DNA from: an uncultured Phycisphaerales bacterium | GTDB taxonomy: Bacteria; Planctomycetota; Phycisphaerae; Tepidisphaerales; Tepidisphaeraceae | DNA length: 64,000 bases | NCBI GenBank assembly: GCA_963730225.1 | Contig: CAVSQX010000001.1 | Coordinates: 997,805 to 1,061,804, forward strand | Reading direction: 5' to 3' | Part shown: positions 1 through 64,000 of the stretch, one piece after another | How positions within the stretch are numbered: the stretch's first letter is position 1 | Layout: the number at the start of each line of letters is the position of its first letter | The notes under the pieces: model-generated | What the model was told of the DNA's origin: nothing | What the model saw: the letters and a program-made list of their open reading frames with translations, nothing else | Databases searched by the model: none | Position numbers and translations under genes: made by a program

Positions 1-546
1 TGGTTTAGCGATGCCCAAGGGGCGGGGCTGCGCGAGCCCAACGGTATGGTGCTGGCCACCGCCGACCCTGCGGGCAGGCCGTCGGCGCGGGTCGTGTTGC
101 TGAAGGGAATCGACGGGCGCGGGTTGACTTTTTTCACCAATTACCAGAGCCGAAAGGGCCGAGAGCTCGCGGACAATCCGCAGGCTTGTCTGGTGTTTTA
201 CTGGGAAGCGCTGGAACGACAGGTGCGGATTGAAGGAAGGGTTGTGAAAGTAAGCCGAGCGGAAACGGCGGCGTATTTTCGCACTCGGCCGCGCACGTCG
301 CAGATCGGTGCGTGGGTGTCGAATCAGAGCGGTGTCATTGCATCGCGCCGGGAATTGCTCGACAAAGCGGTCGAGTTACAGACAGGATTTGGCAACGAGC
401 CGATTCCTGCGCCGAGACACTGGGGCGGATACCGTCTGATTCCGCAAACGATCGAGTTGTGGCAGGGCCGGCCGAGCCGATTGCACGATCGCATTCTCTA
501 CACTCGCCGTGGCCGGGGATGGAAGATCCAGCGATTGGCGCCGTAG
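1..546 (+). CDS. pdxH: Pyridoxamine/pyridoxine 5'-phosphate oxidase, 3' part. The N-terminus lies upstream of the window.
   Basis: The reading frame is open from nt 1. The translation [36 protein letters not shown]...[14 protein letters not shown]...[12 protein letters not shown]...WKIQRLAP aligns along its length with E. coli PdxH, including the C-terminal RLHDR...W.I.RLAP motif. Confidence 0.9.
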
Positions 547-548
547 CT

Positions 549-1826
549 TCAGGTGAATCGTCGCACTAGCGCGATGGTTGCCACTCCGACGCCGACACGC
601 ACGCTGACGATAGTCATCGCCGCGCCCGTCGCACCCCATACCGGGATAAGCAGCACACCCCCAACGGTAACCATACCCAAGCCCACCGCCGTCAACACGG
701 TGGTTTGTCTGGGCCGAACGAAATTCAACAACGCTGTGGGCAACGGTGTGAAAACCAGGTTGAAAAGCGTGCCCAGAATCAAAATCTGGAACGGCACGAC
801 GGAATCGTGAAATTTATGCCCCAGAATAATCCGCACGAACGGCCCGCCGGCCAGCCACGCGACGGCGGCGGCGATCGCGCCAGCGGGAATCGCCAGCGCC
901 AGATACTGCCGCTGGAGATGTCGAAACTCCCCGGCGGCGTGTGACGGAGCGATTTTCGGCGCAACGACCGTCTGCACGATGCTGTTGAATGAGTCGGGGA
1001 TCATCGCCAGCGTGAGCGCGCCGGCGTAGATGCCGACTTCGGCAGTTCCGCGAAACCAGTTGAGCAGAAAAATATCGAGCCGCTCGTAGATCGCGCCCAT
1101 CATCAGCGCGGCCACGAGCCATTTGCTGTAGTGCAGAATCGCGATCAGATTTCGCCGGTGCGGCAATCGCGGCCGCAGCACATCGGCCGGCAAAAGAATC
1201 ACCGCGACGGCATAGGCGACATACGGAGCGGCGACGTAAACCATGATCGCCGTCGAAGGGCCCAGCATGTAAAACCGCATCAAGACCGCCACGGCGGCCG
1301 TACGGCCGATCTGCCACACCGCGTCGATCGCCAAAAACGGCAGAAATTGCTGGCTCACCTGAAAATATCCCAGTGCAGAGCGAAGCAGCAGATCACCCAG
1401 GATTCCGGCCGCCATCAGCAGAACCAATCGGTGATAATGCGAAGTTGGCCCGAAGACGATTTTGGAAATCGTCCACGGCACGGCGGCGCTGACAGCAATC
1501 GCTGTGATCCCCAGGGCGACGCGCAGCCAGAACGCGCTTCGGATCACATCCATCGCTCGATTGCGATCGCCGCGCAGATGCAGCGGGGCGTCGCGCATCA
1601 CGGCCATGTCCAGCGGATCGGCAAAACAATCCGTGAAAAGACGGATTGCGTTTTGGCAAAGGGCGTATGTGGCCAGCCGCAGCGGGCCGAGCCGCCGGGC
1701 GATGGCCAGCGTCGCCAGGAACCAAATCCCCAGCAGCCCCGATCGGATGAGCGTAACTGCCAGCATTTGCCGCCGGGGAAGCGCCGCGACTTGCGTTTCC
1801 GGAGCGTTGGTGTTTGGCATAGTCAT
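549..1826 (-). CDS. Wzx/MATE-like polysaccharide biosynthesis (oligosaccharide flippase) family membrane protein
   Basis: 425-aa ORF with about 12 predicted transmembrane helices and flippase-like composition. Convergent with pdxH. The spurious antisense ORFs 1131..1874 and 1393..2034 overlap it. Confidence 0.65.
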   Translation of the reverse strand: MTMPNTNAPETQVAALPRRQMLAVTLIRSGLLGIWFLATLAIARRLGPLRLATYALCQNAIRLFTDCFADPLDMAVMRDAPLHLRGDRNRAMDVIRSAFWLRVALGITAIAVSAAVPWTISKIVFGPTSHYHRLVLLMAAGILGDLLLRSALGYFQVSQQFLPFLAIDAVWQIGRTAAVAVLMRFYMLGPSTAIMVYVAAPYVAYAVAVILLPADVLRPRLPHRRNLIAILHYSKWLVAALMMGAIYERLDIFLLNWFRGTAEVGIYAGALTLAMIPDSFNSIVQTVVAPKIAPSHAAGEFRHLQRQYLALAIPAGAIAAAVAWLAGGPFVRIILGHKFHDSVVPFQILILGTLFNLVFTPLPTALLNFVRPRQTTVLTAVGLGMVTVGGVLLIPVWGATGAAMTIVSVRVGVGVATIALVRRFT

Positions 1827-1944
1827 GAAAAGTCGGATCGCCGACGCCGTGTTTTACGCGGCTCTTGTGTCTGAGCCAATATCTCATACGCTGGAGGCGA
1901 ATCGCAAACGTGGAAACGCGAAGGTTCGGGGAATCGGAGACTTT

Positions 1945-2907
1945 ATGCGCATCATGAAATGGATATCGGTTTTGGCAACGCCGCTGCTTCTGGCTTGGCC
2001 GCAAACGGCCCGGGCCTGGAATGCGACCGGACATGAAACGGTCGCACTAATTGCCTATGATCAGCTCACCGCCGATCAGAAAAAATATTTCGATGGAATC
2101 TTGGAAAATCATCAGCAGCGCGATGAGTTCATCCTCACGGCGCTTCAACCGGGAGACGATCGGCAAACCTTTCTGTTCATCGCCTCGGCCACCTGGCCCG
2201 ACCTGGTGCGAAACCCGCTGAACGGCCTGTCGCGTACGGAGAACCATCCCGCATGGCACTACGTCGATTATCCCTACGATCTCGACGGCAAAACCGGCCC
2301 GCAGCCGGTCGAGCAATGGGACGGCAAAAGCGACCCGGCGAATCTTTTGCAGGCGATGCAAAAAGTGGTTCCGGAATTCAACAATCCGAAAACCACGGCC
2401 GCCCGGCGGGCGATCGATCTGTGCTGGATTTTGCATCTGGTCGGCGACATTCATCAACCCCTGCACGCGACGAGTCTTTATTCCAACACCTATCCCGACG
2501 GCGATCGGGGCGGAAATATGGAGATGGTGCTGGTGAACAATCAGCCCATGGTTTTGCACGCATTCTGGGATGACCTGGAAGGAACCGATGTTCACCTGGT
2601 TCAGATTCGGGCCATCGCCGATCGGATCGAACAAGAGCATCCCGCCGACGAATTGAAGGCGGAATTGGCCAAGACCGACGTGAAGGAATGGGCTCTTGAG
2701 AGTTTGGCAGAGGCCAAATCGAAAGTGTATGACAACGGTAACATACCCGGAATGCCGCGGGATTTGGCGCAGCAGAGCCCCGACGCGGTGCCGTCATTGT
2801 CGGATGCTTACCAGACGGAAGCGCACAAGACGGCCGATATGCGCGTTGCCGAAGCGGGCTACCGGTTGGCGGCGCTGCTGCAACGATTGACGGCCAAGTC
2901 GCCGTGA
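1945..2907 (+). CDS. S1/P1 nuclease family protein, secreted
   Basis: The start at ATG 1945 (MRIMKWISVLATPLLLAWPQTARA) gives a signal peptide directly followed by the WNATGHETVALIAY motif. The HYVDYP and DIHQPLHA zinc-ligand motifs typical of the S1/P1 nuclease family are present. Confidence 0.85.
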   Translation: MRIMKWISVLATPLLLAWPQTARAWNATGHETVALIAYDQLTADQKKYFDGILENHQQRDEFILTALQPGDDRQTFLFIASATWPDLVRNPLNGLSRTENHPAWHYVDYPYDLDGKTGPQPVEQWDGKSDPANLLQAMQKVVPEFNNPKTTAARRAIDLCWILHLVGDIHQPLHATSLYSNTYPDGDRGGNMEMVLVNNQPMVLHAFWDDLEGTDVHLVQIRAIADRIEQEHPADELKAELAKTDVKEWALESLAEAKSKVYDNGNIPGMPRDLAQQSPDAVPSLSDAYQTEAHKTADMRVAEAGYRLAALLQRLTAKSP

Positions 2908-2914
2908 GAGCGAT

Positions 2915-3484
2915 TCAGTGCGTCGGAACGCTTTGCGGCGGATTCGGAATCGAGTTGGTCAATTGCCCCGGAGCAGCTCCGGTCACCGTCGTGCCGGGGG
3001 CGGTAAAGAGATTGGGATGGGCGGCTGTCATAGCCGTGTCGGGACTGATCGTTAATTCCTGCCCGTTTCGTAGAACGACCAATGGCTCGTTGCGCATGTA
3101 CGATTCGTAGACCAGCGACTTGGCCAGCTCGGCATCGTTGTTCATGTCGCGCACTCGCATTTGTCCGACCTGGACGATTTCGTCGCCCTTGAGCAGACCG
3201 TAGGCGGTGGCCATCGGCCCGGTGGGAATGATGGCTTTGATGGTCAGGCCGTGCAGTTGTCCGCCGGCATCGGATTCTTCCAGTGCGATGGAATCCTCCA
3301 CGCGCATTCCGTTGGCGTCCTGGCTGGATAACTGCTGGGCTTGCGATTGGGCCGTGCTGCCGGCGCTGAGGACGGCGGGGATATACCCTTGCCCGTGAGG
3401 TTGCCAGAAAGCGACAACCAGAATGATGGCGACGGCGATGAGGATGCTGAGAAGTCCAATACCGGCTCTCATATCGGCCTCCAC
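2915..3484 (-). CDS. PDZ domain-containing membrane-anchored protein
   Basis: N-terminal transmembrane helix (IGLLSILIAVAIILVVAF) and a PDZ-like GLLKGDEIVQVG segment. It is the last gene of the RnfC/RnfD-like operon. An alternative start lies at 3472. Confidence 0.55.
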   Translation of the reverse strand: MEADMRAGIGLLSILIAVAIILVVAFWQPHGQGYIPAVLSAGSTAQSQAQQLSSQDANGMRVEDSIALEESDAGGQLHGLTIKAIIPTGPMATAYGLLKGDEIVQVGQMRVRDMNNDAELAKSLVYESYMRNEPLVVLRNGQELTISPDTAMTAAHPNLFTAPGTTVTGAAPGQLTNSIPNPPQSVPTH

Positions 3485-3543
3485 GCGAAGGATGACGGAG
3501 ACGAAACAATGATCTTACGACCTGTTTTGCAGTAATTCAAAGC

Positions 3544-4746
3544 TCACACCAGGGTTCTGGGCCGAATCCACTTGTCGATCGCCGGGGTCAGCAGGCTGGC
3601 GATCATCAGTGCCAGGTAGCAGCCGAAGGAAGGGGAAACGTAAAGTTGAAATAGGGCCGCCAAAACCCCGACGGCCAGGGAATACAAAGCCCGTCCGCGG
3701 CAGGTCAAAGGGCTCACGGCGGGGGCGGTGGCGAGAAAAAAGGCGACGAAAAGAAGCGGCGAGGCCAAAACCTGATAGTTGGCAAACGTGATGGCCATGG
3801 GCCAACCAACCGTGGGATCGCGAGCGATCAACCATCGCCATTCGGGTTTATCGGTGATGATAACGGGAATCGGCAACACCAGCAGCGCAACAAAGGCCGA
3901 GAGAATAATGAGCAGGGGAATGCGGAAATCGATCAGGCGACGGTAAAGAAGAAACAATCCACCGACGATGACGGCGATGCCGCTGGAGGTGCCGATGGGT
4001 CCGGGCACGGCGCCGAGAATAAGATCCTCCAGGGGAGGCATGCGATCACGGAGAAGGCCCTCCAGCGACAGCCAGGCGCGATCGGGAGAAACCTGGCTGG
4101 TGGTGTAGGCCTGAAGATTTTCCGAGGCGGCGGTTTGGGTGAGCGCGTCCTGGCCGGTCTGAATCTGCCGGCGATACCACGGCAACTGCGGCATGACAGC
4201 CGGCGTCCAAAGCGGGGCGCTGAGAACATCGCCCAAAACCATTCGATTGCGCTGCAACATGTGCTGCGGCGTCAAGGACGGACCGTACCAGACGATCAGA
4301 ATCAGATACGTCACCACGACGGGATGAATGCGGCCCAACCCGAGACCACCAAGGATCCAACAGAAGATCACCAGAAGGGCGCCGGCCGCGGGAAGAATCG
4401 GCCAGCGTTCGGCGAGATCGAGCTTGAGGTGCCCGGCCAGATGCGCGGGAAGGATCAGGCTCAGCAGCAGTGCGAGCCAGAGGATGTAAGCGTAATCGAG
4501 CTGACCGCCGCGGATGCCGACACGACGCCAGAAGAACGCCATCCCCGCCGCCGAAAGCATGACGATGGCGACGGCCAATCCAGCGCGCCAGCCGTAAAAA
4601 ATCAGGCCCGCGGTGAGTGGAAACATGGCGGCCGAAACGTGCATGAAAAAATAACGGCTCAGGGTAATGCGACAATGTCCGAGCGTGGGCGCCGCTCGAG
4701 AGTAGGCGTCGGAGATGGGCAGGTCGGCAGCGGTGGATAATGTCAT
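3544..4746 (-). CDS. RnfD/NqrB-family polytopic membrane protein (Rnf-like subunit D)
   Basis: 400-aa polytopic membrane protein. Blocks LGGLGLGRIHPVVVTYLILIVWYGP, GTSSGIAVIVGGLFLLYRRLIDFRIPLL and TAPAVSPLTCRGRALYSLAVG align with the E. coli RsxD/RnfD blocks YGGLGQNPFNPAMIGY, SGILAGAGWQWVNLAWLAGG and TDPVTASTTNRGRLIFGA. Its start overlaps the upstream gene's stop (ATGA at 4743-4746). Confidence 0.6.
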   Translation of the reverse strand: MTLSTAADLPISDAYSRAAPTLGHCRITLSRYFFMHVSAAMFPLTAGLIFYGWRAGLAVAIVMLSAAGMAFFWRRVGIRGGQLDYAYILWLALLLSLILPAHLAGHLKLDLAERWPILPAAGALLVIFCWILGGLGLGRIHPVVVTYLILIVWYGPSLTPQHMLQRNRMVLGDVLSAPLWTPAVMPQLPWYRRQIQTGQDALTQTAASENLQAYTTSQVSPDRAWLSLEGLLRDRMPPLEDLILGAVPGPIGTSSGIAVIVGGLFLLYRRLIDFRIPLLIILSAFVALLVLPIPVIITDKPEWRWLIARDPTVGWPMAITFANYQVLASPLLFVAFFLATAPAVSPLTCRGRALYSLAVGVLAALFQLYVSPSFGCYLALMIASLLTPAIDKWIRPRTLV

Positions 4747-6011
4747 GCCAACACGCTGAACGGGTTGGAGCCGCCTCGCTTCAATTTACGGATCGCCTTG
4801 AGCAGCGGCAATCGGGATGGACAGACATAGGAGCAGATTCCGCATTCGATGCAGGCGTGCAGGCCGAATCGTTTGGCCAGAGAAAGATCGTTCTGCTGGG
4901 CCGCTTCCAGCAGTCGAGCCGGCTGCACGCGCGTCGGACAGGCGTCCATGCACCAACCGCAGCGGACGCAGGGATCGGGGTTGATTGATGCGTCGGTAGC
5001 GCTGAGGTGCACCGTGAGTTCGCCGGGCCCGACGACGGCCGTCGATGGAAGCACGACATCGCGCAGAAAATCCCCGACCCGAAAGACGGGCGTTTGCCAG
5101 GGAAGGCCCAGAAACGTGCAGATGTGGGCCAAATGCGTGCCCGGCACGACAGCCAGGAAATAAGACCGCCCCGTGAGATGATCGCGCACCGCCAGCGGAA
5201 TTGCGGGCAACGGGCGTCCATGTAGAGCCAAATACCCAACCGCAATGGCGGCGACGGCGTCAAGCAACAAAACCCCGTGCTGGGCGGGCGATTCATCGGG
5301 CTGGCGTCGGCGCTTGGTCAACGTGTACAGCAAAACGGTGGGATCGGCTTGCGGATAGTCGGCGGGCAATTGCGCGACGCGCAGGCCGTCGGCGCGAATC
5401 AGCGGATCCAACGTGGTCAGCGAGCGCGGCGAAGTGGCTGGATCGACCGCCAACCGTGTTCGCTTCACACCGCTGAGTTGCGAAAGCAAGTTGATTCCCG
5501 CCGCTAACTCGTGCGGGAAGCAGTAGGCCGCGAGGGAATTAATCGGCAGATTCGGATCGCAATCCAGCAGGCAGCAGATCAGCGAATCGAGCGGTTGCTG
5601 TTGGCCGATCCGCAGTTGCTCCAGCAGATCAGGACTGCCCCATCGCAGCGCGTTGACACCGACGCGCTGGAGGTAGTCGATCCATGGGCCCAGCTCGGTA
5701 CTTCGGAACGGCGGATGCACTGTGGAATCGGGGGCGAGGGATTCCGATTTTTCGGCGACGGTTTCCATCTCCACCGCATCGATGATCTGGCCGTTCAGAA
5801 GATATGCCCGGGCGGGTCCGATGATTTTCCCGGCGGCTGGCGAGAAGCCGTGTCCGTCCAGAGTCAGTGCGTCGCCGATGGCCAGAATCGAACCGGCCGG
5901 CCGCGGTTGGAATCCCCGGGAAAGAACCGGAACCGTCAGACGGGCAGGAAGTGAGATCGGATGGAATGCGGCAGCGCTGGTCTTTCGTTGGGAGTTGGAG
6001 GGCGCGGCCAT
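4743..6011 (-). CDS. RnfC-like protein with a C-terminal 2x[4Fe-4S] ferredoxin domain
   Basis: C-terminal motifs CVRCGWCMDACP and CIECGICSYVCP match the RnfC/RsxC dicluster region. The ORF listed in the track (4743..6296) has an Arg/Pro-rich 95-aa N-terminal tail that overlaps the upstream gene. The likely true start is ATG 6011 (MAAPSNS...). Confidence 0.6.
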   Translation of the reverse strand: MAAPSNSQRKTSAAAFHPISLPARLTVPVLSRGFQPRPAGSILAIGDALTLDGHGFSPAAGKIIGPARAYLLNGQIIDAVEMETVAEKSESLAPDSTVHPPFRSTELGPWIDYLQRVGVNALRWGSPDLLEQLRIGQQQPLDSLICCLLDCDPNLPINSLAAYCFPHELAAGINLLSQLSGVKRTRLAVDPATSPRSLTTLDPLIRADGLRVAQLPADYPQADPTVLLYTLTKRRRQPDESPAQHGVLLLDAVAAIAVGYLALHGRPLPAIPLAVRDHLTGRSYFLAVVPGTHLAHICTFLGLPWQTPVFRVGDFLRDVVLPSTAVVGPGELTVHLSATDASINPDPCVRCGWCMDACPTRVQPARLLEAAQQNDLSLAKRFGLHACIECGICSYVCPSRLPLLKAIRKLKRGGSNPFSVLA

Positions 6012-6016
6012 GGCAT

Positions 6017-6877
6017 TCACCCGCCCACCAGCGGAATTCGCTGGGCCTTGCACAGGGATTTCAGGGCGTCGACGGCGACGGTGAAAAGCTCGGGCCCGGT
6101 GAAACCGTTGAACTGCGCGGAACTGGCCAGATGGGGTTCGAGGCTGAGGAATCCGCGATAACCGCTGGAGTAGGCATCGGAGAGAATCTCGGCCAGATGA
6201 CCGTCTCCCTTGCCGGCGGCCACGACGCGGCCGTCGGCGGCCAGGGCATCCTTGATGTGAATGTGCGTCGTGTACGGCTTGAGCGCGGGCCAACAATCCA
6301 GCGGATTCTCTTTGGCCTGCACGAAGTTGGCGAAATCGAAGGCGGTGCGAAGCTGCGGAGATTCAAACGTCTTCATCAGATCGACGCAGGCGGCGCCTTT
6401 TTCGCCGAAAATGTGCTTCTCGTTTTCATGGACCAGCGTGAGGTTGCGATGACGAATGAAATCGAGCTTGGCCTGGAATCGGCGCATGACTTCGTCGCGG
6501 TGAAGGCGAAAATCGCCCTGCTCCGGGGGGTAGTAACTGAAGACGCGGATCATCGGAGCGTCGAAGAACTCGGCGGCGTCGACGGCAATCTTGAATCGTT
6601 CGAAATGCGGCTCCCACGGATCGGTGATCTTCACTTTTCCGATCGGCGAGCCGATGCCGATGACGGCCAGGCCGGCGGACTCCAGGGCTGATTTGATTTG
6701 GCGGCGTTGCGATGGATCCAAATCCAGCACATTTTTGTCCCAGACGCCGCGCAGCTCGAAATGCGTCACACCATTTTTTTTGCAGACCTGAATCTGCACG
6801 TTCAGGTCGGGCGAAATCTCGTCGGCGAAACCGGCCAGTTTCAGCATGAAAACTCCTGCGATGACGTTCCGAGCCAA
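6017..6877 (-). CDS. Sugar phosphate isomerase/epimerase (xylose isomerase-like TIM barrel) family protein
   Basis: The N-terminal MLKLAGFADEIS motif and the overall pattern are typical of xylose-isomerase-like TIM-barrel proteins. It is the first gene of the operon, with a 5-bp gap to the RnfC-like gene. Confidence 0.7.
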   Translation of the reverse strand: MARNVIAGVFMLKLAGFADEISPDLNVQIQVCKKNGVTHFELRGVWDKNVLDLDPSQRRQIKSALESAGLAVIGIGSPIGKVKITDPWEPHFERFKIAVDAAEFFDAPMIRVFSYYPPEQGDFRLHRDEVMRRFQAKLDFIRHRNLTLVHENEKHIFGEKGAACVDLMKTFESPQLRTAFDFANFVQAKENPLDCWPALKPYTTHIHIKDALAADGRVVAAGKGDGHLAEILSDAYSSGYRGFLSLEPHLASSAQFNGFTGPELFTVAVDALKSLCKAQRIPLVGG

Positions 6878-6909
6878 TCGTCGGTGGAACGAGCGGTGCC
6901 GTCAAGCGA

Positions 6910-7290
6910 TTGGCCGTCGAGGCCGGGCGTGTTAGATTTGGCGTGGCTGTGACGGAATCGACGAAACATCCCGTGCTTGTTTTGGTGAAGGATTTGCTCT
7001 TCTCCAGCCGAATCAGCGCGACGGCTTCGGCCCGGGGCGTGGCGTGCAAAATCATCCGCGATCCGGCGAAGCTGTCGGACGAAGCGGGCCAGCGGCTGAT
7101 CGTGGATTTGAATCAGCCCGAGGCGATTCCGGCGGCGGCGACATGGCGGGAAAAAACCGGCGGAACGGTGATTGGATTCGTCGCCCACACCGACGCGGCG
7201 GCGATTCAGCAGGCCAAGGCCGCGGGCATCGACCGAATCATGGTGCGGAGTCAGTTTGTGGAATCGCTGGAAGCGTTGCTGGCGGATTAG
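6910..7290 (+). CDS. Hypothetical protein
   Basis: 126-aa ORF with protein-like composition (VLVLVKDLLFSS...GIDRIMVRSQFVESLEALL). It sits between two minus-strand gene groups. No recognisable family, and the start is uncertain. Confidence 0.3.
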   Translation: MAVEAGRVRFGVAVTESTKHPVLVLVKDLLFSSRISATASARGVACKIIRDPAKLSDEAGQRLIVDLNQPEAIPAAATWREKTGGTVIGFVAHTDAAAIQQAKAAGIDRIMVRSQFVESLEALLAD

Positions 7291-7870
7291 AACTGGCGCG
7301 GGCGTCGGCGACGGCGGCCTTAACATCGTCGAGAATCTGCCGCACCTGGGCGGCGCTTTCGACGGCGTCAAATCTCCCCTTGATTTTGAACATGCCGAGC
7401 CGATCAACCAGTTCGCCGCGCGATTCGGCCAGCTTTAACAGGCCGTTGTCGAGAATGACCGATGCGCCCGCACCACCGGGGGTGATCGAGACGAAAGCGG
7501 TGCCGGAATAATGGATCATGCTGGTTCCCTCGACGGTGGGCCGGCCCAGCACGTACCAGTGCAGAGCGGCATTGGTGGCGGCGGGCGAATTGGCGGTGGC
7601 GCCGGCCATCGGACGCCAGAGTAGTCGAATTTCCAGGACCTGCCTTATCGGCGGCACGGCGGTGGAAACCAACGGCTTGTTGGCGTCGGCCGGGGGCACG
7701 TCGTCAAGGGGATCGTGGGTGAGAACAACCTGATAATCTCCGTCGGAATCGCGCATGGTGAACGCCTGCGTGAAATGCTGGAGATATCGCTGGTGGGAAT
7801 CGACGGGCGTGACGGAAATCACCGGGGTGGCGACCCCGCAACCGGTAAGGATCGTCAGGGCAATCGCCAT
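7238..7870 (-). CDS. Lipoprotein
   Basis: Internal start MAIALTILTGCGV has a lipobox (LTGC). The upstream 200 aa of the 416-aa ORF in the track are Pro/Ser/Arg-rich and overlap the amidohydrolase gene, so they were discarded. Confidence 0.45.
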   Translation of the reverse strand: MAIALTILTGCGVATPVISVTPVDSHQRYLQHFTQAFTMRDSDGDYQVVLTHDPLDDVPPADANKPLVSTAVPPIRQVLEIRLLWRPMAGATANSPAATNAALHWYVLGRPTVEGTSMIHYSGTAFVSITPGGAGASVILDNGLLKLAESRGELVDRLGMFKIKGRFDAVESAAQVRQILDDVKAAVADARASSNPPATLPAIPQTDSAP

Positions 7871-7896
7871 TCCGCAGATGCGACGCAAAGCGAAAC

Positions 7897-8774
7897 TTAC
7901 GACAGGCCAAGCAGAGCCAATGCATCTCGCTCGACGATGCCACGCAGAGCTTCCCGTGGAACCACCGGCAGGTTGGTGCCTTGGGCAATCTGATTGATGC
8001 TGTAGAGGGCTTCGATGCATTCGCTGGCCACGGTGTACGGGAAATCGCTGCCGAACAAAAGCTTGTCGATCACCTGATTTTGGTGGCGCAGACCAGCGCG
8101 GTGTAAGCGAGCCAATTGCGGGAGAGAAGTCCGCTGACTTCGGCAAAGACATTTTCGTGCTTTCCCAGAAGGCAGATGGTTTCGTCGATCCAGGGCTGGC
8201 CGAGTTGGGCGATGATGATCGGCAGCTTGGGAAAAGTGCGGGCCACTTCGTCGAGCAGGAAGGGCCGGGCGAATTCGAGCCGGCTCTGCTGGGTGTATTG
8301 GCCGACCGAATGGAAGAGAATCGGCATTCGCATCTGCTCGGCCTGGGCGTAGAGGCGCATGGCGCGGGTGTCGGCGGGATGAAAATCCTGGTTGGCGGGA
8401 GAAATGGTGATGCCGCGGAGCTGCAAGTCGTTTTTGGCGATTCGCAATTCGTCCAGGGCGGAGGATTCAGTCGGATCGATGCCGGCAAATCCGATCAGTT
8501 TCTGTGGGAATCGATTGACGTAATCGGCGACGAAACGATTGGGGATTTCAGCCTGGAGAAATCGGCTTTTAAATCCCAGGACAAAGGATTTATCCACCGT
8601 GGAGCTTTCGGCCCAGTGATGATCGGGATCGGCGGCGAAGGTCGTCCGCCAGGGAGCGCGGGGCCCTGCCAATCGGGCGGATTGTGGCCGGGCCGCGCGC
8701 CATGGCTGGCCCCATTCGAGTTGGCCCAACTGCTCGGGCGATTGCCAGACATGCGTATGACAATCAACGATCAT
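7897..8774 (-). CDS. Amidohydrolase-2 family (TIM-barrel metal-dependent hydrolase) protein, split by an apparent frameshift near 8070-8115
   Basis: N-terminal part (8070..8774) begins MIVDCHTHVW, the metal-binding start. C-terminal part (7897..8115) carries FGSDFPY. The two parts are in different frames and overlap. Confidence 0.7.
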
Positions 8775-9093
8775 AGATACGAAGCAAGTCTATGGTTTTT
8801 CGCTGACAGGTCAAAGGTGGGCCGGTTTTCGCCGATTTTGAGCGGCAAAGCGGCAAAAGAACGCCGCGGAAGCGACCGGGGACACGACGGCACAAGACCG
8901 GGTCTGTTTAAGGCTGCTTCCTTTCGGACCTGACCTGGTTCACAGCCGACCCTTGCATCGGACCCGGCCGCATTCCGCGGCGTCGAGCGGGATTATACGT
9001 GACGCCGCGGTTGCGTCCAAATTCGCGGAACATCGAGAATCGCTGAGGGATCGGCGGGTGGATACAATCCGATCGTCGGTGCTGTCGTGGATC

Positions 9094-9513
9094 ATGATTA
9101 TGCGAACCAATGCAGTGGCCATCATCGCGCTCGCGGCGACGTTCCTGATGGGATGCCAGACCGTGCAAACACCCCACAGCGATGGATTGCCGGTTGCCAT
9201 GTGGATTCCGATGGAATTGGCCGATCAGCAAGGACATGTTTTTCAGGCTCAAGCGCGCGGTCTGGTCGCTGGAGTTCTGAGCGACTCGGGGCTTCATCCG
9301 ACCATGGTTAATGGCGGCGTCTTCATTCCCGACGACGAAGAAGCACAGGCACGGGAGATACTTTTGACCGATCCCCGTCTGGTGGGGACCGGAGTAGTGG
9401 TGCTATTGGCGATTCCTGCCGGCACCGGCCGCAAAACGTCGGATGGGTTCGATGTGCCCATCGTGGGTCCGCGGAGTGCGGTGCGCCCGCCGGCCACAGC
9501 GCCGAGCAATTGA
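9094..9513 (+). CDS. Lipoprotein
   Basis: ATG 9094 gives MIMRTNAVAIIALAATFLMGCQT, a signal peptide with a lipobox. Confidence 0.45.
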   Translation: MIMRTNAVAIIALAATFLMGCQTVQTPHSDGLPVAMWIPMELADQQGHVFQAQARGLVAGVLSDSGLHPTMVNGGVFIPDDEEAQAREILLTDPRLVGTGVVVLLAIPAGTGRKTSDGFDVPIVGPRSAVRPPATAPSN

Positions 9514-9679
9514 CTGATCAGCAACGGACTTTTGTGCATGGCCCGTGTGCGATCGCCTCCGGCTGGCGCCGCCGGGCCGTTTGCCGCTGTCGGCTGTGAC
9601 CGATAACATGATGCCGCGTTTGCGGCCAGCGCCAAAAGCCGAAGAACCGTAATAACCCCGCGACCGCTGGCGGTCGACG

Positions 9680-11272
9680 ATGGCGGCTAGTGAAGCTCAA
9701 AACTCTGCGGGTCACCCAAAGCAAAATCGGAGCAATTCTGCCGTGACGCAAGCGAGCGCAACGATCGATCGACCGGCGGCGCAGCACCCGGCCCTGGGCA
9801 GGCACACCAGCCGCGGGTTCGTCTGGATGGTGGGGCAAACCCTCTTTACCAAGGTGTTGGCCCTAGCGGCACAGATCGTTCTGGCCTGGTATCTGGTGCG
9901 CGAAGATTTCGGATTGTTTGGGCTGGCGCTGGCGGTGGCATCTATTCCGTCCCTGCTGAGAGACGCGGGACTGCAAACGATCCTGGTGCAGCGGCAAAAG
10001 CGCTTTAACGTGTGGGCGGGTCCGGTTTTTTGGATGTCGCTAGTGCTGGGAATCGCCAGCGGAATTATCCTGGCGGCGACGGCGCCGATTGCGGCCTATT
10101 TCTATAAAGCACCGGCGCTGACCGGGCAGGTGCTTTTGCTCGCGGTGGGTTCACCACTGACGGCACTGGCAACGGTGCCGGCGGCCCGAGTGGCGGCGGA
10201 TTTGCGATTTCGGTTTCAAGCCGGGCTGGCGCTGGTAGCCGCAGTTGCGACCACCGCGTTAAACATTCTGCTTGCGCGATGGCATTGGGGCGCCTATGCG
10301 ATGACCATTCCGTACGTTTTGGCCAATGTGCTTCGCACGGTCGTGTTGTGGCTGGCAGCGCCCGTTCACGTGCAAGGCAAGATGCAGGTGCGGAGATGGA
10401 AATATTTGGTCGGCGACAGCGGCATTCTGCTCGTGACGGCGGCGTTTGCGATGCTGGTGGCCAACGGTGATTACGCCACGCTGGGATACTTCCGCGGCGC
10501 CGAAGTCGTCGGTATTTTTTACTTCGCGTTCAACCTCTCGCTGCAAACGCTGGCTCTGATGAGCGCCAATGTCGGAGCAATTCTTTTTCCCGCGCTCAGC
10601 AAATTACAGAGCGAACAGGGCAGACAGATCGGCGCCTATTTGCAGGCGGCGCGAACGTTTGCGGCGGTTGCGATACCGCTTTGTTTACTCCAGGCTATTT
10701 GCGCCGGGCCGGGAATTCGTTTGCTCTTCAAACCCTTGTGGTATCCAGCGATTGCACCGTTGGCGATCTTGAGCGTGGCGATGGCAATTCGGGCCGCTTC
10801 GCTGCCAGCCGGCTCGCTGGCGGCGGCACAACGATGGTTTCGGCTAACGCTGGCGGTGATGGTTTTCGACGCCGTCCTGTTCCTGACGATGGTGGCGCTG
10901 GCGGCGCATTTTGGTGGTCAGCATGCAACCGTGGCGGTCGCGGTCGCGGAACTCATCTTTTTCGGCTTGACCGATCCGGGATTTGCGCTGTTGATGTTGC
11001 GACTGAACAAGCGATCCGTAAAGGATTGGCTGGGCGTCTACGCCGCCCCGCTGCTGGCCGGAGGCGTTTCGGCCATCGTTGCGGCGGCGGCGATTTGGCT
11101 GCCGATCGGTCAAAACCGAATCTCGCAGGCCGTTCGATTGGGCGTGATGACGCTGGTGATGGCCGGTTGCTACGTGCCGCTGCTTCGGTTGATAGCGCCG
11201 TCGACGTTCGCTGAATTGTCGAGTCGCATCCGCGGCATGCTCCACCGAGAACAGGCAACCGCGGTTCTATGA
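9680..11272 (+). CDS. Polysaccharide biosynthesis protein / oligosaccharide flippase (Wzx-like, MATE-type superfamily)
   Basis: 530 aa with about 12-14 transmembrane helices. Its stop overlaps the acyltransferase start (ATGA at 11269-11272). Confidence 0.7.
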   Translation: MAASEAQNSAGHPKQNRSNSAVTQASATIDRPAAQHPALGRHTSRGFVWMVGQTLFTKVLALAAQIVLAWYLVREDFGLFGLALAVASIPSLLRDAGLQTILVQRQKRFNVWAGPVFWMSLVLGIASGIILAATAPIAAYFYKAPALTGQVLLLAVGSPLTALATVPAARVAADLRFRFQAGLALVAAVATTALNILLARWHWGAYAMTIPYVLANVLRTVVLWLAAPVHVQGKMQVRRWKYLVGDSGILLVTAAFAMLVANGDYATLGYFRGAEVVGIFYFAFNLSLQTLALMSANVGAILFPALSKLQSEQGRQIGAYLQAARTFAAVAIPLCLLQAICAGPGIRLLFKPLWYPAIAPLAILSVAMAIRAASLPAGSLAAAQRWFRLTLAVMVFDAVLFLTMVALAAHFGGQHATVAVAVAELIFFGLTDPGFALLMLRLNKRSVKDWLGVYAAPLLAGGVSAIVAAAAIWLPIGQNRISQAVRLGVMTLVMAGCYVPLLRLIAPSTFAELSSRIRGMLHREQATAVL

Positions 11273-12531
11273 GACCAATCGCCACGATATATTACGGATT
11301 GATCGAACGGCTGAGCCGGGTGACCACGTCGGGCCAGCGCATTCGTCAACTGGATGGATTGCGATTCATCGCCATCGCCACGGTTTTTTTGCAGCATGTC
11401 TACGAAGTGGTGGTGGTGCACTACCCCGGAAACCGACTTCCCCAGGAGGACGCGTTTACGGTGTTGGTGCGCGACTGGCGGATCGGCGTGGAGCTGTTTT
11501 TCGTCATCAGCGGGTTCATTTTGGCAAGCCCGTTCGCGGCCCAGCACCTGCTCCACGCTAAGCCAGTGAAGCTCAAGCAATATTATCTGCGGCGGGTGAC
11601 GCGCCTGGAGCCGCCGTACCTTTTGAATCTGGCCATTTGTTACGCCGCGCTGGTGCTCTATTGGCATGAGTCGGCCTGCGGTCTGCTTCCGCATCTGCTG
11701 GCGAGCGCGCTTTATCTTCACAATGTCGTGTACCGACAATTCAGCACGATTAACCCCGTGGCTTGGTCCCTGGAAATCGAGGTGCAATTCTATCTACTGG
11801 CGCCGTTTCTGGCCGCGGTATTTCTTATCCGCAGCAGACGGCTACGCCGCGGCGTTCTGGTCGGAGTGATGATCGCAGCGGCGCAGGTTTTCAAAGTCGC
11901 GATGCGCGTTTTTCCCGGCCTTCCCATGACGCTGCTGGATTTTCTGCCGTTTTTTCTAGCGGGTTTTTTGCTCGCGGATATTTATCTGGTGGATTGGAAG
12001 CAAAACCCGCAGCCGCGCTGGTGGGCGGATGTGATCGGCATCGGCGGCTGGCTGCTGCTGCCGTTCTATTTTCGGCAAAGCGAAATCCTCGGCCATGTGC
12101 TGATCCGACCGACTTTCTTCCCCTTTCTGTTGCTTCTGCTGTGCTGGGCGTCGTTTCGCAGCAACTATCTACGCCGATTCCTGGCCGCTTCCTTCACGAT
12201 GACCGTCGGTGGAATGTGTTACAGCATTTACCTGATTCATCTTCCGATGCTGCGCATCCTGGGAAATTACTTCCGCGTTCCACTGGTAACATACAACCTG
12301 TCGGCGAACGTTTTGTTCTACTCGCTGATCTGGGGCAGCATCGTGCTGGCGGCGTCGATGGTTTACTTCATGCTGATCGAAAGGCCGTGCATGGTGAAAG
12401 ATTGGCCGCAGCGGCTGTGGGCGCGATTGCGCGGCCAGGGCGGCCCGTCGCAGGTGCGCCAATCGCCTTCGATGATCGACGTGCCACGAGGGTCGACGGC
12501 GCCGTTGCCGCCGAATCAGCCGGCGCCTTGA
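11269..12531 (+). CDS. Acyltransferase family 3 (OafA-like) membrane protein
   Basis: The N-terminal QLDGLRFIAIATVFLQHV motif is the acyltransferase-3 signature. 10-11 transmembrane helices. Confidence 0.8.
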   Translation: MRPIATIYYGLIERLSRVTTSGQRIRQLDGLRFIAIATVFLQHVYEVVVVHYPGNRLPQEDAFTVLVRDWRIGVELFFVISGFILASPFAAQHLLHAKPVKLKQYYLRRVTRLEPPYLLNLAICYAALVLYWHESACGLLPHLLASALYLHNVVYRQFSTINPVAWSLEIEVQFYLLAPFLAAVFLIRSRRLRRGVLVGVMIAAAQVFKVAMRVFPGLPMTLLDFLPFFLAGFLLADIYLVDWKQNPQPRWWADVIGIGGWLLLPFYFRQSEILGHVLIRPTFFPFLLLLLCWASFRSNYLRRFLAASFTMTVGGMCYSIYLIHLPMLRILGNYFRVPLVTYNLSANVLFYSLIWGSIVLAASMVYFMLIERPCMVKDWPQRLWARLRGQGGPSQVRQSPSMIDVPRGSTAPLPPNQPAP

Positions 12532-12537
12532 CGTGTT

Positions 12538-13311
12538 TTGGGGAAACGTATGAACAGATGGGTTCGCGGAGCATGGCGATTGTTTCAGCCGGTGCGGTAC
12601 ACGCACGGCTGGCAGCGATTCTCACTGCCGCGGAAGTACGCCTGGTTTTTGAGCCAGTGGCGGCAATTCAACACATCGGGAGGAAATGCGAAGTTTGAAC
12701 TGCTCTGCCCGTCGTTGAGCGACAGAGATCCGAATTCGCAAACCGGCGGCACGGATTATTTCTACCAGGATGTCTGGGCGTTGCGCCGCCTGGCGGCACT
12801 GGGGCCGACGGAACATCATGACATTGGCTCGCGCTTCGACGGATTCGTGGGCCAGGCGACGGCGATGTGTCGAATCATTTGCTGGGACATTCGCCCGCCG
12901 GGATTCAAGCTGGCGAATTTTGAATTCCGTTCGGGGAGCATTCTCGAATTGCCGGCGGCGGATCATTCGATTCAATCGATCTCATGTCTGCACGTCGCCG
13001 AGCACATCGGACTTGGGCGATACGGCGATCCGCTGGATGCGCGGGGAACGGAGAAAGCGATTCTGGCGCTTCAGCGCGTGCTGGCGCCGGGAGGCCAATT
13101 GCTGTACAGCATGCCGATCGGCCAGGAGCGAGTGGAGTTTAACGCTCAACGTATCTGGGATCCTCGGCGCGTAATCGACGTGGCCAAAGAGTTGCAACTG
13201 ATTGAATTCAGCGCGGTCGGCGATTCACGAGAGTTTGTGGAAAACGCCAGGATCGAGGACTTCGTTGCAAGCCGATACGCCTGTGGGTTGTATCGCTTCG
13301 GGCGGAAATAA
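12538..13311 (+). CDS. Putative class I SAM-dependent methyltransferase (DUF268-like)
   Basis: HHDIGSRFDGFVG (motif-I-like) and VLAPGGQLLYSMP (post-motif) segments. Third gene of the flippase-acyltransferase cluster. Confidence 0.5.
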   Translation: MGKRMNRWVRGAWRLFQPVRYTHGWQRFSLPRKYAWFLSQWRQFNTSGGNAKFELLCPSLSDRDPNSQTGGTDYFYQDVWALRRLAALGPTEHHDIGSRFDGFVGQATAMCRIICWDIRPPGFKLANFEFRSGSILELPAADHSIQSISCLHVAEHIGLGRYGDPLDARGTEKAILALQRVLAPGGQLLYSMPIGQERVEFNAQRIWDPRRVIDVAKELQLIEFSAVGDSREFVENARIEDFVASRYACGLYRFGRK

Positions 13312-14258
13312 ATTCACGCCGAAGCGCGGGTGGCCCGAATGATGCGCCAAACCGCCGCCGCGGCGAAGACGGTGATTCCTGATTCCGCCGCCGTTGGCAG
13401 AGGCACGGCAATCGGCTCGGCTAAACGACTGTCAGCCTGAACCGACCTGCCTGCACCGGGCGGATCGGACAGAATGAAAGGCGCGTGTGCCATTGCTCCC
13501 GCGCCATCTTGAGTTACGGCCGACGATTTGGCGGCAAATCCCGAACGTGCCAACCAATACCAATGCAATCGAGCTTCCACGACATTTCATTGCCCCAACT
13601 CCTTCTTCCAATCACGGAGGCGGCGGGTATTGGAGTTACACGATCGCTGCAACGTTGGATAAGCAATTCTCAAACCGCGCTGGTGGAATCGTTCAACGCC
13701 GGTTTCGGATTTGGGACGGAATTAGGGAGCTGCCCGGTTGATCGCAAGCGTGGGGGCAAATCACAAGCGCCCGCCGTCCAAGCAGTTGCATGAGGAGCTG
13801 GCATCCATGCAGGTCCATACAGAAAATAAATACTGGCAATTTGGGCGCGGGAACGGCGACGGCGCGCGTCGCTGCGACAGGTTGGCCCATTCGTCAGCCC
13901 TCACGCCAAACAGGCCCATGCGGTGAGAATGGGCAAATTTGAGGTTTTGCGATGACTTGAGGCATTTGCCATGAGTCGCGCGCAGTGTATGCAAATGCGA
14001 CCTCGGTGCCTTATCCGGCATCGCGCTGATGAGAGGAAAATCAGCGTGATGCCGTTGAGAACACGACGAACCACAAGTTAATGAAACCATCAATGCGGAA
14101 TTTCAAGTGCAGTGTGATCTATCCTCTTCAAAGTCGACGTTGCATGTGGCATTTGCAAAAACGCTGGGTTCCGCGATTTCTTTGTGCAGAACTCCCCCCC
14201 ATGGCGTACGAGGCGACTCTCCTCTACAATTACTCGCTTGAAACTCGAAGGAGTTGAA

Positions 14259-14744
14259 ATGCGACCTCCGTTGAAGCTGAATTCAATTGACCAGGAACAC
14301 CTCCAGGAGCTGTACAACGCCGGCGGCGTGGCGCGGGACGAGCTGCCTTACAGTGCGGAATTCGAGACGCTGTGGCAAGGTTTCCAAGACCGTACTTTCA
14401 AGAACGCCGACCGGGAGCAGCTTTTTGGAGCGCTGCTGAAGTATGTCCGCAGCGGCGGCAATGCGTCAAAGCCCCCACGACCAACCACGCTGACCGAGGA
14501 GCAGCTCAAGCAAGCCAAGCAGCTTCTCGCCCGCCATGGTAAAGCGGGCAAAGTATTGCCGTACAGCGAAGAGTTGGAAACGGCCCGCAAAGAGTTCGCC
14601 AAGGCGGCCGGGATCGAAGTGACGCCCGATGAGTTCTGGCACGCTATTGTGCGCATACAGGGCGCCAAACGTCGTCCGCCGGTTCGCAAGAAAGTGGCCG
14701 TTCCCGATGTCGACGGCGATGACGGCGCAGAAGATGAAGAGTAA
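14259..14744 (+). CDS. Hypothetical protein with an internal duplicated LPYS-E-ET module
   Basis: ATG 14259 is preceded by AAGGAG. Two roughly 40-aa repeats are present (ELPYSAEFETLWQGF... and VLPYSEELETARKEF...). Acidic C-terminus. Confidence 0.5.
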   Translation: MRPPLKLNSIDQEHLQELYNAGGVARDELPYSAEFETLWQGFQDRTFKNADREQLFGALLKYVRSGGNASKPPRPTTLTEEQLKQAKQLLARHGKAGKVLPYSEELETARKEFAKAAGIEVTPDEFWHAIVRIQGAKRRPPVRKKVAVPDVDGDDGAEDEE

Positions 14745-14747
14745 TCG

Positions 14748-15901
14748 ATGGGCGCGCTCACCAGATCCATTCGGCCGTGGGCGGGAATCGCGATGATTTT
14801 CCTGTCGGCTTGGGGGGCCATGCGGACCGCCAGGGCCGACCAGGGGCAAGCGCCGCCCGAACGATCAAGCAGATCGAAGCTGATCTCGCCGCCGCGGATC
14901 AAAACTTCACGACGAACTTTCGCTTTTCCCTTGCAGTTCTATTCAATCCCGAATTTCGGGATCAGATGAACAAAGAGGCCGCGCCCTACATCCAGCAGCG
15001 GCGATCGCTTGTGGCCGAATTGCAGGCCGCATCACCCAAGTCGGCGTCGCAGGCGTGGGTGAGCGACCTTCGCTTTCAGTTGCTCAAGAACGATGCGGAA
15101 CTGGCCTACCTGGGTGACAAGGATGCGAGCAAGCGGCTCGATGAGCAGGCGGCGATGAGCGATGCGGCGCAAAGCACCGCGGGATTGCTCGGCCAGCAAT
15201 TGGTCTCATGGTGGAATGGGTATGGCTCGCAGGACCAGCAGAGTGCGATCGTCGACAAGGTGGAACCGCTGGCAAAAGCGCAACCACGGAGCGACGAGAT
15301 CGCGAGGACGCTGGTGATGATGGTCGATTCCAGCCCGGCGACGGCCCCGCTGGCGCATCGAATCAATTTGATCGTCAAAACAATGCACAGCGACTTTGCT
15401 TCGCGCTATACCAGTGAACGGGTTGGGAAGATTGGCGAGCCGATTACAATCAGCGGAATAACCTTCAAAGGCCCGTCGTTCTCAACCGATAATTGGAAAG
15501 GCAAAGTCATTCTGGTCGACTTTTGGGCCACCTGGTGCCCGGGATGTCAGCAAGAGGTTCCAAACGTGATCAAGCTGTATCAGCAGTATCACGATAAGGG
15601 GTTGGAGGTGGTTGGCATCAGCAGCGACACCGATCGTGCGGTGCTGGCGAGCTTTCTCAAAGACCATCCAGAAATGTCCTGGCCCCAACTGTTCTTTGCC
15701 AATCAGGCAGGGGCATGGCATCCCCTGACGAAGAAATTTGCGGTGAACGCGATTCCGAAGGAATTTCTGATCGATCGAAATGGAATTCTCCGTAGCGTGG
15801 ACGGAGTGGGCGCAGCAGATCAGGTCGTACCGAAGCTGATTTCCGAGGCTGCCGCCGTTGCGATCAGCGATCGATCGCTGCAAGTGACCGCCTCCAGATA
15901 A
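14748..15901 (+). CDS. TlpA/ResA-like thiol-disulfide oxidoreductase (thioredoxin fold), with a probable frameshift near 14840-14860
   Basis: WATWCPGCQQE active site and thioredoxin-fold C-terminus in frame 2 (ORF 14777..15901). A signal peptide MGALTRSIRPWAGIAMIFLSAWGAMRTARA is in frame 0 starting at 14748. The main frame has no signal peptide. Confidence 0.7.
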
Positions 15902-15996
15902 GTTACGCGAGATAGCCTGGCTGCCTTGGTGGGTGCTCTCGAACTCCCTATAATCCGGTATAGAAGTAGGGATTTGTTTATGCGAGGACGGCAAAG

Positions 15997-18243
15997 TTGA
16001 ACTGGAAAGAAAAGCTTAGCGGACAATTGCCGCTGAATCTGGAACCGGAGATCGACGCCTTCGAGGCGCAGATCGCGCTGCGCAAGGCGGGGAAGATCGA
16101 CGAAAAAGTATTCGCCGAGACGCGCCTTCGCCGCGGAGCCTACGGCCAGCGCTACGACAACGCCCAGCGCCACGACGGTTTGAAAACGCAGAAGCTTCCG
16201 TACGGTCCGCTGACCAAAGGCCCCGACACGTTCTGGGATGCCCCGGGCATGCAGCGGATTAAAATTCCCTACGGGGGGCTGAATCCGAAGCAGATGATCG
16301 CCCTGGCGGAGCTGGCCGAGGAATACTCGGACGGAATTTCGCACATCACGACGCGGCAGGACATTCAACTGCATTACGTGCACATCGACGACACGCCGGA
16401 TTTGTTCCGCCGGCTGGCGGCCGTGGGAATCACGACGCGCGAAGCGTGCGGCAACAGCGTGCGGAATGTGACGGCGTGCCCGCTGGCGGGTGTGTGCCAG
16501 ACCGAAACGTTCGACGTGACGCCGTACGCAAAGGCGTGCGCCTTCTATCTGCTGGGGCACCGCGATATTCAGGATTTCGGGCGGAAATTCAAGATCGCAT
16601 TCAGCGGCTGCGAGCACGAAGCGTGCGCGCTGGTGTCGCTGCACGATCTTGGCGGGATTGCCAAGATGCGCGACGGGCGGCGCGGATTTGCAATTTATGT
16701 CGGGGGCGGACTGGGCGCGGTGCCGCATCAGGCCAAGCTGTACGATGAATTCGTGCCGGAGGAGGATCTGCTTCCGCTGGCGCGGGCGATCGGGCGGGTT
16801 TTTGCCCGGCTGGGCGAAAAGCGAAATCGCAATCGCGCCCGGCTGAAATTTCTCGTGCACAAGCTGGGGATCGATGAATTTCGCCGGCTGGTTCAGGAGG
16901 AAATCAAGACGATGCCGCCCGATCCGTCGTGGCGGCAGCACTTCGACGAGATTCCGAAATTCGAGGAAACCAAGCCCGCCTGGCAGGGTGTTCAACTCAA
17001 CGGGCAAAAACGCCCCGAAGGTTTTGACGAGTGGGCCGCGACCAATGTGTACCAGCAGCGGCAAAGCGGGCACGTGGTGGTTACCGTCACGTGCCCGCTG
17101 GGGGATCTCAGCTCGGATCAGATGCGGGCGCTGGCCGGCATTTCGGCGCGGTACTGCGGCGGAAACGCGCGAACCACGGTGGAGCAGAACATTGTTTTGC
17201 GATGGGTTTCACAAGGCAAGGTGATCGATCTGTACAAGGAGCTACAGGTGATCGGATTATCCGAAAGCGGCGCGGGGACGATCGTGGATGTCGTCGCGTG
17301 CCCCGGCACCGACACGTGCAAATTGGGGATCGCCTCCTCGCGCGGGCTGGCGGGAGAATTGCGCCGGCGATTGGCGACGCAAAGCGCGACGCTGGACCAG
17401 GCGATTCGCCGGCTGCGGATCAAAGTGTCGGGCTGCTTCAACAGTTGCGGGCAGCATCACGCGGCCGACATCGGTTTTTACGGCAACAGCCGCAACGTCG
17501 GGAATTACACGGTTCCGCATTTTCAGGTGATGCTCGGCGGACAATGGAGCCACAACGCCGGCAGCTACGCGCTGGCGATGGGATCGGTGCCGAGCAAGCG
17601 AATTCCGGAGTTGGTCAGCGCGTTGACCGGCCAATACCTGAGCCAGCGCCAGGGCGAGGAAACATTTCAGGCGTGGTGCCAGCGGATCGGTAAGAAGGAG
17701 CTGAAATCGATCGTGGAAAAATTCGCCCCGGTGCCGGCGCACAAAGACGATGCGTCGTTTTACAGCGATTGGGGCGATCCGCGGGAATTCACCATCGGCG
17801 ACATGGGCACGGGTGAATGCGCCGGCGAAGTCGTCACGTTACAGCAGTTCGGCTTCACGCAGGCCGAGAGCGAAGCGTTTGAGGCGCAGCTTCTGCTGGA
17901 CGGCGGGCAATTCAAGGCGGCCGATGAGAAGGCGTATCAGGCGATGCTGACGGCGGCCAAAACGCTGGTGCAGATTCAGTGGCTGGATGTGCCGGACGAT
18001 CCGAATGTGATCGTCGAGGAGTTTCGCAAGCGGATGGTCGAGCCGAAATTGTTCTGGGATACGTATCACGCGGATCAGTTCAGCCGGTATCTGTTCGTCC
18101 GCCATGAAGGGCCGGATGCGCGCTTCACAATGGACACGGCCCACAAGCTGGTGGAGGAAGCGAATCTGTTCATCGACGCGGCCCACAAATGCGATCTGAA
18201 AATCCGCCAGCAGAATGCCCAGCGCACGCCGGCGACGGTGTGA
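15997..18243 (+). CDS. Ferredoxin-dependent sulfite/nitrite reductase (NirA/Sir family) with about 190-aa C-terminal extension
   Basis: Nitrite/sulfite reductase ferredoxin-like half-domains (TTRQDIQLHYVHIDD; REACGNSVRNVTACPLAGVC siroheme/Fe-S cysteines). TTG start. Residues about 560-748 have no family I recognise. Confidence 0.85.
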   Translation: MNWKEKLSGQLPLNLEPEIDAFEAQIALRKAGKIDEKVFAETRLRRGAYGQRYDNAQRHDGLKTQKLPYGPLTKGPDTFWDAPGMQRIKIPYGGLNPKQMIALAELAEEYSDGISHITTRQDIQLHYVHIDDTPDLFRRLAAVGITTREACGNSVRNVTACPLAGVCQTETFDVTPYAKACAFYLLGHRDIQDFGRKFKIAFSGCEHEACALVSLHDLGGIAKMRDGRRGFAIYVGGGLGAVPHQAKLYDEFVPEEDLLPLARAIGRVFARLGEKRNRNRARLKFLVHKLGIDEFRRLVQEEIKTMPPDPSWRQHFDEIPKFEETKPAWQGVQLNGQKRPEGFDEWAATNVYQQRQSGHVVVTVTCPLGDLSSDQMRALAGISARYCGGNARTTVEQNIVLRWVSQGKVIDLYKELQVIGLSESGAGTIVDVVACPGTDTCKLGIASSRGLAGELRRRLATQSATLDQAIRRLRIKVSGCFNSCGQHHAADIGFYGNSRNVGNYTVPHFQVMLGGQWSHNAGSYALAMGSVPSKRIPELVSALTGQYLSQRQGEETFQAWCQRIGKKELKSIVEKFAPVPAHKDDASFYSDWGDPREFTIGDMGTGECAGEVVTLQQFGFTQAESEAFEAQLLLDGGQFKAADEKAYQAMLTAAKTLVQIQWLDVPDDPNVIVEEFRKRMVEPKLFWDTYHADQFSRYLFVRHEGPDARFTMDTAHKLVEEANLFIDAAHKCDLKIRQQNAQRTPATV

Positions 18244-18254
18244 GCGGTTTTTCC

Positions 18255-18851
18255 ATGCACAAATTCGCGATCAAATTTTTCGCTTCCGCCGACTCCGACA
18301 CCATTACCGGCCACGAGATCGTGCCGATTTTTCAGCGATGGATTCAGGAGCAGTCGTTGCCGGGGCATCTGCTGATCGACGCGGCGGATTACAGCCACGT
18401 TTTCGCCGGGCCGGGCACGGTGCTGATTTCGTCGCAGGCGAACATTCACATGGACCGCGGGCAAAATCGGCTGGGATTGCTGTACGTTCGCAAGCTGCCG
18501 TTCGAGGATGCGTCCAGTTTCAGCGAGAATCTGCGGGCGGCATTCGCGGAAGCCCTCAAGGCGGCGGTGAAGATGGAGCAGGCGCTGGACGGACGATTGA
18601 AATTCCGTGGCGACGAAGTCTCGATTCGCTTGAACGATCGGCTGGCGGCTCCGAACACGATTGAAACCTTCACCGAGCTGCGCGGGGAGTTCGAGGCCGT
18701 GGCCCGGGAATTCTTAGGCAATGCGAAGGTGGAATACGTCGAGCCGTTGGCCGACACGCTGCTGGAGGTGCGAATCACCAGCGAGGATTCTGGGCCGCTT
18801 TCATCGATACTGGAACGAACGCATGACGCCGCCAACGTGGGACGCGGTTGA
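18255..18851 (+). CDS. Hypothetical protein
   Basis: Start MHKFAIKFFAS lies 12 bp after the reductase stop. Globular composition, no family recognised. Confidence 0.5.
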   Translation: MHKFAIKFFASADSDTITGHEIVPIFQRWIQEQSLPGHLLIDAADYSHVFAGPGTVLISSQANIHMDRGQNRLGLLYVRKLPFEDASSFSENLRAAFAEALKAAVKMEQALDGRLKFRGDEVSIRLNDRLAAPNTIETFTELRGEFEAVAREFLGNAKVEYVEPLADTLLEVRITSEDSGPLSSILERTHDAANVGRG

Positions 18852-19502
18852 CCGCTACATCGCCGATTTGCTGATTCGGCCCGATCCGGCTCTGGATGCG
18901 GCGCTGGCCGACAGCGCGGCGGCGGGCTTGCCGTCGATCAATGTCTCGCCGGTGCAGGGAAAACTTCTTCAGATTCTGGCGCGGAGCATCGGCGCAAAAA
19001 AATCCTGGAAATCGGCACGCTCGGCGGGTACAGCACGATCTGGCTGGCGCGAGCATTGCCCGCGGGCGGTCGATTAATCACGCTGGAATTTGAGCCGAAG
19101 CACGCTGCGGTCGCCCGCAAGAACATCGCCCGCGCGGGATTGGCGGATGCGGTGGAGATTATTCTCGGCTCGGCATTGGAAACGCTGCCGCGGCTGGCGG
19201 GGGCAAATCGCGGGCCGTTCGATTTGATTTTCATCGACGCCGACAAGCAGAGCTACGCGGAATATTTTTCATGGGCGATGAAGCTGTCGCGCGTCGGCAC
19301 GCTGATTATCGCCGACAATGTGATCCGCAAGGGGGCCGTGATCGACGCCGCCAGCGACGATCCGCGCGTGCAGGGGGTGCGGAAATTCAACGAATTGGTG
19401 GCCGGCGAGCCGCGCGTCAGCGCGACGGCGATTCAAACCGTCGGCAGCAAGGGGTACGACGGATTCGTGATGGCCGTGGTCGTCGCCGATCAATCGCGGT
19501 AG
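18823..19502 (+). CDS. Class I SAM-dependent O-methyltransferase (caffeoyl-CoA OMT-like), frameshifted in an A7 run at 18996-19002
   Basis: N-terminus MTPPTWDAVDRYIADLL...VSPVQGKLLQILARSIGAKK in frame 1. The text continues as [30 protein letters not shown]...IFIDADK in frame 0. Eight A residues instead of seven would restore one frame. Confidence 0.8.
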
Positions 19503-20557
19503 TTGGGGAAGAAACCGATCGTGTAGCCGTCGGGCGTTGTCACGGTGAAATTGCGCAGCGTGTGATCGTCGGCGAACGGGCTGACCTGGATCGCTTCGGC
19601 CGCGATCGCGCTTCGGTGAGCGGTCAGCGCCTGGGGACCGCCGTTGATCCAGAAGAACAGACCGACGCCCGGTGACGGGCGGGAGCCTTCGGCGTCGGAG
19701 GCCCGGCGCAGCCAGATTCGCCCCGCCCCGCCCACCAGGCTTGCCCGCGGGAGCCGGCCCATGGCATCGGGTGTTTCCCGCCAGCGCGGCTGGAAGCCGA
19801 GCTTCTGGAAAAAGTCGATGTTGGTTTCCACGTCCTTCACGCAAAACTCGGCGCTGACAACGGGGAATTCGCTGATTTTGGCTTGTTCGGCCATGGCAAT
19901 CGTTCCTTTGGCGAGCAGATCAATTCGTTTCCTGCGGCCGGTCCTAATGAGCGGCGCGCGGGCGTCCGCGGTGATTTTCATTTTTCCGATCAATTCATCG
20001 GGAATCGCCTCGATTCCATCCTGCAACAACAATTGGCGGATCGCCGCCAGGGCGCGAGTGACCCGTTTGTGCGCCGCTTCGGGAGAGATCGCCAGTGAGT
20101 GGGCGATCGCGGTGAAATTCTCGCCGAGAAAGAATCGACGAACCACGGCGTCGCGGTCGGACGCGGGTAGCCGGGCGATCGTCGATTCGAGCAACCCGAC
20201 CAGCTCGCCGTCACCTTCGGCAGTGCTGGATTCACGGGTCCGACCTTCCAAGCCGGCCCACGTTTCGTGCCGAGCCCGGCGGGCGCACGACCGCAGGGCT
20301 CGGGCACAGGCGAAATGCAACACTTCAAAGAGCCAAGCCGCCAGCGATCGCTGACCGGACCCGATGAGCCGCCTGCCCTGCGTCGCCAGCACGACAAAGA
20401 CGGCTTGCGTGGCGTCATCGGCGAGGTGATCGTCGCGCAGTCGGCGGCGGGCGGTGGCAAAGATCCAGCCGGCGTGTCGCTGCGTCAGCCGGCTGAAGGC
20501 CAACTCGTCGCCGTGGCGATGATACGCGCGGAGCAACTGGAAATCGGAAATCTCCAC
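19490..20557 (-). CDS. ECF-type sigma-70 factor fused to a C-terminal VOC/glyoxalase-like domain
   Basis: Sigma-70 region 2 (AFSRLTQRHAGWIFATARRRL) and region 4 (DAVVRRFFLGENFTAIAHSLAISPEAAHKRVTRALAAIRQLL). The C-terminal 130 aa have a VOC pattern (FCVKDVETNIDFFQKLGF...DGYTIGFFP). Confidence 0.8.
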   Translation of the reverse strand: MEISDFQLLRAYHRHGDELAFSRLTQRHAGWIFATARRRLRDDHLADDATQAVFVVLATQGRRLIGSGQRSLAAWLFEVLHFACARALRSCARRARHETWAGLEGRTRESSTAEGDGELVGLLESTIARLPASDRDAVVRRFFLGENFTAIAHSLAISPEAAHKRVTRALAAIRQLLLQDGIEAIPDELIGKMKITADARAPLIRTGRRKRIDLLAKGTIAMAEQAKISEFPVVSAEFCVKDVETNIDFFQKLGFQPRWRETPDAMGRLPRASLVGGAGRIWLRRASDAEGSRPSPGVGLFFWINGGPQALTAHRSAIAAEAIQVSPFADDHTLRNFTVTTPDGYTIGFFPNYRD

Positions 20558-20633
20558 GAGCGTCTTATACTATGGATAAATGCCCGGTGAACGGCGATGC
20601 GGACAAGTGAGAATCGGAGAATTATCCGCCATC

Positions 20634-22335
20634 TCACTGCCGCAGATTCACCGCTTCGGTTTTTGCTCCGTCGGCGCAGACCATCGGGCTTGCCGCGTTG
20701 GAAAGATCGCCACCGTCGATTGTGATTTGCGAACTGCCCGTGCCTTCCAGCCGAAGAAATACCGCCGCGGGGGAAATCAGGCGGCTGGCGGCCAGAAGCA
20801 GTCGTTTCGATTCACTCACGCGCAACGTGCACTGGGCCTGAGGATTTCCGCCCAGGCTCAGGGCGATGAGCGAAGCGTCCTGGACCCGCTGGAAGACCAG
20901 CGCGGGCCGCAGGTCGGGCTGGGCGGTTTGAAGTCGCACGTTGTTCATCGTCAAGTCCGCGGACGTTTCGGGCGAACATGCCGTACGCCGGCAGCCGGCC
21001 TAGCTCGAAATATTCACCGTTGCGCTGAGGAACATCGCGGATGGCCGCATCTTCCGCGGTGCCGCCGCCGCCGAAGGTGATGTGAACGTTGTCGAAGGAA
21101 ATCTCCTCGAGCCAGCAATCGTTAATGCCGTTGAGCACGATGCAGGAGCGGATTTCGCCGACGTTGTAGTTGCCGATCACGGGCGAGTCGGGCAGTTGAT
21201 CCGGCTGGGCGGTGACGAAGGCGCGGATGTCGCTGAAGGAGATGTTTCGCACAATTCCGGCGGCTCGCTGGGCGGCCGGTGAGGTTGAGGGTTCCGTAGC
21301 CGGGCCGTGGTCTCGAGCCGTCCGTGGGCCCACGCCGATGGAGATCGGGCCGGTGACATCCTGCATCAGGAGATTGGAGAAGCTCATGTTCTCGAACCGC
21401 GAGCCGGGGTAGCAGTGCATTTTGATGGGACAGCCGTAGGCCTGATAGATGATGCAGTTGGAGACGACGACGTTCTGCGCGAATCCACCGCCGAAGCGAA
21501 ACACCGACCAGCGGGTGCTGAACGAACAATTGGTCACGGCGATAAACTGACAACTGCCGAAAAGGGCGCAAGCATCGTCCTGAGATTCGACGATGCAATT
21601 CACGAGGTTCACATGCTGAGCCGAGATGAAGTGGAAGCCGTCGTTGTTGTGATTGACCCGGCTGTGAATGTGGACGCCGTCGGCGCGCACGTAAGTGGAT
21701 TGGATGATTCGCACGGCGTGAAATGCGCTGTCGGCCAGTTCCAGATTTTGCAAACGCAGATTTCGGCAGCGATAAAACAGAAGCGAGTACGGCCGACGCG
21801 CCCCGCCGATGCCCGAGGGCGGCGGCTGGCCGCGGGTGGCACTGCGAAATAGATTGCCATTTCCGTCGATCACGCCGGGGCCTTCGACCGTTACGTTCAA
21901 TGCATTGGCGGCAAACAGCAGCGCGACATGCCCGTCTTCCAGCGTCGAATCTCCACGCAGAGGAATGGCGTCCACGGCGTGGTAATGCGTGCCGTCGCCG
22001 GTGCCCAGAAGTTTTCCGCCGGCTTCGATGTGCAAGGTGATGTTGCTTTTGAGCTCGACGGTGCCGATGACGAAAACTCCGGCGGGAACAAGCACGGTGC
22101 CGCCGGAATGGGAGGCTGCGGAATCGATTGCATTCTGGAGCGCAGCGGTATCCAGCGTGACGCCGTCGCCTTTGGCTCCAAAATCGCGGATGTTGTAAAT
22201 CGGCGCGGCGGACTGTTTGGAATCCATCGGCTCAGCGGATGCGACGGTCGGCCATGCCGCCGCGGCGCCGATCATGGGAAGCGCCGAGCCGACCCATTGT
22301 CGCCGGGAGACGGATTTGTCGTCGGTTGGATTCAT
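20634..22335 (-). CDS. Glycoside hydrolase family 28 (polygalacturonase-like right-handed beta-helix), Tat signal; apparent frameshift near 20950
   Basis: Start MNPTDDKSVSRRQWVGSALPMIGAAAAW has a twin-arginine signal. GH28-type beta-helix rungs with NNDGFHF...CIVESQDDACALF. The C-terminal rungs continue in the ORF 20634..20954 (MTMNNVRLQ...), while the main-frame tail is Arg/Pro-rich junk. Confidence 0.8.
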
Positions 22336-22436
22336 AGGATAATTCTCGTCAGGGGATCGGGACGTCGACGGATCGACCGGAGTAGGAGATTTCGGCGTCG
22401 ACTTTTTCCGCGGGTTCCGGACCGACGCCGACGCCG

Positions 22437-24704
22437 TCACGGACGCGGATAATTCGGAACGTTCGGTTTTCGAGCATGCCGGGGAACTGGCCGTGGCGTG
22501 GGACCGATGGTAAGGATTTTGCGGGAATCGTTCCAGGTCAGCGGGATCGTGGCGTAGACGCCTTTTTCATAATCGTAATTGTCGCCTTGGTCTTCGTAGA
22601 GGGTGAAGGTGCCGTCGGCGCCGGGGTAGATGCGAATCTCGATCGGATCGGCGGTTTTCTCCATCGCAGATTCCATCGGCGGAGCGAGGGGAATGATCGA
22701 GCCGGCGCGGACGAGCAGAGGCAGAGTTTGGATCGGGCTGGGCATGTCGACGGATTGGCCGCCTGAAAAAGTTTTGCCGGTCCAGAAATCGAACCAGTTT
22801 GCGCCGGCGGGAAGATAGACCGAGCGAGTTTGAGCCGCGGGTTTGGTGACGGGGTTGACCATGATGGCGGGGCCGAACATGAATTGATCGGGAATGTCGA
22901 ACACTTTGGGATCGGAAGCGAAATCGAAAACCAGGCCGCGCATCATGGTGGAATTGTCGTGGGTGACGGACCAGGCGAGCGAATAGATGTAGGGAAGCAG
23001 GCGGTAGCGGAGTTGATCGTAGGCGCGAAGGATTTTGAAGGTGTCGGGATTGAATCGCCAAAGCTCCTTGGGCTGATCGGTGCCGTGCACGCGGAACATG
23101 GGGCAGAACGCGCCGAACTGAAACCAGCGCGTGAAAAGCTCGCAGAATTTCGGATCGGCGGGATTGCTGCCGAAGAATCCGCCGATGTCGGTGTTCCAGT
23201 AGGGAATTCCGGCGAGGCAGAAATTGAGGCCGGCGGGAATCTGGTGAGCGAGAACGGGCCAGGTGGCACGGATGTCGCCGGACCAGGTGATGGCGGCGTT
23301 GCGCTGCTGTCCCGGATACGCCGAGCGGGTGAGGATCAGCACGCGCTTGTCGGAGGATTGGGCGCGCTGGCCTTGATAAACGGCGGAGGTGGTCATCAGC
23401 GGGTAGGCGTTGAAGACTTTCGCGCCCGGACCGGCGGCGGTAGTAAAATTGCGGAATTCGCCCCAGTGGCCGCTGAGCTCCGGTTCGGTGGCGTCGAGCC
23501 ACCAGCCATCGATGCCGAGCGTGAAAAGATTCTTGGAAATCTGATTCCAGTAAATGGTGCGGGCCGTCGGATTGAAGGCGTCGTACCAACGCTGCTGGCC
23601 GTGCGGATAAACGCTGGCGATGATGGGTTCGTAGAGGGCGCCGGCTTTGTCTAATTCGTTGTAGTTTGCACCCGTGGTGTCGAACTTGGCCCAGACGGAA
23701 ATGAGCATGTGAATGTTTTCATCGTGCAGCTTGCGAAGCATTCCCTTGGGATCGTAGTAGCGCGACGGATCGAGCCGATGCGAACCCCAGGGTCCGGGCG
23801 ACCAGTATTGCCAATCCTGAATGATGCCGTCGAGCGGAATGTGCCGGGTGCGGTATTGGTCGACGATCCAGAGCAGTTCGTCTTGCGAGGCGTAGCGTTC
23901 TTTTGATTGCCACAAACCCCAGGCCCATTTGCCGAGCATCGGAGCCGAGCCGGTAAGCTCGCGGTAATCGGAGATGGTCTGGTCGATGGCGGGACCGAAC
24001 ATCACGTAGTAGTCGATGCTGTCGCCGACTTCGGAGGACCATTGAACGGTGCCGGGATTCTCGGCGGTGCCGCAGGCGACGTCGGTGATCGACGGATTGT
24101 CCCAGAGAATTCCGTAACCGGCGGAGCAGATCAGCACGGGCAGCGCAACATCGGTGTTGCGTTGCTGGAGGTGGACTTTGTGGCCGACGTAGTTCATCCA
24201 TCCATCCTGGTGCTGGCCGAGTCCGAACAAGCCGGCGCCGGTGGGAAGTTGGAAAGCTTGCGTGATTTTCCACGTCGGTTGGCCGGCGATTGTGATGGGT
24301 TCCATGGATCGAGCGCCGTCGGCCGGCTCGGCGAGAAATGTTTTGCCGGCGGCGTCCTCAAAAATGAGCGAGCCGGTGGTCTTGTCAACCTGAGCCTGCA
24401 TCGAAACAGTTTTGAGCACGATTCGGTCGGCCGATTCCTGAAGATTCCACTTCACATCCTGCGGCTTGGCGATGACGGAGAAGCTGGCATCCGGCGGAAG
24501 CTTGTCGGCGACGGTGCAGGTGACACGGATGACGCGATCGGTCCAGATTTGCACGCGCAGAATTCCCGTGGCCAACTGAAGTGTCATGCCGTTGGCATCT
24601 CTTCCAACCGATTTGACGGGATTGGCGGCGGCGAGGATTGGACCTGCTACAAAAAGTCCGGCATAAAAACACAGGAGTGGTACCCGCGCCGTTTGACGGA
24701 TCAT
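22437..24704 (-). CDS. Glycoside hydrolase family 31 (alpha-glucosidase/alpha-xylosidase YicI-like)
   Basis: 755 aa with a signal peptide. GIDGWWLDATEP catalytic-nucleophile block and WSGDIRATW are GH31 signatures. The last about 20 aa are Pro/Arg-rich, so a further frameshift is possible. Confidence 0.85.
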   Translation of the reverse strand: MIRQTARVPLLCFYAGLFVAGPILAAANPVKSVGRDANGMTLQLATGILRVQIWTDRVIRVTCTVADKLPPDASFSVIAKPQDVKWNLQESADRIVLKTVSMQAQVDKTTGSLIFEDAAGKTFLAEPADGARSMEPITIAGQPTWKITQAFQLPTGAGLFGLGQHQDGWMNYVGHKVHLQQRNTDVALPVLICSAGYGILWDNPSITDVACGTAENPGTVQWSSEVGDSIDYYVMFGPAIDQTISDYRELTGSAPMLGKWAWGLWQSKERYASQDELLWIVDQYRTRHIPLDGIIQDWQYWSPGPWGSHRLDPSRYYDPKGMLRKLHDENIHMLISVWAKFDTTGANYNELDKAGALYEPIIASVYPHGQQRWYDAFNPTARTIYWNQISKNLFTLGIDGWWLDATEPELSGHWGEFRNFTTAAGPGAKVFNAYPLMTTSAVYQGQRAQSSDKRVLILTRSAYPGQQRNAAITWSGDIRATWPVLAHQIPAGLNFCLAGIPYWNTDIGGFFGSNPADPKFCELFTRWFQFGAFCPMFRVHGTDQPKELWRFNPDTFKILRAYDQLRYRLLPYIYSLAWSVTHDNSTMMRGLVFDFASDPKVFDIPDQFMFGPAIMVNPVTKPAAQTRSVYLPAGANWFDFWTGKTFSGGQSVDMPSPIQTLPLLVRAGSIIPLAPPMESAMEKTADPIEIRIYPGADGTFTLYEDQGDNYDYEKGVYATIPLTWNDSRKILTIGPTPRPVPRHARKPNVPNYPRP

Positions 24705-25282
24705 TGCGATTCCTTCGGTGGGTTGAGGGCCAACTCCATCAGCCGTTTGGCCAGCGGCGGCAATTGCAATTCGGCCGCCGCCTCTCGTCCGTGCGGCGAC
24801 ATTTTGGCCCAGGTCCGTCGTAGGATGTTCACGATTTTCGTTTCCTCGTGCTTCGGGAAAAAATCACCGAATTCAAATTGCAGGAAGACGAGGCAGACGA
24901 CATCTTCCAGTGCCTGTGCTTCCGCGTCGGCTTTGAGCCGTTGCTTTTTCAGTAGTGAACGAACCCGATCGATCAGCGGCTGCTCATAGCCAACATCACG
25001 CAGGATATCCGCGGCGGCGTCGGCGTGAAAATCGTACAGGCGCGTTCGCCAGCGCAGGTAGCCGGTGCGATCCATCGGATAGGAGCTGCGCGGAATTTCC
25101 CATCGCCGCAGATGCTGGGCGCGGGCGGCCAATTGCAGGGCTTCGGATGCGTCCGGGTACAAGCGGCCGAGCCATTGCGTCATTCGCTGGGCGTAAAGCA
25201 GCGCCGTTCCTTTGGGATCGTTGGCGTTGGCGGCGTCGAATCGGTCGATGGCATTGGATAATTGCTGAGTCGTTTGTCCCAT
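24701..25282 (-). CDS. DUF4202 domain-containing protein
   Basis: 193-aa conserved hypothetical. Its stop overlaps the GH31 start (4-nt overlap), forming the operon DUF4202-GH31-GH28. Confidence 0.55.
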   Translation of the reverse strand: MGQTTQQLSNAIDRFDAANANDPKGTALLYAQRMTQWLGRLYPDASEALQLAARAQHLRRWEIPRSSYPMDRTGYLRWRTRLYDFHADAAADILRDVGYEQPLIDRVRSLLKKQRLKADAEAQALEDVVCLVFLQFEFGDFFPKHEETKIVNILRRTWAKMSPHGREAAAELQLPPLAKRLMELALNPPKESQ

Positions 25283-25311
25283 TGGTTATTCAGCCATTTG
25301 TCATTGGTTCC

Positions 25312-25332
25312 GATTTCGGATTTCGGATTTCG
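25312..25332. repeat. Tandem heptamer array (GATTTCG)x3 upstream of yggS
   Basis: Direct triple repeat in the divergent DUF4202/yggS intergenic region. An inverted partner lies at 26184..26203. Confidence 0.6.
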
Positions 25333-25379
25333 TCATTCTGCAACCTACCCAACCAACAAAACGCCTCTATAATGCCGTC

Positions 25380-26177
25380 ATGGAGGGATTTGGGAAGGAG
25401 CCGAGCGTGGCCAAGCGATCGCCGTTGGCGGAAAAGCTGGAGGAAGTGAAGCAGCGCATTGCCGCGGCGGCCATCAAGGCCAAGCGTCAGCCGTCGGAGG
25501 TGACGCTGCTGGCCGCCACCAAAACGGCGGGGCTGGAGCAGATTCGGGAATGTCTGCACCTGGGCGTGGCGGACCTTGGGGAAAGCCGGGTGCAGCAGTT
25601 GGCCCAGCGGGCGGGGCAGTTGAATGAATTTCTCCAGCGGCGGCAGGCGTTCGGCGACGCGGCGGTGCCGGAGAAGCTTCGCTGGCACATGGTCGGGCAT
25701 CTCCAACGCAACAAGGTCAAGCAGGTTCTGCCGATCGTGAGCCTGATTCACAGCGTGGACAGCCTTCGCCTTGCCGAGGAATTGGACAGCGCTTCGGAAA
25801 AGCTGGAGAAGAAAACGGCGGTGCTGCTGCAGGTGAACGCCAGCGAGGAATCGCAAAAATCGGGCGTGGCGGTGGGAGCGGCGGTGCATCTTGCGGAGCA
25901 AATCGCGTCGATGCCGAACTTGCAACTCGGCGGCTTGATGACGATGGCCCCGTTCGACGGGGACGAAGGGCGGATTCGCCAATGCTTTTCCCGCACGCGC
26001 GAGATTTTCGAGGAAATCCGCTGGCAGAAAATCGGCGGGTCGGGCATGCGGCATCTGAGCATGGGAATGAGCCACGATTTTGAATGGGCGATTGCCGAAG
26101 GGGCAACGATGGTGCGGATCGGGACGCTGCTGTTTGGCGGAAGCGTGCAGGACCATGAAGAAGTGAGCGAGGAATGA
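25380..26177 (+). CDS. yggS: YggS-family pyridoxal-phosphate homeostasis protein
   Basis: TLLAATKTAGLEQIRECLHLGV...HMVGHLQRNKVKQVLP (the HxIGxLQxNK block). PLP-binding alanine-racemase-like fold. Confidence 0.85.
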   Translation: MEGFGKEPSVAKRSPLAEKLEEVKQRIAAAAIKAKRQPSEVTLLAATKTAGLEQIRECLHLGVADLGESRVQQLAQRAGQLNEFLQRRQAFGDAAVPEKLRWHMVGHLQRNKVKQVLPIVSLIHSVDSLRLAEELDSASEKLEKKTAVLLQVNASEESQKSGVAVGAAVHLAEQIASMPNLQLGGLMTMAPFDGDEGRIRQCFSRTREIFEEIRWQKIGGSGMRHLSMGMSHDFEWAIAEGATMVRIGTLLFGGSVQDHEEVSEE

Positions 26178-26183
26178 CAAAGT

Positions 26184-26203
26184 CCGAAATCCGAAATTCG
26201 AAT
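26184..26203. repeat. Inverted partner heptamer array (CCGAAAT CCGAAAT TCGAAT) downstream of yggS, with three GAATGAC(A/G)AA motifs
   Basis: It is the reverse complement of the 25312..25332 array. GAATGACAAAG, CAATGACGAATG and GAATGACGAAG flank it. The reverse complement of GAATGAC also occurs upstream (TCGTCATTC at 25331, TTTGTCATTGG at 25297). Confidence 0.55.
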
Positions 26204-26273
26204 CAATGACGAATGCCCGAATGACGAAGAAATGCGGAGGCGGAGGTTCGCATCGGCCGCTCGGTTTTCCGGC

Positions 26274-26567
26274 ATGTGGGATTTTTTTGATTTTTTCCGA
26301 TACTTCCTGGGCACAGTGGCGACGGTGTACGCCACCGTCGTGACGCTCCAGTCGCTGTGGGGATGGTACGTGTGGCTGGCGGGCAGCGACAAATACGTCA
26401 CTATGCTGCGCCGATATGTGATCGTGCACGGCCTGCGATTACGCTTCAGCACCTTCTGGGGAGACGTGCTGATTTCGCTCCTGTTGTGCGTGGCGTTTTT
26501 GCTGTTGTGGCGGGCCCATATTCGCATCTACCAATTGGGGGATACCCTGAGTGGGATTCGGCGGTAA
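26274..26567 (+). CDS. Small hypothetical membrane protein
   Basis: MWDFFDFFRYFLGTVATVYATVVTL... has two transmembrane helices. Overlaps the next ORF's start. Confidence 0.3.
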   Translation: MWDFFDFFRYFLGTVATVYATVVTLQSLWGWYVWLAGSDKYVTMLRRYVIVHGLRLRFSTFWGDVLISLLLCVAFLLLWRAHIRIYQLGDTLSGIRR

Positions 26568-27489
26568 CGGCATGTCGGCGCAATCGCCCAACAGTCCGGA
26601 GTTGAAACTGCTGCCCGGCGCGGCCGCGGCGCCGGTGCTGGCGACGCCGACGACGCAAGCAACGCCGACAACCACACCCTCGCGCCAACTTTCGGAATTG
26701 CCCAAGGATGAACTCGAAGCGATCGCCGAAGATTTGGGCGTCGACGCTACGGCGTGCAAAACGCGCCAGCATTTGGTGGCGGCGATTCACGATCGCCGGC
26801 AACTCATCGCTTCGCTGGATCGAGATGCGATGATCGACGTCGTCCGCTGGGGCCGCCGGCCGGTGACAGTCAGCGCGGGGGCGGAGCAGTTGGCGCAGGA
26901 AATCATCCGCATCCGCTCGATGAAATTTTCCGGGTTGTCGCACCGTGGATTGATCGCGCTGGCCCGGCTTCGGGGGGCGCAAGTCGAGGACGGCGATACC
27001 GTGCCGGTGCTGGTGCGAAAGCTCAAGCGGCAGGAGGGATTTTTCACCCGGCTGAATCGCAAGCGGCGGGCGGTGCTGGGGTCGATGGTTTCTAAAATGA
27101 TCGGCGAAACCGATTCGCAGAGCGAGTATAAATTTCTGCCTTCGCCAGCACAGCCGACGCCATCGCAGCAAGCTCCGGTTGATCCGACTCCCCCGCCGGC
27201 GTCGAGCATCAAGGATGAAATCGAAGAATCCGGGCTGCTCGGCGGGCTGAGCAATCGAATCAAAAAAACCGCCGACAGCTATTTGAATCAGAAGCTCGAC
27301 GAGATCGAATCGCGCATCGATCGCAAGCTCGATGAGATCGACCGCCGATTGGCCGAGTGGCGCGACAAGGAAATCGCCAATCGCATCCGCATTTTGAAGA
27401 TCACGTTGTGGGCCAGCGTCATCGTGGCGGTGGTTTCGCTGATTTATTCCTATCTGAAAGTTTACGTGCCTCCCCTGCTTGGCAAGTGA
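26551..27489 (+). CDS. Hypothetical protein with two Rho_N/SAP-like helix motifs, a coiled-coil region and a C-terminal transmembrane anchor
   Basis: Motifs LPKDELEAIAEDLGVDATACKTRQHLVAAI and LSHRGLIALARLRGAQVEDGDTVPVLVRKL. Then a K/E/R-rich coiled-coil (NQKLDEIESRIDRKLDEIDRRLAEWRDKE), then the transmembrane helix ITLWASVIVAVVSLIYSYL. Confidence 0.45.
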   Translation: MGFGGNGMSAQSPNSPELKLLPGAAAAPVLATPTTQATPTTTPSRQLSELPKDELEAIAEDLGVDATACKTRQHLVAAIHDRRQLIASLDRDAMIDVVRWGRRPVTVSAGAEQLAQEIIRIRSMKFSGLSHRGLIALARLRGAQVEDGDTVPVLVRKLKRQEGFFTRLNRKRRAVLGSMVSKMIGETDSQSEYKFLPSPAQPTPSQQAPVDPTPPPASSIKDEIEESGLLGGLSNRIKKTADSYLNQKLDEIESRIDRKLDEIDRRLAEWRDKEIANRIRILKITLWASVIVAVVSLIYSYLKVYVPPLLGK

Positions 27490-27492
27490 CCC

Positions 27493-28890
27493 ATGGCCAC
27501 AACGGACGTTGTTTCCAGTTCCGGCCAAAGCGGGCGTCCGACGTTTCTGAGCACCATCGCCCGCGCTCTGCGGCACCGCAATTACCGGCTGTTTTTCTGC
27601 GGACAATTGGTTTCGCTGGTCGGCACTTTTCTCACGCAGATCGCCACGGTTTGGCTGGTTTATCGATTGACGCACAGCGCTTGGCTGTTGGGCGTGGTCG
27701 GATTCGCCGGGCAGCTGCCGATGTTTCTGATGATGCCGGTGGCCGGTGTCTGGGCCGACCGCGTGAACCGGCGAAACTTCGTTGTGCTGACGCAGGCCCT
27801 TTCCAGCCTCCAGTCGTGGGGGCTTTTTTTTGTGGCGTTCTGGTTCGGCAACAATCCCCACATCGCGGTGCCGGCGCTGATCGCACTGGCGGTGTTTCAG
27901 GGTTTGATCAATGCGTTCGATATGCCGGCTCGCCAGGCGTTTGTGGTGGAAATGGTGACCGACCGAAACGATCTGGCGAATGCGATCGCGCTGAATTCCA
28001 CGATGGTGCACGCGGCTCGACTTCTGGGACCGGCGGCGGCGGGGTTGCTGATTGCATGGGTGGGCGAAAGCGCATGCTTCCTGATCGATGCGGTGAGCTA
28101 TCTGGCTGTGATTGCGGCGCTGTTGGCGATGAACGTGCAGCCGCGCGTGCTAAAGCCGCCGCGGAGCGTAATGCACGAATTGAAGGAGGGATTCAATTAT
28201 GTCTGGGGATTCGAACCGATCCGCATATTGCTTCTGCTGATGGCGCTGCTGAGCCTCAGCGGAATGCCGGCCTTGTCGACGCTGATGCCGATCTTCGGGG
28301 ATTACTTCGGAGGCCCCAAACACGGGCCGGAGACTTTCGGGTTTCTCGGCGCTGCCTCCGGAGCCGGGGCCCTTTGCGGCGCGATTTTTCTCGCTTCGCG
28401 CAAAACGGTCGTCGGACTGGGACGGTGGATTGCCATCGCGTCGACGATTTTTGGCGTGGCGCTGGTGGCGTTTTCGCAATCGAGATGGCTTTGGCTGTCG
28501 CTGGCGATCGTGCCGATCGCGGGGTGGGGAATGCTGGTGAATTTCGCGTCGGCCAACACGATTTTGCAGACGCTCACCGACGACGACAAGCGCGGCCGGG
28601 TGATGAGCTTTTTCGGCGTGGCGTTTGTCGGCATGACGCCCTTTGGAAACCTACTGGCCGGACTAGCGGCCAACGAATTGACGCCGGTGGGCCAGCCGCA
28701 GTTTGTCGGAACGTCGCGCACGATTTTAATCGCCGGAATCATTTCGGTGCTTGCCGCACTGAGCTACATCCGCAAATTGCCCGCGCTGCGGCGGATCGTT
28801 CGACCGATTTACGTGCAAAAAGGGATTCTTCCGCAAGTTGCCCAAGGTTTGCAGGCGGCGGACCAATTGACCGACGTCGGGGAACAATAG
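27493..28890 (+). CDS. MFS transporter
   Basis: 465 aa with 12 transmembrane helices. MFS motif region GQLPMFLMMPVAGVWADRVNRRN. Confidence 0.8.
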   Translation: MATTDVVSSSGQSGRPTFLSTIARALRHRNYRLFFCGQLVSLVGTFLTQIATVWLVYRLTHSAWLLGVVGFAGQLPMFLMMPVAGVWADRVNRRNFVVLTQALSSLQSWGLFFVAFWFGNNPHIAVPALIALAVFQGLINAFDMPARQAFVVEMVTDRNDLANAIALNSTMVHAARLLGPAAAGLLIAWVGESACFLIDAVSYLAVIAALLAMNVQPRVLKPPRSVMHELKEGFNYVWGFEPIRILLLLMALLSLSGMPALSTLMPIFGDYFGGPKHGPETFGFLGAASGAGALCGAIFLASRKTVVGLGRWIAIASTIFGVALVAFSQSRWLWLSLAIVPIAGWGMLVNFASANTILQTLTDDDKRGRVMSFFGVAFVGMTPFGNLLAGLAANELTPVGQPQFVGTSRTILIAGIISVLAALSYIRKLPALRRIVRPIYVQKGILPQVAQGLQAADQLTDVGEQ

Positions 28891-29011
28891 TTGAGTGTGC
28901 CGGCGCTGCGGAAAACTTAATCGGACGTGAAGATTTTCCGACTTTACTTCCAAATCGCGCCGGATGGCTGGTCGATAATCTTTGAGAAACCTGTCCCCAG
29001 CGAGATGCACC

Positions 29012-30673
29012 ATGAGCCAATCCGACGCCACAATTGAAGAAACTCAGATCGAATCGCCAAACAGCGGCCCCCGTTCGGGTTGGCTTGGATCGCTCCGCCG
29101 GCTCTTTACTCCAGACGCAAGGCCCACATCGAATATCGCGCCGGTCGATCCCGGCCCGCTGGACGATGGCAATTCGCGGTCATTTGTCGTGGCGCCGGGC
29201 GGATATCGAATCCGTCTGCCGGACAATGAGGATATGCATCAGGGCATACGCCAAATGCTGCCCAGCGTGCTGGACGGATTGAAGATTATTCCTCCGCTGC
29301 CGCAATTGGTGATCGAACTGCTGAAAGAAATTCAGAACCCCAACGCCTCGGCCGCCAGCGTGGGCAACATCGCGGCGGCTGATCCGGCGCTGGCGGCGTC
29401 GCTGCTGCGAACGGTCAACAGCGCGGCCTTTGGCCTGCACCGAAAGATCACCAACGTCGCCGACGCCGTGAATTATCTGGGGTTTGCCAGCGTCAAGACC
29501 ATGGTTCTCCAACTCCAGTTGGATCAGGCGCTGGGCGGGCATACCGCGGTCAATCCTGACCTGGCGGATTTGTGGGTGCACAGCCTGATCGTGTCGTACA
29601 TCGCCGACTGCATCGGGCGGCGTGTGCCGGGAGTCGATCGCGGTTTTGTTTCGACGCTGGGCCTTTTGCACGACATCGGAAAGATCGTAGTCCTGACTCG
29701 ATTCCCCGACCAGGCCAGAGAGCTGACCGCGGCACGGGCGGCCGATCCGGCGTCCAGCACGCTGGCTCAGGAAACGAAAATCCTGGGCGTGAATCACGCC
29801 GATCTGGGCGCCAACGTGGCCGCTCAATGGGGTCTGCCCGGCGATCTGGTGCGGGCCATCCGATTTCACCATGTGCCGCAAAAGGCCTTTGAGCCGACCG
29901 ATCCCAAACCCCTGCACCAGGCCATGTACGTGCTGCAACTGGCCAACCAGTTGGCGAAATATTGTTACGTCTACTGCGACGAGCCAGAGATCGACGCGGT
30001 GGAGGATCCGGCGTTTGAAGCGCTCGGATTCCCGGTGGATCTGACCGCCCTTCTTGACCAGGCCGTACGGACCGCCGCGAGCCGGGCGATCTTCTTCGCG
30101 CAGGATGAAACGACCCAGGCTTCGCTTGCGGTGCGGCGGTTTCTGCAATTGCATCGCGGTGAAGCGGCGGCAAAACTGCTTGCGGCCCAGCAAGGCGCGT
30201 CGGCCGCGACGCAGGTGCGCATGGACGATGCCATGTGCGATTTCATGTTCGACAGGCTGGCCATCGCCGATCAGCCGGGTCAGGCTCATCGCCGGCTTCG
30301 AGCCAGCGGCGCCGCATCGGTTTCGGGACTGCAAACACTGGCCGCCGATATGCGGAAAAATCAAGCGAAGCTGGAACTTGCGGCCGAGGCCAATCTGCCG
30401 TTGGCCATGGTCGCTCACTGCGTGCTGGCGAACGTTCCACATGAGCGCGGCCAGCGCGTGGACGTCGTTCACGTGCTGGACAGTGGACGGGTCTCGCTGG
30501 CCATTCGCGCTGAAGGGCTGCGGTTTGCCAATCGCTTCGCATCATCCGACCAGCCCGCGACGCTTGCCGCGCTGGATTCGGAGCTGGCCAACGTTTTGAA
30601 TCTCAAATGGTTCGATTCGATCGTCACGTCAACCGACGGCGGAACGCTCATTTTCACCGTCGCGGCCGGTTGA
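29012..30673 (+). CDS. HDOD domain-containing signalling protein
   Basis: HDOD block LPQLVIELLKEIQNPNAS...LLHDIGKIVVL...ILGVNHADLGANVAAQWGLP. The C-terminal about 250 aa have no recognised domain. Confidence 0.7.
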   Translation: MSQSDATIEETQIESPNSGPRSGWLGSLRRLFTPDARPTSNIAPVDPGPLDDGNSRSFVVAPGGYRIRLPDNEDMHQGIRQMLPSVLDGLKIIPPLPQLVIELLKEIQNPNASAASVGNIAAADPALAASLLRTVNSAAFGLHRKITNVADAVNYLGFASVKTMVLQLQLDQALGGHTAVNPDLADLWVHSLIVSYIADCIGRRVPGVDRGFVSTLGLLHDIGKIVVLTRFPDQARELTAARAADPASSTLAQETKILGVNHADLGANVAAQWGLPGDLVRAIRFHHVPQKAFEPTDPKPLHQAMYVLQLANQLAKYCYVYCDEPEIDAVEDPAFEALGFPVDLTALLDQAVRTAASRAIFFAQDETTQASLAVRRFLQLHRGEAAAKLLAAQQGASAATQVRMDDAMCDFMFDRLAIADQPGQAHRRLRASGAASVSGLQTLAADMRKNQAKLELAAEANLPLAMVAHCVLANVPHERGQRVDVVHVLDSGRVSLAIRAEGLRFANRFASSDQPATLAALDSELANVLNLKWFDSIVTSTDGGTLIFTVAAG

Positions 30674-31402
30674 ACCACTTCGCTGGCGAAAGGCCTCGGC
30701 AATCACGATTGCTGCCGCGTGCGAAAGGCTCAGCGATGAAGCGTCGGGGCCCAGCGGAATCGACATCATGCCATCACACAGATTTCGCACCGCCGCCGAC
30801 AACCCGCGCTTTTCCCCACCGATGGCCAGCACCGCGGGTTGGGCGAGATTCATTTGATGTATGGAACGTTTGGCGCCGGCCACGCAGCCGAAAATACAAA
30901 TGCCGCGGCGTTGCAGTTTCGTAAGAAGTTCCACGTCGTCGATTTGCACCAGCGGCATTCGCTCATACGCCCCGGATGAGGGCCGGGCGATCTCGACGGA
31001 GTCCAAATCCCACAGATGTTTTTTGATCAGCACGGAGTGCACGCCCAGTGCATCGGCCGTTCGCAGCACAAAGCCCAGATTTCGGGCATCGTCGATTCCT
31101 TCAAGCAGCAGAAGCAGCGGAGGCCTGACCAGAGAATCGAGAATGGCAAACAACTGGCCGGCGGTGATTCGCGGCTTGGCCGTAGCGATGGCCAAGACAC
31201 CACCGTGCGTCGCGCCGTGAGCCAGGGAATCCAATTGCCGCCGCTCGATCCGCTTGACCGGGACATTTAATTCAGAGGCCAGATCGAGTAGTTCCTGTAA
31301 TTTCTCGGTGTGAGAGCCGTGGGCAACGAGAATGAGCTCGAACCGCCGTTGCCGCGCCCGCAGAGCGGCCAGGACGGATTGTCGGCCTTCCAGATGCTCC
31401 AT
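30629..31402 (-). CDS. TrmH/SpoU-family RNA 2'-O-methyltransferase (RlmB-like)
   Basis: LEGIDDARNLGFVLRTADALG and IGGEKRGLS are SPOUT motifs. Confidence 0.8.
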   Translation of the reverse strand: MEHLEGRQSVLAALRARQRRFELILVAHGSHTEKLQELLDLASELNVPVKRIERRQLDSLAHGATHGGVLAIATAKPRITAGQLFAILDSLVRPPLLLLLEGIDDARNLGFVLRTADALGVHSVLIKKHLWDLDSVEIARPSSGAYERMPLVQIDDVELLTKLQRRGICIFGCVAGAKRSIHQMNLAQPAVLAIGGEKRGLSAAVRNLCDGMMSIPLGPDASSLSLSHAAAIVIAEAFRQRSGSTGRDGENERSAVG

Positions 31403-31405
31403 GCG

Positions 31406-33642
31406 TCAGGACCGCCTGACCATGGCCGGCGGCGGCGGAGGCGCGTCGCCATTCTTGTCGCCCAGCGATTCCATGATCTGCTTGGTCATGCGGTCCGCGA
31501 GTTCCTTCAGCGATGCCATCTCGGGATTGTCGACCGGCGTGAAGCCGCTCTTTTCCGCAACCAGCAGGCTGATGAGAAGTCCCATCATTCCGGTGCCGGC
31601 ATTGCCGGCGGTGAGACCAGCATCTCCATTGGTCGCGCCGGCGGCGCCGGTGATGAAAACCCGCTCGGGAACGAGCGGCTGGCTCGCCTTGGAGAGATTC
31701 TCGGCGACTTTCGCCAAGGCGTACAGGCGCGGATCGCCGAAGCTGGTGATGCTGCGCAGCAGAACGGTGGCGTCGGCCAGACCGACTTGCAGAGCGCGGG
31801 TGGATTCACCGCGGCCGGCGAGAACGCGCGATTGGCTGTCGGCTTGGGCAATCACCACCGTCTGCTCGGCCTGCCGGCGCGAGCGGGCCAATTCGGCCTC
31901 GGGAACGACCACGGTCTGTTCCGCCTGTTTGCGCGAGCGGGCCAGATCGGCGTCGCCTTGATTCTCGGCGATGCGAATCTGCACCTGCGAATTGGTCAGC
32001 TCCGCCTGTTTGGCGGCGATGGCCTGAGCTTCGTTGAGCGAGCGGAGCCTTTCGGCGGCGGCGCGCTGGCGGTCGTAGGTTTCCAACTGCTCGATGCTGA
32101 GCTGTCGGGTGCGAAGCTGTTCGAGCAGCGTTTCGATTTTCCCGCTGCCTTCGGCGGTGTCGGGCTTGCCGATCAGCACGTCGACGCATTCGATGTCGAA
32201 CTCGCGGAAGCGCTTTTGCAACTCGGCGCGCGATTCGACCTGAATTTCATCCCGGCGCTGGAGAAGCTCGAGCATGGTTTTTTTGTGGGCCACATCGCGG
32301 AAGTAAGCGCTGAGCATGGGATCGAGCGTCTGGGTGATCAGCCGCTTCACGTCGCCGAAACGCTGAATGACGTTCGGGGCGAGTTGGTAGTCGATGTGAA
32401 CGACAATGCTCAGCGGCAGCAACGGCTCGTAGGCATCCTTGGTAACCAGATCGATGGATTTGAGGCTCTCATCGTAATGATGGCTCTCGCTCTTTCCGGT
32501 GATCCAGTGGAGGACGAAATTGGTGGTCGGTACGAGAATCAGCTTGCCGGCGTAAGTGTTGAACGGATATTTGCCGGGACCCAGCGCCTTTCCCAAACAC
32601 CGCGATCGCCGCGCGCAACGCGCTCGCCGTGGCGAAAGGCTTCGCCGGAGACATCGGCGCCCAGCGGGCCGTAGTAGCTGACGACCACGCCGACGTAGCC
32701 GATGGGAACAAGCGTCTTGGCGATGATTTCGATGGTGGCAAACCAGCGGTTGATGAAGTACGTACCGTCGGTCAGCGGAACATATTGTCGGCCGCGGCGG
32801 CCGCCGGCGCGGAGGAAGGCTTCGGGATCCTGGTAGTTGTTGTGATAATTTTCGCTGGCGGCGTCGTTGCCGACGGCGGGCGCGATGATTTCACCGGGAG
32901 CGAGGCTCGGGCCGTCGTGAATGGTGACGATGCCGATGCTGTCGATGTCGATCGGCCGGCCGGGAGTCAGCGGATCTTCGGTTCGCACCGGCGCACCGAT
33001 GACCACGGGATCGAAGCCGTTGATGTCGCGGAGTTCTTTCTGCCAACCGACGATCGCTTCCAGTTCCTGCTTGCCCTGCATCTGGAGGCGATAGACGCGA
33101 TCTTCCGTGATGACGACGAAAAGCGCGAGATTGATGGCGTAGACGCCTTCACGGAGGATGGCGCGTTGCCGCCCGCGTTGGCCGGCGGGGCCAGGATTCT
33201 TGCCCTGGCCGAGGAACGCGCGGGAATCCTGAAAGTTGTTGCACTCGACGAATCGGCCCAGCGTCTGGCTCGGCGAGAGCGGCTCGCCGTCGCGGGCATA
33301 GACGTAACCGATTTTTCCCTGCCCTATCGTCACCAGCGGCGCTTTGTGAATTCGATACTGTATTGGCCAGAGGAACCGGTGGATGCCGCCGCGGAGAAGA
33401 TCGGACTGATATCCAGCTTCACCGTTGACGGCAACGATGCGCCCGTTGCCGATCGAACCGCTGCCGGACCAAAGCTTCTCGACGACGCCGACCATGTTGT
33501 TGGGGATGGATCGCAGTCCCAGAAGGATCCAGAGCAGGATCGGAGCGAATACGACAATCAAAACTCCCCAGACAACGGCATCGGGAAGACCGGTGGGATT
33601 GACGCCCAGAAACGAAGCGAAAATTGCGTGCGTGCCCGTCAT
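31406..33642 (-). CDS. Flotillin/SPFH (band-7) family protein, split by an apparent frameshift near 32596-32640
   Basis: N-terminal part (32539..33642) has the membrane anchor plus an SPFH domain. C-terminal part (31406..32596) has the flotillin coiled-coil with EA/QA repeats (AERLRSLNEAQAIAAKQAELT...). The two parts are in different frames with a 58-nt overlap. Confidence 0.75.
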
Positions 33643-33685
33643 GTCAGCCTCCGAGGAAGGGACGTGGAACGGAAACTGCGCCGGA

Positions 33686-34801
33686 TTATAGCGGGATCAA
33701 AGAGCCAAGGCGAAAAAAGGGGAACGACGAATGAGGTACTTCGTAGATCATTCGGGAATTTGCGCTGATCCGATTTTCCGCCTTGGGCAGGCGAAGTTCG
33801 GACCGCGGCGGAGCGGTGGAGGCGCGGACAATCAGATCTTCGGGGACTCGAATTTCGGTTCCCTGATGGGCCCGTGGAGAAAGCAGGCCGTTGAGAAGAA
33901 GATCCGCGCCGATTCGGCCCATCTCGCGGCCGGAGACGGCGACGGCCGTCAGCGGGGGAGCAAGCAAGGCAACGGGGAAAACATCATTGAAACAGATCAG
34001 GCTGAAGTCGGCGGGAATGCGCAGATTCATCGCGTCGGCCGCGCCAACCAGCATTACGGCGATGTGATGATCGTAAGTGATGACGGCGGTGGCGTTGTCT
34101 TCGATGACGGCGCTGCGGAGAAAATCGGTGGCGGAGGAAAATGGCGTGTCGTGGCCCGCCACCAGCCGCATGGAGCGCTTGCGGACGCCGGCCAGAAGCG
34201 TCTCGTAACGGTCGGTGACGCTGTAGTGGCTGAAATAGGTGGCGCGGGCGTTGGCGTAGGCGATGCGCTTGTGGCCAAGCTGTTGAAGATGTTCGATGGC
34301 TCGGTTGGCGCCCATCACATCGTCGGCCAACACGTAGGCGACGGGGTTGCCGACTCGCTCGTTGACGCAAACATAGGGAACACGGCGGCGGTCGAGTTCC
34401 TTGACGGTTTCGGACTTGGGGGCCTGCATCAGGATCGCGCCATCGAAACGCCAGAAGGGAAGAGCGCGCTCCAGATCGCTGATGGCGCTGAGCTCGAAGA
34501 AGACATCGTATCCGCCGGCGTGCAGAACTTCGGCCAAACCTTCGATCAGCGATTCGTTAATTCCTTCGGCGACGTGCGTTTGCGGGGAAGCAAAAAGGCC
34601 GACGATGCGCGTGCTGCGGCGATTGAGATTGCGGGCGGCCAGATCGGGGACGTAGCCGAGCTTGCGGGCGGTGTCGAGAATTTTTTCGCGGACCGCCTCG
34701 CTGGCGGAGAATTTTTGCTTGCCGTTGAGAACGCGGCTGACCGTGGCGGGGGTTACGCCACAGAGCTTGGCCACGTCGGTGATCGTCGGACGGTTCCCCA
34801 T
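33686..34801 (-). CDS. LacI-family transcriptional regulator
   Basis: Start at ATG 34801 gives the canonical HTH MGNRPTITDVAKLCGVTPATVSRVLNG, followed by a periplasmic-binding-protein-like sugar-binding core. The ORF in the track extends 13 codons further to 34840. Confidence 0.85.
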   Translation of the reverse strand: MGNRPTITDVAKLCGVTPATVSRVLNGKQKFSASEAVREKILDTARKLGYVPDLAARNLNRRSTRIVGLFASPQTHVAEGINESLIEGLAEVLHAGGYDVFFELSAISDLERALPFWRFDGAILMQAPKSETVKELDRRRVPYVCVNERVGNPVAYVLADDVMGANRAIEHLQQLGHKRIAYANARATYFSHYSVTDRYETLLAGVRKRSMRLVAGHDTPFSSATDFLRSAVIEDNATAVITYDHHIAVMLVGAADAMNLRIPADFSLICFNDVFPVALLAPPLTAVAVSGREMGRIGADLLLNGLLSPRAHQGTEIRVPEDLIVRASTAPPRSELRLPKAENRISANSRMIYEVPHSSFPFFRLGSLIPL

Positions 34802-34882
34802 GGGGGGAAGTATATCATGACTGGGGTCGAAACCATTCATGGGAAAAGCCAGCCCGCCCGGCCCGGTGGGCCGGCATAAACG

Positions 34883-36670
34883 TCAGGGGATCGATACCTC
34901 GGCCCGTGCGCCGCTGTGTGTGAGATCGACGGAATCGGTTTTGGTTTTGTCGGTGGTGATGGCGTAGGCGCCGAAGAATCCGCGAAAATGGGCCTGGCCC
35001 TGGGAATCTGTGGTGGTTGTGACATCGGTTTGCCATTGATGATGGACGAGATCGATGTACATCTGGCCATGGGGCCGCAGCGTCCAGTCGTCGGCGTAGA
35101 GCGCTCCCTGAGGCCGCCAATGCCGCTTGGACCAGAAACCCCAGAGCGTGATTCCTTTCACACTGGGCTCCGAAAATACAGCGATGAGATAATCGCGCAG
35201 GTAATCCGCCTGGAGTTGTCGGTCCGTCAGATCGAGACTCACTTCCGTCGATTCGATGGGCAAACCCAACTCGCTGAAATGATCGAGCACGTGAATAATC
35301 TGCGCCGGCGCGGGCAGATCGGTGCCGAAATGGGATTGAACGCCGATGCCGCCCAGCGGCGCGCCGTTTTTCTGGAGATACTGGATGGTGCTGTAGTACG
35401 CGTCGCGGTGACTGTTGACCTCGCCCCCCTCGACGATGCCGTAATCGTTGATGAATAGCGCGGAAGTGGGATCAGACTGGTGAGCGAGATTGAACCACTC
35501 GAGCATGATGCTACGGCCGCCCAGCGCGTCGACCAGATCATGATTGGCGTAAACTTCATTGACCACATCCCACTGAAAACACTGGCCGCGGAAGTGGGTC
35601 ATCATGAGCGTGATGTGATCGTCGATGCGGCGGCGCAGCTCGGGCGGATCGTTGGCGAACTGCTGGAGTTGCCTGGGCGACCAGTGCCAACTGGGCCAAA
35701 CCAAGTTGTGCCCGCGCACGGCGATGTGATGCGCCCGCAGCCAATCCATCGCCTGATCCACCTGCGGCGGAATGCCGTCCCAGGTGGCGTACCACTTCAT
35801 GTCGTTCTCGAACGTGGCCTGGTTAAAAAGCTCGGCGACGGTCTTTTGGTATTGAATATCATCGGGTGAATCTCCCAACAGATCGGCGGCGACAACACAC
35901 GTGCCCCAACCGAAGGCGTGGCGCTGAAGCACGGCGTGGATCGGGGCTCCGATCGTCGGTTTACCGGACGAATCGGTCACCTGGATGGTGAAATCGCCTT
36001 TGCGGATTTGCTCGATCCGAGCCAACGCCTGGGCACGCCAAGGGGCATTGGGATCATGCCCGACGTAGTCCTTGCTCGTGCGCGGCAGCGTTTCCAGCTT
36101 GGCATCGGGCCCGAGGTCGAGCAGTTCGATGCCGCCGATTTCGACGGTCTGACGATCAAATCCTTCGAAAAACGCGATCTGGCCCTGTCCGGTAGGAACA
36201 GCGCGGCGGGCGCAGAACGGAAGAAAACATTCCTTCCACTGCCCGCCAGCGCTGACGCGGAGTTCGGCCATTGGATCGGAATTACCGGCGCCGAAAATGA
36301 ATCGCGTGAAACCCTGAGCGGTCGCTGATTCGTCGCAGCGCAGGAAAAAATGCGCGAGAAGCACATCGTTGGCGGCGACGGCGCCGGTGGTCGCGGAAAT
36401 CAATTCGCTGTTCGACTCGGCCGTCGCACCGGAATCAGTGGAGATTTTCATCGCTTGCGTGAAGCTCTTACCATCGACCGACACCGGTGCAACGTGGCAG
36501 AGATTCGCTTGCGAGCCTGTCACGTGAAGGGCGTTGAGAACATCGGCGCCGAGCAGAGACTTTCCCGACGGGACAGGGTCCGCGGCAAAGGCGAAGGAAG
36601 CTATACCGCAGACCAGCGCCGCGGCCAGAGTTCCACGCTGCCGCCACTGGGGTTTGGATCGGCGGAGCAT
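34883..36670 (-). CDS. Glycoside hydrolase family 10 endo-1,4-beta-xylanase with an N-terminal carbohydrate-binding-like domain
   Basis: Signal peptide. The GH10 blocks WDVVNEV (acid/base glutamate) and IESTEVS (nucleophile glutamate) and WGFWS are present. The N-terminal about 200 aa are CBM4/9-like. Confidence 0.85.
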   Translation of the reverse strand: MLRRSKPQWRQRGTLAAALVCGIASFAFAADPVPSGKSLLGADVLNALHVTGSQANLCHVAPVSVDGKSFTQAMKISTDSGATAESNSELISATTGAVAANDVLLAHFFLRCDESATAQGFTRFIFGAGNSDPMAELRVSAGGQWKECFLPFCARRAVPTGQGQIAFFEGFDRQTVEIGGIELLDLGPDAKLETLPRTSKDYVGHDPNAPWRAQALARIEQIRKGDFTIQVTDSSGKPTIGAPIHAVLQRHAFGWGTCVVAADLLGDSPDDIQYQKTVAELFNQATFENDMKWYATWDGIPPQVDQAMDWLRAHHIAVRGHNLVWPSWHWSPRQLQQFANDPPELRRRIDDHITLMMTHFRGQCFQWDVVNEVYANHDLVDALGGRSIMLEWFNLAHQSDPTSALFINDYGIVEGGEVNSHRDAYYSTIQYLQKNGAPLGGIGVQSHFGTDLPAPAQIIHVLDHFSELGLPIESTEVSLDLTDRQLQADYLRDYLIAVFSEPSVKGITLWGFWSKRHWRPQGALYADDWTLRPHGQMYIDLVHHQWQTDVTTTTDSQGQAHFRGFFGAYAITTDKTKTDSVDLTHSGARAEVSIP

Positions 36671-36678
36671 AGTGGCGG

Positions 36679-37698
36679 TTAGTAGTTTGGGTTCACGTAG
36701 ATGTTCTTGCGCAGAAGGGAGGTCGTTGCATTAACGGTGGTCGTGCCGGTTTTAATCATCTTGAGCGTAAAGCTCTCAACATGGCCATCGACCATCAGCA
36801 CGTTACACACTGTGTTATTCAAGTGACGAAAGCGAATGTTGTTGGGATTCGCGGAGGTATCGGTATTCCAATACTTGGCCGCGGGGCTAGCTGTCGCGCC
36901 GGCGGGAGTCATATCGATTTGATCATTCGGGCGCAGACCCGTGTTGGCGGGGAGTGAATAGTCATCGGTGAAATAGGTGGTTCCCGATCCATATGAGTTG
37001 CTGCCCGGGTAAAAAAGGCGCCAGCCATCCATGGATCCGGCAACAGGGTAAGTGTACCAAGGACCCCAACTGAGCGCGTCGGCGTCGGTGACACCGACTT
37101 GCGTGTTCGGGGCCAGCGAATCATCAAACACGATGCCGATTTCCGCGCTTCGCTTGATGTTGGATTGGTGATACGGGACCGGCCATCTGCCGGTAACGGC
37201 ATCTCGAACAACATTGTTGTCCAGAACCGGCATCAATCGCGGATTGCAAGCGTAATGGCCGATGGTTATCCATCCCTGGCCGGGCGCGTCAGGGCACAGA
37301 AAAGTCTGCCTGCTGATCTGCATCAGCACGTTGGCGTTGGCGACTTCGTTGTAGCTGTTCCCATTCTTCCCGTTCATCGTGTACTGGAGCAGATTGACCC
37401 AATTCGAAGCTAACACGGTATTGGGTTGATTGCTGGTTGATACGAAACCGGTTTGCGAATTGTAGTACCCGTCCCACACCCCAAACGGCAGGACGCCTTT
37501 GCTGTCGATGCAATAGATGGCCAGCATCTGACCAATGCTGTGCAAATTGGCCTGGCACTTCAGAGAATTGGACTGCTGGCGGGCTTTGTTTAGCGCGGGG
37601 AGGAGAATCGAGATCAGCAAAGCGATGATCCCAATGACAACCAGCAGTTCAACTAATGTAAAACCCGAGAAGCGAGAGGCGTTTTTGGCGCTCCGCAT
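36679..37698 (-). CDS. DUF1559 domain protein (prepilin-type N-terminal methylation motif, type II secretion pseudopilin-like)
   Basis: Start [40 protein letters not shown] is a class III signal peptide/prepilin motif. It lies 8 bp upstream of the GH10 start. Confidence 0.85.
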
Positions 37699-37761
37699 TG
37701 GTTTCTCCTGCATGTCCGCCAGCGGCTCGACGAGGGAAGCATTCCTCGCCGCCAGTTCCAA

Positions 37762-37775
37762 GGTAAACGTTTACC
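37762..37775. promoter_or_regulatory. Predicted LacI-family operator, a perfect 14-bp palindrome GGTAAACGTTTACC
   Basis: Perfect palindrome with a central CG. On the minus strand it sits 1 nt downstream of the TACGAT -10 element (37777..37782), which has TTGACC at -35 (37800..37805) with a 17-bp spacer. It is about 65 bp upstream of the DUF1559-GH10-LacI operon start. Confidence 0.6.
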
Positions 37776-37909
37776 TATCGTAACGGGTTGGGTCTACGTG
37801 GTCAAGAAGATTTCGCTCTTTTTTCAAGGTGCTCAGCCCAGGCTAGTTGGCTGTACCGACTGGGATATCTGGGGAGAATATGAAAACAAACATAAAAAGC
37901 GAATTTTTC

Positions 37910-37953
37910 TTGACGAGCCCCGACCAGCTGATATATTTGGGTAATCGTTTACC
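37910..37953 (+). promoter_or_regulatory. Sigma70-like promoter (TTGACG-16 bp-TATATT) followed directly by operator copy GGTAATCGTTTACC (37940..37953)
   Basis: -35 at 37910..37915 and -10 at 37932..37937. The operator starts 3 nt after the -10. Located about 115 bp upstream of the PEP-CTERM gene start (38067). Confidence 0.55.
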
Positions 37954-38066
37954 CATGGGCGTGGAGTGCTGATTCCAAGCTTGTGGGTTCGATCGGAGTG
38001 GACGCAGAAACTCACTTCAGCCGCAGAGTCAGCCGGTTGGCTGGCGGCAAACTTATGGAGGGTCGC

Positions 38067-39095
38067 ATGAATAGGTCACCTAGGCGGTTCGTAGCTCCAA
38101 TTTGCGCCGCGGCAATTGCCGGCGCTTTGAGCTATGGGCCCACTGTATTTGGTTCAACGGGCAATTTCTCCAGCCCGCTGACCAATGCATTTTTATCCGT
38201 TGACATTAACGGCGGGCCGCTCACCAGCGCGGTAACCCCCACCAACGGTTACAACGACAACACCAGCGCCGGCGCTTTTTCGGCCGACAATTTTGGTGTC
38301 GTATGGACGCCTTGGGGCGGAAACGCCTACGCCGGCGGTGATGGAACGCAGTTGCCGTCGAGCCAATCGCCGACCGTCGTTTCGGCATCGAGCATTTCGA
38401 AGACCTTTTCGATCAACGGCCCCCCCGTCACCGACAACACGTATTTTAATCCGCCGTTCCTGGGGCAAACGACGATCCAACCGGTAACGGCGACAATCAG
38501 CATCGACACGACGAACAACACATCGCAATATGCACAGGTGGGTGGCGTGGCTTCGATGAACTCGCGCGACCGCGGGACTCCAACCGGTGCAAACGGCTTG
38601 AACGACAGCGACATGTTCCGCGATCTGCTTTTCGCCGGCGGCAGCGGCAGCAACGTGCAGGGAACCAATTTCATTCAGGTTCTGTTCGGAGGATTGACCC
38701 CCGGACAGAGCTACGAAATTGCGATGTATTCGTACGATTCTTCCGGCGGCCACACCACCAACTGGACCGATGTGGCCCCCACTACTTCCGGTGGGCTGGA
38801 TGGATGGTGGGCGTCTTCGCCCGCGGGTAATAACACGTTCACGGCACCGACGGAACAGTCCATCACATGGACCTCAGGCACGACCCCCGCACCGGCGATC
38901 TTCGACGAAGTCGCTAACAGCAATGGCCTGGTCACGCTGTGGGCCTGGGGTGGCAATGGCGTTACTGGAAATCAAAGCTCCGACACCACGTATGTGAACG
39001 GTTTCCAGATTGCCGCCGTACCGGAGCCTGGTTCGATAGGCTTGCTCGCATTGTCTAGCATCGGGTTGATCGCTCGCCGACGTCGCAGGGAGTGA
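38067..39095 (+). CDS. PEP-CTERM sorting-domain surface protein
   Basis: Signal peptide MNRSPRRFVAPICAAAIAGALS. Ser/Thr/Gly/Asn-rich body. C-terminus AVPEPGSIGLLALSSIGLIARRRRRE is PEP-CTERM plus a transmembrane helix plus an arginine tail. Confidence 0.75.
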   Translation: MNRSPRRFVAPICAAAIAGALSYGPTVFGSTGNFSSPLTNAFLSVDINGGPLTSAVTPTNGYNDNTSAGAFSADNFGVVWTPWGGNAYAGGDGTQLPSSQSPTVVSASSISKTFSINGPPVTDNTYFNPPFLGQTTIQPVTATISIDTTNNTSQYAQVGGVASMNSRDRGTPTGANGLNDSDMFRDLLFAGGSGSNVQGTNFIQVLFGGLTPGQSYEIAMYSYDSSGGHTTNWTDVAPTTSGGLDGWWASSPAGNNTFTAPTEQSITWTSGTTPAPAIFDEVANSNGLVTLWAWGGNGVTGNQSSDTTYVNGFQIAAVPEPGSIGLLALSSIGLIARRRRRE

Positions 39096-39295
39096 TGGCA
39101 GTTGAAAAAGAGCGGCCGGCGCAGTTCTGGGGAGTTGCGCCGTGCCGTGATACATTGTTGCCAACCGCCGATCGCATCTGATCGGCGGTTGGCAACTTTT
39201 TTGCTGCCGCGTCTCAGCATCCGCTTGCACTCGCACAGATCAAGCAAGAAAACAGTAGCGGTTGGGCACGAAAGGGGCTAAGATATCCTGTCGTA

Positions 39296-39309
39296 GGTAA
39301 ACGATTACC
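39296..39309. promoter_or_regulatory. Predicted LacI-family operator copy GGTAAACGATTACC
   Basis: Same 14-mer as the other three sites. It lies 18 bp upstream of the GH52 start codon (GTG 39328). Confidence 0.5.
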
Positions 39310-39327
39310 CATTCCTGGAGATGGCCC

Positions 39328-41583
39328 GTGTCGGCAGTACCGCCGCCCTTTGGCGGGAATATAAACTTCAACGCCCAGCATTCGCCGATGGGGGCGTTCA
39401 TGAGCTTCACCTGCGGGCACTTCGGCAGCGGCGGTGGCATCGGCATTGAAATCGGCAGGCCCGCGACCCAGAGCATCTACGTTGGCGTGAAGAAGGGAAC
39501 CCGGCGGTCCAATCAACCGATCCGCTGCCTGCCATTTGCCAAATCCGGCGCGGCTGGGTCCGGAGCAAATTTCCAGGTTGAAAACTCCACCGATTCACCC
39601 GGCAACGCCGGCGCATCCGTGGAATTCTATTCGCCAGATCAGATTACCCGGCGATACGGCTGGGCGAGCGACCGTTGGGATACGGAGGACTTCTCTTTCA
39701 CCATATACACGCCCTTTGGTCCGATTCCCGAGCCCGGCACCGATTCCGATACATTGCGCGAATCGCTGCTTCCCGCCGTGGTCGTCTGTCTCGAGGTGGA
39801 CAATCGCTCCGGTTCTGAACCGAAGACGGCCGTTTTTGGAATCGACTTCGCTGAGGCCGGCGCCCGGCTGCTTCAAGGCGGCGACGCCTGGGCCGACGGG
39901 CCGGCAAAACTGGGCTTCGCCTGGCGGCGAAGCATGGGCGTGCTGGGCATGGTCGAAGGCTCCGCCGCCGGAAGCGGAGGCGGTTTACTGGCGCTCCAGC
40001 GCTGGTCGCTTGCCGAGGCGCTGATCGATGTGAATCCGGCGCACGGATTGGGAACCAGCGCGGGGCTGGCCCTGGAAGTGGCCGCCGGAAGCAAGCGAAC
40101 GATGGTGTTGGCCATCGGCGCTCATTTGGATGGAGTCGTCACCACCCGCCTGGAAGGCCGATATTACTACACTCGATTCTACAGCAGCCTCGATGAAGTG
40201 CTTGCCGCCGCCTTGCAGCAGTCGGCCGATCTGCGCCTGCGCTCGGCTTTGCTGGACGCCGAACTTCTTTCCAGCGGATTGTCTACCGATCAGCAGTTTC
40301 TCATCGCCCACGCTACCCGCAGCTATTACGGAAACACTCAGCTTCTGGACGTCGGCGGCGAACCGTTCTGGATCGTCAACGAGGGGGAATACTGCATGAT
40401 GAACACGCTGGATCTTTCGGTCGATCAGGTGTTCTGGGAGTTGCAGCACAATCCGTGGGTGGTTCGCAATGTGTTGACGAACTTCGTCCGGCACTACGCC
40501 TATCACGATCAGGTGAAAACGCGCGGTGGTCAGGTGCTGCCGGGCGGAATTTCCTTCGCACATGACATGGGCGTCAACAACGGGTTTTCCGCTGCCGGCC
40601 AGAGCAGCTACGAGCTGGCCAATCTAACCGGCTGCTTCTCGTATATGACGCAGGAAGAGCTGTGCAACTGGATTCTGATGGCGGTCTGTTATGTAGCTCG
40701 GACCGGCGACACGCGCTGGCTGCTGGAGAACGGGCACGTCATCGCCGCCTGCGCCGACAGCCTGCGCTGCCGCGCGAACTTGCGAACCGGCATGATGGCC
40801 CACGACAGCACCCGCTGCGGAACGGGCCAGGAAATCACCACCTACGATTCTCTGGATGAATCGCTTGGCCAGGCGCGGGCCAATACATATTTGGCGACCA
40901 AGTGCTGGGCGACATGGATTGGACTGGATTTGCTGGCACGCCTGCGCAGTGCCACCGGAGCGGAGGATTCCTCCGATACGGGGCCGAACCTCGCCGACGA
41001 TCTGGCGGATTTCCTGGTGCGCTCGGCTACGGCCGAAGGAACGCTTCCCGCGGTGCTGGAGAAAGATAATCCGGGATTTCATTCGCGGATTCTGCCCGTG
41101 GTCGAAGCCCTGATCTATCCGGCTTATTGGCTGGGTTGCTTGCAGCAGCACGCTCCGGCGCAGATTACCGAGCCGCTGCGCCGGCGATGGTCCGACCCGT
41201 TGATCGACCTGCTGCGCCGCCACACGCTGGCGCTGCTGACGGACCCGGGTCGTCCCAATCTTTTCCCCGATGGAGGGATCAAGCTTTCCAGCAGTTCGAA
41301 CAATTCGTGGATGAGCAAGATCGCCATGTTTCAATTCGTCTGCCGCGCCGTTCTGCGGCTGACTGACGCCGAGCCGCGCATCGCTGATATCTTTGCGGCG
41401 GCCGACGCGGCCCACGTTTCATGGCAAACGCTTGGATGCGGTCATTGGGCGTGCAGCGACCAATTCGTCAGCGGACGAGCCAAGGGAAGCCGGTATTATC
41501 CAAGAGTCATCACCGCAGCGCTGTGGCTGGACGAAAAATCCGCCGCGCGGTTGAAGCCGGCGGCGGAGCGGGTACCTCAGTAA
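39328..41583 (+). CDS. Glycoside hydrolase family 52 beta-xylosidase (cytoplasmic)
   Basis: No signal peptide. Colinear with Geobacillus XynB2-type GH52. Matching blocks include NFNAQHSPMGAFMSFT, RSYYGNTQLLDVGGEPFWIVNEGEYCMMNTLDLSVDQVFWEL, GISFAHDMGV, ITTYDSLDESLGQAR, FPDGGIKLSSSSNNSWMSKI and GSRYYPRVITAALWLDE. Confidence 0.85.
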   Translation: MSAVPPPFGGNINFNAQHSPMGAFMSFTCGHFGSGGGIGIEIGRPATQSIYVGVKKGTRRSNQPIRCLPFAKSGAAGSGANFQVENSTDSPGNAGASVEFYSPDQITRRYGWASDRWDTEDFSFTIYTPFGPIPEPGTDSDTLRESLLPAVVVCLEVDNRSGSEPKTAVFGIDFAEAGARLLQGGDAWADGPAKLGFAWRRSMGVLGMVEGSAAGSGGGLLALQRWSLAEALIDVNPAHGLGTSAGLALEVAAGSKRTMVLAIGAHLDGVVTTRLEGRYYYTRFYSSLDEVLAAALQQSADLRLRSALLDAELLSSGLSTDQQFLIAHATRSYYGNTQLLDVGGEPFWIVNEGEYCMMNTLDLSVDQVFWELQHNPWVVRNVLTNFVRHYAYHDQVKTRGGQVLPGGISFAHDMGVNNGFSAAGQSSYELANLTGCFSYMTQEELCNWILMAVCYVARTGDTRWLLENGHVIAACADSLRCRANLRTGMMAHDSTRCGTGQEITTYDSLDESLGQARANTYLATKCWATWIGLDLLARLRSATGAEDSSDTGPNLADDLADFLVRSATAEGTLPAVLEKDNPGFHSRILPVVEALIYPAYWLGCLQQHAPAQITEPLRRRWSDPLIDLLRRHTLALLTDPGRPNLFPDGGIKLSSSSNNSWMSKIAMFQFVCRAVLRLTDAEPRIADIFAAADAAHVSWQTLGCGHWACSDQFVSGRAKGSRYYPRVITAALWLDEKSAARLKPAAERVPQ

Positions 41584-41606
41584 CAAACGCAATTCATCGA
41601 CGGTTT

Positions 41607-41970
41607 TCAGTGGCGTCGGCGCCGCAGCAGGGCCAGACCGCCCAGGCCCAGCAGAGAGAGGCTGGCCGGCTCCGGCACGGCCACGCTTTCGCTGGCCGAT
41701 GCCTGCACCGCGCCGAGCGAAGCAATCTGCGGTCCCTGGGTATTGAAGGCGTTGTCAATCAGCGTGTAATCGTCGCCGTTGACGACGCCGTCGTAGTTAA
41801 AATCGCCGTTGCGCCAGCCGGTTAGGTTGTTGTTGAAACCGTTATCGATAAGCGTGTAATCGCTGCCGTTCACAACCCCGTCGAGATTGGCGTCGCCGAA
41901 GTACGTGTATTTCACGAGCACGTCGCCGTCCGCCGTGCTTTGGCCTTCGAAGGTGCTGGTCAGCGCGGCG
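41607..41970 (-). repeat. Paralogous C-terminal anchoring cassette (copy 1 of 2): YNGG-W-GT...VLVKYTYFGDANLDGVVNGSDYTLIDNGFNN-LTGW-NGDFNYDGVVNGDDYTLIDNAFNTQG + PEP-CTERM
   Basis: About 120 codons that are nearly identical in protein, and about 85% identical in nucleotides, to 48403..48770. Confidence 0.7.
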
Positions 41971-43679
41971 CCGGAACCGTTGTCGTTCAGTTCAACGCCG
42001 ATAGCGGTGTTCTTGGTCCCCGCCGCCAACGAGGAGTACATTCCACCGGTACCGTTCCAGGTTCCGCCGTTATAGCCCTGCTTGATCTGGTCGGTGATGT
42101 TCGCGAGTTCCGTCGCTCCACCGCCGGTGATGATCATGTCGTTGTTGCCCAAATCCAGCTTGCCGGTCCAGGCACCCAACGATCCGGAGAAGGTCAGCGT
42201 CGGAGTGACAAGAAAGGTTTGATTGCCCGGCGTCGACGGAGCGAAGACGACGGTGCCGCTGGAACCGACGTTCAACGCTGCGACGTTCTGAACAATCTTC
42301 CCGGTTCCGGCATTGGCGACGAAATTGAGGATGCCGCCCGGATAAATCGCCGAGCCGGTCGCCAGCGATCCATTGACGACGTTGAGCGTTCCGCCGGGAC
42401 TCAGAACAGTCGCGCTGTTGTCGGTCGAAGGAGCCGAAAGGGTCACACTGCCGGACCCGGAAACGGTGAGGTTTCCCGTGCCGCTGATGCCACCGCTGAG
42501 GGTCAGGGAAGCGCCGGTGGAAGCGCTCAAGGTAACACCCGCGACGACTGCAACCGGAGCGGTAATCGTGTGACTGCCGGTCATCGCACTGATCAAGGGG
42601 TTTACCGTGCCGCTGGGGTCTCCAGTGTCGTTGATCGTGAGTATTCCGCCGGCCGGATTGGTTCCCTGGGCGATGATGTAAGTGGAGGTGTTGTTGAAGG
42701 TGATTTGGCCAACCGTCTCATTCCCGTCGAGCGTAACGGTACCGGGCGCATTGACGGCGGTGAGGCTGGAGCCGAAAGTGGCCTGATCCGCCGGGCCGTT
42801 TGGAATTGCCGAGCCCGACCAGTCACTAGTGGAATTCCAGGTTCCGCCGCTGGTCGGCAGCCAAGTGGCCTCGATCACCGACGGCGCCGGATAAACGGCG
42901 AAGAGCAGGCTTCGCGCTCCGCCACCGACCAGCGTGCGCTCTTCGGGACTGTAGGCTTCTTGTTCATCGCCGATCTGATTCTTGGCGTGATAGGTTCCGC
43001 CGCCAGGTGTTGTTTGAGAATTCGACCGGTAGGCATACAGCGTGGTGTTGCTGGAGGGTGTGTCCCAGATTTCAAAATCATAGGTGACGCCCGCAGTGAG
43101 CGCGACCTGATCGGTGCCGGAGAAATCCAGTTCTGTCACCTCATAGTTTCCGCTGCCGTTGTAAGTGAAGGAAAGGTTTCCGGTTGGGTTAGCCGGTGTA
43201 CCGCCACCCAGCAAGTCGGGACTTGTTTGCGCGACCGGGTTGGTCCCGTCGCCGAGGGTAAATCCACCGGCCGTTTCGTAGGAAGAGTCGGCCGCGGCGA
43301 GGGTGAACAGATGAACGGTGAAACCATTCATGGTTGCCGGAGGTGTGGATGGACCACCGGAGTTCACGAACGAGATTGCCCCAAGGTTGAAGCCGGTAGT
43401 CGGCGTGAAAGTCATGGCCTCCACGAAACCCGGCGAGATGGTTTCAACGGTTTGCCCGGTATTGGGCGAACCCTGGGCTCCGCCGGTTCCGCTGGTGATG
43501 ATGGGATTGGTTCCGATGAGCGAGGGGATGGCGGTGGTTGCGCCGGGCCAATAGGTGGGCAAAGCGCCGGACGTGGCTCCGATCGGATTGATCGTGACGC
43601 CGGCTTGCACGGAAAAGCCCGTCAACGCTGACGTAACGCCGCACGAAACGGCCAATAGCAGTTTTTTCTTGCTTGACAT
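41607..43679 (-). CDS. Secreted repetitive surface protein with a C-terminal dockerin-type repeat pair and PEP-CTERM anchor
   Basis: Signal peptide MSSKKKLLLAVSCGVTSALTGFSV. Gly/Thr/Ser/Asn-rich beta-strand repeats. C-terminal DANLDGVVNGSDYTLIDNGF...DFNYDGVVNGDDYTLIDNAF (two dockerin-like Ca-binding loops), then VPEPASLSLLGLGGLALLRRRRH. Confidence 0.8.
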   Translation of the reverse strand: MSSKKKLLLAVSCGVTSALTGFSVQAGVTINPIGATSGALPTYWPGATTAIPSLIGTNPIITSGTGGAQGSPNTGQTVETISPGFVEAMTFTPTTGFNLGAISFVNSGGPSTPPATMNGFTVHLFTLAAADSSYETAGGFTLGDGTNPVAQTSPDLLGGGTPANPTGNLSFTYNGSGNYEVTELDFSGTDQVALTAGVTYDFEIWDTPSSNTTLYAYRSNSQTTPGGGTYHAKNQIGDEQEAYSPEERTLVGGGARSLLFAVYPAPSVIEATWLPTSGGTWNSTSDWSGSAIPNGPADQATFGSSLTAVNAPGTVTLDGNETVGQITFNNTSTYIIAQGTNPAGGILTINDTGDPSGTVNPLISAMTGSHTITAPVAVVAGVTLSASTGASLTLSGGISGTGNLTVSGSGSVTLSAPSTDNSATVLSPGGTLNVVNGSLATGSAIYPGGILNFVANAGTGKIVQNVAALNVGSSGTVVFAPSTPGNQTFLVTPTLTFSGSLGAWTGKLDLGNNDMIITGGGATELANITDQIKQGYNGGTWNGTGGMYSSLAAGTKNTAIGVELNDNGSGAALTSTFEGQSTADGDVLVKYTYFGDANLDGVVNGSDYTLIDNGFNNNLTGWRNGDFNYDGVVNGDDYTLIDNAFNTQGPQIASLGAVQASASESVAVPEPASLSLLGLGGLALLRRRRH

Positions 43680-43710
43680 GTAGACCCTCCAGCGCCAGAT
43701 TACTAAGCCA

Positions 43711-43753
43711 GGTAAACGATTACCTACAATACTTCGGGTTATGGGCGTGTCAA
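43711..43753 (-). promoter_or_regulatory. Sigma70-like promoter (TTGACA-16 bp-TATTGT, minus strand) followed directly by operator copy GGTAATCGTTTACC (43711..43724)
   Basis: Read on the minus strand the sequence is TTGACAcgcccataacccgaagTATTGTaGGTAATCGTTTACC. The operator ends about 30 bp upstream of the ATG (43679) of the dockerin/PEP-CTERM gene. The site is also in the divergent region upstream of the ABC transporter operon (43834). Confidence 0.6.
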
Positions 43754-43833
43754 GAAAAATATTGCGCTTTTAACGTAAACCCAGGCGCTTTGCATGCCGG
43801 CGGCAAGATGTTACGTTCCGCTGGCCGGAGCCG

Positions 43834-45239
43834 ATGAAATTGCAACCCAGAACACCTCGACCGCTCTGGGGCGCCCTTGGCGTCATCTCGCCGGGGGCTT
43901 GGATCATTCTGATCCTCGCCGTGGTTTCCACGATTCTCGTGGCTTGCCGAACTTACCAACGCAAAGCCGGACTGGAGATGTGGGCGTTTGCCCAGGTTCA
44001 TGTCGCCATGTATGTGCCGCTGGTTCAGCAATGGAACCAAACACATGAAACCCAGGTGACGTTGATACCGCTGGGACACGACGTGCTCGCACAGCGGATG
44101 ATTTCCGGCTTCTTTTCCAAAACGCCTCTGGCGGACTTGATCGAGGTCGAGCGGGGAACCATCGGCGCGGTGTTCGGTGGGCCGCTGGACCAGGTTGGAT
44201 TTTGCGACTTGACCGACATTCTTCACCGCGATGGTGTGTACGAGCAGCTGAATGAGCCGTCCTTCAGTCCATGGACTTCCCGCGGACACATCTTCGGCCT
44301 GCCGCACGATGTGCATCCGGTCATGCTGGCGTATCGCGCTGATCTGGTCGAGCAGGCGGGCATCGATGTTTCGAAGATCGAAACGTGGGACGATTTCGTG
44401 CGGGCGTTTTCGCCGCTGATGAAGGATCTCGACAGTGAGGGCCATCCCAAGCATTACCCGTTGAATATCTGGACGACCGCCATCGGGCAGATCGAAGCGC
44501 TGATGCTTCAGGCGGGAGGAAACTATTTCGACGAAGACGGCCGGCCGATTATGGATTCTCCACAGAACGCTCGGGTGATTTCCACGGTGGTGTCGTGGGT
44601 TACCGGTCCGGGCCGAATCGCCGCCGACGCGCCGGAGTTCACCGCCATGGGGAATCAGCTGAAGTTGCAGGGATATGTCGTTGCATCGCTGGCTCCGGAT
44701 TGGTTGCTGGCGACGTGGAAACAAGATCTGGGCGGATTGAGCGGCAAAATGAAGCTGATGCCGCTGCCGGCGTGGGATCGCGGCGGCCGGCGCACCAGCG
44801 TGTGGGGCGGGACCATGCTCGGCATTCCCAAGGCCAGCCCGAATTTCGATAAGGCGTGGAATTTCGCCAAGACCCTTTATCTTTCACCCCAGATAGCTCA
44901 AAGGCTTTACGAGCGGGCCGGAATCGTGACACCCGTCAAGCGATTGTGGGAGCAGCCTTTCTTCGACGTGCCTTCCCCCTTTTTCTGCGGCCAGGCGCCG
45001 GACGGATGTACATCAACCTCGCCCGCCAGGTCCCGCCGCGAACCAGCTCGCCGTTTTTTAATCTCGCCGAAGATCGGCTCCAGGATGCCGTTCTGGCCCT
45101 GCGCGATTATGCCGACGCCCATCATGTCTATGACCCCAAAGAATTGATGCCCGAAGCACGTCGACTCCTGGCCATCGCGCAGGAACAGGTACGGCGGCAA
45201 ATGGACCAGAATCTTTTCATCAAGGGGCAAAAGTCGTGA
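43834..45239 (+). CDS. ABC transporter substrate-binding protein (carbohydrate, solute-binding family 1), with an apparent frameshift near 44995-45005
   Basis: N-terminal anchor helix then a family 1 solute-binding fold (ORF 43834..45147). The C-terminal 80 aa (GRMYINLARQVPP...LLAIAQEQVRRQMDQNLF) continue in frame +1 (ORF 44856..45239). The junction is FFCGQAP / GRMYIN. Confidence 0.75.
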
Positions 45240-46123
45240 TGCGAAGCCGGCAACAGACTTTGGCCCCCTACTTCTTTCTGGCGCCCTTCGTGCTGATTTT
45301 CTGCACGTTTACGGCGTATCCACTTTTTCAGTCGATTCTCCTTTCGATGCGGCAAACCTACGGGCCGGGGCTGGCGCGATTTGTCGGATTCTACAATTAC
45401 CGTTTTCTGTTCTCCGATCCGCTCTTCTGGACGGCCGTTTACAATACAACTGTTTTTGCGATGGGCTCGCTCTTCATTCAACTGCCCTGCTCGCTGGCGC
45501 TGGCGGTTTTGCTGAATCGAAAAAACCTGCCGGGGCGTTCCGTCTTTCGGCTGATCTTTTTCTCGCCATCGCTGGTGGGGCTGATTTTCGTCGGGATGCT
45601 CTTCACCCTGATCTTCGACAAAAACACCGGGCTGATGAATGTGTCGCTGCATCGGCTGGTTGGATGGAATCTGGAATTCCCCTGGCTTGAGCGATACGTG
45701 CGGCCGGCGCTGATCCTCGCCGCGTTCTGGATGTACGTGGGATTCAACATGGTTTATTTCCTGGCTGCACTTCAAAGCGTCGAGCCGGAGTTGGTCGAAG
45801 CGGCCGCGGTGGACGGGGCCGGGCCTTGGCGAAGATTTTTTCACGTCACGCTGCCAGCAATTCGGCCCGTCGGGTTGTTCGTTGTGCTGCTGTCGTTGCT
45901 GGGTAGCTTTCAGCTTTTCGAGTTGCCGTACGTCCTGTTCTTCAACAGCGGGAATGAAAACGGACCGGACAATCAGGCGCTCACGGTCGTAATGTATCTG
46001 TACCAGAATGGATTTGAGCGCGGCGATCTGGGTTACGCCAGCGCGGTCGGATGGGTGCTGGCTCTGCTACTGATTCTGTTGGCGGTCGGCTATCGGATGC
46101 TGGCACGGGCGGAGGAGCGATGA
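45236..46123 (+). CDS. Carbohydrate ABC transporter permease (MalF/UgpA-like)
   Basis: Six transmembrane helices and an EAA-like loop (ALQSVEPELVEAAAVDGAGPWRRFFHVTLP). Overlaps its neighbours by 4 nt. Confidence 0.85.
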   Translation: MMRSRQQTLAPYFFLAPFVLIFCTFTAYPLFQSILLSMRQTYGPGLARFVGFYNYRFLFSDPLFWTAVYNTTVFAMGSLFIQLPCSLALAVLLNRKNLPGRSVFRLIFFSPSLVGLIFVGMLFTLIFDKNTGLMNVSLHRLVGWNLEFPWLERYVRPALILAAFWMYVGFNMVYFLAALQSVEPELVEAAAVDGAGPWRRFFHVTLPAIRPVGLFVVLLSLLGSFQLFELPYVLFFNSGNENGPDNQALTVVMYLYQNGFERGDLGYASAVGWVLALLLILLAVGYRMLARAEER

Positions 46124-46956
46124 AACGGGCCGCGGTTTATCTCGTGCTGATTTTTCTATCGGTTTTGACGCTGGTGCCCTTTGCGTATCTGGCCAGCGCC
46201 TCACTGAAGCCGGCGGCGATTATGTTCGACTCGCTCTTTCTGCCAACGGGCAAGGGATTTTTGGGAATCGCCTGGAGCCAGTTGACGCTTCAGCACTTCC
46301 TCGATGCGATTCATCAGCCGACGTTTACGCAGAACGTCATCAACTCATTTTTCTACGCCTCGGTCACCAGCGTGCTGGCTACGCTCAGCTGCGCCATGGG
46401 CGGATACGCACTGGCGATGTTCCGATTCCGCGGCAGAACCATTCTCACCAACCTGGTGCTCGCGGCGTTGGTGATTCCGGCGACGTTGCTGCTGGCGCCA
46501 ACCTACCAATTGATCTACCGATTCGGGCTGATCGATACCATGACGGGATTGATTTTCCCCGGCCTTGCCCCGGCATTTGGAATTTTTCTGTTCCGCCAAA
46601 GCATGATCAACACCTTTCCGCGCGATCTGATGGAAGCCGCCCGCATCGACGGCTGCGGCGAGCTGCGAATGTTCTTCTCCATCGCCCTTCCGATCGCCCG
46701 GCCGATGATCAGCGCGTTTCTGCTCATCACCTTCCTCGCCTGCTGGAACGATTTCATTCATCCGCAGATCATCCTCCAATCGCTGGAGCGATTTCCGCTT
46801 TCGGTGGCGATTGCCCAGATGAAGGATTACTACTCGCAGGATTACGGCCTGCTGATGGCCGGCACTTTGATCTCGATCCTGCCGGTGATGGTGTTGTTCC
46901 TGCTGCTTCAGCGCGAGTTCATCTCGGGACTGACGTCCGGCGCGGTGAAGGGATAA
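46120..46956 (+). CDS. Carbohydrate ABC transporter permease (MalG/UgpE-like)
   Basis: Start MKRAAVYLVLIFLSVL overlaps the previous stop (ATGA). EAA motif MEAARIDGCGELRMFFSIALP. Confidence 0.85.
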   Translation: MKRAAVYLVLIFLSVLTLVPFAYLASASLKPAAIMFDSLFLPTGKGFLGIAWSQLTLQHFLDAIHQPTFTQNVINSFFYASVTSVLATLSCAMGGYALAMFRFRGRTILTNLVLAALVIPATLLLAPTYQLIYRFGLIDTMTGLIFPGLAPAFGIFLFRQSMINTFPRDLMEAARIDGCGELRMFFSIALPIARPMISAFLLITFLACWNDFIHPQIILQSLERFPLSVAIAQMKDYYSQDYGLLMAGTLISILPVMVLFLLLQREFISGLTSGAVKG

Positions 46957-46961
46957 CTCGA

Positions 46962-48329
46962 TCAGGGCGGATCGATCAGGCCGACGACGGCACAGTTGTA
47001 TCGCTGCGACCTTGGCATCGTGCCGCGGAACCAGAGCAACGCGATGTTGTCGTCGGGCCAGACCACGGTGATCGGGCGAAGATTATCGACCTCGGAGTTG
47101 GCCGTAATGGCCTTCCACTTCCAGGTTGCCCCGTCGTCGGCGGTGACGCCTTTGTAAATCTCGTGGCACGCGGTCGCAACGCCGGTTCGCGGATCGATGG
47201 GCGTGGAAACGTACACGATATTCGGATCATCGCTTCGCAGCGCCGCCAGGCCGGTATAATCCTGCTCGCTGGTCCAGAGGCGAGGTCCGGCTTTGGCCAG
47301 CGGGTGCACGTTCCAAGTCTTGCCGTCGAAGCGGGCGTACAGAAATCGGTGGTCGTTGAAGTTCGAATTGTCGGGAATGTCGTTGGCGCGAGCGGAAATG
47401 ATGGCGAATGGCCGGTCCTGTTTGTCGACTCGCAGATCGACGATCCAGGCGTGCGTCAACACGTCGCCGCCGAACACGCTGCTGGCGGCGAAAACTCGTG
47501 TGAGCTCGGTCTGCGGATGGCCTGGACTGTGAAAGACGTCGTCGTCCACTATCGTGCCGTCCGAGCGGTGCAGCTTGCCGTCCTGAAGATAGCCGTGATA
47601 AACATTGTTGTTGAAATCGCGCGGATGGTGTTCGGTGGTGATGAAGTCGATGCGATCGACGCCATTCGACGCGTACTTGGTATATCCGTTCACATAACCA
47701 AGCCGCGGAATCGTCAGCAGCTTGCCGGAGTATGCCCAGCTATCGCCGTGATCGGTGGAAATGAGAATCGAGGGATCCTGATTCACCGCGCGGCAAAAGT
47801 CATACGTGCGATTCTCGGCGGAAAGATAAAACAGATTGGAATAGGTGACGTGCTCCAACTGGCCCTGATACACGTGCAGATAAGGAGTCCAATCAAACTT
47901 CTGCTCATCGCCCCACTGGCTGGCGTCGTGCGGGTTCGTTGAGATGCGCCAGTACGTGAAACTCTCGTGGTTGTGCAGCGTGTAAACGGCCAGATACCTT
48001 CCGTCCGGACGGATCAGAAAAGCGGGCGCGTTGTGATCGTCCTGCGGCTGGAAATTGTGATGCAAAACGAAATGTTGGGTCGAGCCATCGGCAAGATGAT
48101 AACAGTCTAAATCCACATCGCCGGTGCGCTCGTTTCCGTCGACGCCCTCGGAATCGGCGATCGAGCCGATGAGCAGCGTCTTGTTGGTCGGATCAAAAAC
48201 CGCGCACGGATCCTGAAACCAGCACCACGCACCGTTGTCATTAATTACAACCGGATGAACCGCGCAGCCCCCGATCGCAAATATCCCCGCGACGCAGATC
48301 GCGCCGCACAGCCGTGAAAAAGTTCGCAT
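46962..48329 (-). CDS. BNR/Asp-box repeat glycosidase (sialidase-like beta-propeller), lipoprotein
   Basis: Lipobox FAIGGCAV. Asp-box motifs STDHGDSW and TADDGATW. It is the last gene downstream of the giant surface-protein gene. Confidence 0.65.
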   Translation of the reverse strand: MRTFSRLCGAICVAGIFAIGGCAVHPVVINDNGAWCWFQDPCAVFDPTNKTLLIGSIADSEGVDGNERTGDVDLDCYHLADGSTQHFVLHHNFQPQDDHNAPAFLIRPDGRYLAVYTLHNHESFTYWRISTNPHDASQWGDEQKFDWTPYLHVYQGQLEHVTYSNLFYLSAENRTYDFCRAVNQDPSILISTDHGDSWAYSGKLLTIPRLGYVNGYTKYASNGVDRIDFITTEHHPRDFNNNVYHGYLQDGKLHRSDGTIVDDDVFHSPGHPQTELTRVFAASSVFGGDVLTHAWIVDLRVDKQDRPFAIISARANDIPDNSNFNDHRFLYARFDGKTWNVHPLAKAGPRLWTSEQDYTGLAALRSDDPNIVYVSTPIDPRTGVATACHEIYKGVTADDGATWKWKAITANSEVDNLRPITVVWPDDNIALLWFRGTMPRSQRYNCAVVGLIDPP

Positions 48330-48402
48330 TCAAAAACTCCGCCGTCTCGATACGCCGGGACAATAGCAACCGAGAAGCGGATTGCAAGATGAAAGCAGCG
48401 CG

Positions 48403-48770
48403 TCAACTTCTACGCCGTCGTCGCCAAAGAACGGCCGCGGCAACCGCGGCGACGCCCAAATTTCCCGGCTCCGGCACGGCTGCCAAGGATCCGCCGGCAA
48501 TCTGCGACGTTGGGATCGCCACCATCTCCATTGGCTCCGCCGCCAGCGATGCCCCCTGCGTATTGAACGCATTGTCAATGAGCGTGTAGTCGTCGCCGTT
48601 GACGACGCCGTCGTAATTGAAGTCTCCGTTGTGCCACCCCGTCAGCGTGTTGTTAAAGCCGTTATCGATCAGCGTGTAGTCGCTGCCATTCACAACGCCA
48701 TCCAAATTGGCATCACCAAAATAAGTGTACTTCACCAACACGTCGGTGCTGGTGACGCTCTGACCATCGA
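48403..48770 (-). repeat. Paralogous C-terminal anchoring cassette (copy 2 of 2)
   Basis: Dockerin pair plus PEP-CTERM module shared with the 41607..43679 gene. The two dockerin pairs differ at only two residues (NNNLTGWRNG versus NNTLTGWHNG). Confidence 0.7.
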
Positions 48771-51700
48771 AGCTGCTGAGCAGAACTCCCCCGGAACCGT
48801 TGCTGTTCAACTCGACGCCCAGAGCCGTATTCGACAAGGCGGCCGCCGAGGATGACGTAATGCCCGCCGTTCCGTGCCAATTACCCCCATTGTATCCCTG
48901 GGCAATCTGGCTGGTGATTGCCGTGGCGTTGCCGTTGTGCACGACTAAATCGTTGCCGCTCAGGTCCATCAATCCCGAATTGCTCAGCGACCCCGTGATC
49001 AGCACCGTGCGATTGGCCGAGGCCGACGGTGCCGCGATCGAAAGGGTGGCCGGCGTGGCGCCGATCGCAAGCGAGCTCCAGGTGCGAGCGAGAATCCCGC
49101 TACCGGGATTGGCGCCGACTTTGATCGTGCCGTCGTCCGTGACATTCGGCGTGTTGGTGAGCAGGCCGTTAATGTTGCCCGTCGCGCCGGAGGCGACGTT
49201 GAAGTTGGCGCTGGCGATCGTGCCGCTCGCAGCCAAGGTCAGCACGCCATCGTTGACGTTGGTGTTTCCGCCGTAGGTGTTGATGGCCGTCAACGTTACC
49301 GTTCCAGCGCCGTTTTGATTGACCACCCCGCCACCGCCGATCGCGTTGGCGACCATCAAGCCTGCATCGCCGCGGTTGAAATTCAGCGTATCATTATCGG
49401 TGACCGGCCCGGTGCCCAGCGTTCCGCCGCTCCCGCCGTCGCCAATTTGCAATATCCCGGCGGTGATCGTCGTGCCGCCGCTGTAGGTGTTGGCTCCGGA
49501 GAGAATCACCGGCTCCTGCGCAGCTGGAGCGGTCGGGGCGTTAACCTTCACCAGCGCGATATTGCCGGTGATCGCGCCGGTGAAATCGGAAGCGGTTGGC
49601 CCGACGCCGTTGCCGGTGCCCAGCGAGAGCGTGGAAGTTATGCCGGTCTGTGAATTGATAAGCGTTCCCGACCCGGTCAGCTTGTCGAACCCCTCGCTTT
49701 GGCCGTTCATGTCGAAGGTGCCGTTCATGTTGAAGACGCCGAAATCCGTCGTCCCGGTGACAAAGCCGTCATAAATCTGATCGCCGCCGGTGCCGGCCAA
49801 TTGCAGGACCGCGCCGGGGCTGACACCGGTGACCGTCGAGGCGGCGTGAGCGGTGCCGCTGCTGGTCTTGCCGAGGACCAGCGTGCCGGACGTGACAGCC
49901 ACCTCGACATTGGTGTTGTCCGTCGTTCCCGTCAGCAGAATCACGCCGGTGCCGTTCCCGTTGGCAGTGAGAATGTGGCCCGCTCCGGGCGCCGGCGCCG
50001 CGCCGTCAACCTGAAGTTCCAGAGTCGAGTCGGCGGCGGCGACGATGTTGGAATTCCCGACCAGCGTGAACGTGCCGGTGGCCGGTGAGACGGCTGCGTT
50101 TCCGGTTTTCAGCACAGCGCTGGAATTGGGCAGATTATTTTCCAGTGTGCCTGCGCCCGTGGCGTCTCCGAGACTGAGATTGAAGATCGTTTCGCTTTGC
50201 CCGTTGAGATCAAAAACTCCACCGTCGTTGATCGTGACACCGCCGGCCAAATCATAAATCTGATCCCCGCCGCTGCCCGTGATCTGGGCGGTGCCGCCGT
50301 TGTTGATGACCAATCCGCCACCGCCGACGGCGTGCGCGGCGCTGCTGGAAGTCTTGTTCAGCAAAACGGTGCCCTGGTTCACCGTAACGCCCAGACTCGC
50401 ATCGTCCGCCGTGCCGGAGATGATCAGGGTGCCAAGCCCCGTCTTGACGATGCCCGCTCCATCACTGCTGCGCGAAACCGCGCCGGTGAACTCCACGTCG
50501 CCGGCCAGCCCATCGGGCAGCAGGCCCGCAACGGCAGCGACGTTGTACGTGACGGTATTGCCGGCCAGCGTTTGGGTGCCGCTGAGAATCAACTTGCCAA
50601 CATTCTGCACCGTGGTGGCCGCGCTGGCGGTGATCGCATTGGGAATGGTCGTCGCCGACGCATAATTCAGCGTGAGCGTGCCCCCGCCCAGAGTCAGCGT
50701 CCCGCCGAATCCGGAAATGTCGCTGCTCAACACGACCAGCGAGCTTGCTCCGCTGATGCCGAAGCTGCCGCTGCCGGAAAGCGCCCCGGTGATCGACAGC
50801 GTGTCTCCGTCGGTCGACGCAAAACTCACGGCCTCTCCGGGATTGGACATCGGCGTGCTCAGCCCGATCGATTGATTCGCCGCTCCGCCGGCAGGCACGG
50901 ATTGGAACGCAGTGACGGTGGAGTTGTTCAGAATCGTAATCGGATTGGTAAACGTGTAGCTGGCCGAAGCGCTCAGGCCCATGTTGCCGCCGTCGAGCAG
51001 GATCGTCGCGCCTCCCAGGCTGCTGTTGACGCCGTCGCTCTCGCCGGCCAGTGTGCCGTTTTGAATATCGTACGACGTGCCCGCCGTCGCGCCGGAAATC
51101 GTGTTGCCCAGCGTCCACGTGCCCGTGCCAAGCATCACGACATTTCCGCTTCCGCTCAGTGAGTTGGTCAGTACGCCGTCGCCCGCGCCGCCGAGGGTGA
51201 GCGTGGAAGTACCGTTGGTGATCGTGCTGCTGACGGTGAGAAGTTGTCCGGCCGTCGCGTTGGAAATTCCGCCACCGCCGGCCGCCAGGGTGAGACCGCG
51301 CGTGAGCGCGGCACTGTTCCCGGTGTATTGCAGTGTGCCGGAATCCACCGTCGCATCACCCAGCGTGATGTTGTTCGAGCTGGTGCCCAGTGGCTGGGCC
51401 GTGCCCGACGCCGCCAGCGCCGAAACGCTGAGCGTGCCGTTGGGGACCGCAACGTTGCCGCTGTAGGTGTTGGCTCCGCTGAGGAAAAGCGTCCCGCCGC
51501 CGGCGACTGTCAGACTTCCGCCGCCGCCGGTGATGGTTCCGCCGAAGCTGCCGGAGCCGACCGTCAGCGCGGTCGGTCCATTCAAGTGCACCGTTCCGCT
51601 GCTGCCGCCCAGGGACGCGATGGTTTGGCTGGCATTGCTGAATGTCGCCGCTCCGTTCACCGTCAGCGCATCGCCGCCGCCCAGCGCCGGCCACATTCAG

Positions 51701-54700
51701 CGAACCGGCCAGGCCGACGTTGATCACGCCGCCGTCGAATGTGCTCGCCGCCCCGACAGAAATCGACCCGGCGTTGATCGTGGTCTTGGCAGAAGTAACG
51801 CTGGTGTTGAACGTCACCGATGCAAGTTGATTCTTGACGATGCCCGCGCCGGCCGTGACGGTGATCGGACTGCCGCTAAAAACGTAACTCAGCGAGTTGT
51901 TGTTGAAGACAATCGAGTTGGGCGACATGCCCGGCGATTGAACCGCGACCGTGCCGGTGGAGGCGCTGTCGTCGAAAATAACATTCGCGCCCGTCGAGAA
52001 AACGTTCCCCGCCCCCGCCGACGTCCAGTTGGGAGTGTTGGTGTCCCAGAACGTGGGATTGGTGGCATCATTGCCCACCCAGGTGAGCGTCGGATTCCCC
52101 TGCAAAACCTCCAGAACATACGCGTTGCTAGCGAAGGATGGATAATTCGCATCGCCCGGCTTGAGCACGGCGTAGTTGTAACTGGTGCTGCCGTTGATGC
52201 TCCAGTTAAACGTGCTGCTGCCCGGGAATACGCCGCCGCTGGCATCAATCAAATCGTAGAAGGCCGTGTTGCTGCCGCCGCCGTTGCCGAAGCCGGGAAG
52301 CGCGGTGATGTTGAGCGTGATCGTTCCGCTGGAGGGAACCGCCAGCGTTCCATACTCCTGAACCAGGTCGCCCGTGCCAAACGATCCCACGGCCGATGCC
52401 CCGAAGTTGTAATCGAGCGTCGCTCCGGCGTTGAGCGTCAGGTTGCCGTTGAGGGTCAAAGTGTTGGTGGTTGTCGGCGACATGGCCGGATCGAGATGCC
52501 CCGATGAACTAACCGTAACCGGCCCGTAGATCGTTCCGTTTCCGCCCAGAGCCGCCGCCGCCGAGCCGTTGCCCACCGTAACCGGCGTCGTCGATAAGCT
52601 GGCCGAACCTGTGGTCGATGTTCCGTTGCCCACCAGCAGCGTGCCGCCGTTGATAGCGGTCGCGCCGGTGTAATCGTTGAAGCCGCTAAGGTTCAGCGTT
52701 CCGGTTCCCACCTTGGTCAGCGAGACATTCGTTGCCGACGTACCGTGATCGCCGTTGGTGTGGCTGGCCGCCCCAACCGAGAAGGTCTGGCTCTGAGCGC
52801 CCAGGTCGCCGGAGTACGTTGTGGAGAGATTATTCTGCCCGACGGTCAGCGCCGCCGCCGTCGTTCCGACATTGATGATATATCCATTGCCCGACAGCGA
52901 GCCGAATGTTTCGGAATGCCCCGACAGGTTCAACAGGCCGATGCTGCTGTTGGAATTGGGGATGCTTGTCACCGTGACAGCCGACGTGTTGGGCACCTGG
53001 TTGTTGGCGTTGAAGAAAATCACGCTGCCGATCGCGTTGCCGTACCCGTTGGAAGGCATCGTCTCGAACGTCGTGGGGCCCGAATACGTGTTTGCGCCGC
53101 TGGTGGTGTTGATCTCAATCGCATTGGCCAGCGGAGCGGGACTAGCGCCGGCATTATTGATGAACGGCTCCGAAAAATACGTCATCGCGCCGCTGCCGGC
53201 GATCTGGTAGGGCTGAAGAATCGTCGTGTTTCCGCCGTTGTATGCGATCGTCCCGCCCTGAGGCCCGACCATCACGCCTCGCTGTGAACTGAACGTGAAG
53301 GTCCGCGTCATCAACAGCGTCCCGCCATTCAACACCAGGCTGTTGGGCGTGTTGGTGGCCGGAACCGCTCCCAAGCCCGAATCGTTGCCGATGATGAGCG
53401 TTCCGCCGTTGATGGTCGTGTTCCCGGTGTACGTGTTGGCCGGGAACGAACCGGCGGTGTACGTGCCTTGCCAGTTTCCGTTGCTCAGATCCAGAATTCC
53501 CGATCCGTCTTTAGTCAGGCCGATGCTTCCGAAAATCTGCGCGTTGATGCGAAGATTGCTCGCGGTTGTCACGATCAAATCCGGCCCGCTCGACGTGATT
53601 TTTCCAAGCTGGCCAACGGTCGTGCTGGCGGCGGTTTTGTTATCGCCGTCGCTGTTGAACGTGGTGTTCACAATTCCGTTGCCCAGGACCAGGGCATTGG
53701 GAATGCTCGGTGTGTTGTACGAGGCCAGCGTCTGAGTTCCCGCATTGGCGATAATTCCGCCCGAGCCGATCACCAGTGTGTTGGTCGTCGTGGAAAGCGA
53801 AATATTTCCCGTACCGGTCAGATAAAGCGAGTTGATCGTCGTCGAGGCCGCCGTCAAAGTGACCGTCCCGGCGCTTCCATCCACCTTGGTGTTATTGCCC
53901 GGCGCAGTAAAGTCGTTCAGATTGTACGTGGCCAGCGGCGCGATTTGGCCGCCGCTGACGGTGGCGAAATCCAGCGTGTTCGGCGAAGCGCTGCTGTTGG
54001 GGTTTCCCACCGTGGCCCAGCCGCCGATGATGCCGCTGCTCAGCGTCACATTCGGCACGTTGAACGTTCCCGTGCTGGAGAAATTGACCGCCGCCCCGCT
54101 GCTGCGGGCAAAACTGGCCAGCGACGCCGAACCCAGCGTCAGCGCCGCGCCGGCATCGGCGTTCACATTGGTCAGCCCCGTTGTCAGCGTCAGCGTGCCG
54201 ACCGTTTCGCTCGCCGTTGATCCCATCAGGTAAACCGTGCCGCCGCGCGAGCTGATGCCGACGCTGTCGCCGATGCGGTTTGTGTTGTTGCCCGAAGTGT
54301 TGTCGATCTCCAGTACCGTGCCGCCGTCCAGCGAAATCCCCGAGGTGTTCAAACTCCCGCTGCTTCCCGACAGATCCAGCGTGGTGCCGTTGCCCGAAAG
54401 GCTGGTGCTTCCCGAGTAACTGTTAGCGCCGGACAAAATAAAAGTCTCCGAGCCCGCCAGCGTCAGATTGATTCCGCTTCCCCCGACCGCTCCGCTAACC
54501 GTTACCGCGCTGGAAGTGTTGTTCGTCCACGTCTGATTTGCCCCCAGTGTCACCGCCGTCGAAATCAAATTGCTTGCCGAAGCATTATTGGTCAGCCCAC
54601 CCGCTCCGATCGTCAGCGTATTGCCGCCGCCGATGGTAACTCCGCTCGTATCATCCTGCGTAAAGCTCAGACTGTTGATGCTGAAGTCTTGCCCCAGCGT

Positions 54701-55075
54701 GGTATTGAGATTGACTGCGCCGGGAAGATTGAAATAAACATCGTCTCCGCTTCCGGGCAGGGCGTTGGAATCGTTATCGAAATCGTCGGAGGAAGACCAG
54801 TTCACATTGGCCGGCCCGCCGGTGGTGTTCCAAACCGTGTCGTGATCCCCGGTCCAGAAAAATGATGCCGCTGCCGCCGAGCCCGCCATCGCCCCACTGG
54901 CCGACAACGCTGCCGCCAGCAGAGCCGTTCCCGACCACTGCTTTCCGCCATGCCGATGATGCCGCGCGTAGCCGATTCTCCGCCGAATCATGGAACCCTC
55001 CATCTGGAAATGAAACCTGCCGCACTCCAGCAATCGCTCAGACCTGTCCACGGTACAACGTAGATCGCCCTCCAC
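48403..55075 (-). CDS. Giant (about 2,200 aa) cell-surface protein with PATR (autotransporter-associated beta-strand) repeats, a C-terminal dockerin pair and PEP-CTERM anchor; split by an apparent frameshift near 51690-51720
   Basis: N-terminal part 51356..55075 has a signal peptide (MIRRRIGYARHHRHGGKQWSGTALLAAALSASGAMA; likely start about 54991) and repeats of LTLSGANSYSGSTSLSG type. C-terminal part 48403..51696 continues the same repeats (GGTLFLSGANTYSGNVAVPNGTLSV...) in another frame. The upstream tail after ...SLNVAGAG is Arg-rich junk. Confidence 0.8.
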
Positions 55076-55081
55076 GGCGCA

Positions 55082-55121
55082 GCCACGTTGTTTTGCGCCA
55101 AATGTTCTCTGTTTTACGACA
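55082..55121. promoter_or_regulatory. About 39-bp conserved element (copy A), ccacgtTGttttgcgccaaaTGttctctgttttAcgacag
   Basis: The reverse complement matches 56318..56356 at about 35 of 39 positions. It lies upstream of the giant surface-protein gene and downstream of xylR. Confidence 0.55.
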
Positions 55122-55151
55122 GATTATTCAAAGGCGAGTAACCGCAAGATT

Positions 55152-56294
55152 CTAAGATTTGAGATCTCGCCCGCCGATGCGAGCCCGCCGGCGGTATTCG
55201 GTCGGTGGATGGCCCAACTGCTTCTGAAAAACAATCCCCAGCCGCGTCGCCGTCGTGAACCCGCAGGCGCCGGCGATCTGCGGCATCGAAAGATCGGTCG
55301 AAATCAAGAGCTGCTTGGCCCGCTCAATGTGCGCCTGCCGAATCGCCGCCGAAACCGAATGTCCCACCGCCAATCGAAATCGCCGCTCCAGCGATCGCCG
55401 CGATACCGGCACATGCTCCACAACATCATCGACCTGAAGCGGACGATTGCTGTGATCGCGAATAAATCGCAGCGCCATCGCCACCTCCTGGTCGGCGACG
55501 TTCAGAACATCCGTCGATTCCCGTGCCACGATCCGCACCGGCGGCAGACGGATCGGCTCCGACGGCGGCGTCTCCTCGTTCAACATCCGATCCAACATCG
55601 CCGCCGCCTCGAATCCAACTTGCTCGGTCGGAATGGCGATGCTCGAAAGCGACGGCGTCACCAGCGTGTTGAAAAGCTCGTCGTCATCGACGCCGATCAC
55701 CGCCAATTCATCCGGAATTCGCACCCCGTGCCGCCGGGCGGCGTTGAGTGCGCGATGGGCCCAGTCGTCGTTGCATCCCATCAGCCCCGCCGGCTTGGGA
55801 AGATTCGCCAGCCACGAACCAATGTCCTGCTTCTCATCGGCGACATATTCATGCACCGACGCGCCTCCATCCGATGCGCGGCGGGCAAATGCCTCCAATC
55901 GAATCCGGCCAAACTCCGTGTTGCCCGCCCACGAAAAGGCGAGATTGCGAAACCCCAGCGACAGCAGATATTCCGCGCCCATGCGTCCGATCGCCGCATC
56001 GTCGGGAATCACCGTCGGCAGACGAAACGCATGATTGCAGAAGTTGGAAACATTCGCCGCCGGCAGCCCCCGGGCCAGCACCGCATCCTCAAACTCCCGG
56101 CTGAATGTCTGAACGATCATCCCATCCACATCCCACTCGTGAATCCCCGGATGCGTGCCGAACGACCAGAGCGGCTCGACCGCGATCATCCAATGTGGAT
56201 TTGCCCGGCAGAACGCCATCACCCCGCGGATCACCCCCCGGCCATACGAGGCCACCGCGTCAATCGCCAGACCAATTCGACGGGTTTCGTACAT
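55152..56294 (-). CDS. xylR: XylR-type transcriptional regulator (AraC family with an N-terminal periplasmic-binding-protein-like sugar-binding domain)
   Basis: The N-terminal about 270 aa are LacI/PBP-like, with IGVDDDELFNTLVTPSLSSIAIP. The C-terminus is an AraC-type HTH (RRSLERRFRLAVGHSVSAAIRQAHIERAKQLLISTDLSMPQIAGACGF...FQKQLGHPPTEYRR). This architecture matches E. coli XylR. Confidence 0.8.
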   Translation of the reverse strand: MYETRRIGLAIDAVASYGRGVIRGVMAFCRANPHWMIAVEPLWSFGTHPGIHEWDVDGMIVQTFSREFEDAVLARGLPAANVSNFCNHAFRLPTVIPDDAAIGRMGAEYLLSLGFRNLAFSWAGNTEFGRIRLEAFARRASDGGASVHEYVADEKQDIGSWLANLPKPAGLMGCNDDWAHRALNAARRHGVRIPDELAVIGVDDDELFNTLVTPSLSSIAIPTEQVGFEAAAMLDRMLNEETPPSEPIRLPPVRIVARESTDVLNVADQEVAMALRFIRDHSNRPLQVDDVVEHVPVSRRSLERRFRLAVGHSVSAAIRQAHIERAKQLLISTDLSMPQIAGACGFTTATRLGIVFQKQLGHPPTEYRRRARIGGRDLKS

Positions 56295-56317
56295 GATTTG
56301 TTAGCATAACACATTCG

Positions 56318-56356
56318 TGTCGCAAAACAGAGAAGTTTTGGCGCAAAATGACGTGG
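56318..56356. promoter_or_regulatory. About 39-bp conserved element (copy B), tgtcgcaaaacagagaagttttggcgcaaaatgacgtgg
   Basis: Inverted copy of 55082..55121. It lies in the divergent region between xylR and the DUF1559-GH5 operon, about 45 bp upstream of the DUF1559 start. Confidence 0.55.
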
Positions 56357-56396
56357 CATACTGGTTGGTCGACCGCGAAAATCCAGTTCCTGTCGC

Positions 56397-57398
56397 ATGG
56401 AGCGAAAAATGGAATCGAGGGCCGCACGCCCGAATAGGTCATTCAGCGTCTGCTCCCGTCTCGCCGGCTTTACGCTGGTTGAGCTGCTGGTGGTCATCGG
56501 CATCATCGCGCTGCTGATTGCCATCTTGCTGCCAGCGCTCCAGAAAGCCAAGCAACAGGCGAATCTGGTGACATGCCAAACGCATTTGCGGCAGATCGGG
56601 CAACTCATTCAACTCTATGCCAGCGAGAACAAGGGATATCTGCCTGTCGGTGGTAACCACGCCATTGCGCAGAATCTGCAATACGACTGGAGTACAACGC
56701 TGTTCGCGCTGATGAACAGCAAGGTTGGAAACACTCTGCTGTTGCAAACCAGCAATACAACCGCTCTGCCTTACGATCGCAGTATCTTCATGGACGTCGA
56801 CACGGATTTTGGATGGGGTGGTTTGCAGTATTCTTGTCACCCGCGATTGATGACCGAATTAACACAATATACTCCCGATTATCCAGATCTCTCCGCAAGC
56901 TCGACCGGCGTGCCCGAATACCGGATGTCGCAAATTAAGCGAAACGCCGAAATTATTTTAATTTTCGATGGCTCGTTGATCGCTTCCAACGCGACGGATT
57001 ATGCCGGTAATTCGCACGCCAGCCTGACCTACTGGTGTGTTCAACCGGTGGCGACAATGATGGATTCAAACCGCGTTGCCCAGACGCCAGCAGTGGCAGG
57101 GGAGCAGGGAACCGGACTTTGGGTAACCCGTTACATACAGCTCTACCATGATCTGAGCAAATCCATCGATGGTGGTACCAATAAGGACTTCATCAACTCT
57201 GGTTCGTTTCCTACCTCCGGGCAATTGACGACGGCTTCGAACAACATATCCAACATTCGTTGGCGGCACATGAACAACACCGTCGCCAACTTCCTCTTCT
57301 GCGATGGGCATGTGGAGGCGAAGCATTACCTGGGCACGCGCAACGGCACCCCCGACGTGTGCGAAATTCAGGAACGTAACATCTGCCTCGATCAGTGA
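56397..57398 (+). CDS. DUF1559 domain protein (prepilin-type N-terminal motif), second copy
   Basis: Prepilin motif [33 protein letters not shown]. The stop overlaps the GH5 start (ATGA 57395-57398). An alternative start lies at 56409. Confidence 0.85.
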
Positions 57399-59721
57399 TA
57401 TGCTTTCGTCTGATGCGCCTCGCGCTGCTTTGTGCCACCCTGATTGCCTTCTCCGCCACCGAGGCGAATGCTCGGCTTCCCTTTCTTCGCCAGGACAAAA
57501 CTCGCCTTGTCGATCCCGCCGGTGCACCGGTTTTGCTCAAGGGCTGCAACATCGGCAATTGGTTTCTTCTCGAACCCTGGATGTTCGGCGGACGACTCGA
57601 GGCCCGCGATCAAACTGACATCTTCACCACCCTCCATCGCCGCTTCGGCGACCAGAAGGCCGATCAACTCATCCAGCTTTACCGCGACAGTTGGATCACG
57701 CCGCGCAATTTTGAGTTGATCAAATCCTTCGGCTTCAACGTCATCCGTCTGCCCATGCACTGGTCCCTGCTCCAGCAAGATCAGCCCCCATATCAAATCA
57801 AACCCGATGGCTTGCTGATGCTCGATCACGCCCTGGCGATGGCCGAAAATGCCGGCGTTTACGTCATTCTCGATCTGCACGGCGCGCCCGGCGGCCAGAG
57901 CACCGACATGCCCACCGGCCTGGTGAATCAGAATCATCTCTGGACCGACCAAACCGACCAGCGCCGCACCGCCGAAATCTGGGCCGCGCTCGCCCAGCGC
58001 TATCACGACCGTTCCGTCGTCGCCGGCTACGACCTGCTCAACGAGCCATACGGCAATTTTCATCAGAACCTTCACAGCGAGCTTCGCAGCCTCATGACGC
58101 GCTTGTACTCCGCCATCCGCTTAGCCGACGATCGCCACGTCGTCTTCTTCCCCGGCGGTTTGGACAAGGGAATCGAATTCTATGGCGATCCCCACGCCAA
58201 CGGCTGGCACGACGTCGGCTTCACCGAACATTTCTACGCCGGCCTTTTCGGCAACAAGCCGGCCGTCGAAAGCCACGCTCGAATTCTCAACCAGGTTTGG
58301 CCCGCCGACGCCGATTATCTCGATCGCATCGCCTCTCCCTACTACGTCGGCGAATTCAACGTCGTCCTTTCCGCCTGCGGCGGGCCCACGATGATGCGGG
58401 AATATTACGATCGCCTCGCCCAAAATGGCTGGACCGGCACCCTCTGGAGCTACAAACTTCTCAGCGCCTCCGGTGGCGTGGGCGAGGACAGTTGGGCCAT
58501 GGTCTCCAACGCCACACCGTTGCCGCGGCTCGATCTGCAAAACAGCTCCTGCGAAAATTTCGAACATTTCTTCTCAAATCTGGCGACCATAGAACTTGCA
58601 ATCAACCAACCCCTTCGCGCCGCGCTCACCGCCCCCGTCGCCGCGCCGCTCCTGCTCACGCAATATCCCCATCCCCCGACCACGCTGCCCTCCGCCACTG
58701 ACTCGACCCCGACTGGCTGGACTTCCACCGACGTCGGCGGCGCCGCGCCGGCAGAACCATCGCCGACGGACCGGGCATGTTGATCCTCTATGCCGGCGGC
58801 ACCGACATCTTCGCCGAACACGATTCGTTCCGTTTCGTCTCCCAACCGCAGCAGATGCGATGCGATCTGCGAGCCCAGGTCGTTTCGCTTTTGGACAGCC
58901 ATATCTACGCCAAGGCCGGGCTCATGGCCCGCTGGGGCGATTCATCCGATGCCCCGTTTGCCATGGTCAACGCCTTCCCCGATGGTTCGATTGCGCTGTG
59001 CAGCCGAAGCGCCGCCGGTCAAGCGGCAACCGAGACACGAGTCTCTGCACCGTTGGATTGGCCCATTCAACTCCGCCTGGCCGTCGACGCCGCCAAGGCC
59101 ACCGGTTTTTATCGTCCACCCGGCCAGGATTGGAAGCCGATCGGTGTCGTCCCCGTGCCCGCTCAACCCAGTTTTCGCGCCGGTCTGGCCGCAACCGCTC
59201 ACGATGCCAATCACTTTACCGTCGCCCGATTTCACCTTGGCGATGATTCCATCGCCACCTCGCCAGTGGCCAGCCCGTCGGCGAATCTGCATGAGCTTCC
59301 GGCATCCTGGAATCGCTGGGGAAATGGATGGTCGCTGGAGACCGGCGGCTCAGACATGATCTATCACCATCCAGGCACGGCCGACGGTTCGGGCCTGTGG
59401 CAGGATGTGGCCGTCGAAGCCGGCAAGCAGTACATCTTCTCCGTCGCCGCCAGCCGAAATCAGACGAGCTTCACTCGCGGATCGACCAACATTCAGCTTC
59501 GCCTGGAATCGCCGCGGGCCGCTGGCAACTGGACGCTGAACTTCGCGGACTATCGTGCCGGCCAGCTCTCCGACGCGCCCGGCGGAACTCGACTCCACGT
59601 CGCCGCCAGCGCGCCGACTGGCCGATTGCGTGTCCTGATCACCATCACGTCCGACGCTCGCGGCGCTGCCGACGATCGCCTGCGCCTGTTCGGGGCTTCG
59701 CTGAAGCGCGCCGACGATTAG
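57395..59721 (+). CDS. Glycoside hydrolase family 5 enzyme with a C-terminal beta-sandwich/CBM-like extension; apparent frameshift near 58750-58776
   Basis: Signal peptide [28 protein letters not shown]5 blocks LLNEPYG (acid/base glutamate) and YVGEFN (nucleophile glutamate). The track's ORF stops at 58783, but frame +1 continues from [31 protein letters not shown] for 314 aa (ORF 58777..59721). Confidence 0.8.
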
Positions 59722-59797
59722 CCCAGCAACTCGGGCCAACCCATTCCTTTCACGAGGCCGTTGAAAACGATCGTGCGCGGCAGGCTGGTCGAAATGA

Positions 59798-59833
59798 TTT
59801 TCAGTAGATACACTGTTTTCAGTATCTACTGAA
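59798..59833. promoter_or_regulatory. AT-rich operator-like palindrome TTTTCAGTAGATAC-N8-TCAGTATCTACTGAA
   Basis: 12-bp perfect inverted arms TTCAGTAGATAC / GTATCTACTGAA with a 10-bp spacer, plus a direct repeat TTTTCAGTA x2. It ends 10 bp upstream of the MarR/GbsR gene start. Confidence 0.55.
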
Positions 59834-59843
59834 AGGCCGTCCG

Positions 59844-60416
59844 ATGGCGGAACTGGAAGCCCGAACAACGCCGCACGCCTCGCAGCAGCTTCGCATCGCC
59901 CAGGATTTGTTCATCCGACGCTGGGGCGAGATGGGCCAGACCTGGGGCATCAACCGCACCATGGCCGAAATCCATGCCCTGCTCTACATCTGCGCCGTGC
60001 CGCTCTGCACCGATGACGTGATGGACCGGCTGAACATCAGCCGCGGCAACGCCAGCATGAGCCTGCGGGCCCTATGCGACTGGGGTATCATTCGCCGTCT
60101 GCACAAGCGCGGCGAACGACGCGAATTTTTTGAGAGCCTCAGCGACGTCTGGGAAATGTTCAACATCATTATCACCGAGCGCAAACGCCGCGAGATGGAC
60201 CCGGTGCTGGAAACCATCCGCCAGTGCCGGCAGATGTTGGACGAATCGCATCTGGGCAAACCGGCCGCCCGCCAGCCGATCGTTCGCCTCACCCGCCAGC
60301 GCCTGGCCGGGATGGAAGAATTCATGACCGTCACCAACAAAATTTTCCAGCAGTTTGTCGGCAACGCCAAGAGCGGCCTGACGCGCGTGGCCCGGGTGCT
60401 GCTGAAGGCGTTTTGA
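59844..60416 (+). CDS. MarR/GbsR-family winged-helix transcriptional regulator
   Basis: MAEIHALLYICAVPLCTDDVMDRLNISRGNASMSLRALCDWGIIRR is a GbsR/OpcR-type wHTH. A regulatory-type C-terminal domain follows. Confidence 0.7.
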   Translation: MAELEARTTPHASQQLRIAQDLFIRRWGEMGQTWGINRTMAEIHALLYICAVPLCTDDVMDRLNISRGNASMSLRALCDWGIIRRLHKRGERREFFESLSDVWEMFNIIITERKRREMDPVLETIRQCRQMLDESHLGKPAARQPIVRLTRQRLAGMEEFMTVTNKIFQQFVGNAKSGLTRVARVLLKAF

Positions 60417-60446
60417 AAGACGGGGATGGGGATGGCAAAGAAGGGT

Positions 60447-60546
60447 GGAGGACGAGATGACAAGGCGACAAGATGACCGGGTGATAAGGTAATCGGCGCC
60501 TTCTCACCTTGTCATTCGGTCACCTTGTCACCTTGTCATCTTCTCC
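60447..60546. promoter_or_regulatory. Purine-rich / pyrimidine-rich imperfect inverted repeat with tandem CACCTTGTCA copies
   Basis: Left arm GGAGGACGAGATGACAAGG (60447..60465). Right arm CCTTGTCATCTTCTCC (60531..60546). CACCTTGTCA recurs at 60506, 60521 and 60529. The rc-half TGACAAGG is also at 60458. The element lies between the regulator stop and the sdhB-like start (60567). Confidence 0.5.
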
Positions 60547-60566
60547 CTTCTCCGTACCATCACGCC

Positions 60567-61319
60567 ATGCCAGATTCGCCGCCGATTATTCTGCGCATTC
60601 GCCGGCAGGACGAACCGAGCCATCCGCATCGATGGGAAACTTTCGCCGTCCCGGCTGCGGCGAACATGAACGTCATCTCGTGCCTCCAGTGGATCGCCGC
60701 CAATCCGTTGACCGTCGACGGCAAACCCACGACGCCGGTCGTCTACGACAGCAGCTGCCTGGAAGAAGTGTGCGGGGCCTGCACGATGTTAATCAACGGA
60801 AAAGTCCGCCAGGCCTGCTCCGCTTTGGTCGATCGCCTCGATCGGCCGATCACGCTGGAACCGATGTGCAAATTCCCTCTGGTGCGCGATCTAATGGTCG
60901 ATCGCCAACGGCTCTTTTCTGACCTTGGGCGCATCAAAGCGTGGGTGCCGATCGACGGCACCTACGATCTGGGCCCCGGGCCAGCCGTCTCCGCCGATGT
61001 TCACAAGGAACGCTATCCGCTGTCGCGCTGCATTTCCTGCGGCTGCTGCCTGGAAGCCTGCCCGCAGTACACGCCCGCCAGCCATTTCGTCGGCGCCGCC
61101 GTCATCAGCCAGGCACGGCTGTTCAACGATCATCCCACCGGAGCGGCTCTGAAAGATCAGCGACTGGAAATGCTCATGGAAGAAGGCGGGCTGGGCGATT
61201 GCGGAAAAGCGGGCAACTGCGTCGAGGTTTGTCCGAAAAAGATTCCGCTGCTGGAGAGCATCGCCATCGTGCAGCGGCAGGCGACGGTCCACGTCGTCAA
61301 AAGATTTTTCACCAAATGA
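60567..61319 (+). CDS. sdhB: Succinate dehydrogenase/fumarate reductase iron-sulfur subunit-like protein (orphan)
   Basis: Start MPDSPPIILRIRRQ. 2Fe-2S cysteines CLEEVCGACTMLINGKVRQAC, 4Fe-4S motif CISCGCCLEACP, and 3Fe-4S motif CGKAGNCVEVCP. No sdhA, sdhC or sdhD is in the window. Confidence 0.75.
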   Translation: MPDSPPIILRIRRQDEPSHPHRWETFAVPAAANMNVISCLQWIAANPLTVDGKPTTPVVYDSSCLEEVCGACTMLINGKVRQACSALVDRLDRPITLEPMCKFPLVRDLMVDRQRLFSDLGRIKAWVPIDGTYDLGPGPAVSADVHKERYPLSRCISCGCCLEACPQYTPASHFVGAAVISQARLFNDHPTGAALKDQRLEMLMEEGGLGDCGKAGNCVEVCPKKIPLLESIAIVQRQATVHVVKRFFTK

Positions 61320-61326
61320 GCCGGCC

Positions 61327-62322
61327 ATGCGTGCGATGGTTTTGCAACAGATCGCCCCAATCGAATCGTCGCCGCTACGGTTGGTAGAAATGGCCGTTCC
61401 AACGCCGGGACCAAATGAGATTCGACTCAAGGTGCGTTGCTGCGCGGTTTGCCGAACCGATCTGCACATCATCGAAGGCGATCTTCCCGCCCCGCCGCTG
61501 CCGCGAATTCCCGGACATCAAATCGTCGGCACAGTCGATGCGGTCGGGCCATCGGTCGCAGAATTCAAGCTCGGCGATCGCGTCGGTATCGCCTGGCTGC
61601 GGCACACCTGCGGCCAATGCCGATTCTGCACCACCGGCCGCGAGAACCTCTGCGAGTTCTCACAATACACCGGCTACCACGCCGACGGCGGTTACGCCGA
61701 CTTCGCGCTGGTCCCGGCGGATTTTGCCTATCCGATTCCCGAGGGTTACGACGACCTTCACGCCGCCCCGCTGCTGTGCGCCGGAATCATCGGATACCGG
61801 GCGCTGAAGCGCAGCAATCTCCAGCCCGGCGGCAAATTGGCCATCTTCGGATTTGGCTCATCCGCTCACATCGTGCTGCAAATCGCGCTGGCTCGGGGCT
61901 GCGAAGTTTATGTCGTCAGCAGATCGCCGAACCATCAGCAGATGGCCCGCGATCTGGGCGCAACCTGGGTCGGCGAAGCAGCCGCGATGCCGGCAAAAGC
62001 CACCGCGGCAATCCTGTTTGCCCCCAGCGGAAAGATTCTCATCCCCGCGCTCCAGTGCCTCGACCGCGGATCGGCGATCGCTCTGGCGGGCATTCACATG
62101 AGCCCGATCCCTTCGCTGGATTACGACCGGCTTCTCTTCAACGAGCGCGACATTCATCCCGTGACGGCCAACACGCGCGACGACGCCCGGGAATTGCTCG
62201 CCGAGGCGGCACGGGCAAAAGTCAAACCCCTGGTGCACGAATATCCACTGGCGGATGCGAATCGCGCCCTACAGGATATGAAGGCCGATCGAATCAACGG
62301 CACCGGCGTGCTGATAATGTAA
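61327..62322 (+). CDS. Zinc-dependent alcohol dehydrogenase (MDR superfamily, AdhP-like)
   Basis: Catalytic Zn motif CAVCRTDLHIIEG, structural Zn cysteines CGQCRFCTTGRENLC, and Rossmann motif IFGFGSSAHIVLQIA. Confidence 0.85.
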   Translation: MRAMVLQQIAPIESSPLRLVEMAVPTPGPNEIRLKVRCCAVCRTDLHIIEGDLPAPPLPRIPGHQIVGTVDAVGPSVAEFKLGDRVGIAWLRHTCGQCRFCTTGRENLCEFSQYTGYHADGGYADFALVPADFAYPIPEGYDDLHAAPLLCAGIIGYRALKRSNLQPGGKLAIFGFGSSAHIVLQIALARGCEVYVVSRSPNHQQMARDLGATWVGEAAAMPAKATAAILFAPSGKILIPALQCLDRGSAIALAGIHMSPIPSLDYDRLLFNERDIHPVTANTRDDARELLAEAARAKVKPLVHEYPLADANRALQDMKADRINGTGVLIM

Positions 62323-62323
62323 A

Positions 62324-63184
62324 TCATCCGTCGAATTCCCCGCTGAAAACTTCCGTCGCCGGGCCGGTCATGTAAACACAGTTGTCGCTCTCACGCCATT
62401 CCAGCGACAGATCACCGCCGGGAAGATGGGCGAGAATTTTCCGGTCGGTTCGGCCCATCAACACACCGGCCACGCAAACCGCGCATGCCCCCGTTCCGCA
62501 CGCCAGCGTGATGCCGCTGCCGCGCTCCCAGGTTCGCATCGTCAATTCGATTTTGGAATTCACCTGCACCCAATGGGCGTTGATCCGTCGTGGAAACGCC
62601 CGGAAATTTTCGATCAGCGGACCCAGATGCGGAACGTCAACGCGCGACAAATCCTCCACAAAAACGACCGCGTGCGGATTGCCCATCGAAACGAACGTTG
62701 CGTGGAAGAGCAATTCCGCTTGGCCCAACGCCCCGACGTTGAACGAATACTCATTCGGTTGCCGCCCCGCGCCGACGGCGTCGCGGATCACCGGAATCTC
62801 TTCCAGCTTCAGAATCGGCTGGCCCATGTTGACGGTCACCAACTGAACTTTTCCGGCTTCGGTGTGCAGGGCAAGCGTAAGCACGCCCGTTTGGGTTTCG
62901 ACTTTCATCGGATTGGCTTTTGACAACCCATGTTCGTAAGCATACTTCGCCACGCAGCGAATCCCGTTCCCGCACATCTCCGCTTCGCTGCCGTCGGCGT
63001 TGAACATGCGCATGCGAACATCGGCTTTTTCCGATGGCAGAATCAGAATCAACCCATCGCCGCCGACTCCAAAATGCCTATCGGAAATCTTCCGCGCGAC
63101 CGCCGCCGGATCATCGACGCGCTGCGAGAACCCATCGACGTAGACGTAATCGTTGCCGATGCCGTGCATTTTCGTGAAACGCAT
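62324..63184 (-). CDS. dapF: Diaminopimelate epimerase
   Basis: MRFTKMHGIGNDYVYVD N-terminus. Catalytic Cys motifs GNPH and CGNG (EAEMCGNGIRC; LACGTGACA). Confidence 0.9.
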   Translation of the reverse strand: MRFTKMHGIGNDYVYVDGFSQRVDDPAAVARKISDRHFGVGGDGLILILPSEKADVRMRMFNADGSEAEMCGNGIRCVAKYAYEHGLSKANPMKVETQTGVLTLALHTEAGKVQLVTVNMGQPILKLEEIPVIRDAVGAGRQPNEYSFNVGALGQAELLFHATFVSMGNPHAVVFVEDLSRVDVPHLGPLIENFRAFPRRINAHWVQVNSKIELTMRTWERGSGITLACGTGACAVCVAGVLMGRTDRKILAHLPGGDLSLEWRESDNCVYMTGPATEVFSGEFDG

Positions 63185-63238
63185 GACGGATATGATAGGC
63201 GGCGGTTGTCGCCGCAGCGAGAAGTGGGTCGAGGGCAG

Positions 63239-64000
63239 TTTACCGGGCGGCGATCACGACGCGCCGACGTCCAAGCATTCCCGCTGAAACGGCCAACAGA
63301 AAGAAGCGCGCTGGACGGCTCGGGGATCGCCGCGATGTCTTCAACCGTTACACCGACGACATTGGTTTCCAGCGAAAAGTCCCAGGCCAGGTATTCGTCG
63401 CCGGTAGCGCCGACGCCCGATGTACTGATCAGGATCTGGTACCCGCTGAACAGCCCTGCAAGCGCGCCGTTGTTGCCGGAGGCCGTGACAGCCAGTCCAT
63501 TGTTGCTGTTGTTGATGTCGCTAATGATCCGATTGATCTGGGCGGGGGTTGGCGCTTCGCCACCGACCAGCAGCTTCATAGCGTAGATTTCGGTGTCGGT
63601 CGCCGGATTCCAGCCTGTCGCTTCCACCGTATCAGTCGCATCGCCGCCGCCACCGGTATCGCCACCACCAACGTTGTTAGCGTAGCCGGGAACGTAGCTC
63701 CCGTTCGAGCCAAGGACGTTAATCCTGTTGGCCAAAGGCGCATTCGGATTGAACGTCGCCGTAGCAGAACCAGCCGTCGGTGAAGCGGCGTTGGTCAGCA
63801 GAGTGCCGAACACGGTGCCGCCGCTCGCATTCGTAAGCGCAATTATGGTATGAGGAGGAAACGGGTTAATGGTCGAGAAACCGAGAATCTCCACGCTCGT
63901 CCCCGCCAGGTAGTTGGTTGAAGTCCCGTTCGGACCAGACGTGTTGGGAACTTGAGTGCCGTTTTGCTGATTCTCATCCGGGTTGCTCTCCCACCAGTTG
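63239..64000 (-). CDS. PEP-CTERM surface protein, 3' part (the N-terminus lies beyond the window end); apparent frameshift about 63285-63295
   Basis: The open frame continues to nt 64000 with no stop upstream of the GTG listed at 63894. After ...EDIAAIPEPSS the listed frame reads through into dapF. In frame -1 it reads FFLLAVSAGMLGRRRVVIAAR*, a canonical PEP-CTERM transmembrane helix plus arginine tail ending at 63239. Confidence 0.55.

Follow-up and report, generated by a model that had tools for sequence, protein, structure and literature searches.

LacI-family regulons closest to the locus

A survey of the LacI family (Ravcheev et al. 2014) reported even palindromes with a central CG for 1173 of 1303 transcription factors and autoregulation for 72%, and its criterion for an operator is such a palindrome with a length of 16-22 bp (PMC4052901). 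Planctomycetota and Phycisphaerae are mentioned nowhere in the text of this survey (PMC4052901). The 64-kb stretch of DNA analyzed here (the window), from a soil planctomycete of the class Phycisphaerae, contains a hemicellulose locus whose operator is an even palindrome of 20 bp with a central CG, as defined by a 43-site matrix; it lies upstream of co-localized sugar-catabolic genes and is conserved across related loci. Generic local regulons of the LacI/GalR type, such as E. coli GalR with galOE, CcpA with cre, and the LacI collection of RegPrecise, resemble this locus in that the LacI-type protein has two domains, the operators are even palindromes centered on CG within about 20-120 nt of start codons, and the regulated genes are local, code for catabolic enzymes and a transporter, and would here too include the regulator's own gene. 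The core of gal OE (GTGTAAACGATTCCAC) is identical to the core GTAAACGATT of the window operator (PMC2887952), whereas the outer half-site bases are TG..CA in gal OE and GG..CC here. Moreover, the model regulons are without counterparts of the DUF1559 pilin-like and PEP-CTERM targets found in the window.

Two described LacI-family regulons control xylan genes. In Caulobacter crescentus and Xanthomonas spp., XylR, a LacI-family repressor like the one proposed here, controls xylan-degradation and xylose genes, and xylose relieves the repression (PMC10380989). Its operator, the xyl-box TGGTAGCGCTAACA, resembles the window motif: both are palindromes of 14 bp centered on CG, and their arms are of the GGTA...TACC type (PMC10380989). 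However, the xyl-box half-site is one base shorter (GGTAG-CGCTACC-like, compared with GGTAAA-CGTTTACC here), and because of this extra base per half-site the window motif GGTAAWCGWTTACC cannot be superposed on it; identity of the two motifs was thus rejected on sequence. Also unlike the XylR regulon, no xylose isomerase or kinase genes are under the motif in the window. XynR of Caldicellulosiruptor (Anaerocellum) bescii is likewise a LacI-family regulator, defined by the same comparative-genomics logic, and its regulon of secreted xylanases, cytoplasmic xylosidases, and oligosaccharide ABC transporters is induced on xylan and is similar to the present one in gene content (PMC8579813, PMC12285236). 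Its host, in contrast, is a thermophile of a different phylum, and XynR is a multi-locus master regulator, whereas the regulon in the DNA examined here appears to be local.

Operators, promoters, and genes in the window

The preliminary description had placed four copies of a 14-bp palindrome in promoter regions of the hemicellulose locus, with no other occurrence in 64 kb, and an exact search with GGTAAWCGWTTACC returned exactly the same four positions (O1-O4 in Table 1), whereas 100 dinucleotide-preserving shuffles returned 0 matches, that is, four observed against none expected. A scan of the 64 kb with a position weight matrix (PWM) built from the 43 sites found no site beyond these four, and allowing up to two mismatches added a single window match at 50947, within a coding region. 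All four operators lie 18-113 nt before start codons, and the even palindrome with a central CG agrees with the LacI/GalR-type form proposed earlier.

Table 1. Coordinates of the operators, promoters, and genes of the xylan locus in the window.
Feature	Position	Strand	Basis and remarks
Operator O1, GGTAAACGTTTACC, perfect palindrome	37762..37775	.	Exact match; PWM 28.6 bits; 64 nt 5' of DUF1559 gene start
Operator O2, GGTAATCGTTTACC	37940..37953	.	Exact match; PWM 27.1 bits; 113 nt 5' of PEP-CTERM gene ATG
Operator O3, GGTAAACGATTACC	39296..39309	.	Exact match; PWM 26.4 bits; 18 nt 5' of GH52 GTG start; strong terminator 5' of O3
Operator O4, GGTAAACGATTACC	43711..43724	.	Exact match; PWM 26.7 bits; 32 nt 5' of dockerin/PEP-CTERM gene; 110 nt 5' of divergent ABC substrate-binding gene
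Promoter, DUF1559-GH10-LacI operon	37777..37805	-	TTGACC-17-TACGAT; -10 ends 1 nt before O1
Promoter, PEP-CTERM (CBM-like) gene	37910..37937	+	TTGACG-16-TATATT, extended TG; -10 ends 2 nt before O2
Weak candidate GH52 promoter	39262..39289	+	TTGGGC-16-TATCCT, 7/12 matches; -10 ends 6 nt before O3
Promoter, dockerin/PEP-CTERM gene	43726..43753	-	TTGACA-16-TATTGT; -10 ends 1 nt before O4
Intrinsic terminator, 18-bp stem then TTTTTT	39157..39196	+	Separates PEP-CTERM gene from GH52
LacI-family transcription factor, presumed repressor	33686..34840	-	HTH LacI and Peripla_BP_3; last gene of O1 operon
GH10 endo-xylanase, 595 aa, GH10 domain at residues 253-521	34883..36670	-	Pfam
DUF1559 / H-X9-DG protein, prepilin-type N-terminus, pilin-like fold	36679..37698	-	First gene of O1 operon
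PEP-CTERM-anchored protein, function not assigned	38067..39095	+	Profile search and predicted fold
GH52 beta-xylosidase	39328..41583	+	Pfam; GH52 domain from ORF residue 27
Surface protein, 690 aa, dockerin type I and PEP-CTERM anchor	41607..43679	-	Profile search
Sugar ABC transporter (substrate-binding 43834-45147; permeases 45236-46123 and 46051-46956)	43834..46956	+	Profile search

A scan of 15.5 kb (33000-48500) detected only four sigma70-like promoters, three of which abut operators, and it recovered all three -35/-10 pairs given in the preliminary description. The claim that every site directly follows a near-consensus -10 holds for O1, O2, and O4, but not for O3, whose candidate promoter is weak and more distant. 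The same offset between -10 and operator recurs at the GH52 sites of two related loci (L002 and L003). At the three near-consensus promoters the motif overlaps the predicted transcription start, which is the repressor-over-start-site layout described before.

Gene identities, assigned with Pfam and NCBIfam profiles, agree with those proposed earlier for the two PEP-CTERM proteins, GH10, GH52, and DUF1559, and the orthologues of these genes also have operators upstream. The DUF1559 gene is taken to start at ATG 37698, since this matches a database protein of 100% identity (P0107). The PEP-CTERM protein downstream of O2 has a predicted beta-jelly-roll fold resembling a carbohydrate-binding module (CBM), and GH52 is presumably cytoplasmic, since its domain start leaves no room for a signal peptide. 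A second unit of DUF1559 with GH5 is also present in the window, under an AraC-type sugar regulator.

The LacI-family protein and its orthologous loci

That the adjacent gene encodes a LacI-family protein, as the preliminary description stated, is borne out by a LacI-type helix-turn-helix (PF00356, residues 19-66, E 1.3e-13), by a Peripla_BP_3 effector domain (E 6e-24, profile positions 1-167 matched full-length), and by end-to-end alignment with solved repressors of the family, namely 4o5a (1.7e-31), CcpA, LacI, and PurR. Its start, however, had been placed at 34801, and a start at 34840 is likely because four orthologues align from their first residue with the N-terminal extension that begins MNGFDPSH. 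Orthologues retain both the recognition helix VTPATVSRVLN and the hinge AARNL, and the hinge LGYVPDLAARNL, which aligns with the hinge regions of 4o5a and 5ysz, is kept in all of them. In LacI and PurR, the conserved hinge Leu contacts the central CpG. The NCBIfam equivalogs (RbsR, GalR, CcpA, PurR, and others) all score far below cut-off, the best being RbsR with 136 bits against 382; the protein is a LacI-family member without a named orthologue.

In total, 21 loci from metagenome-assembled genomes of Phycisphaerae/Tepidisphaeraceae were gathered solely by orthology to this protein, and they share the synteny DUF1559-GH10-(BNR_4)-LacI-(ABC)-GH52 together with PEP-CTERM genes. The motif occurs in them 41 times at up to two mismatches (1.3 expected) and 21 times at up to one mismatch (0.05 expected). 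In 19 of the 21 loci both motif and layout are present upstream of orthologous genes. Sites are located upstream of the orthologues of DUF1559, GH10, LacI, both PEP-CTERM proteins, GH52, and the substrate-binding protein. Hemicellulose-related genes are among the additional targets in relatives, namely those for an AXE1+GDSL esterase, GH44, GH2, a transporter of the MFS_2 type, and a TIM-barrel protein resembling xylose isomerase. Symmetrizing the matrix of 43 sites yields the consensus ttA-rGTAAwCGwTTACy-Taa, an even palindrome of 20 bp whose central CG is invariant (86 of 86 symmetrized counts). The arrangement TTGACA-16/17-TAnnnT followed by an operator is also kept in relatives. A sigma70 score of at least 9/12 lies beside 29 of 45 sites, compared with 27 of 4000 random positions.

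At least 10 relative loci have a site immediately 5' of the gene for the LacI orthologue (as in L001, L004, L005, L012, L018, and L019; in L007-L009 and L015 it falls inside the 3' end of BNR_4). In the window, neither gap inspection nor the PWM found a LacI-specific operator in the 42-nt gap between GH10 and LacI, and LacI presumably shares a transcript with GH10. For autoregulation, transcription from GH10 would therefore have to pass a GC-rich hairpin (34858-34874) between the two genes. The ABC transporter had been assigned to the regulon with some reserve, and it is a probable member on the basis of synteny and orthologues: in relatives it has its own operators (L005 and L017) or is co-operonic with LacI (L002, L003, L006, and L014). 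Promoter geometry does not add to this, as the promoter scans found no plus-strand promoter of acceptable score over O4 for the ABC operon.

Who binds the palindrome, and how? The motif alone cannot name its regulator, because the same operator precedes unrelated LacI subfamilies: the same operator-promoter composite, with an identical 14-mer, is found before LacI genes of just 24-29% identity in other taxa, on contigs with a GC content of 0.36-0.62. The motif is thus generic to the LacI family, and several subfamilies appear to read it. Together with the tandem LacI paralogues of L013 and L016, this could suggest that the sites are real LacI-type operators bound by a paralogue encoded elsewhere, perhaps a global sugar regulator, whether or not the adjacent protein binds as well. 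We consider this improbable, since the loci were gathered by orthology to the adjacent protein alone and yet have the motif in nearly all cases, the sites directly upstream of the orthologue itself tie it to the motif, and the window holds a single LacI-family gene, its other sugar regulator being AraC-type. From sequence and conservation, we regard it as very probable that the LacI-family repressor encoded at 33686-34840 has its operators in these four palindromes.

An alternative mode of action, as activator or dual regulator at some sites, is more improbable still. It might apply where the operator is not overlapped by a strong promoter, at O3 and on the ABC side of O4: the O3 promoter agrees with the consensus at only 7 of 12 positions, and O4 stands about 110 nt 5' of the substrate-binding gene with the plus strand lacking a promoter over it. 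At O1, O2, and O4 (on the minus strand), however, the operator lies across the start site, where it could not serve activation, and most LacI-family regulators bind DNA without ligand (PMC4052901). Finally, a nucleic-acid hairpin such as a stem-loop at the 5' end of the transcript, which the self-complementary sequence and the location of the sites at the extreme 5' end of predicted transcripts might invite, is rejected as highly improbable because the half-sites vary independently at two variable position pairs (non-complementary in 20 of 55 sites at positions 1/14 and in 29 of 55 at positions 6/9, with no compensatory pattern), and the stem would be short and AT-rich, whereas the 20-bp symmetry and the CG that never varies at its center are as expected of operators of the LacI family.

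Proposed switch and its implications

For this system we infer that the 33686-34840 protein binds the sites, that it represses, and which compound induces. Without inducer, a repressor dimer would occupy each 16-20-bp palindrome of the above consensus, with one helix-turn-helix per half-site and the hinge helices at the central CG. With only 1-2 nt between the -10 and the operator, O1, O2, and O4 would cover about -5 to +10 and block RNA polymerase binding or open-complex formation. O3 would cover about +1 to +14 of the weaker GH52 promoter. The DUF1559-GH10-LacI unit would be repressed from O1, and the repressor would thus be negatively autoregulated; the genes for the PEP-CTERM CBM-like surface protein, the cytoplasmic GH52 beta-xylosidase, and the dockerin/PEP-CTERM surface protein would be repressed as well, as would probably the divergent oligosaccharide ABC transporter. 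The expected inducer is a product of xylan breakdown inside the cell, either a xylo-oligosaccharide or xylose, whose binding to the sugar-binding domain would detach the repressor. Looping between O1 and O2, which are 178 bp apart, was considered on the basis of helical phasing and dropped because paired sites in relatives are 21, 136, 142, 160, 312, 362, and 528 bp apart, distances that share no phase. Taken as a whole, a real, ordinary, and local LacI regulon of the xylan locus, a textbook-type sugar switch, is well supported.

The regulon defines a conserved xylan-utilization set of GH10, GH52, the ABC transporter, DUF1559, and PEP-CTERM CBM-like proteins, to which relatives add BNR_4, esterases, and GH44. 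Its most useful aspect is that guilt by association links the DUF1559 pilin-like and PEP-CTERM CBM-like families, whose functions are not assigned, to xylan use in Planctomycetota. It is possible, if doubtful, that these proteins are dedicated, substrate-specific parts of a planctomycetal apparatus for xylan capture or secretion, and that the very large DUF1559 family provides each polysaccharide with a pilin-like adaptor of its own, under joint control with the matching hydrolase. This reading leans on the location of DUF1559, which is always first in an operator-controlled operon and adjoins a glycoside hydrolase; if it is true, the AraC-controlled unit of the window would be another example of an adaptor with its hydrolase.

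A literature search turned up no earlier comparative reconstruction of a transcription-factor regulon in Phycisphaerae, and the present one may be the first. The promoters indicate that these bacteria use E. coli-like TTGACA-16/17-TAnnnT elements with the operator over the start site, and the regulon offers a simple inducible promoter-operator pair for Planctomycetota genetics.

Palindromes and promoters of the xylan locus

The 14-bp palindrome that the preliminary description reported in four copies and read as the operator of a LacI-type regulon has precisely four matches across the 64 kb (O1 to O4, the presumed operators; pattern GGTAAWCGWTTACC) and not one in 100 dinucleotide-preserving shuffles. 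The four-copy claim is confirmed, and the LacI-regulon interpretation is supported. Allowing up to two mismatches adds one window match, at 50947 within a coding region, and a weight matrix built from 43 sites finds no further site anywhere in the 64 kb.

Features of the xylan locus and its surroundings (window coordinates)
Feature	Position	Strand	Details	Source
LacI-family regulator	33686-34840	-	LacI HTH, Peripla_BP_3	Pfam, NCBIfam
GC-rich hairpin	34858-34874	-	CCGGCCC-ACC-GGGCCGG	
GH10	34883-36670			Pfam, NCBIfam
DUF1559 protein	36679-37698		prepilin N-terminus, H-X9-DG C-terminus	Pfam, NCBIfam
O1	37762-37775		TTGACC-17-TACGAT (minus), -10 end 1 nt ahead	promoter scan
O2	37940-37953		TTGACG-16-TATATT (plus), -10 end 2 nt ahead	promoter scan
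PEP-CTERM protein	38067-39095	+		Pfam, NCBIfam
Strong terminator	39157-39196		precedes O3	promoter/terminator scan
O3	39296-39309		weak candidate TTGGGC-16-TATCCT	
GH52	39328-41583		domain from ORF residue 27, leaving no space for a signal peptide	Pfam, NCBIfam
Dockerin + PEP-CTERM protein	41607-43679			Pfam, NCBIfam
O4	43711-43724		TTGACA-16-TATTGT (minus), -10 end 1 nt ahead	promoter scan
ABC substrate-binding protein, two permeases	43834-46956			Pfam, NCBIfam
BNR_4-family gene	46962-48329	-		
Two PATR-repeat genes	48403-55075	-		
Second sugar regulator	55152-56294	-		
Second DUF1559 gene	56397-57398			
GH5	57395-58783			
Unknown ORF	58777-59721			

The window contains a single LacI-family gene, plausibly co-transcribed with GH10. 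Neither an operator nor a promoter was found in the 42-nt gap between them. A hairpin lacking a T tract lies in this gap and might modulate read-through into the LacI gene. The ATG at 37698 of the DUF1559 gene is backed by a 100%-identical database entry, and homologues of its product carry PF07596/DUF1559.

A consensus promoter scan of 33000-48500 returned just four sigma70-like sites, no excess over chance overall, and three of the four directly adjoin palindromes. The arrangement first described, with the site immediately after the promoter, holds at O1, O2 and O4; at O3, the sole candidate is weak and its -10 ends 6 nt ahead of the site, so that description fits O1, O2 and O4 but not O3. 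The GH52 sites of two related loci (L002, L003) deviate in the same way: 6-7 nt separate the end of their -10 from the operator. When 45 sites were scored for their best sigma70-like match (-10 end at most 8 nt upstream of the 14-mer or 4 nt inside it), 29 reached at least 9/12, versus 27 of 4000 random positions. The recurrent layout is TTGACA-16/17-TAnnnT, 1-2 nt, then the operator, which therefore covers about -5 to +10, where steric repressors classically bind. Only O3 and the ABC side of O4 would conceivably allow LacI an activating role; the mechanism appears to be an ordinary LacI-type repression switch.

Conservation among LacI-orthologue loci

A search with the window LacI protein, one genome per species, yielded 21 loci with an orthologue (59-81% identity; the source genome not among them), 20 of them recorded as Phycisphaerae, Tepidisphaeraceae or other Planctomycetota MAGs and one titled Bacillota. 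Their common gene set is DUF1559-GH10-(BNR_4)-LacI-(substrate-binding protein-permease-permease)-GH52, together with PEP-CTERM genes. In the 308 kb of these loci, the motif occurs 4, 21 and 41 times with zero, at most one and at most two mismatches, against 0, 0.05 and 1.3 expected from Markov simulations. Symmetrising the sites gives a 20-bp palindromic consensus, ttA-rGTAAwCGwTTACy-Taa, whose central CG never varies. Of the 21 loci, 19 contain one or more strong sites; in the other two, the LacI match begins at locus position 162 and 3, with little or no upstream sequence. Binding of the operators by another LacI paralogue is disfavoured, since orthology to the window LacI was the only criterion by which the loci were gathered. 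Function of the palindrome as a hairpin is unlikely, as its half-sites vary independently at the two variable position pairs (non-complementary in 20/55 sites at pair 1/14 and in 29/55 at pair 6/9).

In the relatives, sites precede counterparts of all the window targets: DUF1559, GH10, both PEP-CTERM genes, GH52, the substrate-binding protein (L005, L017) and LacI itself. A site lies directly upstream of LacI in L001, L004, L005, L012, L018 and L019. In L007, L008, L009 and L015, where a BNR_4-family orthologue sits inside the GH10-LacI operon, a site within the BNR_4 3' end, about 107 bp before LacI (around position 9849 / 3342), suggests an internal autoregulated promoter. The window's BNR_4-family gene is placed elsewhere and has no operator. 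Other neighbours of sites, some of them hemicellulose-related, include an AXE1+GDSL esterase, GH44, a GH42/35-like protein, GH2 with malectin, an MFS_2 transporter, a xylose-isomerase-like TIM-barrel protein and more PEP-CTERM proteins. At the orthologous position, L013 (3676-5789) and L016 (9989-12092) carry tandemly duplicated LacI paralogues that share 54-65% identity with the window LacI; both L016 copies appear frameshifted.

Specificity of the motif and known systems

When metagenomes were scanned for the composite TTGACA-N16/17-TANNNT-N1/2-GGTAAWCGWTTAC, 49 matches in 46 loci came up. Eight precede DUF1559 or PEP-CTERM gene orthologues, and a further four stand ahead of genes for an MFS_2 transporter, a sugar-binding protein, a CE15-type glucuronoyl esterase and a GH127. 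Another sixteen lie upstream of LacI-family genes just 24-29% identical to the window LacI, on contigs of GC 0.36-0.62, whose products have the recognition helix VSIATVSRVxN or something close to it; the composite stands 2-60 nt upstream of such genes in L023, L026, L028-L031, L033, L036, L038, L042, L052, L053, L055, L057 and L059. LacI subfamilies of other taxa therefore make wide use of this operator and of its placement right after the -10, and the operator core is shared with E. coli gal OE, GTGTAAACGATTCCAC (PMC2887952), so the motif is generic. What assigns the operators to the adjacent LacI is co-localisation and the autoregulatory sites rather than the motif sequence.

The window LacI can be aligned over its full length with LacI-family repressors of solved structure (4o5a at 1.7e-31; also CelR 5ysz, CcpA, RbsR, LacI and PurR), and its recognition helix GVTPATVSRVLN and hinge VPDLAARNL are kept across its orthologues. 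It reaches no NCBIfam equivalog cut-off and is thus an unnamed family member. The regulon's features match a published survey in which 1173 of 1303 LacI transcription factors have even palindromes with central CG, 72% are autoregulated, most sites lie 30-140 bp upstream of start codons, and Planctomycetes are never named in the text (PMC4052901). The closest functional analogues are the LacI-type XylR of Caulobacter and Xanthomonas, whose xyl-box TGGTAGCGCTAACA (PMC10380989) is not superposable on the window motif, and XynR of Caldicellulosiruptor bescii, whose transcriptomics-validated LacI-family xylan regulon (PMC8579813) was found by the same approach.

DUF1559, PEP-CTERM and PATR-repeat proteins

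The main value of the locus lies in its host phylum and in linking DUF1559 and PEP-CTERM proteins functionally to the use of xylan. The DUF1559 gene regularly heads the xylan-controlled operon. The second sugar regulator, a hybrid of a sugar-binding periplasmic-binding-protein domain and an AraC HTH (XylR-type), is divergent from another operon headed by a pilin-like DUF1559 gene, with GH5 and an unknown ORF; the same gene order therefore stands under a different regulator. This unit, together with the first-gene placement, gives a testable lead on DUF1559 function. The PEP-CTERM protein behind O2 comes from a small family with about 100 homologues, of which the few taxon-labelled ones are all Tepidisphaeraceae. 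It has no Pfam domain besides the sorting signal, but AlphaFold models it with confidence, and the fold is similar to carbohydrate-binding jelly-roll modules such as the xylan-binding CBM22.

The two very large genes encode autotransporter-type PATR repeats, and one of them also a dockerin domain. Their ORFs as listed share about 340 nt, and the sequence upstream yielded no operator. Their homologues flank the xylan loci of relatives L002, L007, L008 and L016.

Follow-up and report, generated by a model that had tools for sequence, protein, structure and literature searches.

Type-IV-pilin-like genes from a sister branch of DUF1559 lead sugar-regulated operons with secreted glycoside hydrolases

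Prepilin-like proteins of the DUF1559 type are among the largest paralogous families of Planctomycetota, with 68 copies in Planctopirus limnophila, two of which are essential (PMC10632474), and 74 in Rhodopirellula baltica (PMC2754498). The superfamily comprises more than 200,000 clusters at 50% identity, and we found no known function for these proteins in the open-access literature. Here, we studied two such genes in a 64-kb stretch of DNA (the window), each followed by a gene for a secreted glycoside hydrolase (GH). The canonical members (PF07596) of Planctomycetia resemble them closely at the N-terminus, where the class III signal peptide and helix are near-identical and a conserved Cys comes soon after the helix. 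They also share a CP(S/D) motif, a C-terminal ..DG(S/H)V hairpin, massive paralogy and the small extracytoplasmic partner gene that usually comes next. However, the canonical partner is a small CarboxypepD_reg-like lipoprotein and not a GH, whereas GH10 and GH5 genes lie downstream in the window; the original prediction, insofar as it made a link to carbohydrate-active enzymes (CAZymes) a property of DUF1559 generally, does not hold for these canonical proteins. The pseudopilins of type II secretion systems (T2SS; the major GspG and the minor GspH, GspI, GspJ and GspK) also have a prepilin-type leader and N-terminal helix, and EpsG is a structural match, but the window proteins fall far under the equivalog cut-offs with about 56 N-terminal residues aligned, their bodies are about twice as large, and their genes lie outside any gsp operon, each before a different secreted protein gene.

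The logic of a pilin-like protein paired with a secreted enzyme would be closest to that of CofB-CofJ in ETEC and TcpB-TcpF in Vibrio cholerae, in which the export of a soluble protein depends on a large minor pilin from the same gene cluster that binds it at the pilus tip. Those systems have one pair per pilus operon, encoded with the assembly machinery, whereas here there are many pairs per genome, all away from machinery. Three further systems connect pilins or fibers with sugars. Production of PilA in Caldicellulosiruptor bescii responds to xylan, and the gene adjoins polysaccharide-degradation genes (bioRxiv 10.1101/614800); this too is a pilin dealing with plant polysaccharide, but it is the major pilin of a complete type IV pilus (T4P) locus in a Gram-positive organism, binds the polysaccharide itself and is not paired gene by gene with enzymes. 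The bindosome of Sulfolobus solfataricus (PMC3047682) likewise places class III signal peptides on sugar-utilization proteins that are not classical pilins, but these are genuine substrate-binding proteins (SBPs) of the ABC type, a fold and family that the window proteins do not show, and the loci considered here have a separate SBP gene. Finally, fibers at the crateriform structures of Planctomycetes bind dextran (PMC5394234), a fiber-polysaccharide interaction within the same phylum; that work differs in being microscopy only, on Planctomycetia, with no gene linked, and the words “pilin” and “type IV” are absent from it and the fiber subunit is not named, so that any connection of those fibers to the pilin-like family is speculative.

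Copy 1 of the prepilin-like gene occupies 36679..37698 on the minus strand (339 aa) and copy 2 occupies 56397..57398 on the plus strand (333 aa from 56397, or 329 aa from the ATG at 56409); they are the only prepilin-motif genes in the window. For copy 2 the ATG at 56409 appears the likelier start, because GGAG stands 6 nt upstream, the starts of orthologues align and the gene as called in the database (P0121) encodes 329 aa. Aligned end to end, the two proteins show 36% identity, and they have in common an identical string of 18 residues in which 10 of the 18 codons differ synonymously, which argues for selection on the protein and not for recent gene conversion. In both, a short basic leader ends in Gly(-1), with Phe(+1), Glu(+5) and ~20 residues of hydrophobic helix after it; the motifs read ...RFSG and ...RLAG in the two proteins. 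They also pass the cut-offs of N_methyl (PF07963; 25.1 bits in both copies vs. 21.2) and TIGR02532 (20.5 and 19.0 bits vs. 16.3), which confirms the two prepilin-like genes with class III signal peptides originally called at these positions. In copy 1 the signal peptide (G-1, F+1, E+5) leads into a long N-terminal helix, and the protein ends in a C-terminal RFRH..NT..N.LMVDGHV hairpin.

Membership in DUF1559 by Pfam, which had been taken for granted, did not survive: both proteins stay under the gathering score of PF07596 (16.8 and 22.2 bits vs. 23.3) and match it in C-terminal stretches only, compared with ~170 bits (E about 1e-50) for canonical members. Many homologues in the subfamily do have a precomputed PF07596 match, and hhalign (A1 vs. 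A5) returned homology to canonical DUF1559 at a probability of 99.8% (E=9e-29) over an alignment of only 133 N-terminal columns that stops at the CP(D/S) motif. With TIGR04294 (H-X9-DG; 19-bit cut-off), copy 2 scored 19.5 bits and copy 1 17.5 bits, and in both copies the C-terminal His sits 11, not 9, residues before the DG. The best NCBIfam matches include GspG, GspH and ComGC, but the scores with the T2SS GspG model TIGR01710 were 33.4 and 32.7 bits vs. a cut-off of 88.85, from model positions 1-59 of 134. An AlphaFold2 model of the pilin-like protein is confident and has a 50-residue N-terminal helix and a C-terminal sheet; in the PDB it is matched best by type IV pilins and EpsG. No periplasmic-binding-protein fold appeared among the PDB matches of the model, and neither domain HMMs nor PDB matches detected a carbohydrate-binding module (CBM) or lectin family in the pilin-like body. 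As judged from these comparisons of sequence and predicted structure, the products of both genes are type-IV-pilin-like (pseudopilin-like), retain an intact class III signal peptide and belong to a Phycisphaerae/Tepidisphaerales-type sister branch of DUF1559. The branch holds about 2,100 clusters at 50% identity, its relatives come mostly from Tepidisphaeraceae and other Phycisphaerae, and some of them carry the NCBI label “type II secretion system protein.”

Copy 1 is the first gene of its operon. By our reading of the sequence, AGGAG with a 6-nt spacer precedes its ATG at 37698, and 8 nt (ccgccact) separate its TAA stop from the ATG of a secreted GH10 xylanase gene (34883..36670, minus strand; 595 aa; Pfam Glyco_hydro_10, E=4e-49). 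Behind a Sec signal peptide, the xylanase carries an accessory domain on the N-terminal side of its GH10 domain (residues 253-521); it ends in a short beta-rich tail and is 57.6% identical to the GH10 of the orthologous operon L081. The third gene encodes a LacI-family regulator (33686..34840, minus strand), a position kept in L081, L082, L173, L174 and the P0038 locus; the 8-bp spacing and the LacI-family gene beyond the xylanase are thus as predicted. Divergent from copy 1 is a gene for a PEP-CTERM surface protein (37983..39095, plus strand), which probably belongs to the same regulon. It is followed by a GH52 beta-xylosidase-type enzyme (39328..41583, plus strand) without a signal peptide (cytoplasmic), which is a conserved companion in these loci (L088, L090, L173, L174 and P0038) and never the directly coupled partner; by a dockerin and PEP-CTERM surface protein (41607..43679, minus strand) homologous to the proteins whose genes come right after prepilin-like genes in L111 and L128; and by ABC sugar uptake genes (43834..46956, plus strand), which comprise two permease genes and an SBP_bac_1 gene with an apparent frameshift near 45000. 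For such a xylan locus we picture a division of labor: xylan would be cleaved by GH10 at the cell surface, the oligosaccharides would enter through the ABC transporter, and GH52 would complete their breakdown in the cytoplasm.

The transporter genes bear on one possible role for the pilin-like protein, that of a membrane-anchored periplasmic binding or sensing protein, similar to those of the bindosome, in which the class III signal peptide serves only for anchoring or assembly and oligosaccharides are handed to a transporter or regulator. Sulfolobus sugar-binding proteins with class III signal peptides need a pilus-like assembly system (PMC3047682), the Pfam name of DUF1559 is SBP_bac_10 and the family has been called solute-binding (PMC2754498), and ABC transporter genes are present in the same loci. 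We nevertheless consider this role quite improbable, given that a canonical SBP_bac_1 for the transporter is already encoded there, that no periplasmic-binding-protein fold was among the PDB matches of the model, and that the pilin-like gene is coupled to the gene of a secreted enzyme and not to transporter genes.

Copy 2 is followed by a secreted GH5 gene (57395..58783, plus strand; Pfam Cellulase, E=7e-30), so that each copy does lie directly upstream of a secreted GH gene. The 4-nt overlap described previously for this pair depends on the GH5 start: the ORF from GTG 57395 has it (GTGA), whereas the equally plausible ATG 57413 would leave a 14-nt gap after copy 2. The GH5 reading frame is apparently broken near 58755-58780, and the 314-aa ORF that follows (58777..59721, plus strand), residues 167-309 of which match the C-terminus of orthologous 547-aa GH5 proteins, probably encodes the C-terminal domains of GH5. 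Divergent from copy 2 is a XylR/AraC-type regulator (55152..56294, minus strand; Peripla_BP_3 and HTH_18), an arrangement also found in L092 and L093. Adjoining the regulator is a gene for a giant PATR/dockerin/PEP-CTERM surface protein (48403..55075, minus strand), which reads in the window as two overlapping ORFs (48403-51696 and 51356-55075) with an apparent frameshift near 51650, and has in L092 an orthologue that is a single PATR protein of 2053 aa. Both pilin-like genes are preceded by a Shine-Dalgarno sequence and the GH10 and GH5 genes are not; from the spacing we infer that each GH may be translationally coupled to its pilin-like gene. The tight coupling proposed originally stands as close spacing within the window, but that spacing is not kept in relatives, where the gaps range from 15 to about 225 nt.

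Candidate control elements lie before the pilin-like genes, and none of the operator-like sites falls between a pilin-like gene and its GH. A perfect 14-bp palindrome, GGTAAACGTTTACC (37762..37775), is a candidate LacI-type operator situated directly downstream of the -10 element of a sigma-70-like promoter match that faces copy 1 (TTGACC, 17 nt, TACGAT; 37777..37805, minus strand; a consensus match only). Promoter and terminator scans otherwise performed at shuffle level and add little beyond the juxtaposition of promoter and operator at 37777-37805. The palindrome has five matches in the window at two or fewer mismatches, four of them at one or none, against an expectation of 0.02. A second, with one mismatch, lies before the divergent PEP-CTERM protein gene (37940..37953), a third, also with one mismatch, is 19 nt upstream of the GH52 ORF (39296..39309), and a fourth, again with one mismatch, is between the dockerin/PEP-CTERM and ABC sugar-binding-protein genes (43711..43724). 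The same palindrome occurs upstream of prepilin-like genes in L081-L086, L103, L104, L108 and L109, and the LacI-type protein would repress the whole xylan set through these operators. Upstream of copy 2, a conserved non-coding block that contains an imperfect inverted repeat, TGTCGCAAAACAGAGAAGTTTTGGCGCAAAATGACGTGG (56318..56356), is nearly invariant across the window, L092 and L093, where the flanking proteins are only about 55% identical, and is a candidate regulator-binding site or promoter of the copy 2 operon. In each of these sugar-regulated operons the pilin-like gene lies nearest the promoter, and the conserved operator-like elements before it support the predicted LacI- and XylR-type control.

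Relatives from metagenomes were collected with a body-only alignment as query; a scan of the metagenomes with copy 1 alone found none. Orthologues at 39-55% identity retain the same operons: the order prepilin-like gene, GH10, LacI is kept in L081-L083, L173, L174 and the P0038 locus, and that of a divergent XylR-type gene, prepilin-like gene, GH5 and GH3 in L092 and L093. Among the evaluable metagenome loci of the subfamily, a GH is encoded directly downstream in 10/23 and a PATR/dockerin protein in 4/23, whereas a GH was the tight neighbor in none of 28 cases in a broad DUF1559-type sample (0/28 vs. 10/23, Fisher p=9e-5). As far as these loci go, the neighborhood check on which the original prediction was to be judged turns out in favor of GH enrichment for this subfamily; the broad sample gives no support for it. 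Partners elsewhere are GH16, a PF10091 “glycoamylase,” a GH128-like enzyme, a PATR/dockerin surface protein and a small membrane protein, and every directly downstream partner has a Sec signal peptide. Pilin-like proteins are on average 54.8% identical within a partner type vs. 40.1% between types (permutation p<=1e-4), the identities of partner and pilin-like protein run in parallel, and two GH10 lineages pair with two different pilin-like lineages that do not cluster together. As far as these identities go, pilin-like protein and downstream partner have diverged together.

All of these loci, the window included, are rich in CAZymes, so that some adjacency is expected and part of the enrichment reflects gene-cluster membership. 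Several relatives moreover have tandem arrays of three to four pilin-like genes that converge on GH52 with no co-oriented GH, and the plain NCBI name of some relatives points the same way, to interchangeable pseudopilin paralogues without a partner-specific role, co-induced within polysaccharide-utilization clusters to boost general type II secretion. We give this explanation little credence, since the gene keeps a stereotyped position (immediately upstream, co-oriented and promoter-proximal) in many lineages and beside at least five GH families, clustering of the proteins follows the partner (p<=1e-4) and the GspG model scores 33 against a cut-off of 88.85. Synteny, the 10/23 vs. 0/28 comparison and clustering by partner instead support a specific, conserved functional link, as proposed at the outset, and not generic piliation. 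A limited open-access search found no paper describing a pilin-like/CAZyme pairing.

Conserved adjacency tends to mark proteins that interact physically. The reading we prefer, to which we assign a probability of roughly 0.4, is that the pilin-like protein is a partner-specific minor pseudopilin that aids export or display of the secreted protein encoded with it. In favor of this reading are the pilin-like character of the protein, the conserved synteny, the clustering by partner, the Sec signal peptide of every direct partner (the cytoplasmic GH52 is never one) and the placement of operators ahead of the pilin-like gene. Once cleaved by a prepilin peptidase, the protein would enter a T2SS or T4P-type machine encoded elsewhere, where it would act as a minor (tip-type) pseudopilin specific to its partner; the window and the flanks examined contain no gene for a prepilin peptidase or for secretion or pilus machinery. 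It would physically bind the secreted protein of the adjoining gene, here GH10 or GH5, and would either carry this partner across the outer membrane or hold it on a short fiber at the cell surface. No common N-terminal tag or recognition motif was seen in the mature partner enzymes, and the pilin-like body, at ~290 residues, is large for a filament subunit, which counts against a minor pseudopilin. The variable spacing in relatives, their tandem arrays that lack a co-oriented GH and the CAZyme-rich setting of the loci weigh against it as well.

The main rival is substrate capture, in which the variable pilin-like body would be a lectin on a pilus-like fiber or pseudopilus that tethers xylan or glucan near the secreted enzymes and transporters. 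A shared LacI- or XylR-type control that induces the protein along with the enzyme would suit such a role, as would pilin-like clades that follow the enzyme family and hence the substrate, and there are parallels in the dextran bound by pili-like fibers of Planctomycetes (PMC5394234) and in the xylan-induced PilA of C. bescii, which binds xylan and cellulose (bioRxiv 10.1101/614800). We regard capture as possible but doubtful: the two GH10-pairing lineages, which would share a substrate, fail to cluster together, the body matched no CBM or lectin family, and the GH10 has an N-terminal accessory domain of its own. Further, the partners include non-enzymes (PATR/dockerin proteins and small membrane proteins), which a protein-protein pairing fits better than glycan binding does.

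The pairing recurs in many related uncultured bacteria and provides a first functional lead for one branch of a very large protein family. It bears on the routes by which these bacteria, without SusC/D-type systems, export their enzymes and take hold of polysaccharides, and the partner-specific pairing under recognizable sugar repressors makes the family a testable problem, with copy 1/GH10 and copy 2/GH5 as cognate pairs. For annotation, pilin-like genes may mark polysaccharide-utilization operons in Phycisphaerae. A bolder extension of the partner-specific pseudopilin, which we think unlikely, is that Phycisphaerae, and possibly the whole DUF1559 superfamily, have a library of cargo-specific pseudopilins, one upstream-encoded “handle” for each secreted enzyme, surface protein or lipoprotein, which would load its cargo onto a shared T2SS/T4P-like machine for export or fiber display. 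If true, this would be a new logic of secretion and display specificity and could give a molecular identity to the polysaccharide-handling fibers of Planctomycetes.

Small partner proteins were also considered within the window. An HMM of 11 canonical DUF1559 lipoprotein partners matched nothing in the window (best E=0.19), and we reject the idea that this lipoprotein forms part of GH10 or GH5 or was overlooked at another place in the window. A gene for a 160-175-aa membrane protein, absent from the window, follows many of the Phycisphaerae-type relatives and lies between the pilin-like gene and GH10 in L173; in the P0038 locus an uncompared 159-aa gene occupies the position between the pilin-like gene and GH10.

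Both pairings of a prepilin-like gene with a glycoside hydrolase (GH) gene were recovered by ORF listing and direct reading. The first prepilin-like gene (copy 1; 36679-37698, minus strand; 339 aa) has AGGAG 6 nt before its ATG. An 8-nt gap separates its TAA from the ATG of the next gene, whose 595-aa product carries a GH10 domain (E=4e-49), and a LacI-family gene comes next in the operon, as originally predicted. The second (copy 2) was listed at 56397-57398 on the plus strand; ATG 56409 is the more likely start, because GGAG lies at the right distance, the starts of orthologues align and the gene as called in the database encodes 329 aa. The tight coupling claimed for this pair stands only in part: a GH5 ORF (E=7e-30) read from GTG 57395 overlaps copy 2 by 4 nt, but a start at ATG 57413 would instead leave a 14-nt gap (junction lengths in the window could be off by one base, since apparent frameshifts suggest assembly indels), and the gaps of 15 to ~225 nt between pilin-like and partner genes in relatives mean that the overlap is not conserved. 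In both pairs the pilin-like gene has a Shine-Dalgarno sequence, the GH gene has none, and no operator or terminator lies between them, an arrangement that would fit co-transcription; translation of the two genes is possibly coupled. The window holds ~50 genes, including five GHs (GH28, GH31, GH10, GH52, GH5) and one BNR_4 protein, and copies 1 and 2 are its only prepilin-motif genes. The probability that both would by chance directly precede a co-oriented GH is of the order of 0.01 or less.

Both proteins pass the prepilin-motif models PF07963 and TIGR02532, which bears out the class III, prepilin-type leader ascribed to them. Full-length identity between them is 36%. They have an 18-residue helix start in common, and the 10 synonymous codon differences within it indicate that selection, rather than recent gene conversion, has preserved it. 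The DUF1559 label needs qualification. PF07596 matches only the C-terminal end, at 16.8 (copy 1) and 22.2 (copy 2) bits against a cut-off of 23.3, and TIGR04294 (cut-off 19) is passed by copy 2 (19.5) but not by copy 1 (17.5); canonical Planctomycetia DUF1559 proteins (n=11) match PF07596 at E~1e-50. Profile-profile comparison of the window's subfamily with these canonical proteins gives 99.8% probability, confined to the first 133 columns, and in the window proteins His stands 11, not 9, residues ahead of DG. Taken together, the sub-threshold scores, the His spacing and the N-terminal-only match place the window proteins, by sequence, in a sister branch of DUF1559. In profile searches this subfamily comprises 2,101 clusters (50% identity) at E<=1e-30, and the wider prepilin/DUF1559 superfamily 207,817 clusters (50% identity) at E<=1e-10; named relatives are mainly Tepidisphaeraceae and other Phycisphaerae. 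In some paralogues (at 4236-5426 and 6541-7689 of locus L088 and 1353-2471 of L091) a degenerate second prepilin motif, for example AFTLVELPAVSRRKAA, lies just 5' of the functional one and looks like the remnant of a duplicated leader within an extended ORF.

A confident AlphaFold2 model (pLDDT 87.9) shows an N-terminal helix of 50 residues and a sheet at the C-terminal end. In the PDB it resembles only type IV pilins and EpsG, a pseudopilin, with low Z scores (4.6 or below), and no solved structure matched the pilin-like body by sequence. The open-access papers found to mention DUF1559 describe a large family without a known function, or one that binds solutes in name only; neither DUF1559 nor pilins come up in a review of the phylum from 2025. 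A bindosome-like binding protein (cf. PMC3047682) is a less likely reading, because the loci already carry a canonical solute-binding-protein (SBP) gene and the model does not have a binding-protein fold.

That the pairing is not isolated is borne out by database relatives of the two proteins. Prepilin-like→GH10→LacI recurs on several metagenome contigs with P0003 (50% identity to copy 1), alongside GH44, an ABC transporter and a GH10-dockerin protein. With P0038, P0065 and P0040 (39-43% identity to copy 1) the order is one or more prepilin-like genes, a small 159-163-aa gene in some cases, GH10, sometimes BNR_4, and LacI, in loci that also hold GH52, an ABC transporter and PEP-CTERM/PATR/dockerin genes. 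Two further relatives of copy 1, P0017 and P0016, belong to tandem arrays, each with three or four paralogues, that converge on GH52; the P0017 locus also contains GH10. Around P0122 and P0125 (52-55% identity to copy 2) the PATR protein, a divergent XylR-type regulator, the prepilin-like gene, GH5 and GH3 are all kept, and P0128, another copy 2 relative, adjoins a PL8 lyase. CAZymes lay within a few genes in 9/9 retrieved relative loci. A PATR/dockerin/PEP-CTERM gene is very often also found directly upstream of the prepilin-like gene (loci L104, L115, L126, L127, L133, L141, L153, L159 and L174), which suggests a recurrent three-part cluster of surface protein, pilin-like protein and secreted enzyme or small partner.

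Neighbor statistics were taken across genomes in two samples, with genes called as longest non-overlapping ORFs, a procedure with some errors (the GH10 of L109, for instance, was recovered by tblastn only). The broad sample, 80 loci from species-representative PVC genomes matched mostly via the N-terminal motif, holds 71 prepilin-like genes, 28 with a tight co-oriented downstream ORF. No GH occurs among its large tight downstream neighbors (0/10), and ~11/28 tight neighbors encode a small lipoprotein that has a lipobox and a CarboxypepD_reg-like domain scoring below threshold; looser neighbors include a pectate lyase (1/10; Sedimentisphaerales) and dockerin, PATR or ConA-like proteins (3/10; Phycisphaerae). 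The subfamily sample consists of 78 metagenome loci found via the body motifs RFRH[LM][GNR]NT and L[MF][VCI]DGHV, 23 of which, closer relatives with enough downstream sequence, were evaluable. A co-oriented GH lies directly downstream in 10 of these 23 (three GH10, three GH16, three PF10091 'glycoamylase' and one Glyco_hydro_cc+CBM6), compared with 0/28 in the broad sample (Fisher p=9e-5; binomial tail against a 10% background, 3e-5). Another four have a PATR/dockerin/PEP-CTERM protein downstream, and four more a GH16-like gene within 6 kb.

More distant members of the 78-locus set are followed, in at least 24 loci, by a 160-175-aa protein with one N-terminal membrane helix and no Pfam family (among them L125, L129, L133, L135-L137, L139, L141, L142, L145-L149, L151, L153 and L155-L159). 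The protein is absent from the window; in L173 its gene (9377-9865) stands between the pilin-like gene and GH10, and at the P0038 locus a 159-aa gene without an assigned family occupies that same place. No more than 80 nt downstream of canonical Planctomycetia DUF1559 genes there is typically a gene for a lipoprotein of 130-210 aa (L026, L031, L036, L043, L056, L060, L062, L071, L072 and L078). This lipoprotein has a GC lipobox and a CarboxypepD_reg-like beta-sandwich that scores below threshold, and the pair looks like a conserved two-gene module.

In a neighbor-joining tree and an identity matrix, the pilin-like proteins group by downstream partner type, with one clade each for GH5, GH16, glycoamylase and PATR/dockerin partners, the GH10 pair of copy 1 and L081, and a separate second GH10 lineage (L104, with L109 and L138 placed there from their GH10 partners). 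Mean identity is 54.8% within and 40.1% between partner types (permutation p<=1e-4); the tree carries no bootstrap values, and the observations are partly non-independent through orthology. Partner and pilin-like identities run in parallel (57.6% and 54% for GH10; 61% and 55-58% for GH5), and the two GH10 lineages, only 26% identical to each other, each accompany a different pilin-like lineage. By these sequence comparisons, the operon appears to be inherited and to diversify as one unit. A non-specific role for the pilin-like genes is disfavored both by this clustering and by their stereotyped position.

The operon partner is always a Sec-secreted protein, and the cytoplasmic GH52 is never the coupled gene. 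We favor, at a probability of roughly 0.4, the reading that the pilin-like protein is a partner-specific minor pseudopilin: it would be cleaved by prepilin peptidase, be taken up by a machine of the type II secretion or type IV pilus kind whose genes lie elsewhere, and bind the next-encoded protein, which it would export or display. Conserved gene adjacency usually marks physical partners, the partners here include non-enzymes, and pilin-like lineages track enzyme lineages and not substrate; all three argue for this reading. The closest known precedents are CofB-CofJ and TcpB-TcpF, in which a minor pilin is paired with a secreted protein. The main rival reading, glycan capture by a lectin-like pilin, draws on the dextran-binding fibers of Planctomycetes (PMC5394234) and on C. 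bescii PilA, which is induced by xylan and binds it (bioRxiv 10.1101/614800); we consider it somewhat less probable than the favored reading. The open-access literature searched yielded no description of pilin-like genes paired with GH genes; the pilin-like proteins here would serve as operon-specific partners of secreted CAZymes.

The LacI- and XylR-type control originally predicted gains support from putative regulatory sites. A 14-bp palindrome, GGTAAACGTTTACC, a candidate LacI-type operator, has four sites in the window at <=1 mismatch, against 0.02 expected: at 37762-37775, immediately past the -10 of a sigma-70-like match that faces copy 1; at 37940-37953, ahead of a divergent PEP-CTERM gene; at 39296-39309, ahead of GH52; and at 43711-43724, between a dockerin/PEP-CTERM gene and that of the ABC binding protein. 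Inside the PATR gene there is a fifth site (50947-50960), which has two mismatches. Orthologous loci L081-L086 also have the palindrome just 5' of their pilin-like gene, as do four other metagenome loci, two of them (L104, L109) with GH10 downstream. This recurrence points to a probable xylan regulon of LacI type, in which the pilin-like gene comes first in an autoregulated operon; its probable members are the prepilin-like-GH10-LacI operon, two PEP-CTERM genes, GH52 and the ABC transporter. Ahead of copy 2, a block of 39 bp (56318-56356) contains an imperfect inverted repeat and is near-invariant when the window is compared with two orthologous loci, where protein identity is only ~55%; it is a candidate site for the divergent XylR/AraC-type regulator.

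Elsewhere in the window, two long opposite-strand ORFs overlap at 31310-33642 (31310-32674, plus; 32539-33642, minus), neither with a Pfam or NCBIfam match, and adjacent GH28 and GH31 genes with a 4-nt overlap (20812-24704, minus strand) form another CAZyme operon, with no pilin-like gene beside it. Three apparent frameshifts, in the SBP, PATR and GH5 genes, fall within 15 kb, which suggests indel errors of long-read assembly. The ABC sugar-binding-protein gene (43834-45147; break region 44856-45239) seems frameshifted, as its last ~50 residues look out of frame and an overlapping ORF in another frame bears a plausible SBP C-terminus. At the GH5 break (58740-58800), the end of the GH5 frame (57395-58783) and the next frame (58777-59721) read as one continuous ConA-like domain, and the C-terminus of the latter 314-aa ORF matches that of orthologous 547-aa GH5 proteins; the break could be either an assembly indel or a recent pseudogene. 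The giant PATR/dockerin/PEP-CTERM gene (48403-55075, minus strand) is split near 51360-51700 into two overlapping ORFs of 1239 and 1097 aa, the upstream one ending in ~110 Arg-rich, out-of-frame-looking residues; its orthologue in locus L092 is a single 2053-aa protein.

Follow-up and report, generated by a model that had tools for sequence, protein, structure and literature searches.

Inverted copies of a 40-bp element around a XylR-type regulator gene as predicted operator-promoters of surface protein and glycoside hydrolase genes in Tepidisphaerales

The XylR regulator of E. coli binds sites of ~37 bp, IA and IF, at the xylAB and xylFGH promoters (Ni et al. 2013, PMC3561964). Both sites consist of two direct repeats and adjoin the -35 of two outward promoters with poor -35 and -10 hexamers, the binding is dependent on xylose, and the DNA between IA and IF is looped by a single dimer (PMC3561964). 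The sugar is contacted by six residues of the protein, namely Tyr18, Asp65, Trp135, Arg139, Asp219 and Gln237 (PMC3561964). In Vibrio, the XylR homologue XylRA recognises a motif of two direct repeats at five promoters of a beta-1,3-xylan utilisation locus, which was found by cross-genome comparison and then confirmed by EMSA (PMC12125979). Our literature search turned up no description of such an operator from Planctomycetota. Here we analysed a 64-kb stretch of planctomycete DNA (the window), where the gene of a XylR-type regulator is bracketed by two inverted copies of a 40-bp element, and each copy is likely to be the operator of this regulator fused to an outward-facing, activator-dependent promoter.

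A repeat search returned the inverted arms 55082-55121 and 56318-56357 as 40 nt long, 88% complementary and 1196 nt apart, which corresponds to an inter-site distance of about 1.24 kb from centre to centre. When read in the same sense, the left copy (reverse complement, TGTCGTAAAACAGAGAACATTTGGCGCAAAACAACGTGGC) and the right copy (TGTCGCAAAACAGAGAAGTTTTGGCGCAAAATGACGTGGC) are identical at 35/40 positions, and the similarity drops off abruptly past both edges. The inverted pair of the original prediction, given there with 4 mismatches over 39 nt, is thus real, with 5 mismatches over 40 nt. These copies are the top inverted 40-mer pair of the window, where 10 first-order Markov shuffles reach 28-30/40, and none of 100 shuffles gave a match within 3 mismatches. 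No third copy was found in the 64 kb, the next-best matrix score being 3.6 bits vs 45-49 for the pair. Both copies read toward the outward genes (Table 1), and the two flanking units see the same element in the same orientation, as had been proposed. From the end of the right copy there are 39 nt up to ATG 56397 or 51 nt up to ATG 56409, and 23 nt separate this copy from the xylR ATG. The left copy is placed 30 nt past the xylR stop, and its other end is 90 nt upstream of ATG 54991, the start taken for the PATR gene.

Table 1. Positions of the 40-bp element, its half-sites, the predicted promoter hexamers and the genes discussed in the text
Feature	Position	Strand	Remarks
xylR-like regulator gene, 380 aa	55152..56294	-	PBP-like sugar domain and AraC-type double HTH; PF13377 3e-35, PF12833 2e-19
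Right copy of 40-bp element	56318..56357	+	Divergent gap between xylR-like gene and DUF1559-GH5 operon; reads toward + operon; matrix score 58 bits
Left copy of 40-bp element	55082..55121	-	Between xylR-like stop and PATR gene; reads toward - gene; matrix score 54 bits
Right copy, distal half-site TGTCGCAAAA	56318..56327	+	Conserved columns TGtCGCAA in 20 aligned sites
Right copy, promoter-proximal half-site TGGCGCAAAA	56339..56348	+	21 bp from the distal one
Left copy, distal half-site TGTCGTAAAA	55112..55121	-	Copy comparison and 20-site alignment
Left copy, promoter-proximal half-site TGGCGCAAAA	55091..55100	-	Copy comparison and 20-site alignment
Predicted -10 GAAAAT, DUF1559-GH5 promoter	56377..56382	+	Element positions 60-65; predicted transcript start near 56389
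Predicted -10 TACGTT, PATR-gene promoter	55057..55062	-	Fixed-register alignment; predicted transcript start near 55050
Predicted -10-like TATGCT, xylR-like gene	56303..56308	-	8 nt before the xylR-like ATG 56294
Prepilin-type N-terminal methylation / DUF1559 gene	56397..57398	+	First predicted target; domain search
GH5 glycoside hydrolase	57395..58783	+	PF00150 7e-30; 4-nt overlap with the preceding gene, same operon
314-aa ORF without family match	58777..59721	+	Overlaps the GH5 end
Giant PATR-repeat surface protein	51356..54991	-	Listed ORF 51356-55075; start taken as ATG 54991
Second PATR protein with dockerin domain	48403..51696	-	Downstream of the first PATR gene; listed start overlaps it
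N_methyl-GH10-LacI operon	33686-37761	-	Element absent; LacI-type palindrome instead
GH52 gene	39328-41583	+	Element absent; LacI-type palindrome instead
ABC sugar-binding protein gene	43834	+	Element absent; LacI-type palindrome instead

The protein of the bracketed gene combines a PBP/LacI-like sugar domain with an AraC-type double HTH at its C-terminus, which is the architecture of E. coli XylR, and it matches E. coli XylR (4FE4) over its full length (residues 4-368, E 7e-47, phmmer). Its relatives number hundreds, some of them labelled Tepidisphaeraceae, and no other XylR paralogue was seen among 34 of the 48 long ORFs of the window (those left of ~45 kb). The locus further resembles the E. 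coli system in having operators of ~37-40 bp that consist of paired direct repeats, adjoin a poor -35 and occur as two inverted copies before outward units. It differs in the half-site, TGnCGCAAAA here as against gaAa-a-a-AAT in the E. coli operator consensus, and in the spacing, the two window sites being separated by ~1.2 kb that include the regulator gene, whereas the E. coli sites share a single intergenic region at a distance of ~360 bp and xylR lies downstream. It also differs in the targets, which are GH5/GH1/GH3 hydrolases, DUF1559 pilin-like proteins and giant surface proteins rather than xylose isomerase, kinase and transporter. With Vibrio XylRA it shares a XylR-type regulator and a motif of two direct repeats, here a predicted one, in front of multiple promoters in a locus for polysaccharide degradation; the Vibrio system, unlike the window, has an AT-rich, E. 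coli-like motif, xylose as the shown effector and xylA/xylB in the locus. By analogy, the overall design would repeat the mechanism of E. coli XylR, and the mechanism as such would be ordinary.

Each copy of the element is made of two direct half-sites, TGKCGYAAAA, followed by a weak -35-like CGTGGC. The half-sites are direct and not palindromic, with TGTCGCAAAA at element position 1 and TGGCGCAAAA at position 22 of both copies, and the repeat units, which read CGCAAAAC / CGCAAAAT in the right copy and CGTAAAAC / CGCAAAAC in the left copy, are 21 bp apart from start to start. The internal direct repeat that had been pointed out earlier could accordingly be recovered as CG(C/T)AAAA(C/T), twice per copy at this distance. 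An alignment of 20 sites from the window and related loci gave the consensus TGtCGCAAaacggAGAA...TTG.CG.gAAA.g.cgT.Gc, in which the most conserved columns form the blocks TGnCGCAA and TGnCGnrAA, 21 bp apart and therefore direct half-sites on one helix face. Conservation across the 20 sites is column-specific, being concentrated in the half-site cores and not uniform, and the -35-like segment is weakly conserved beyond the closest relatives. A palindromic operator of the LacI/GalR type was also considered and rejected, the element being a direct repeat without internal dyad. At AraC I1-I2, RhaS, MelR and XylS-type sites, tandem half-sites are arranged such that the proximal one abuts or overlaps the -35 of an activator-dependent promoter. 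The present element is similar in its two direct half-sites ~21 bp, or two helical turns, apart on one helix face and, in silico, in its position abutting the -35; those proteins, unlike that of the window, have cupin-type or other sensor domains and not a PBP-like one, and they recognise other sequences.

A simple sigma-70 consensus scan of 54700-56700 detected no promoter, and the -10 became visible only after alignment of the sites in fixed register. In this register all 20 sites have a -10-like nAnnnT that begins within element positions 58-63. A strict TAnnnT is present in 12/20, with its first base at 59-61, as against ~0.5 expected from a background of 0.009 per position (>20-fold enrichment). 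Assuming a spacer of 17-18 nt, the -35 would fall at element positions ~36-41, and the two copies would be alike up to position 40 and no further because the -35 is the CGTGGC tail of the repeat. This -10/-35 assignment is borrowed from sigma-70 promoters, the promoter rules of Planctomycetes being poorly known. Relative to the predicted transcript starts the half-sites would be centred near -66 and -45, which is the usual geometry of AraC-family activators at promoters with a poor -35. A terminator-like hairpin at 55017-55033(-) in the PATR leader was rejected as chance level (2 found vs 2.2 expected).

The right copy also lies close to the start of the regulator gene, and the same geometry of the xylR promoter recurs in L001, L026, L027 and L028, four of the related loci that are described below. 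Wherever the arrangement is divergent, 23-32 nt separate the distal half-site from the xylR start codon. This codon is preceded at a distance of 6-9 nt by a -10-like hexamer, such as TATGCT (window), TATACT (L001) or TATAGT (L028), and no Shine-Dalgarno is visible. This arrangement suggests a leaderless or near-leaderless xylR mRNA, the promoter of which would overlap the distal half-site with its -35 region. Owing to such an overlap, occupancy of the operator should affect xylR transcription, and autoregulation is thus predicted.

The genes on the right form the DUF1559-GH5 operon, in which translation of the first gene may actually start at ATG 56409, with GGAG upstream at 56399-56402. The best solved relatives of its GH5 product are the putative beta-xylosidase 9KU5 followed by exo-beta-1,3-glucanases, and the 314-aa ORF is probably the third gene of this operon. 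On the left, ATG 54991 of the giant PATR protein is preceded by GGAGGG 4-9 nt upstream and opens a signal-peptide-like N-terminus, and it was chosen over GTG 55075 because the latter would place the predicted -10 inside the ORF. The second PATR gene probably shares the transcription unit of the first, and its real start is probably further in than the listed one; a gene for a BNR_4 protein follows it on the same strand.

As a comparison across genomes, the loci around regulator relatives of 52-74% identity were scanned with a first matrix derived from the two window copies alone, with shuffled versions of the same loci as background, the highest shuffled maximum in any locus being 21 bits. Nearly all of these loci gave clear sites that far exceeded this background. 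They were scored (shuffled maximum of the locus in brackets) at 50 and 44 bits in L001 (17.4), 53 bits in L028 (11.0), 40 and 33 bits in L025 (13.4), 32 and 18 bits in L027 (6.0), 29 bits in L029 (7.6), 28 and 15 bits in L026 (9.8), 29, 25 and 19 bits in L004 (20.3), 24 bits in L002 (13.8), 20 and 15 bits in L005 (17.7) and 21 and 20 bits in L015 (13.7). Three of these are marginal, namely L004 14566 (18.8 vs 20.3 bits), L005 3854 (15.3 vs 17.7 bits) and L026 1040 (14.7 vs 9.8 bits). The 20-site matrix added six sites in L031, one or two in L032 and three in L033, whose regulators are 61%, 60% and 52% identical, respectively, bringing the total to 30 sites in 14 loci, with the weakest few near the shuffled maxima. 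Of the 14 regulator loci whose DNA was readable, 13 have the motif together with a regulator relative, the most distant one being 52% identical, and the motif is additionally present in L015, where the adjacent regulator was recognised from a partial N-terminal reading only. In L003, whose regulator is 68% identical, no site was seen in 17 kb (~8 kb either side); the GH5-PATR operon of this locus starts beyond the locus end, and the null result is therefore uninformative and not contradictory. A metagenome search with the regulator protein yielded 6 loci, and all 5 that were long enough to be tested carried sites. Scanning a contig collection with the pattern TGTCGYNNNNNNRAGAANNNTTGNCGYRAA gave 19 matches vs ~17 estimated by hand from the information content of the pattern, and only L015 (Tepidisphaerales), with two sites of which one adjoins a xylR-like start, was judged real.

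Every site was read, from the sequence or from gene calls, as situated in a non-coding gap upstream of the adjacent gene and pointing toward it. The genes behind the sites are recurrent: N_methyl/DUF1559 followed by GH5 and sometimes GH3 in the window, L001, L005, L025, L028 and L031; GH1 in L002, L004, L025, L026 and L031; PATR, PEP-CTERM or CBM6/35 surface proteins in the window, L001, L004, L005, L015 and L033; and the regulator gene itself. The metagenome contigs L026 and L027 repeat the layout of the window, two outward-facing sites bracketing xylR, and the flanking genes of L026, as read from the DNA, are a GH5-like gene and a GH1 gene. The second site of L001 lies ~6.5 kb away, before a PATR cluster, and L004 has three sites in tandem orientation. 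Taken as comparative evidence, this co-occurrence, together with the orientation, the fixed -10 and the recurrent targets, speaks in favour of the shared promoter/operator and possible XylR-type binding site that had been suggested for the pair. The assignment of the sites to the regulator would follow from their co-localisation with its relatives, and we likewise infer activation rather than repression, the transcript starts, autoregulation and the identity of the sugar.

In the phmmer alignment Tyr18, Trp135 and Asp219 of the E. coli xylose contacts are kept, and Asp65 is replaced by Phe (the less certain change, with gaps nearby in the alignment), Arg139 by Thr and Gln237 by Ile. Neither xylA/xylB nor any isomerase, kinase or transporter gene was seen behind any site among the ORFs scanned. 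The full set of xylose contacts is not conserved, and no regulon centred on xylAB/xylFGH is seen. The matrix scan revealed no weak copies of the element before the GH10, GH52 and ABC-transporter genes of the window. These xylan-related genes are instead preceded by four copies of a 14-bp palindrome of the GGAAWCGWTTACC type (GGTAAWCGWTTACC; 0.02 expected), which by its sequence is a typical LacI-type operator, and a LacI-family gene is present in the first operon. The xylan genes carry this palindrome and not the element, which implies two separate regulons side by side. The assignment to the XylR type holds through the domain architecture and the full-length match, and the specificity for xylose or xylan that the original prediction implied is doubtful, with 3/6 contacts replaced, no xylA/xylB and palindromes at the xylan genes; xylose as the inducer is probably not established. 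The GH1 and GH3 partners are compatible with beta-glucosides and beta-xylosides alike.

In the mechanism that we propose, element positions 1-32 would be the operator, comprising the two direct half-sites TGnCGCAA...AGAA and TTGnCGnrAAA at 21 bp, i.e. two helical turns, and the rest of the element would provide a weak -35 (CGTGGC, 35-40) for a sigma-70-type promoter with its -10 at ~59-65. A dimer of the bracketed XylR-type regulator would occupy both half-sites, near -66 and -45, and when loaded with sugar it would recruit RNA polymerase to an otherwise poor promoter. Through the inverted orientation of the copies, one regulator would in this way activate both outward units jointly, the DUF1559-GH5 operon on the right and the PATR genes on the left. 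The overlap of the right copy with the probably leaderless promoter of the regulator would add xylR autoregulation.

An improbable alternative is that the element is the promoter or operator of another factor, an alternative sigma or a different regulator, and that the XylR-type neighbour is a co-regulated passenger. An ECF-type sigma gene is indeed present in the window at 19490-20557, and L004 has a LacI-family gene adjoining xylR. However, the motif tracks the relatives of this regulator in 13/14 readable regulator loci while the other neighbours vary, and its direct repeat phased at 21 bp is of the kind used by AraC-family dimers and is neither a LacI-type palindrome nor a -35/-10 pair. 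The sigma-70-like -10 is a separate feature at a constant distance downstream, and the layout mirrors the proven XylR sites of E. coli and Vibrio.

Somewhat less probable still is a model in which binding of the XylR-type protein to the element serves mainly to repress the flanking units, or else autoregulation alone, and sugar releases the protein. The position of the right copy, 23 nt from the xylR start and overlapping its presumed promoter, would agree with such a role, and the PBP-like domain is common to LacI-type repressors. Against this, the operator lies upstream of the -35 and abuts it, and does not cover the -10 or the transcript start of the outward promoters, whose -35-like hexamers are poor, as at activator-dependent promoters. 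The relatives E. coli XylR and Vibrio XylRA are, moreover, activators that bind DNA only with sugar (PMC3561964, PMC12125979).

That the pair is a structural relic without regulatory role, either the ends of a xylR inversion or insertion or the terminal inverted repeats of a mobile cassette, is very unlikely: the copies do bracket exactly one gene, inverted and 1196 nt apart, with an identical bracket in L026 and L027, but the bracketed gene is a regulator and neither transposase nor recombinase, the flanks have no target-site duplication (gcgca left, atact right), L001, L004, L025, L031 and L033 have the motif away from xylR or in tandem before other operons, conservation is confined to the half-site core columns, and a -10-like hexamer stands at a fixed distance in 20/20 sites. 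The motif is kept while the arrangements are shuffled, as expected for the operator of a regulon and not for the scar of an inversion. The past inversion or insertion of xylR that had been offered as a second explanation therefore finds no support, the sites being in non-bracketing arrangements in these five related loci and the window pair having neither a recombinase gene between its copies nor a target-site duplication, and the proposed check on the layout in related genomes also goes against it, the sites being rearranged across loci.

With each copy read as an operator fused to an activator-dependent promoter, one regulator dimer might bridge the two outward promoters in the E. coli fashion, looping ~1.2 kb of DNA that carries its own gene. 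Modestly new are the sequence of the operator and the connection of DUF1559 with PATR surface proteins and GH5/GH1/GH3 hydrolases. For one clade of the many XylR-type regulators of Planctomycetota, a concrete and testable operator can now be proposed, TGnCGCAA-N13-TTGnCGnrAAA with a weak -35, and three kinds of genes, those of DUF1559 pilin-like proteins, of giant PATR/PEP-CTERM surface proteins and of GH5/GH1/GH3 hydrolases, are joined in one predicted regulon. This predicted regulon would be useful for annotating polysaccharide-use loci and for choosing conditions for the study of DUF1559 proteins. It is a tentative possibility that these genes together represent a sugar-inducible surface apparatus for glycan capture in Planctomycetota of the Tepidisphaerales type, in which DUF1559 proteins, PATR/PEP-CTERM/dockerin proteins and GH5/GH1/GH3 hydrolases are under one XylR-type activator. 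If this is true, the very large and functionally unassigned DUF1559 family would gain its first regulatory and functional context.

A 14-bp palindrome, GGTAAWCGWTTACC, occurs four times in the window as against 0.02 copies expected, and all of its copies are located in gaps preceding genes, among them genes for the glycoside hydrolases GH10 and GH52 and an ABC sugar-binding protein (table). The palindrome is probably the operator for the LacI-family regulator encoded at 33686-34840, which would define a xylan regulon distinct from that of the XylR-type regulator.

Coordinates of palindromes, genes, start regions and site pairs
Feature	Locus	Position	Strand
Palindrome GGTAAWCGWTTACC	window	37762-37775	
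Palindrome GGTAAWCGWTTACC	window	37940-37953	
Palindrome GGTAAWCGWTTACC	window	39296-39309	
Palindrome GGTAAWCGWTTACC	window	43711-43724	
N_methyl-GH10-LacI unit behind palindrome	window	33686-37761	-
PEP-CTERM gene behind palindrome	window	37983	+
GH52 gene behind palindrome	window	39328	+
Dockerin/PEP-CTERM gene behind palindrome	window	43679	-
ABC sugar-binding protein gene behind palindrome	window	43834	+
xylR-like start region	window	56292-56308	-
xylR-like start region	L001	~7985-8003	
xylR-like start region	L026, L027, L028		
N_methyl/DUF1559 before glycoside hydrolase	window	36679-37761	
N_methyl/DUF1559 before glycoside hydrolase	window	56397-57398	
N_methyl/DUF1559 before glycoside hydrolase	L001, L005, L025, L031, L032		
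Divergent site pair, 1347- / 1411+	L031	1347-1450	
Divergent site pair, 3966- / 4080+	L031	3927-4119	

Among the other loci carrying relatives of the XylR-type regulator, L031 has sites in back-to-back divergent pairs, each serving the two directions of an intergenic region, a layout nearer than that of the window to the E. coli XylR operators IA/IF. The weak site (11 bits) at L032 16760-16822, flanked on one side by a GH5 gene and on the other by a second XylR-type paralogue, suggests that related paralogues recognise related half-sites. No recognisable site was present in the 1.1 kb of uncalled DNA upstream of the 68%-identical regulator of L003 (6877-8001), where the start of the GH5-PATR operon falls outside the stretch compared.

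In the xylR-like genes, a -10-like hexamer lies just 6-9 nt 5' of the start codon and Shine-Dalgarno sequences are absent, which suggests leaderless mRNAs with the predicted promoter overlapping the distal half-site, the one farther from the outward promoter. The DUF1559 gene (start region 56397-56411) may truly start at ATG 56409, preceded by GGAG at 56399-56402 with a 6-nt spacer, instead of ATG 56397, whose leader would be only 8 nt if transcription begins, as predicted, near 56389. For the two PATR genes, the longest ORFs (51356-55075 and 48403-51696) share ~340 nt (51356-51696); the downstream gene probably starts further inside, and the GTG 55075 start of the upstream one would overlap the predicted promoter.

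Prepilin-type N_methyl/DUF1559 genes were recurrently the first gene immediately before glycoside hydrolase genes (GH5, GH10, GH30). This gene order, occurring under two different regulators, hints that the pilin-like proteins work together with secreted or surface glycanases.
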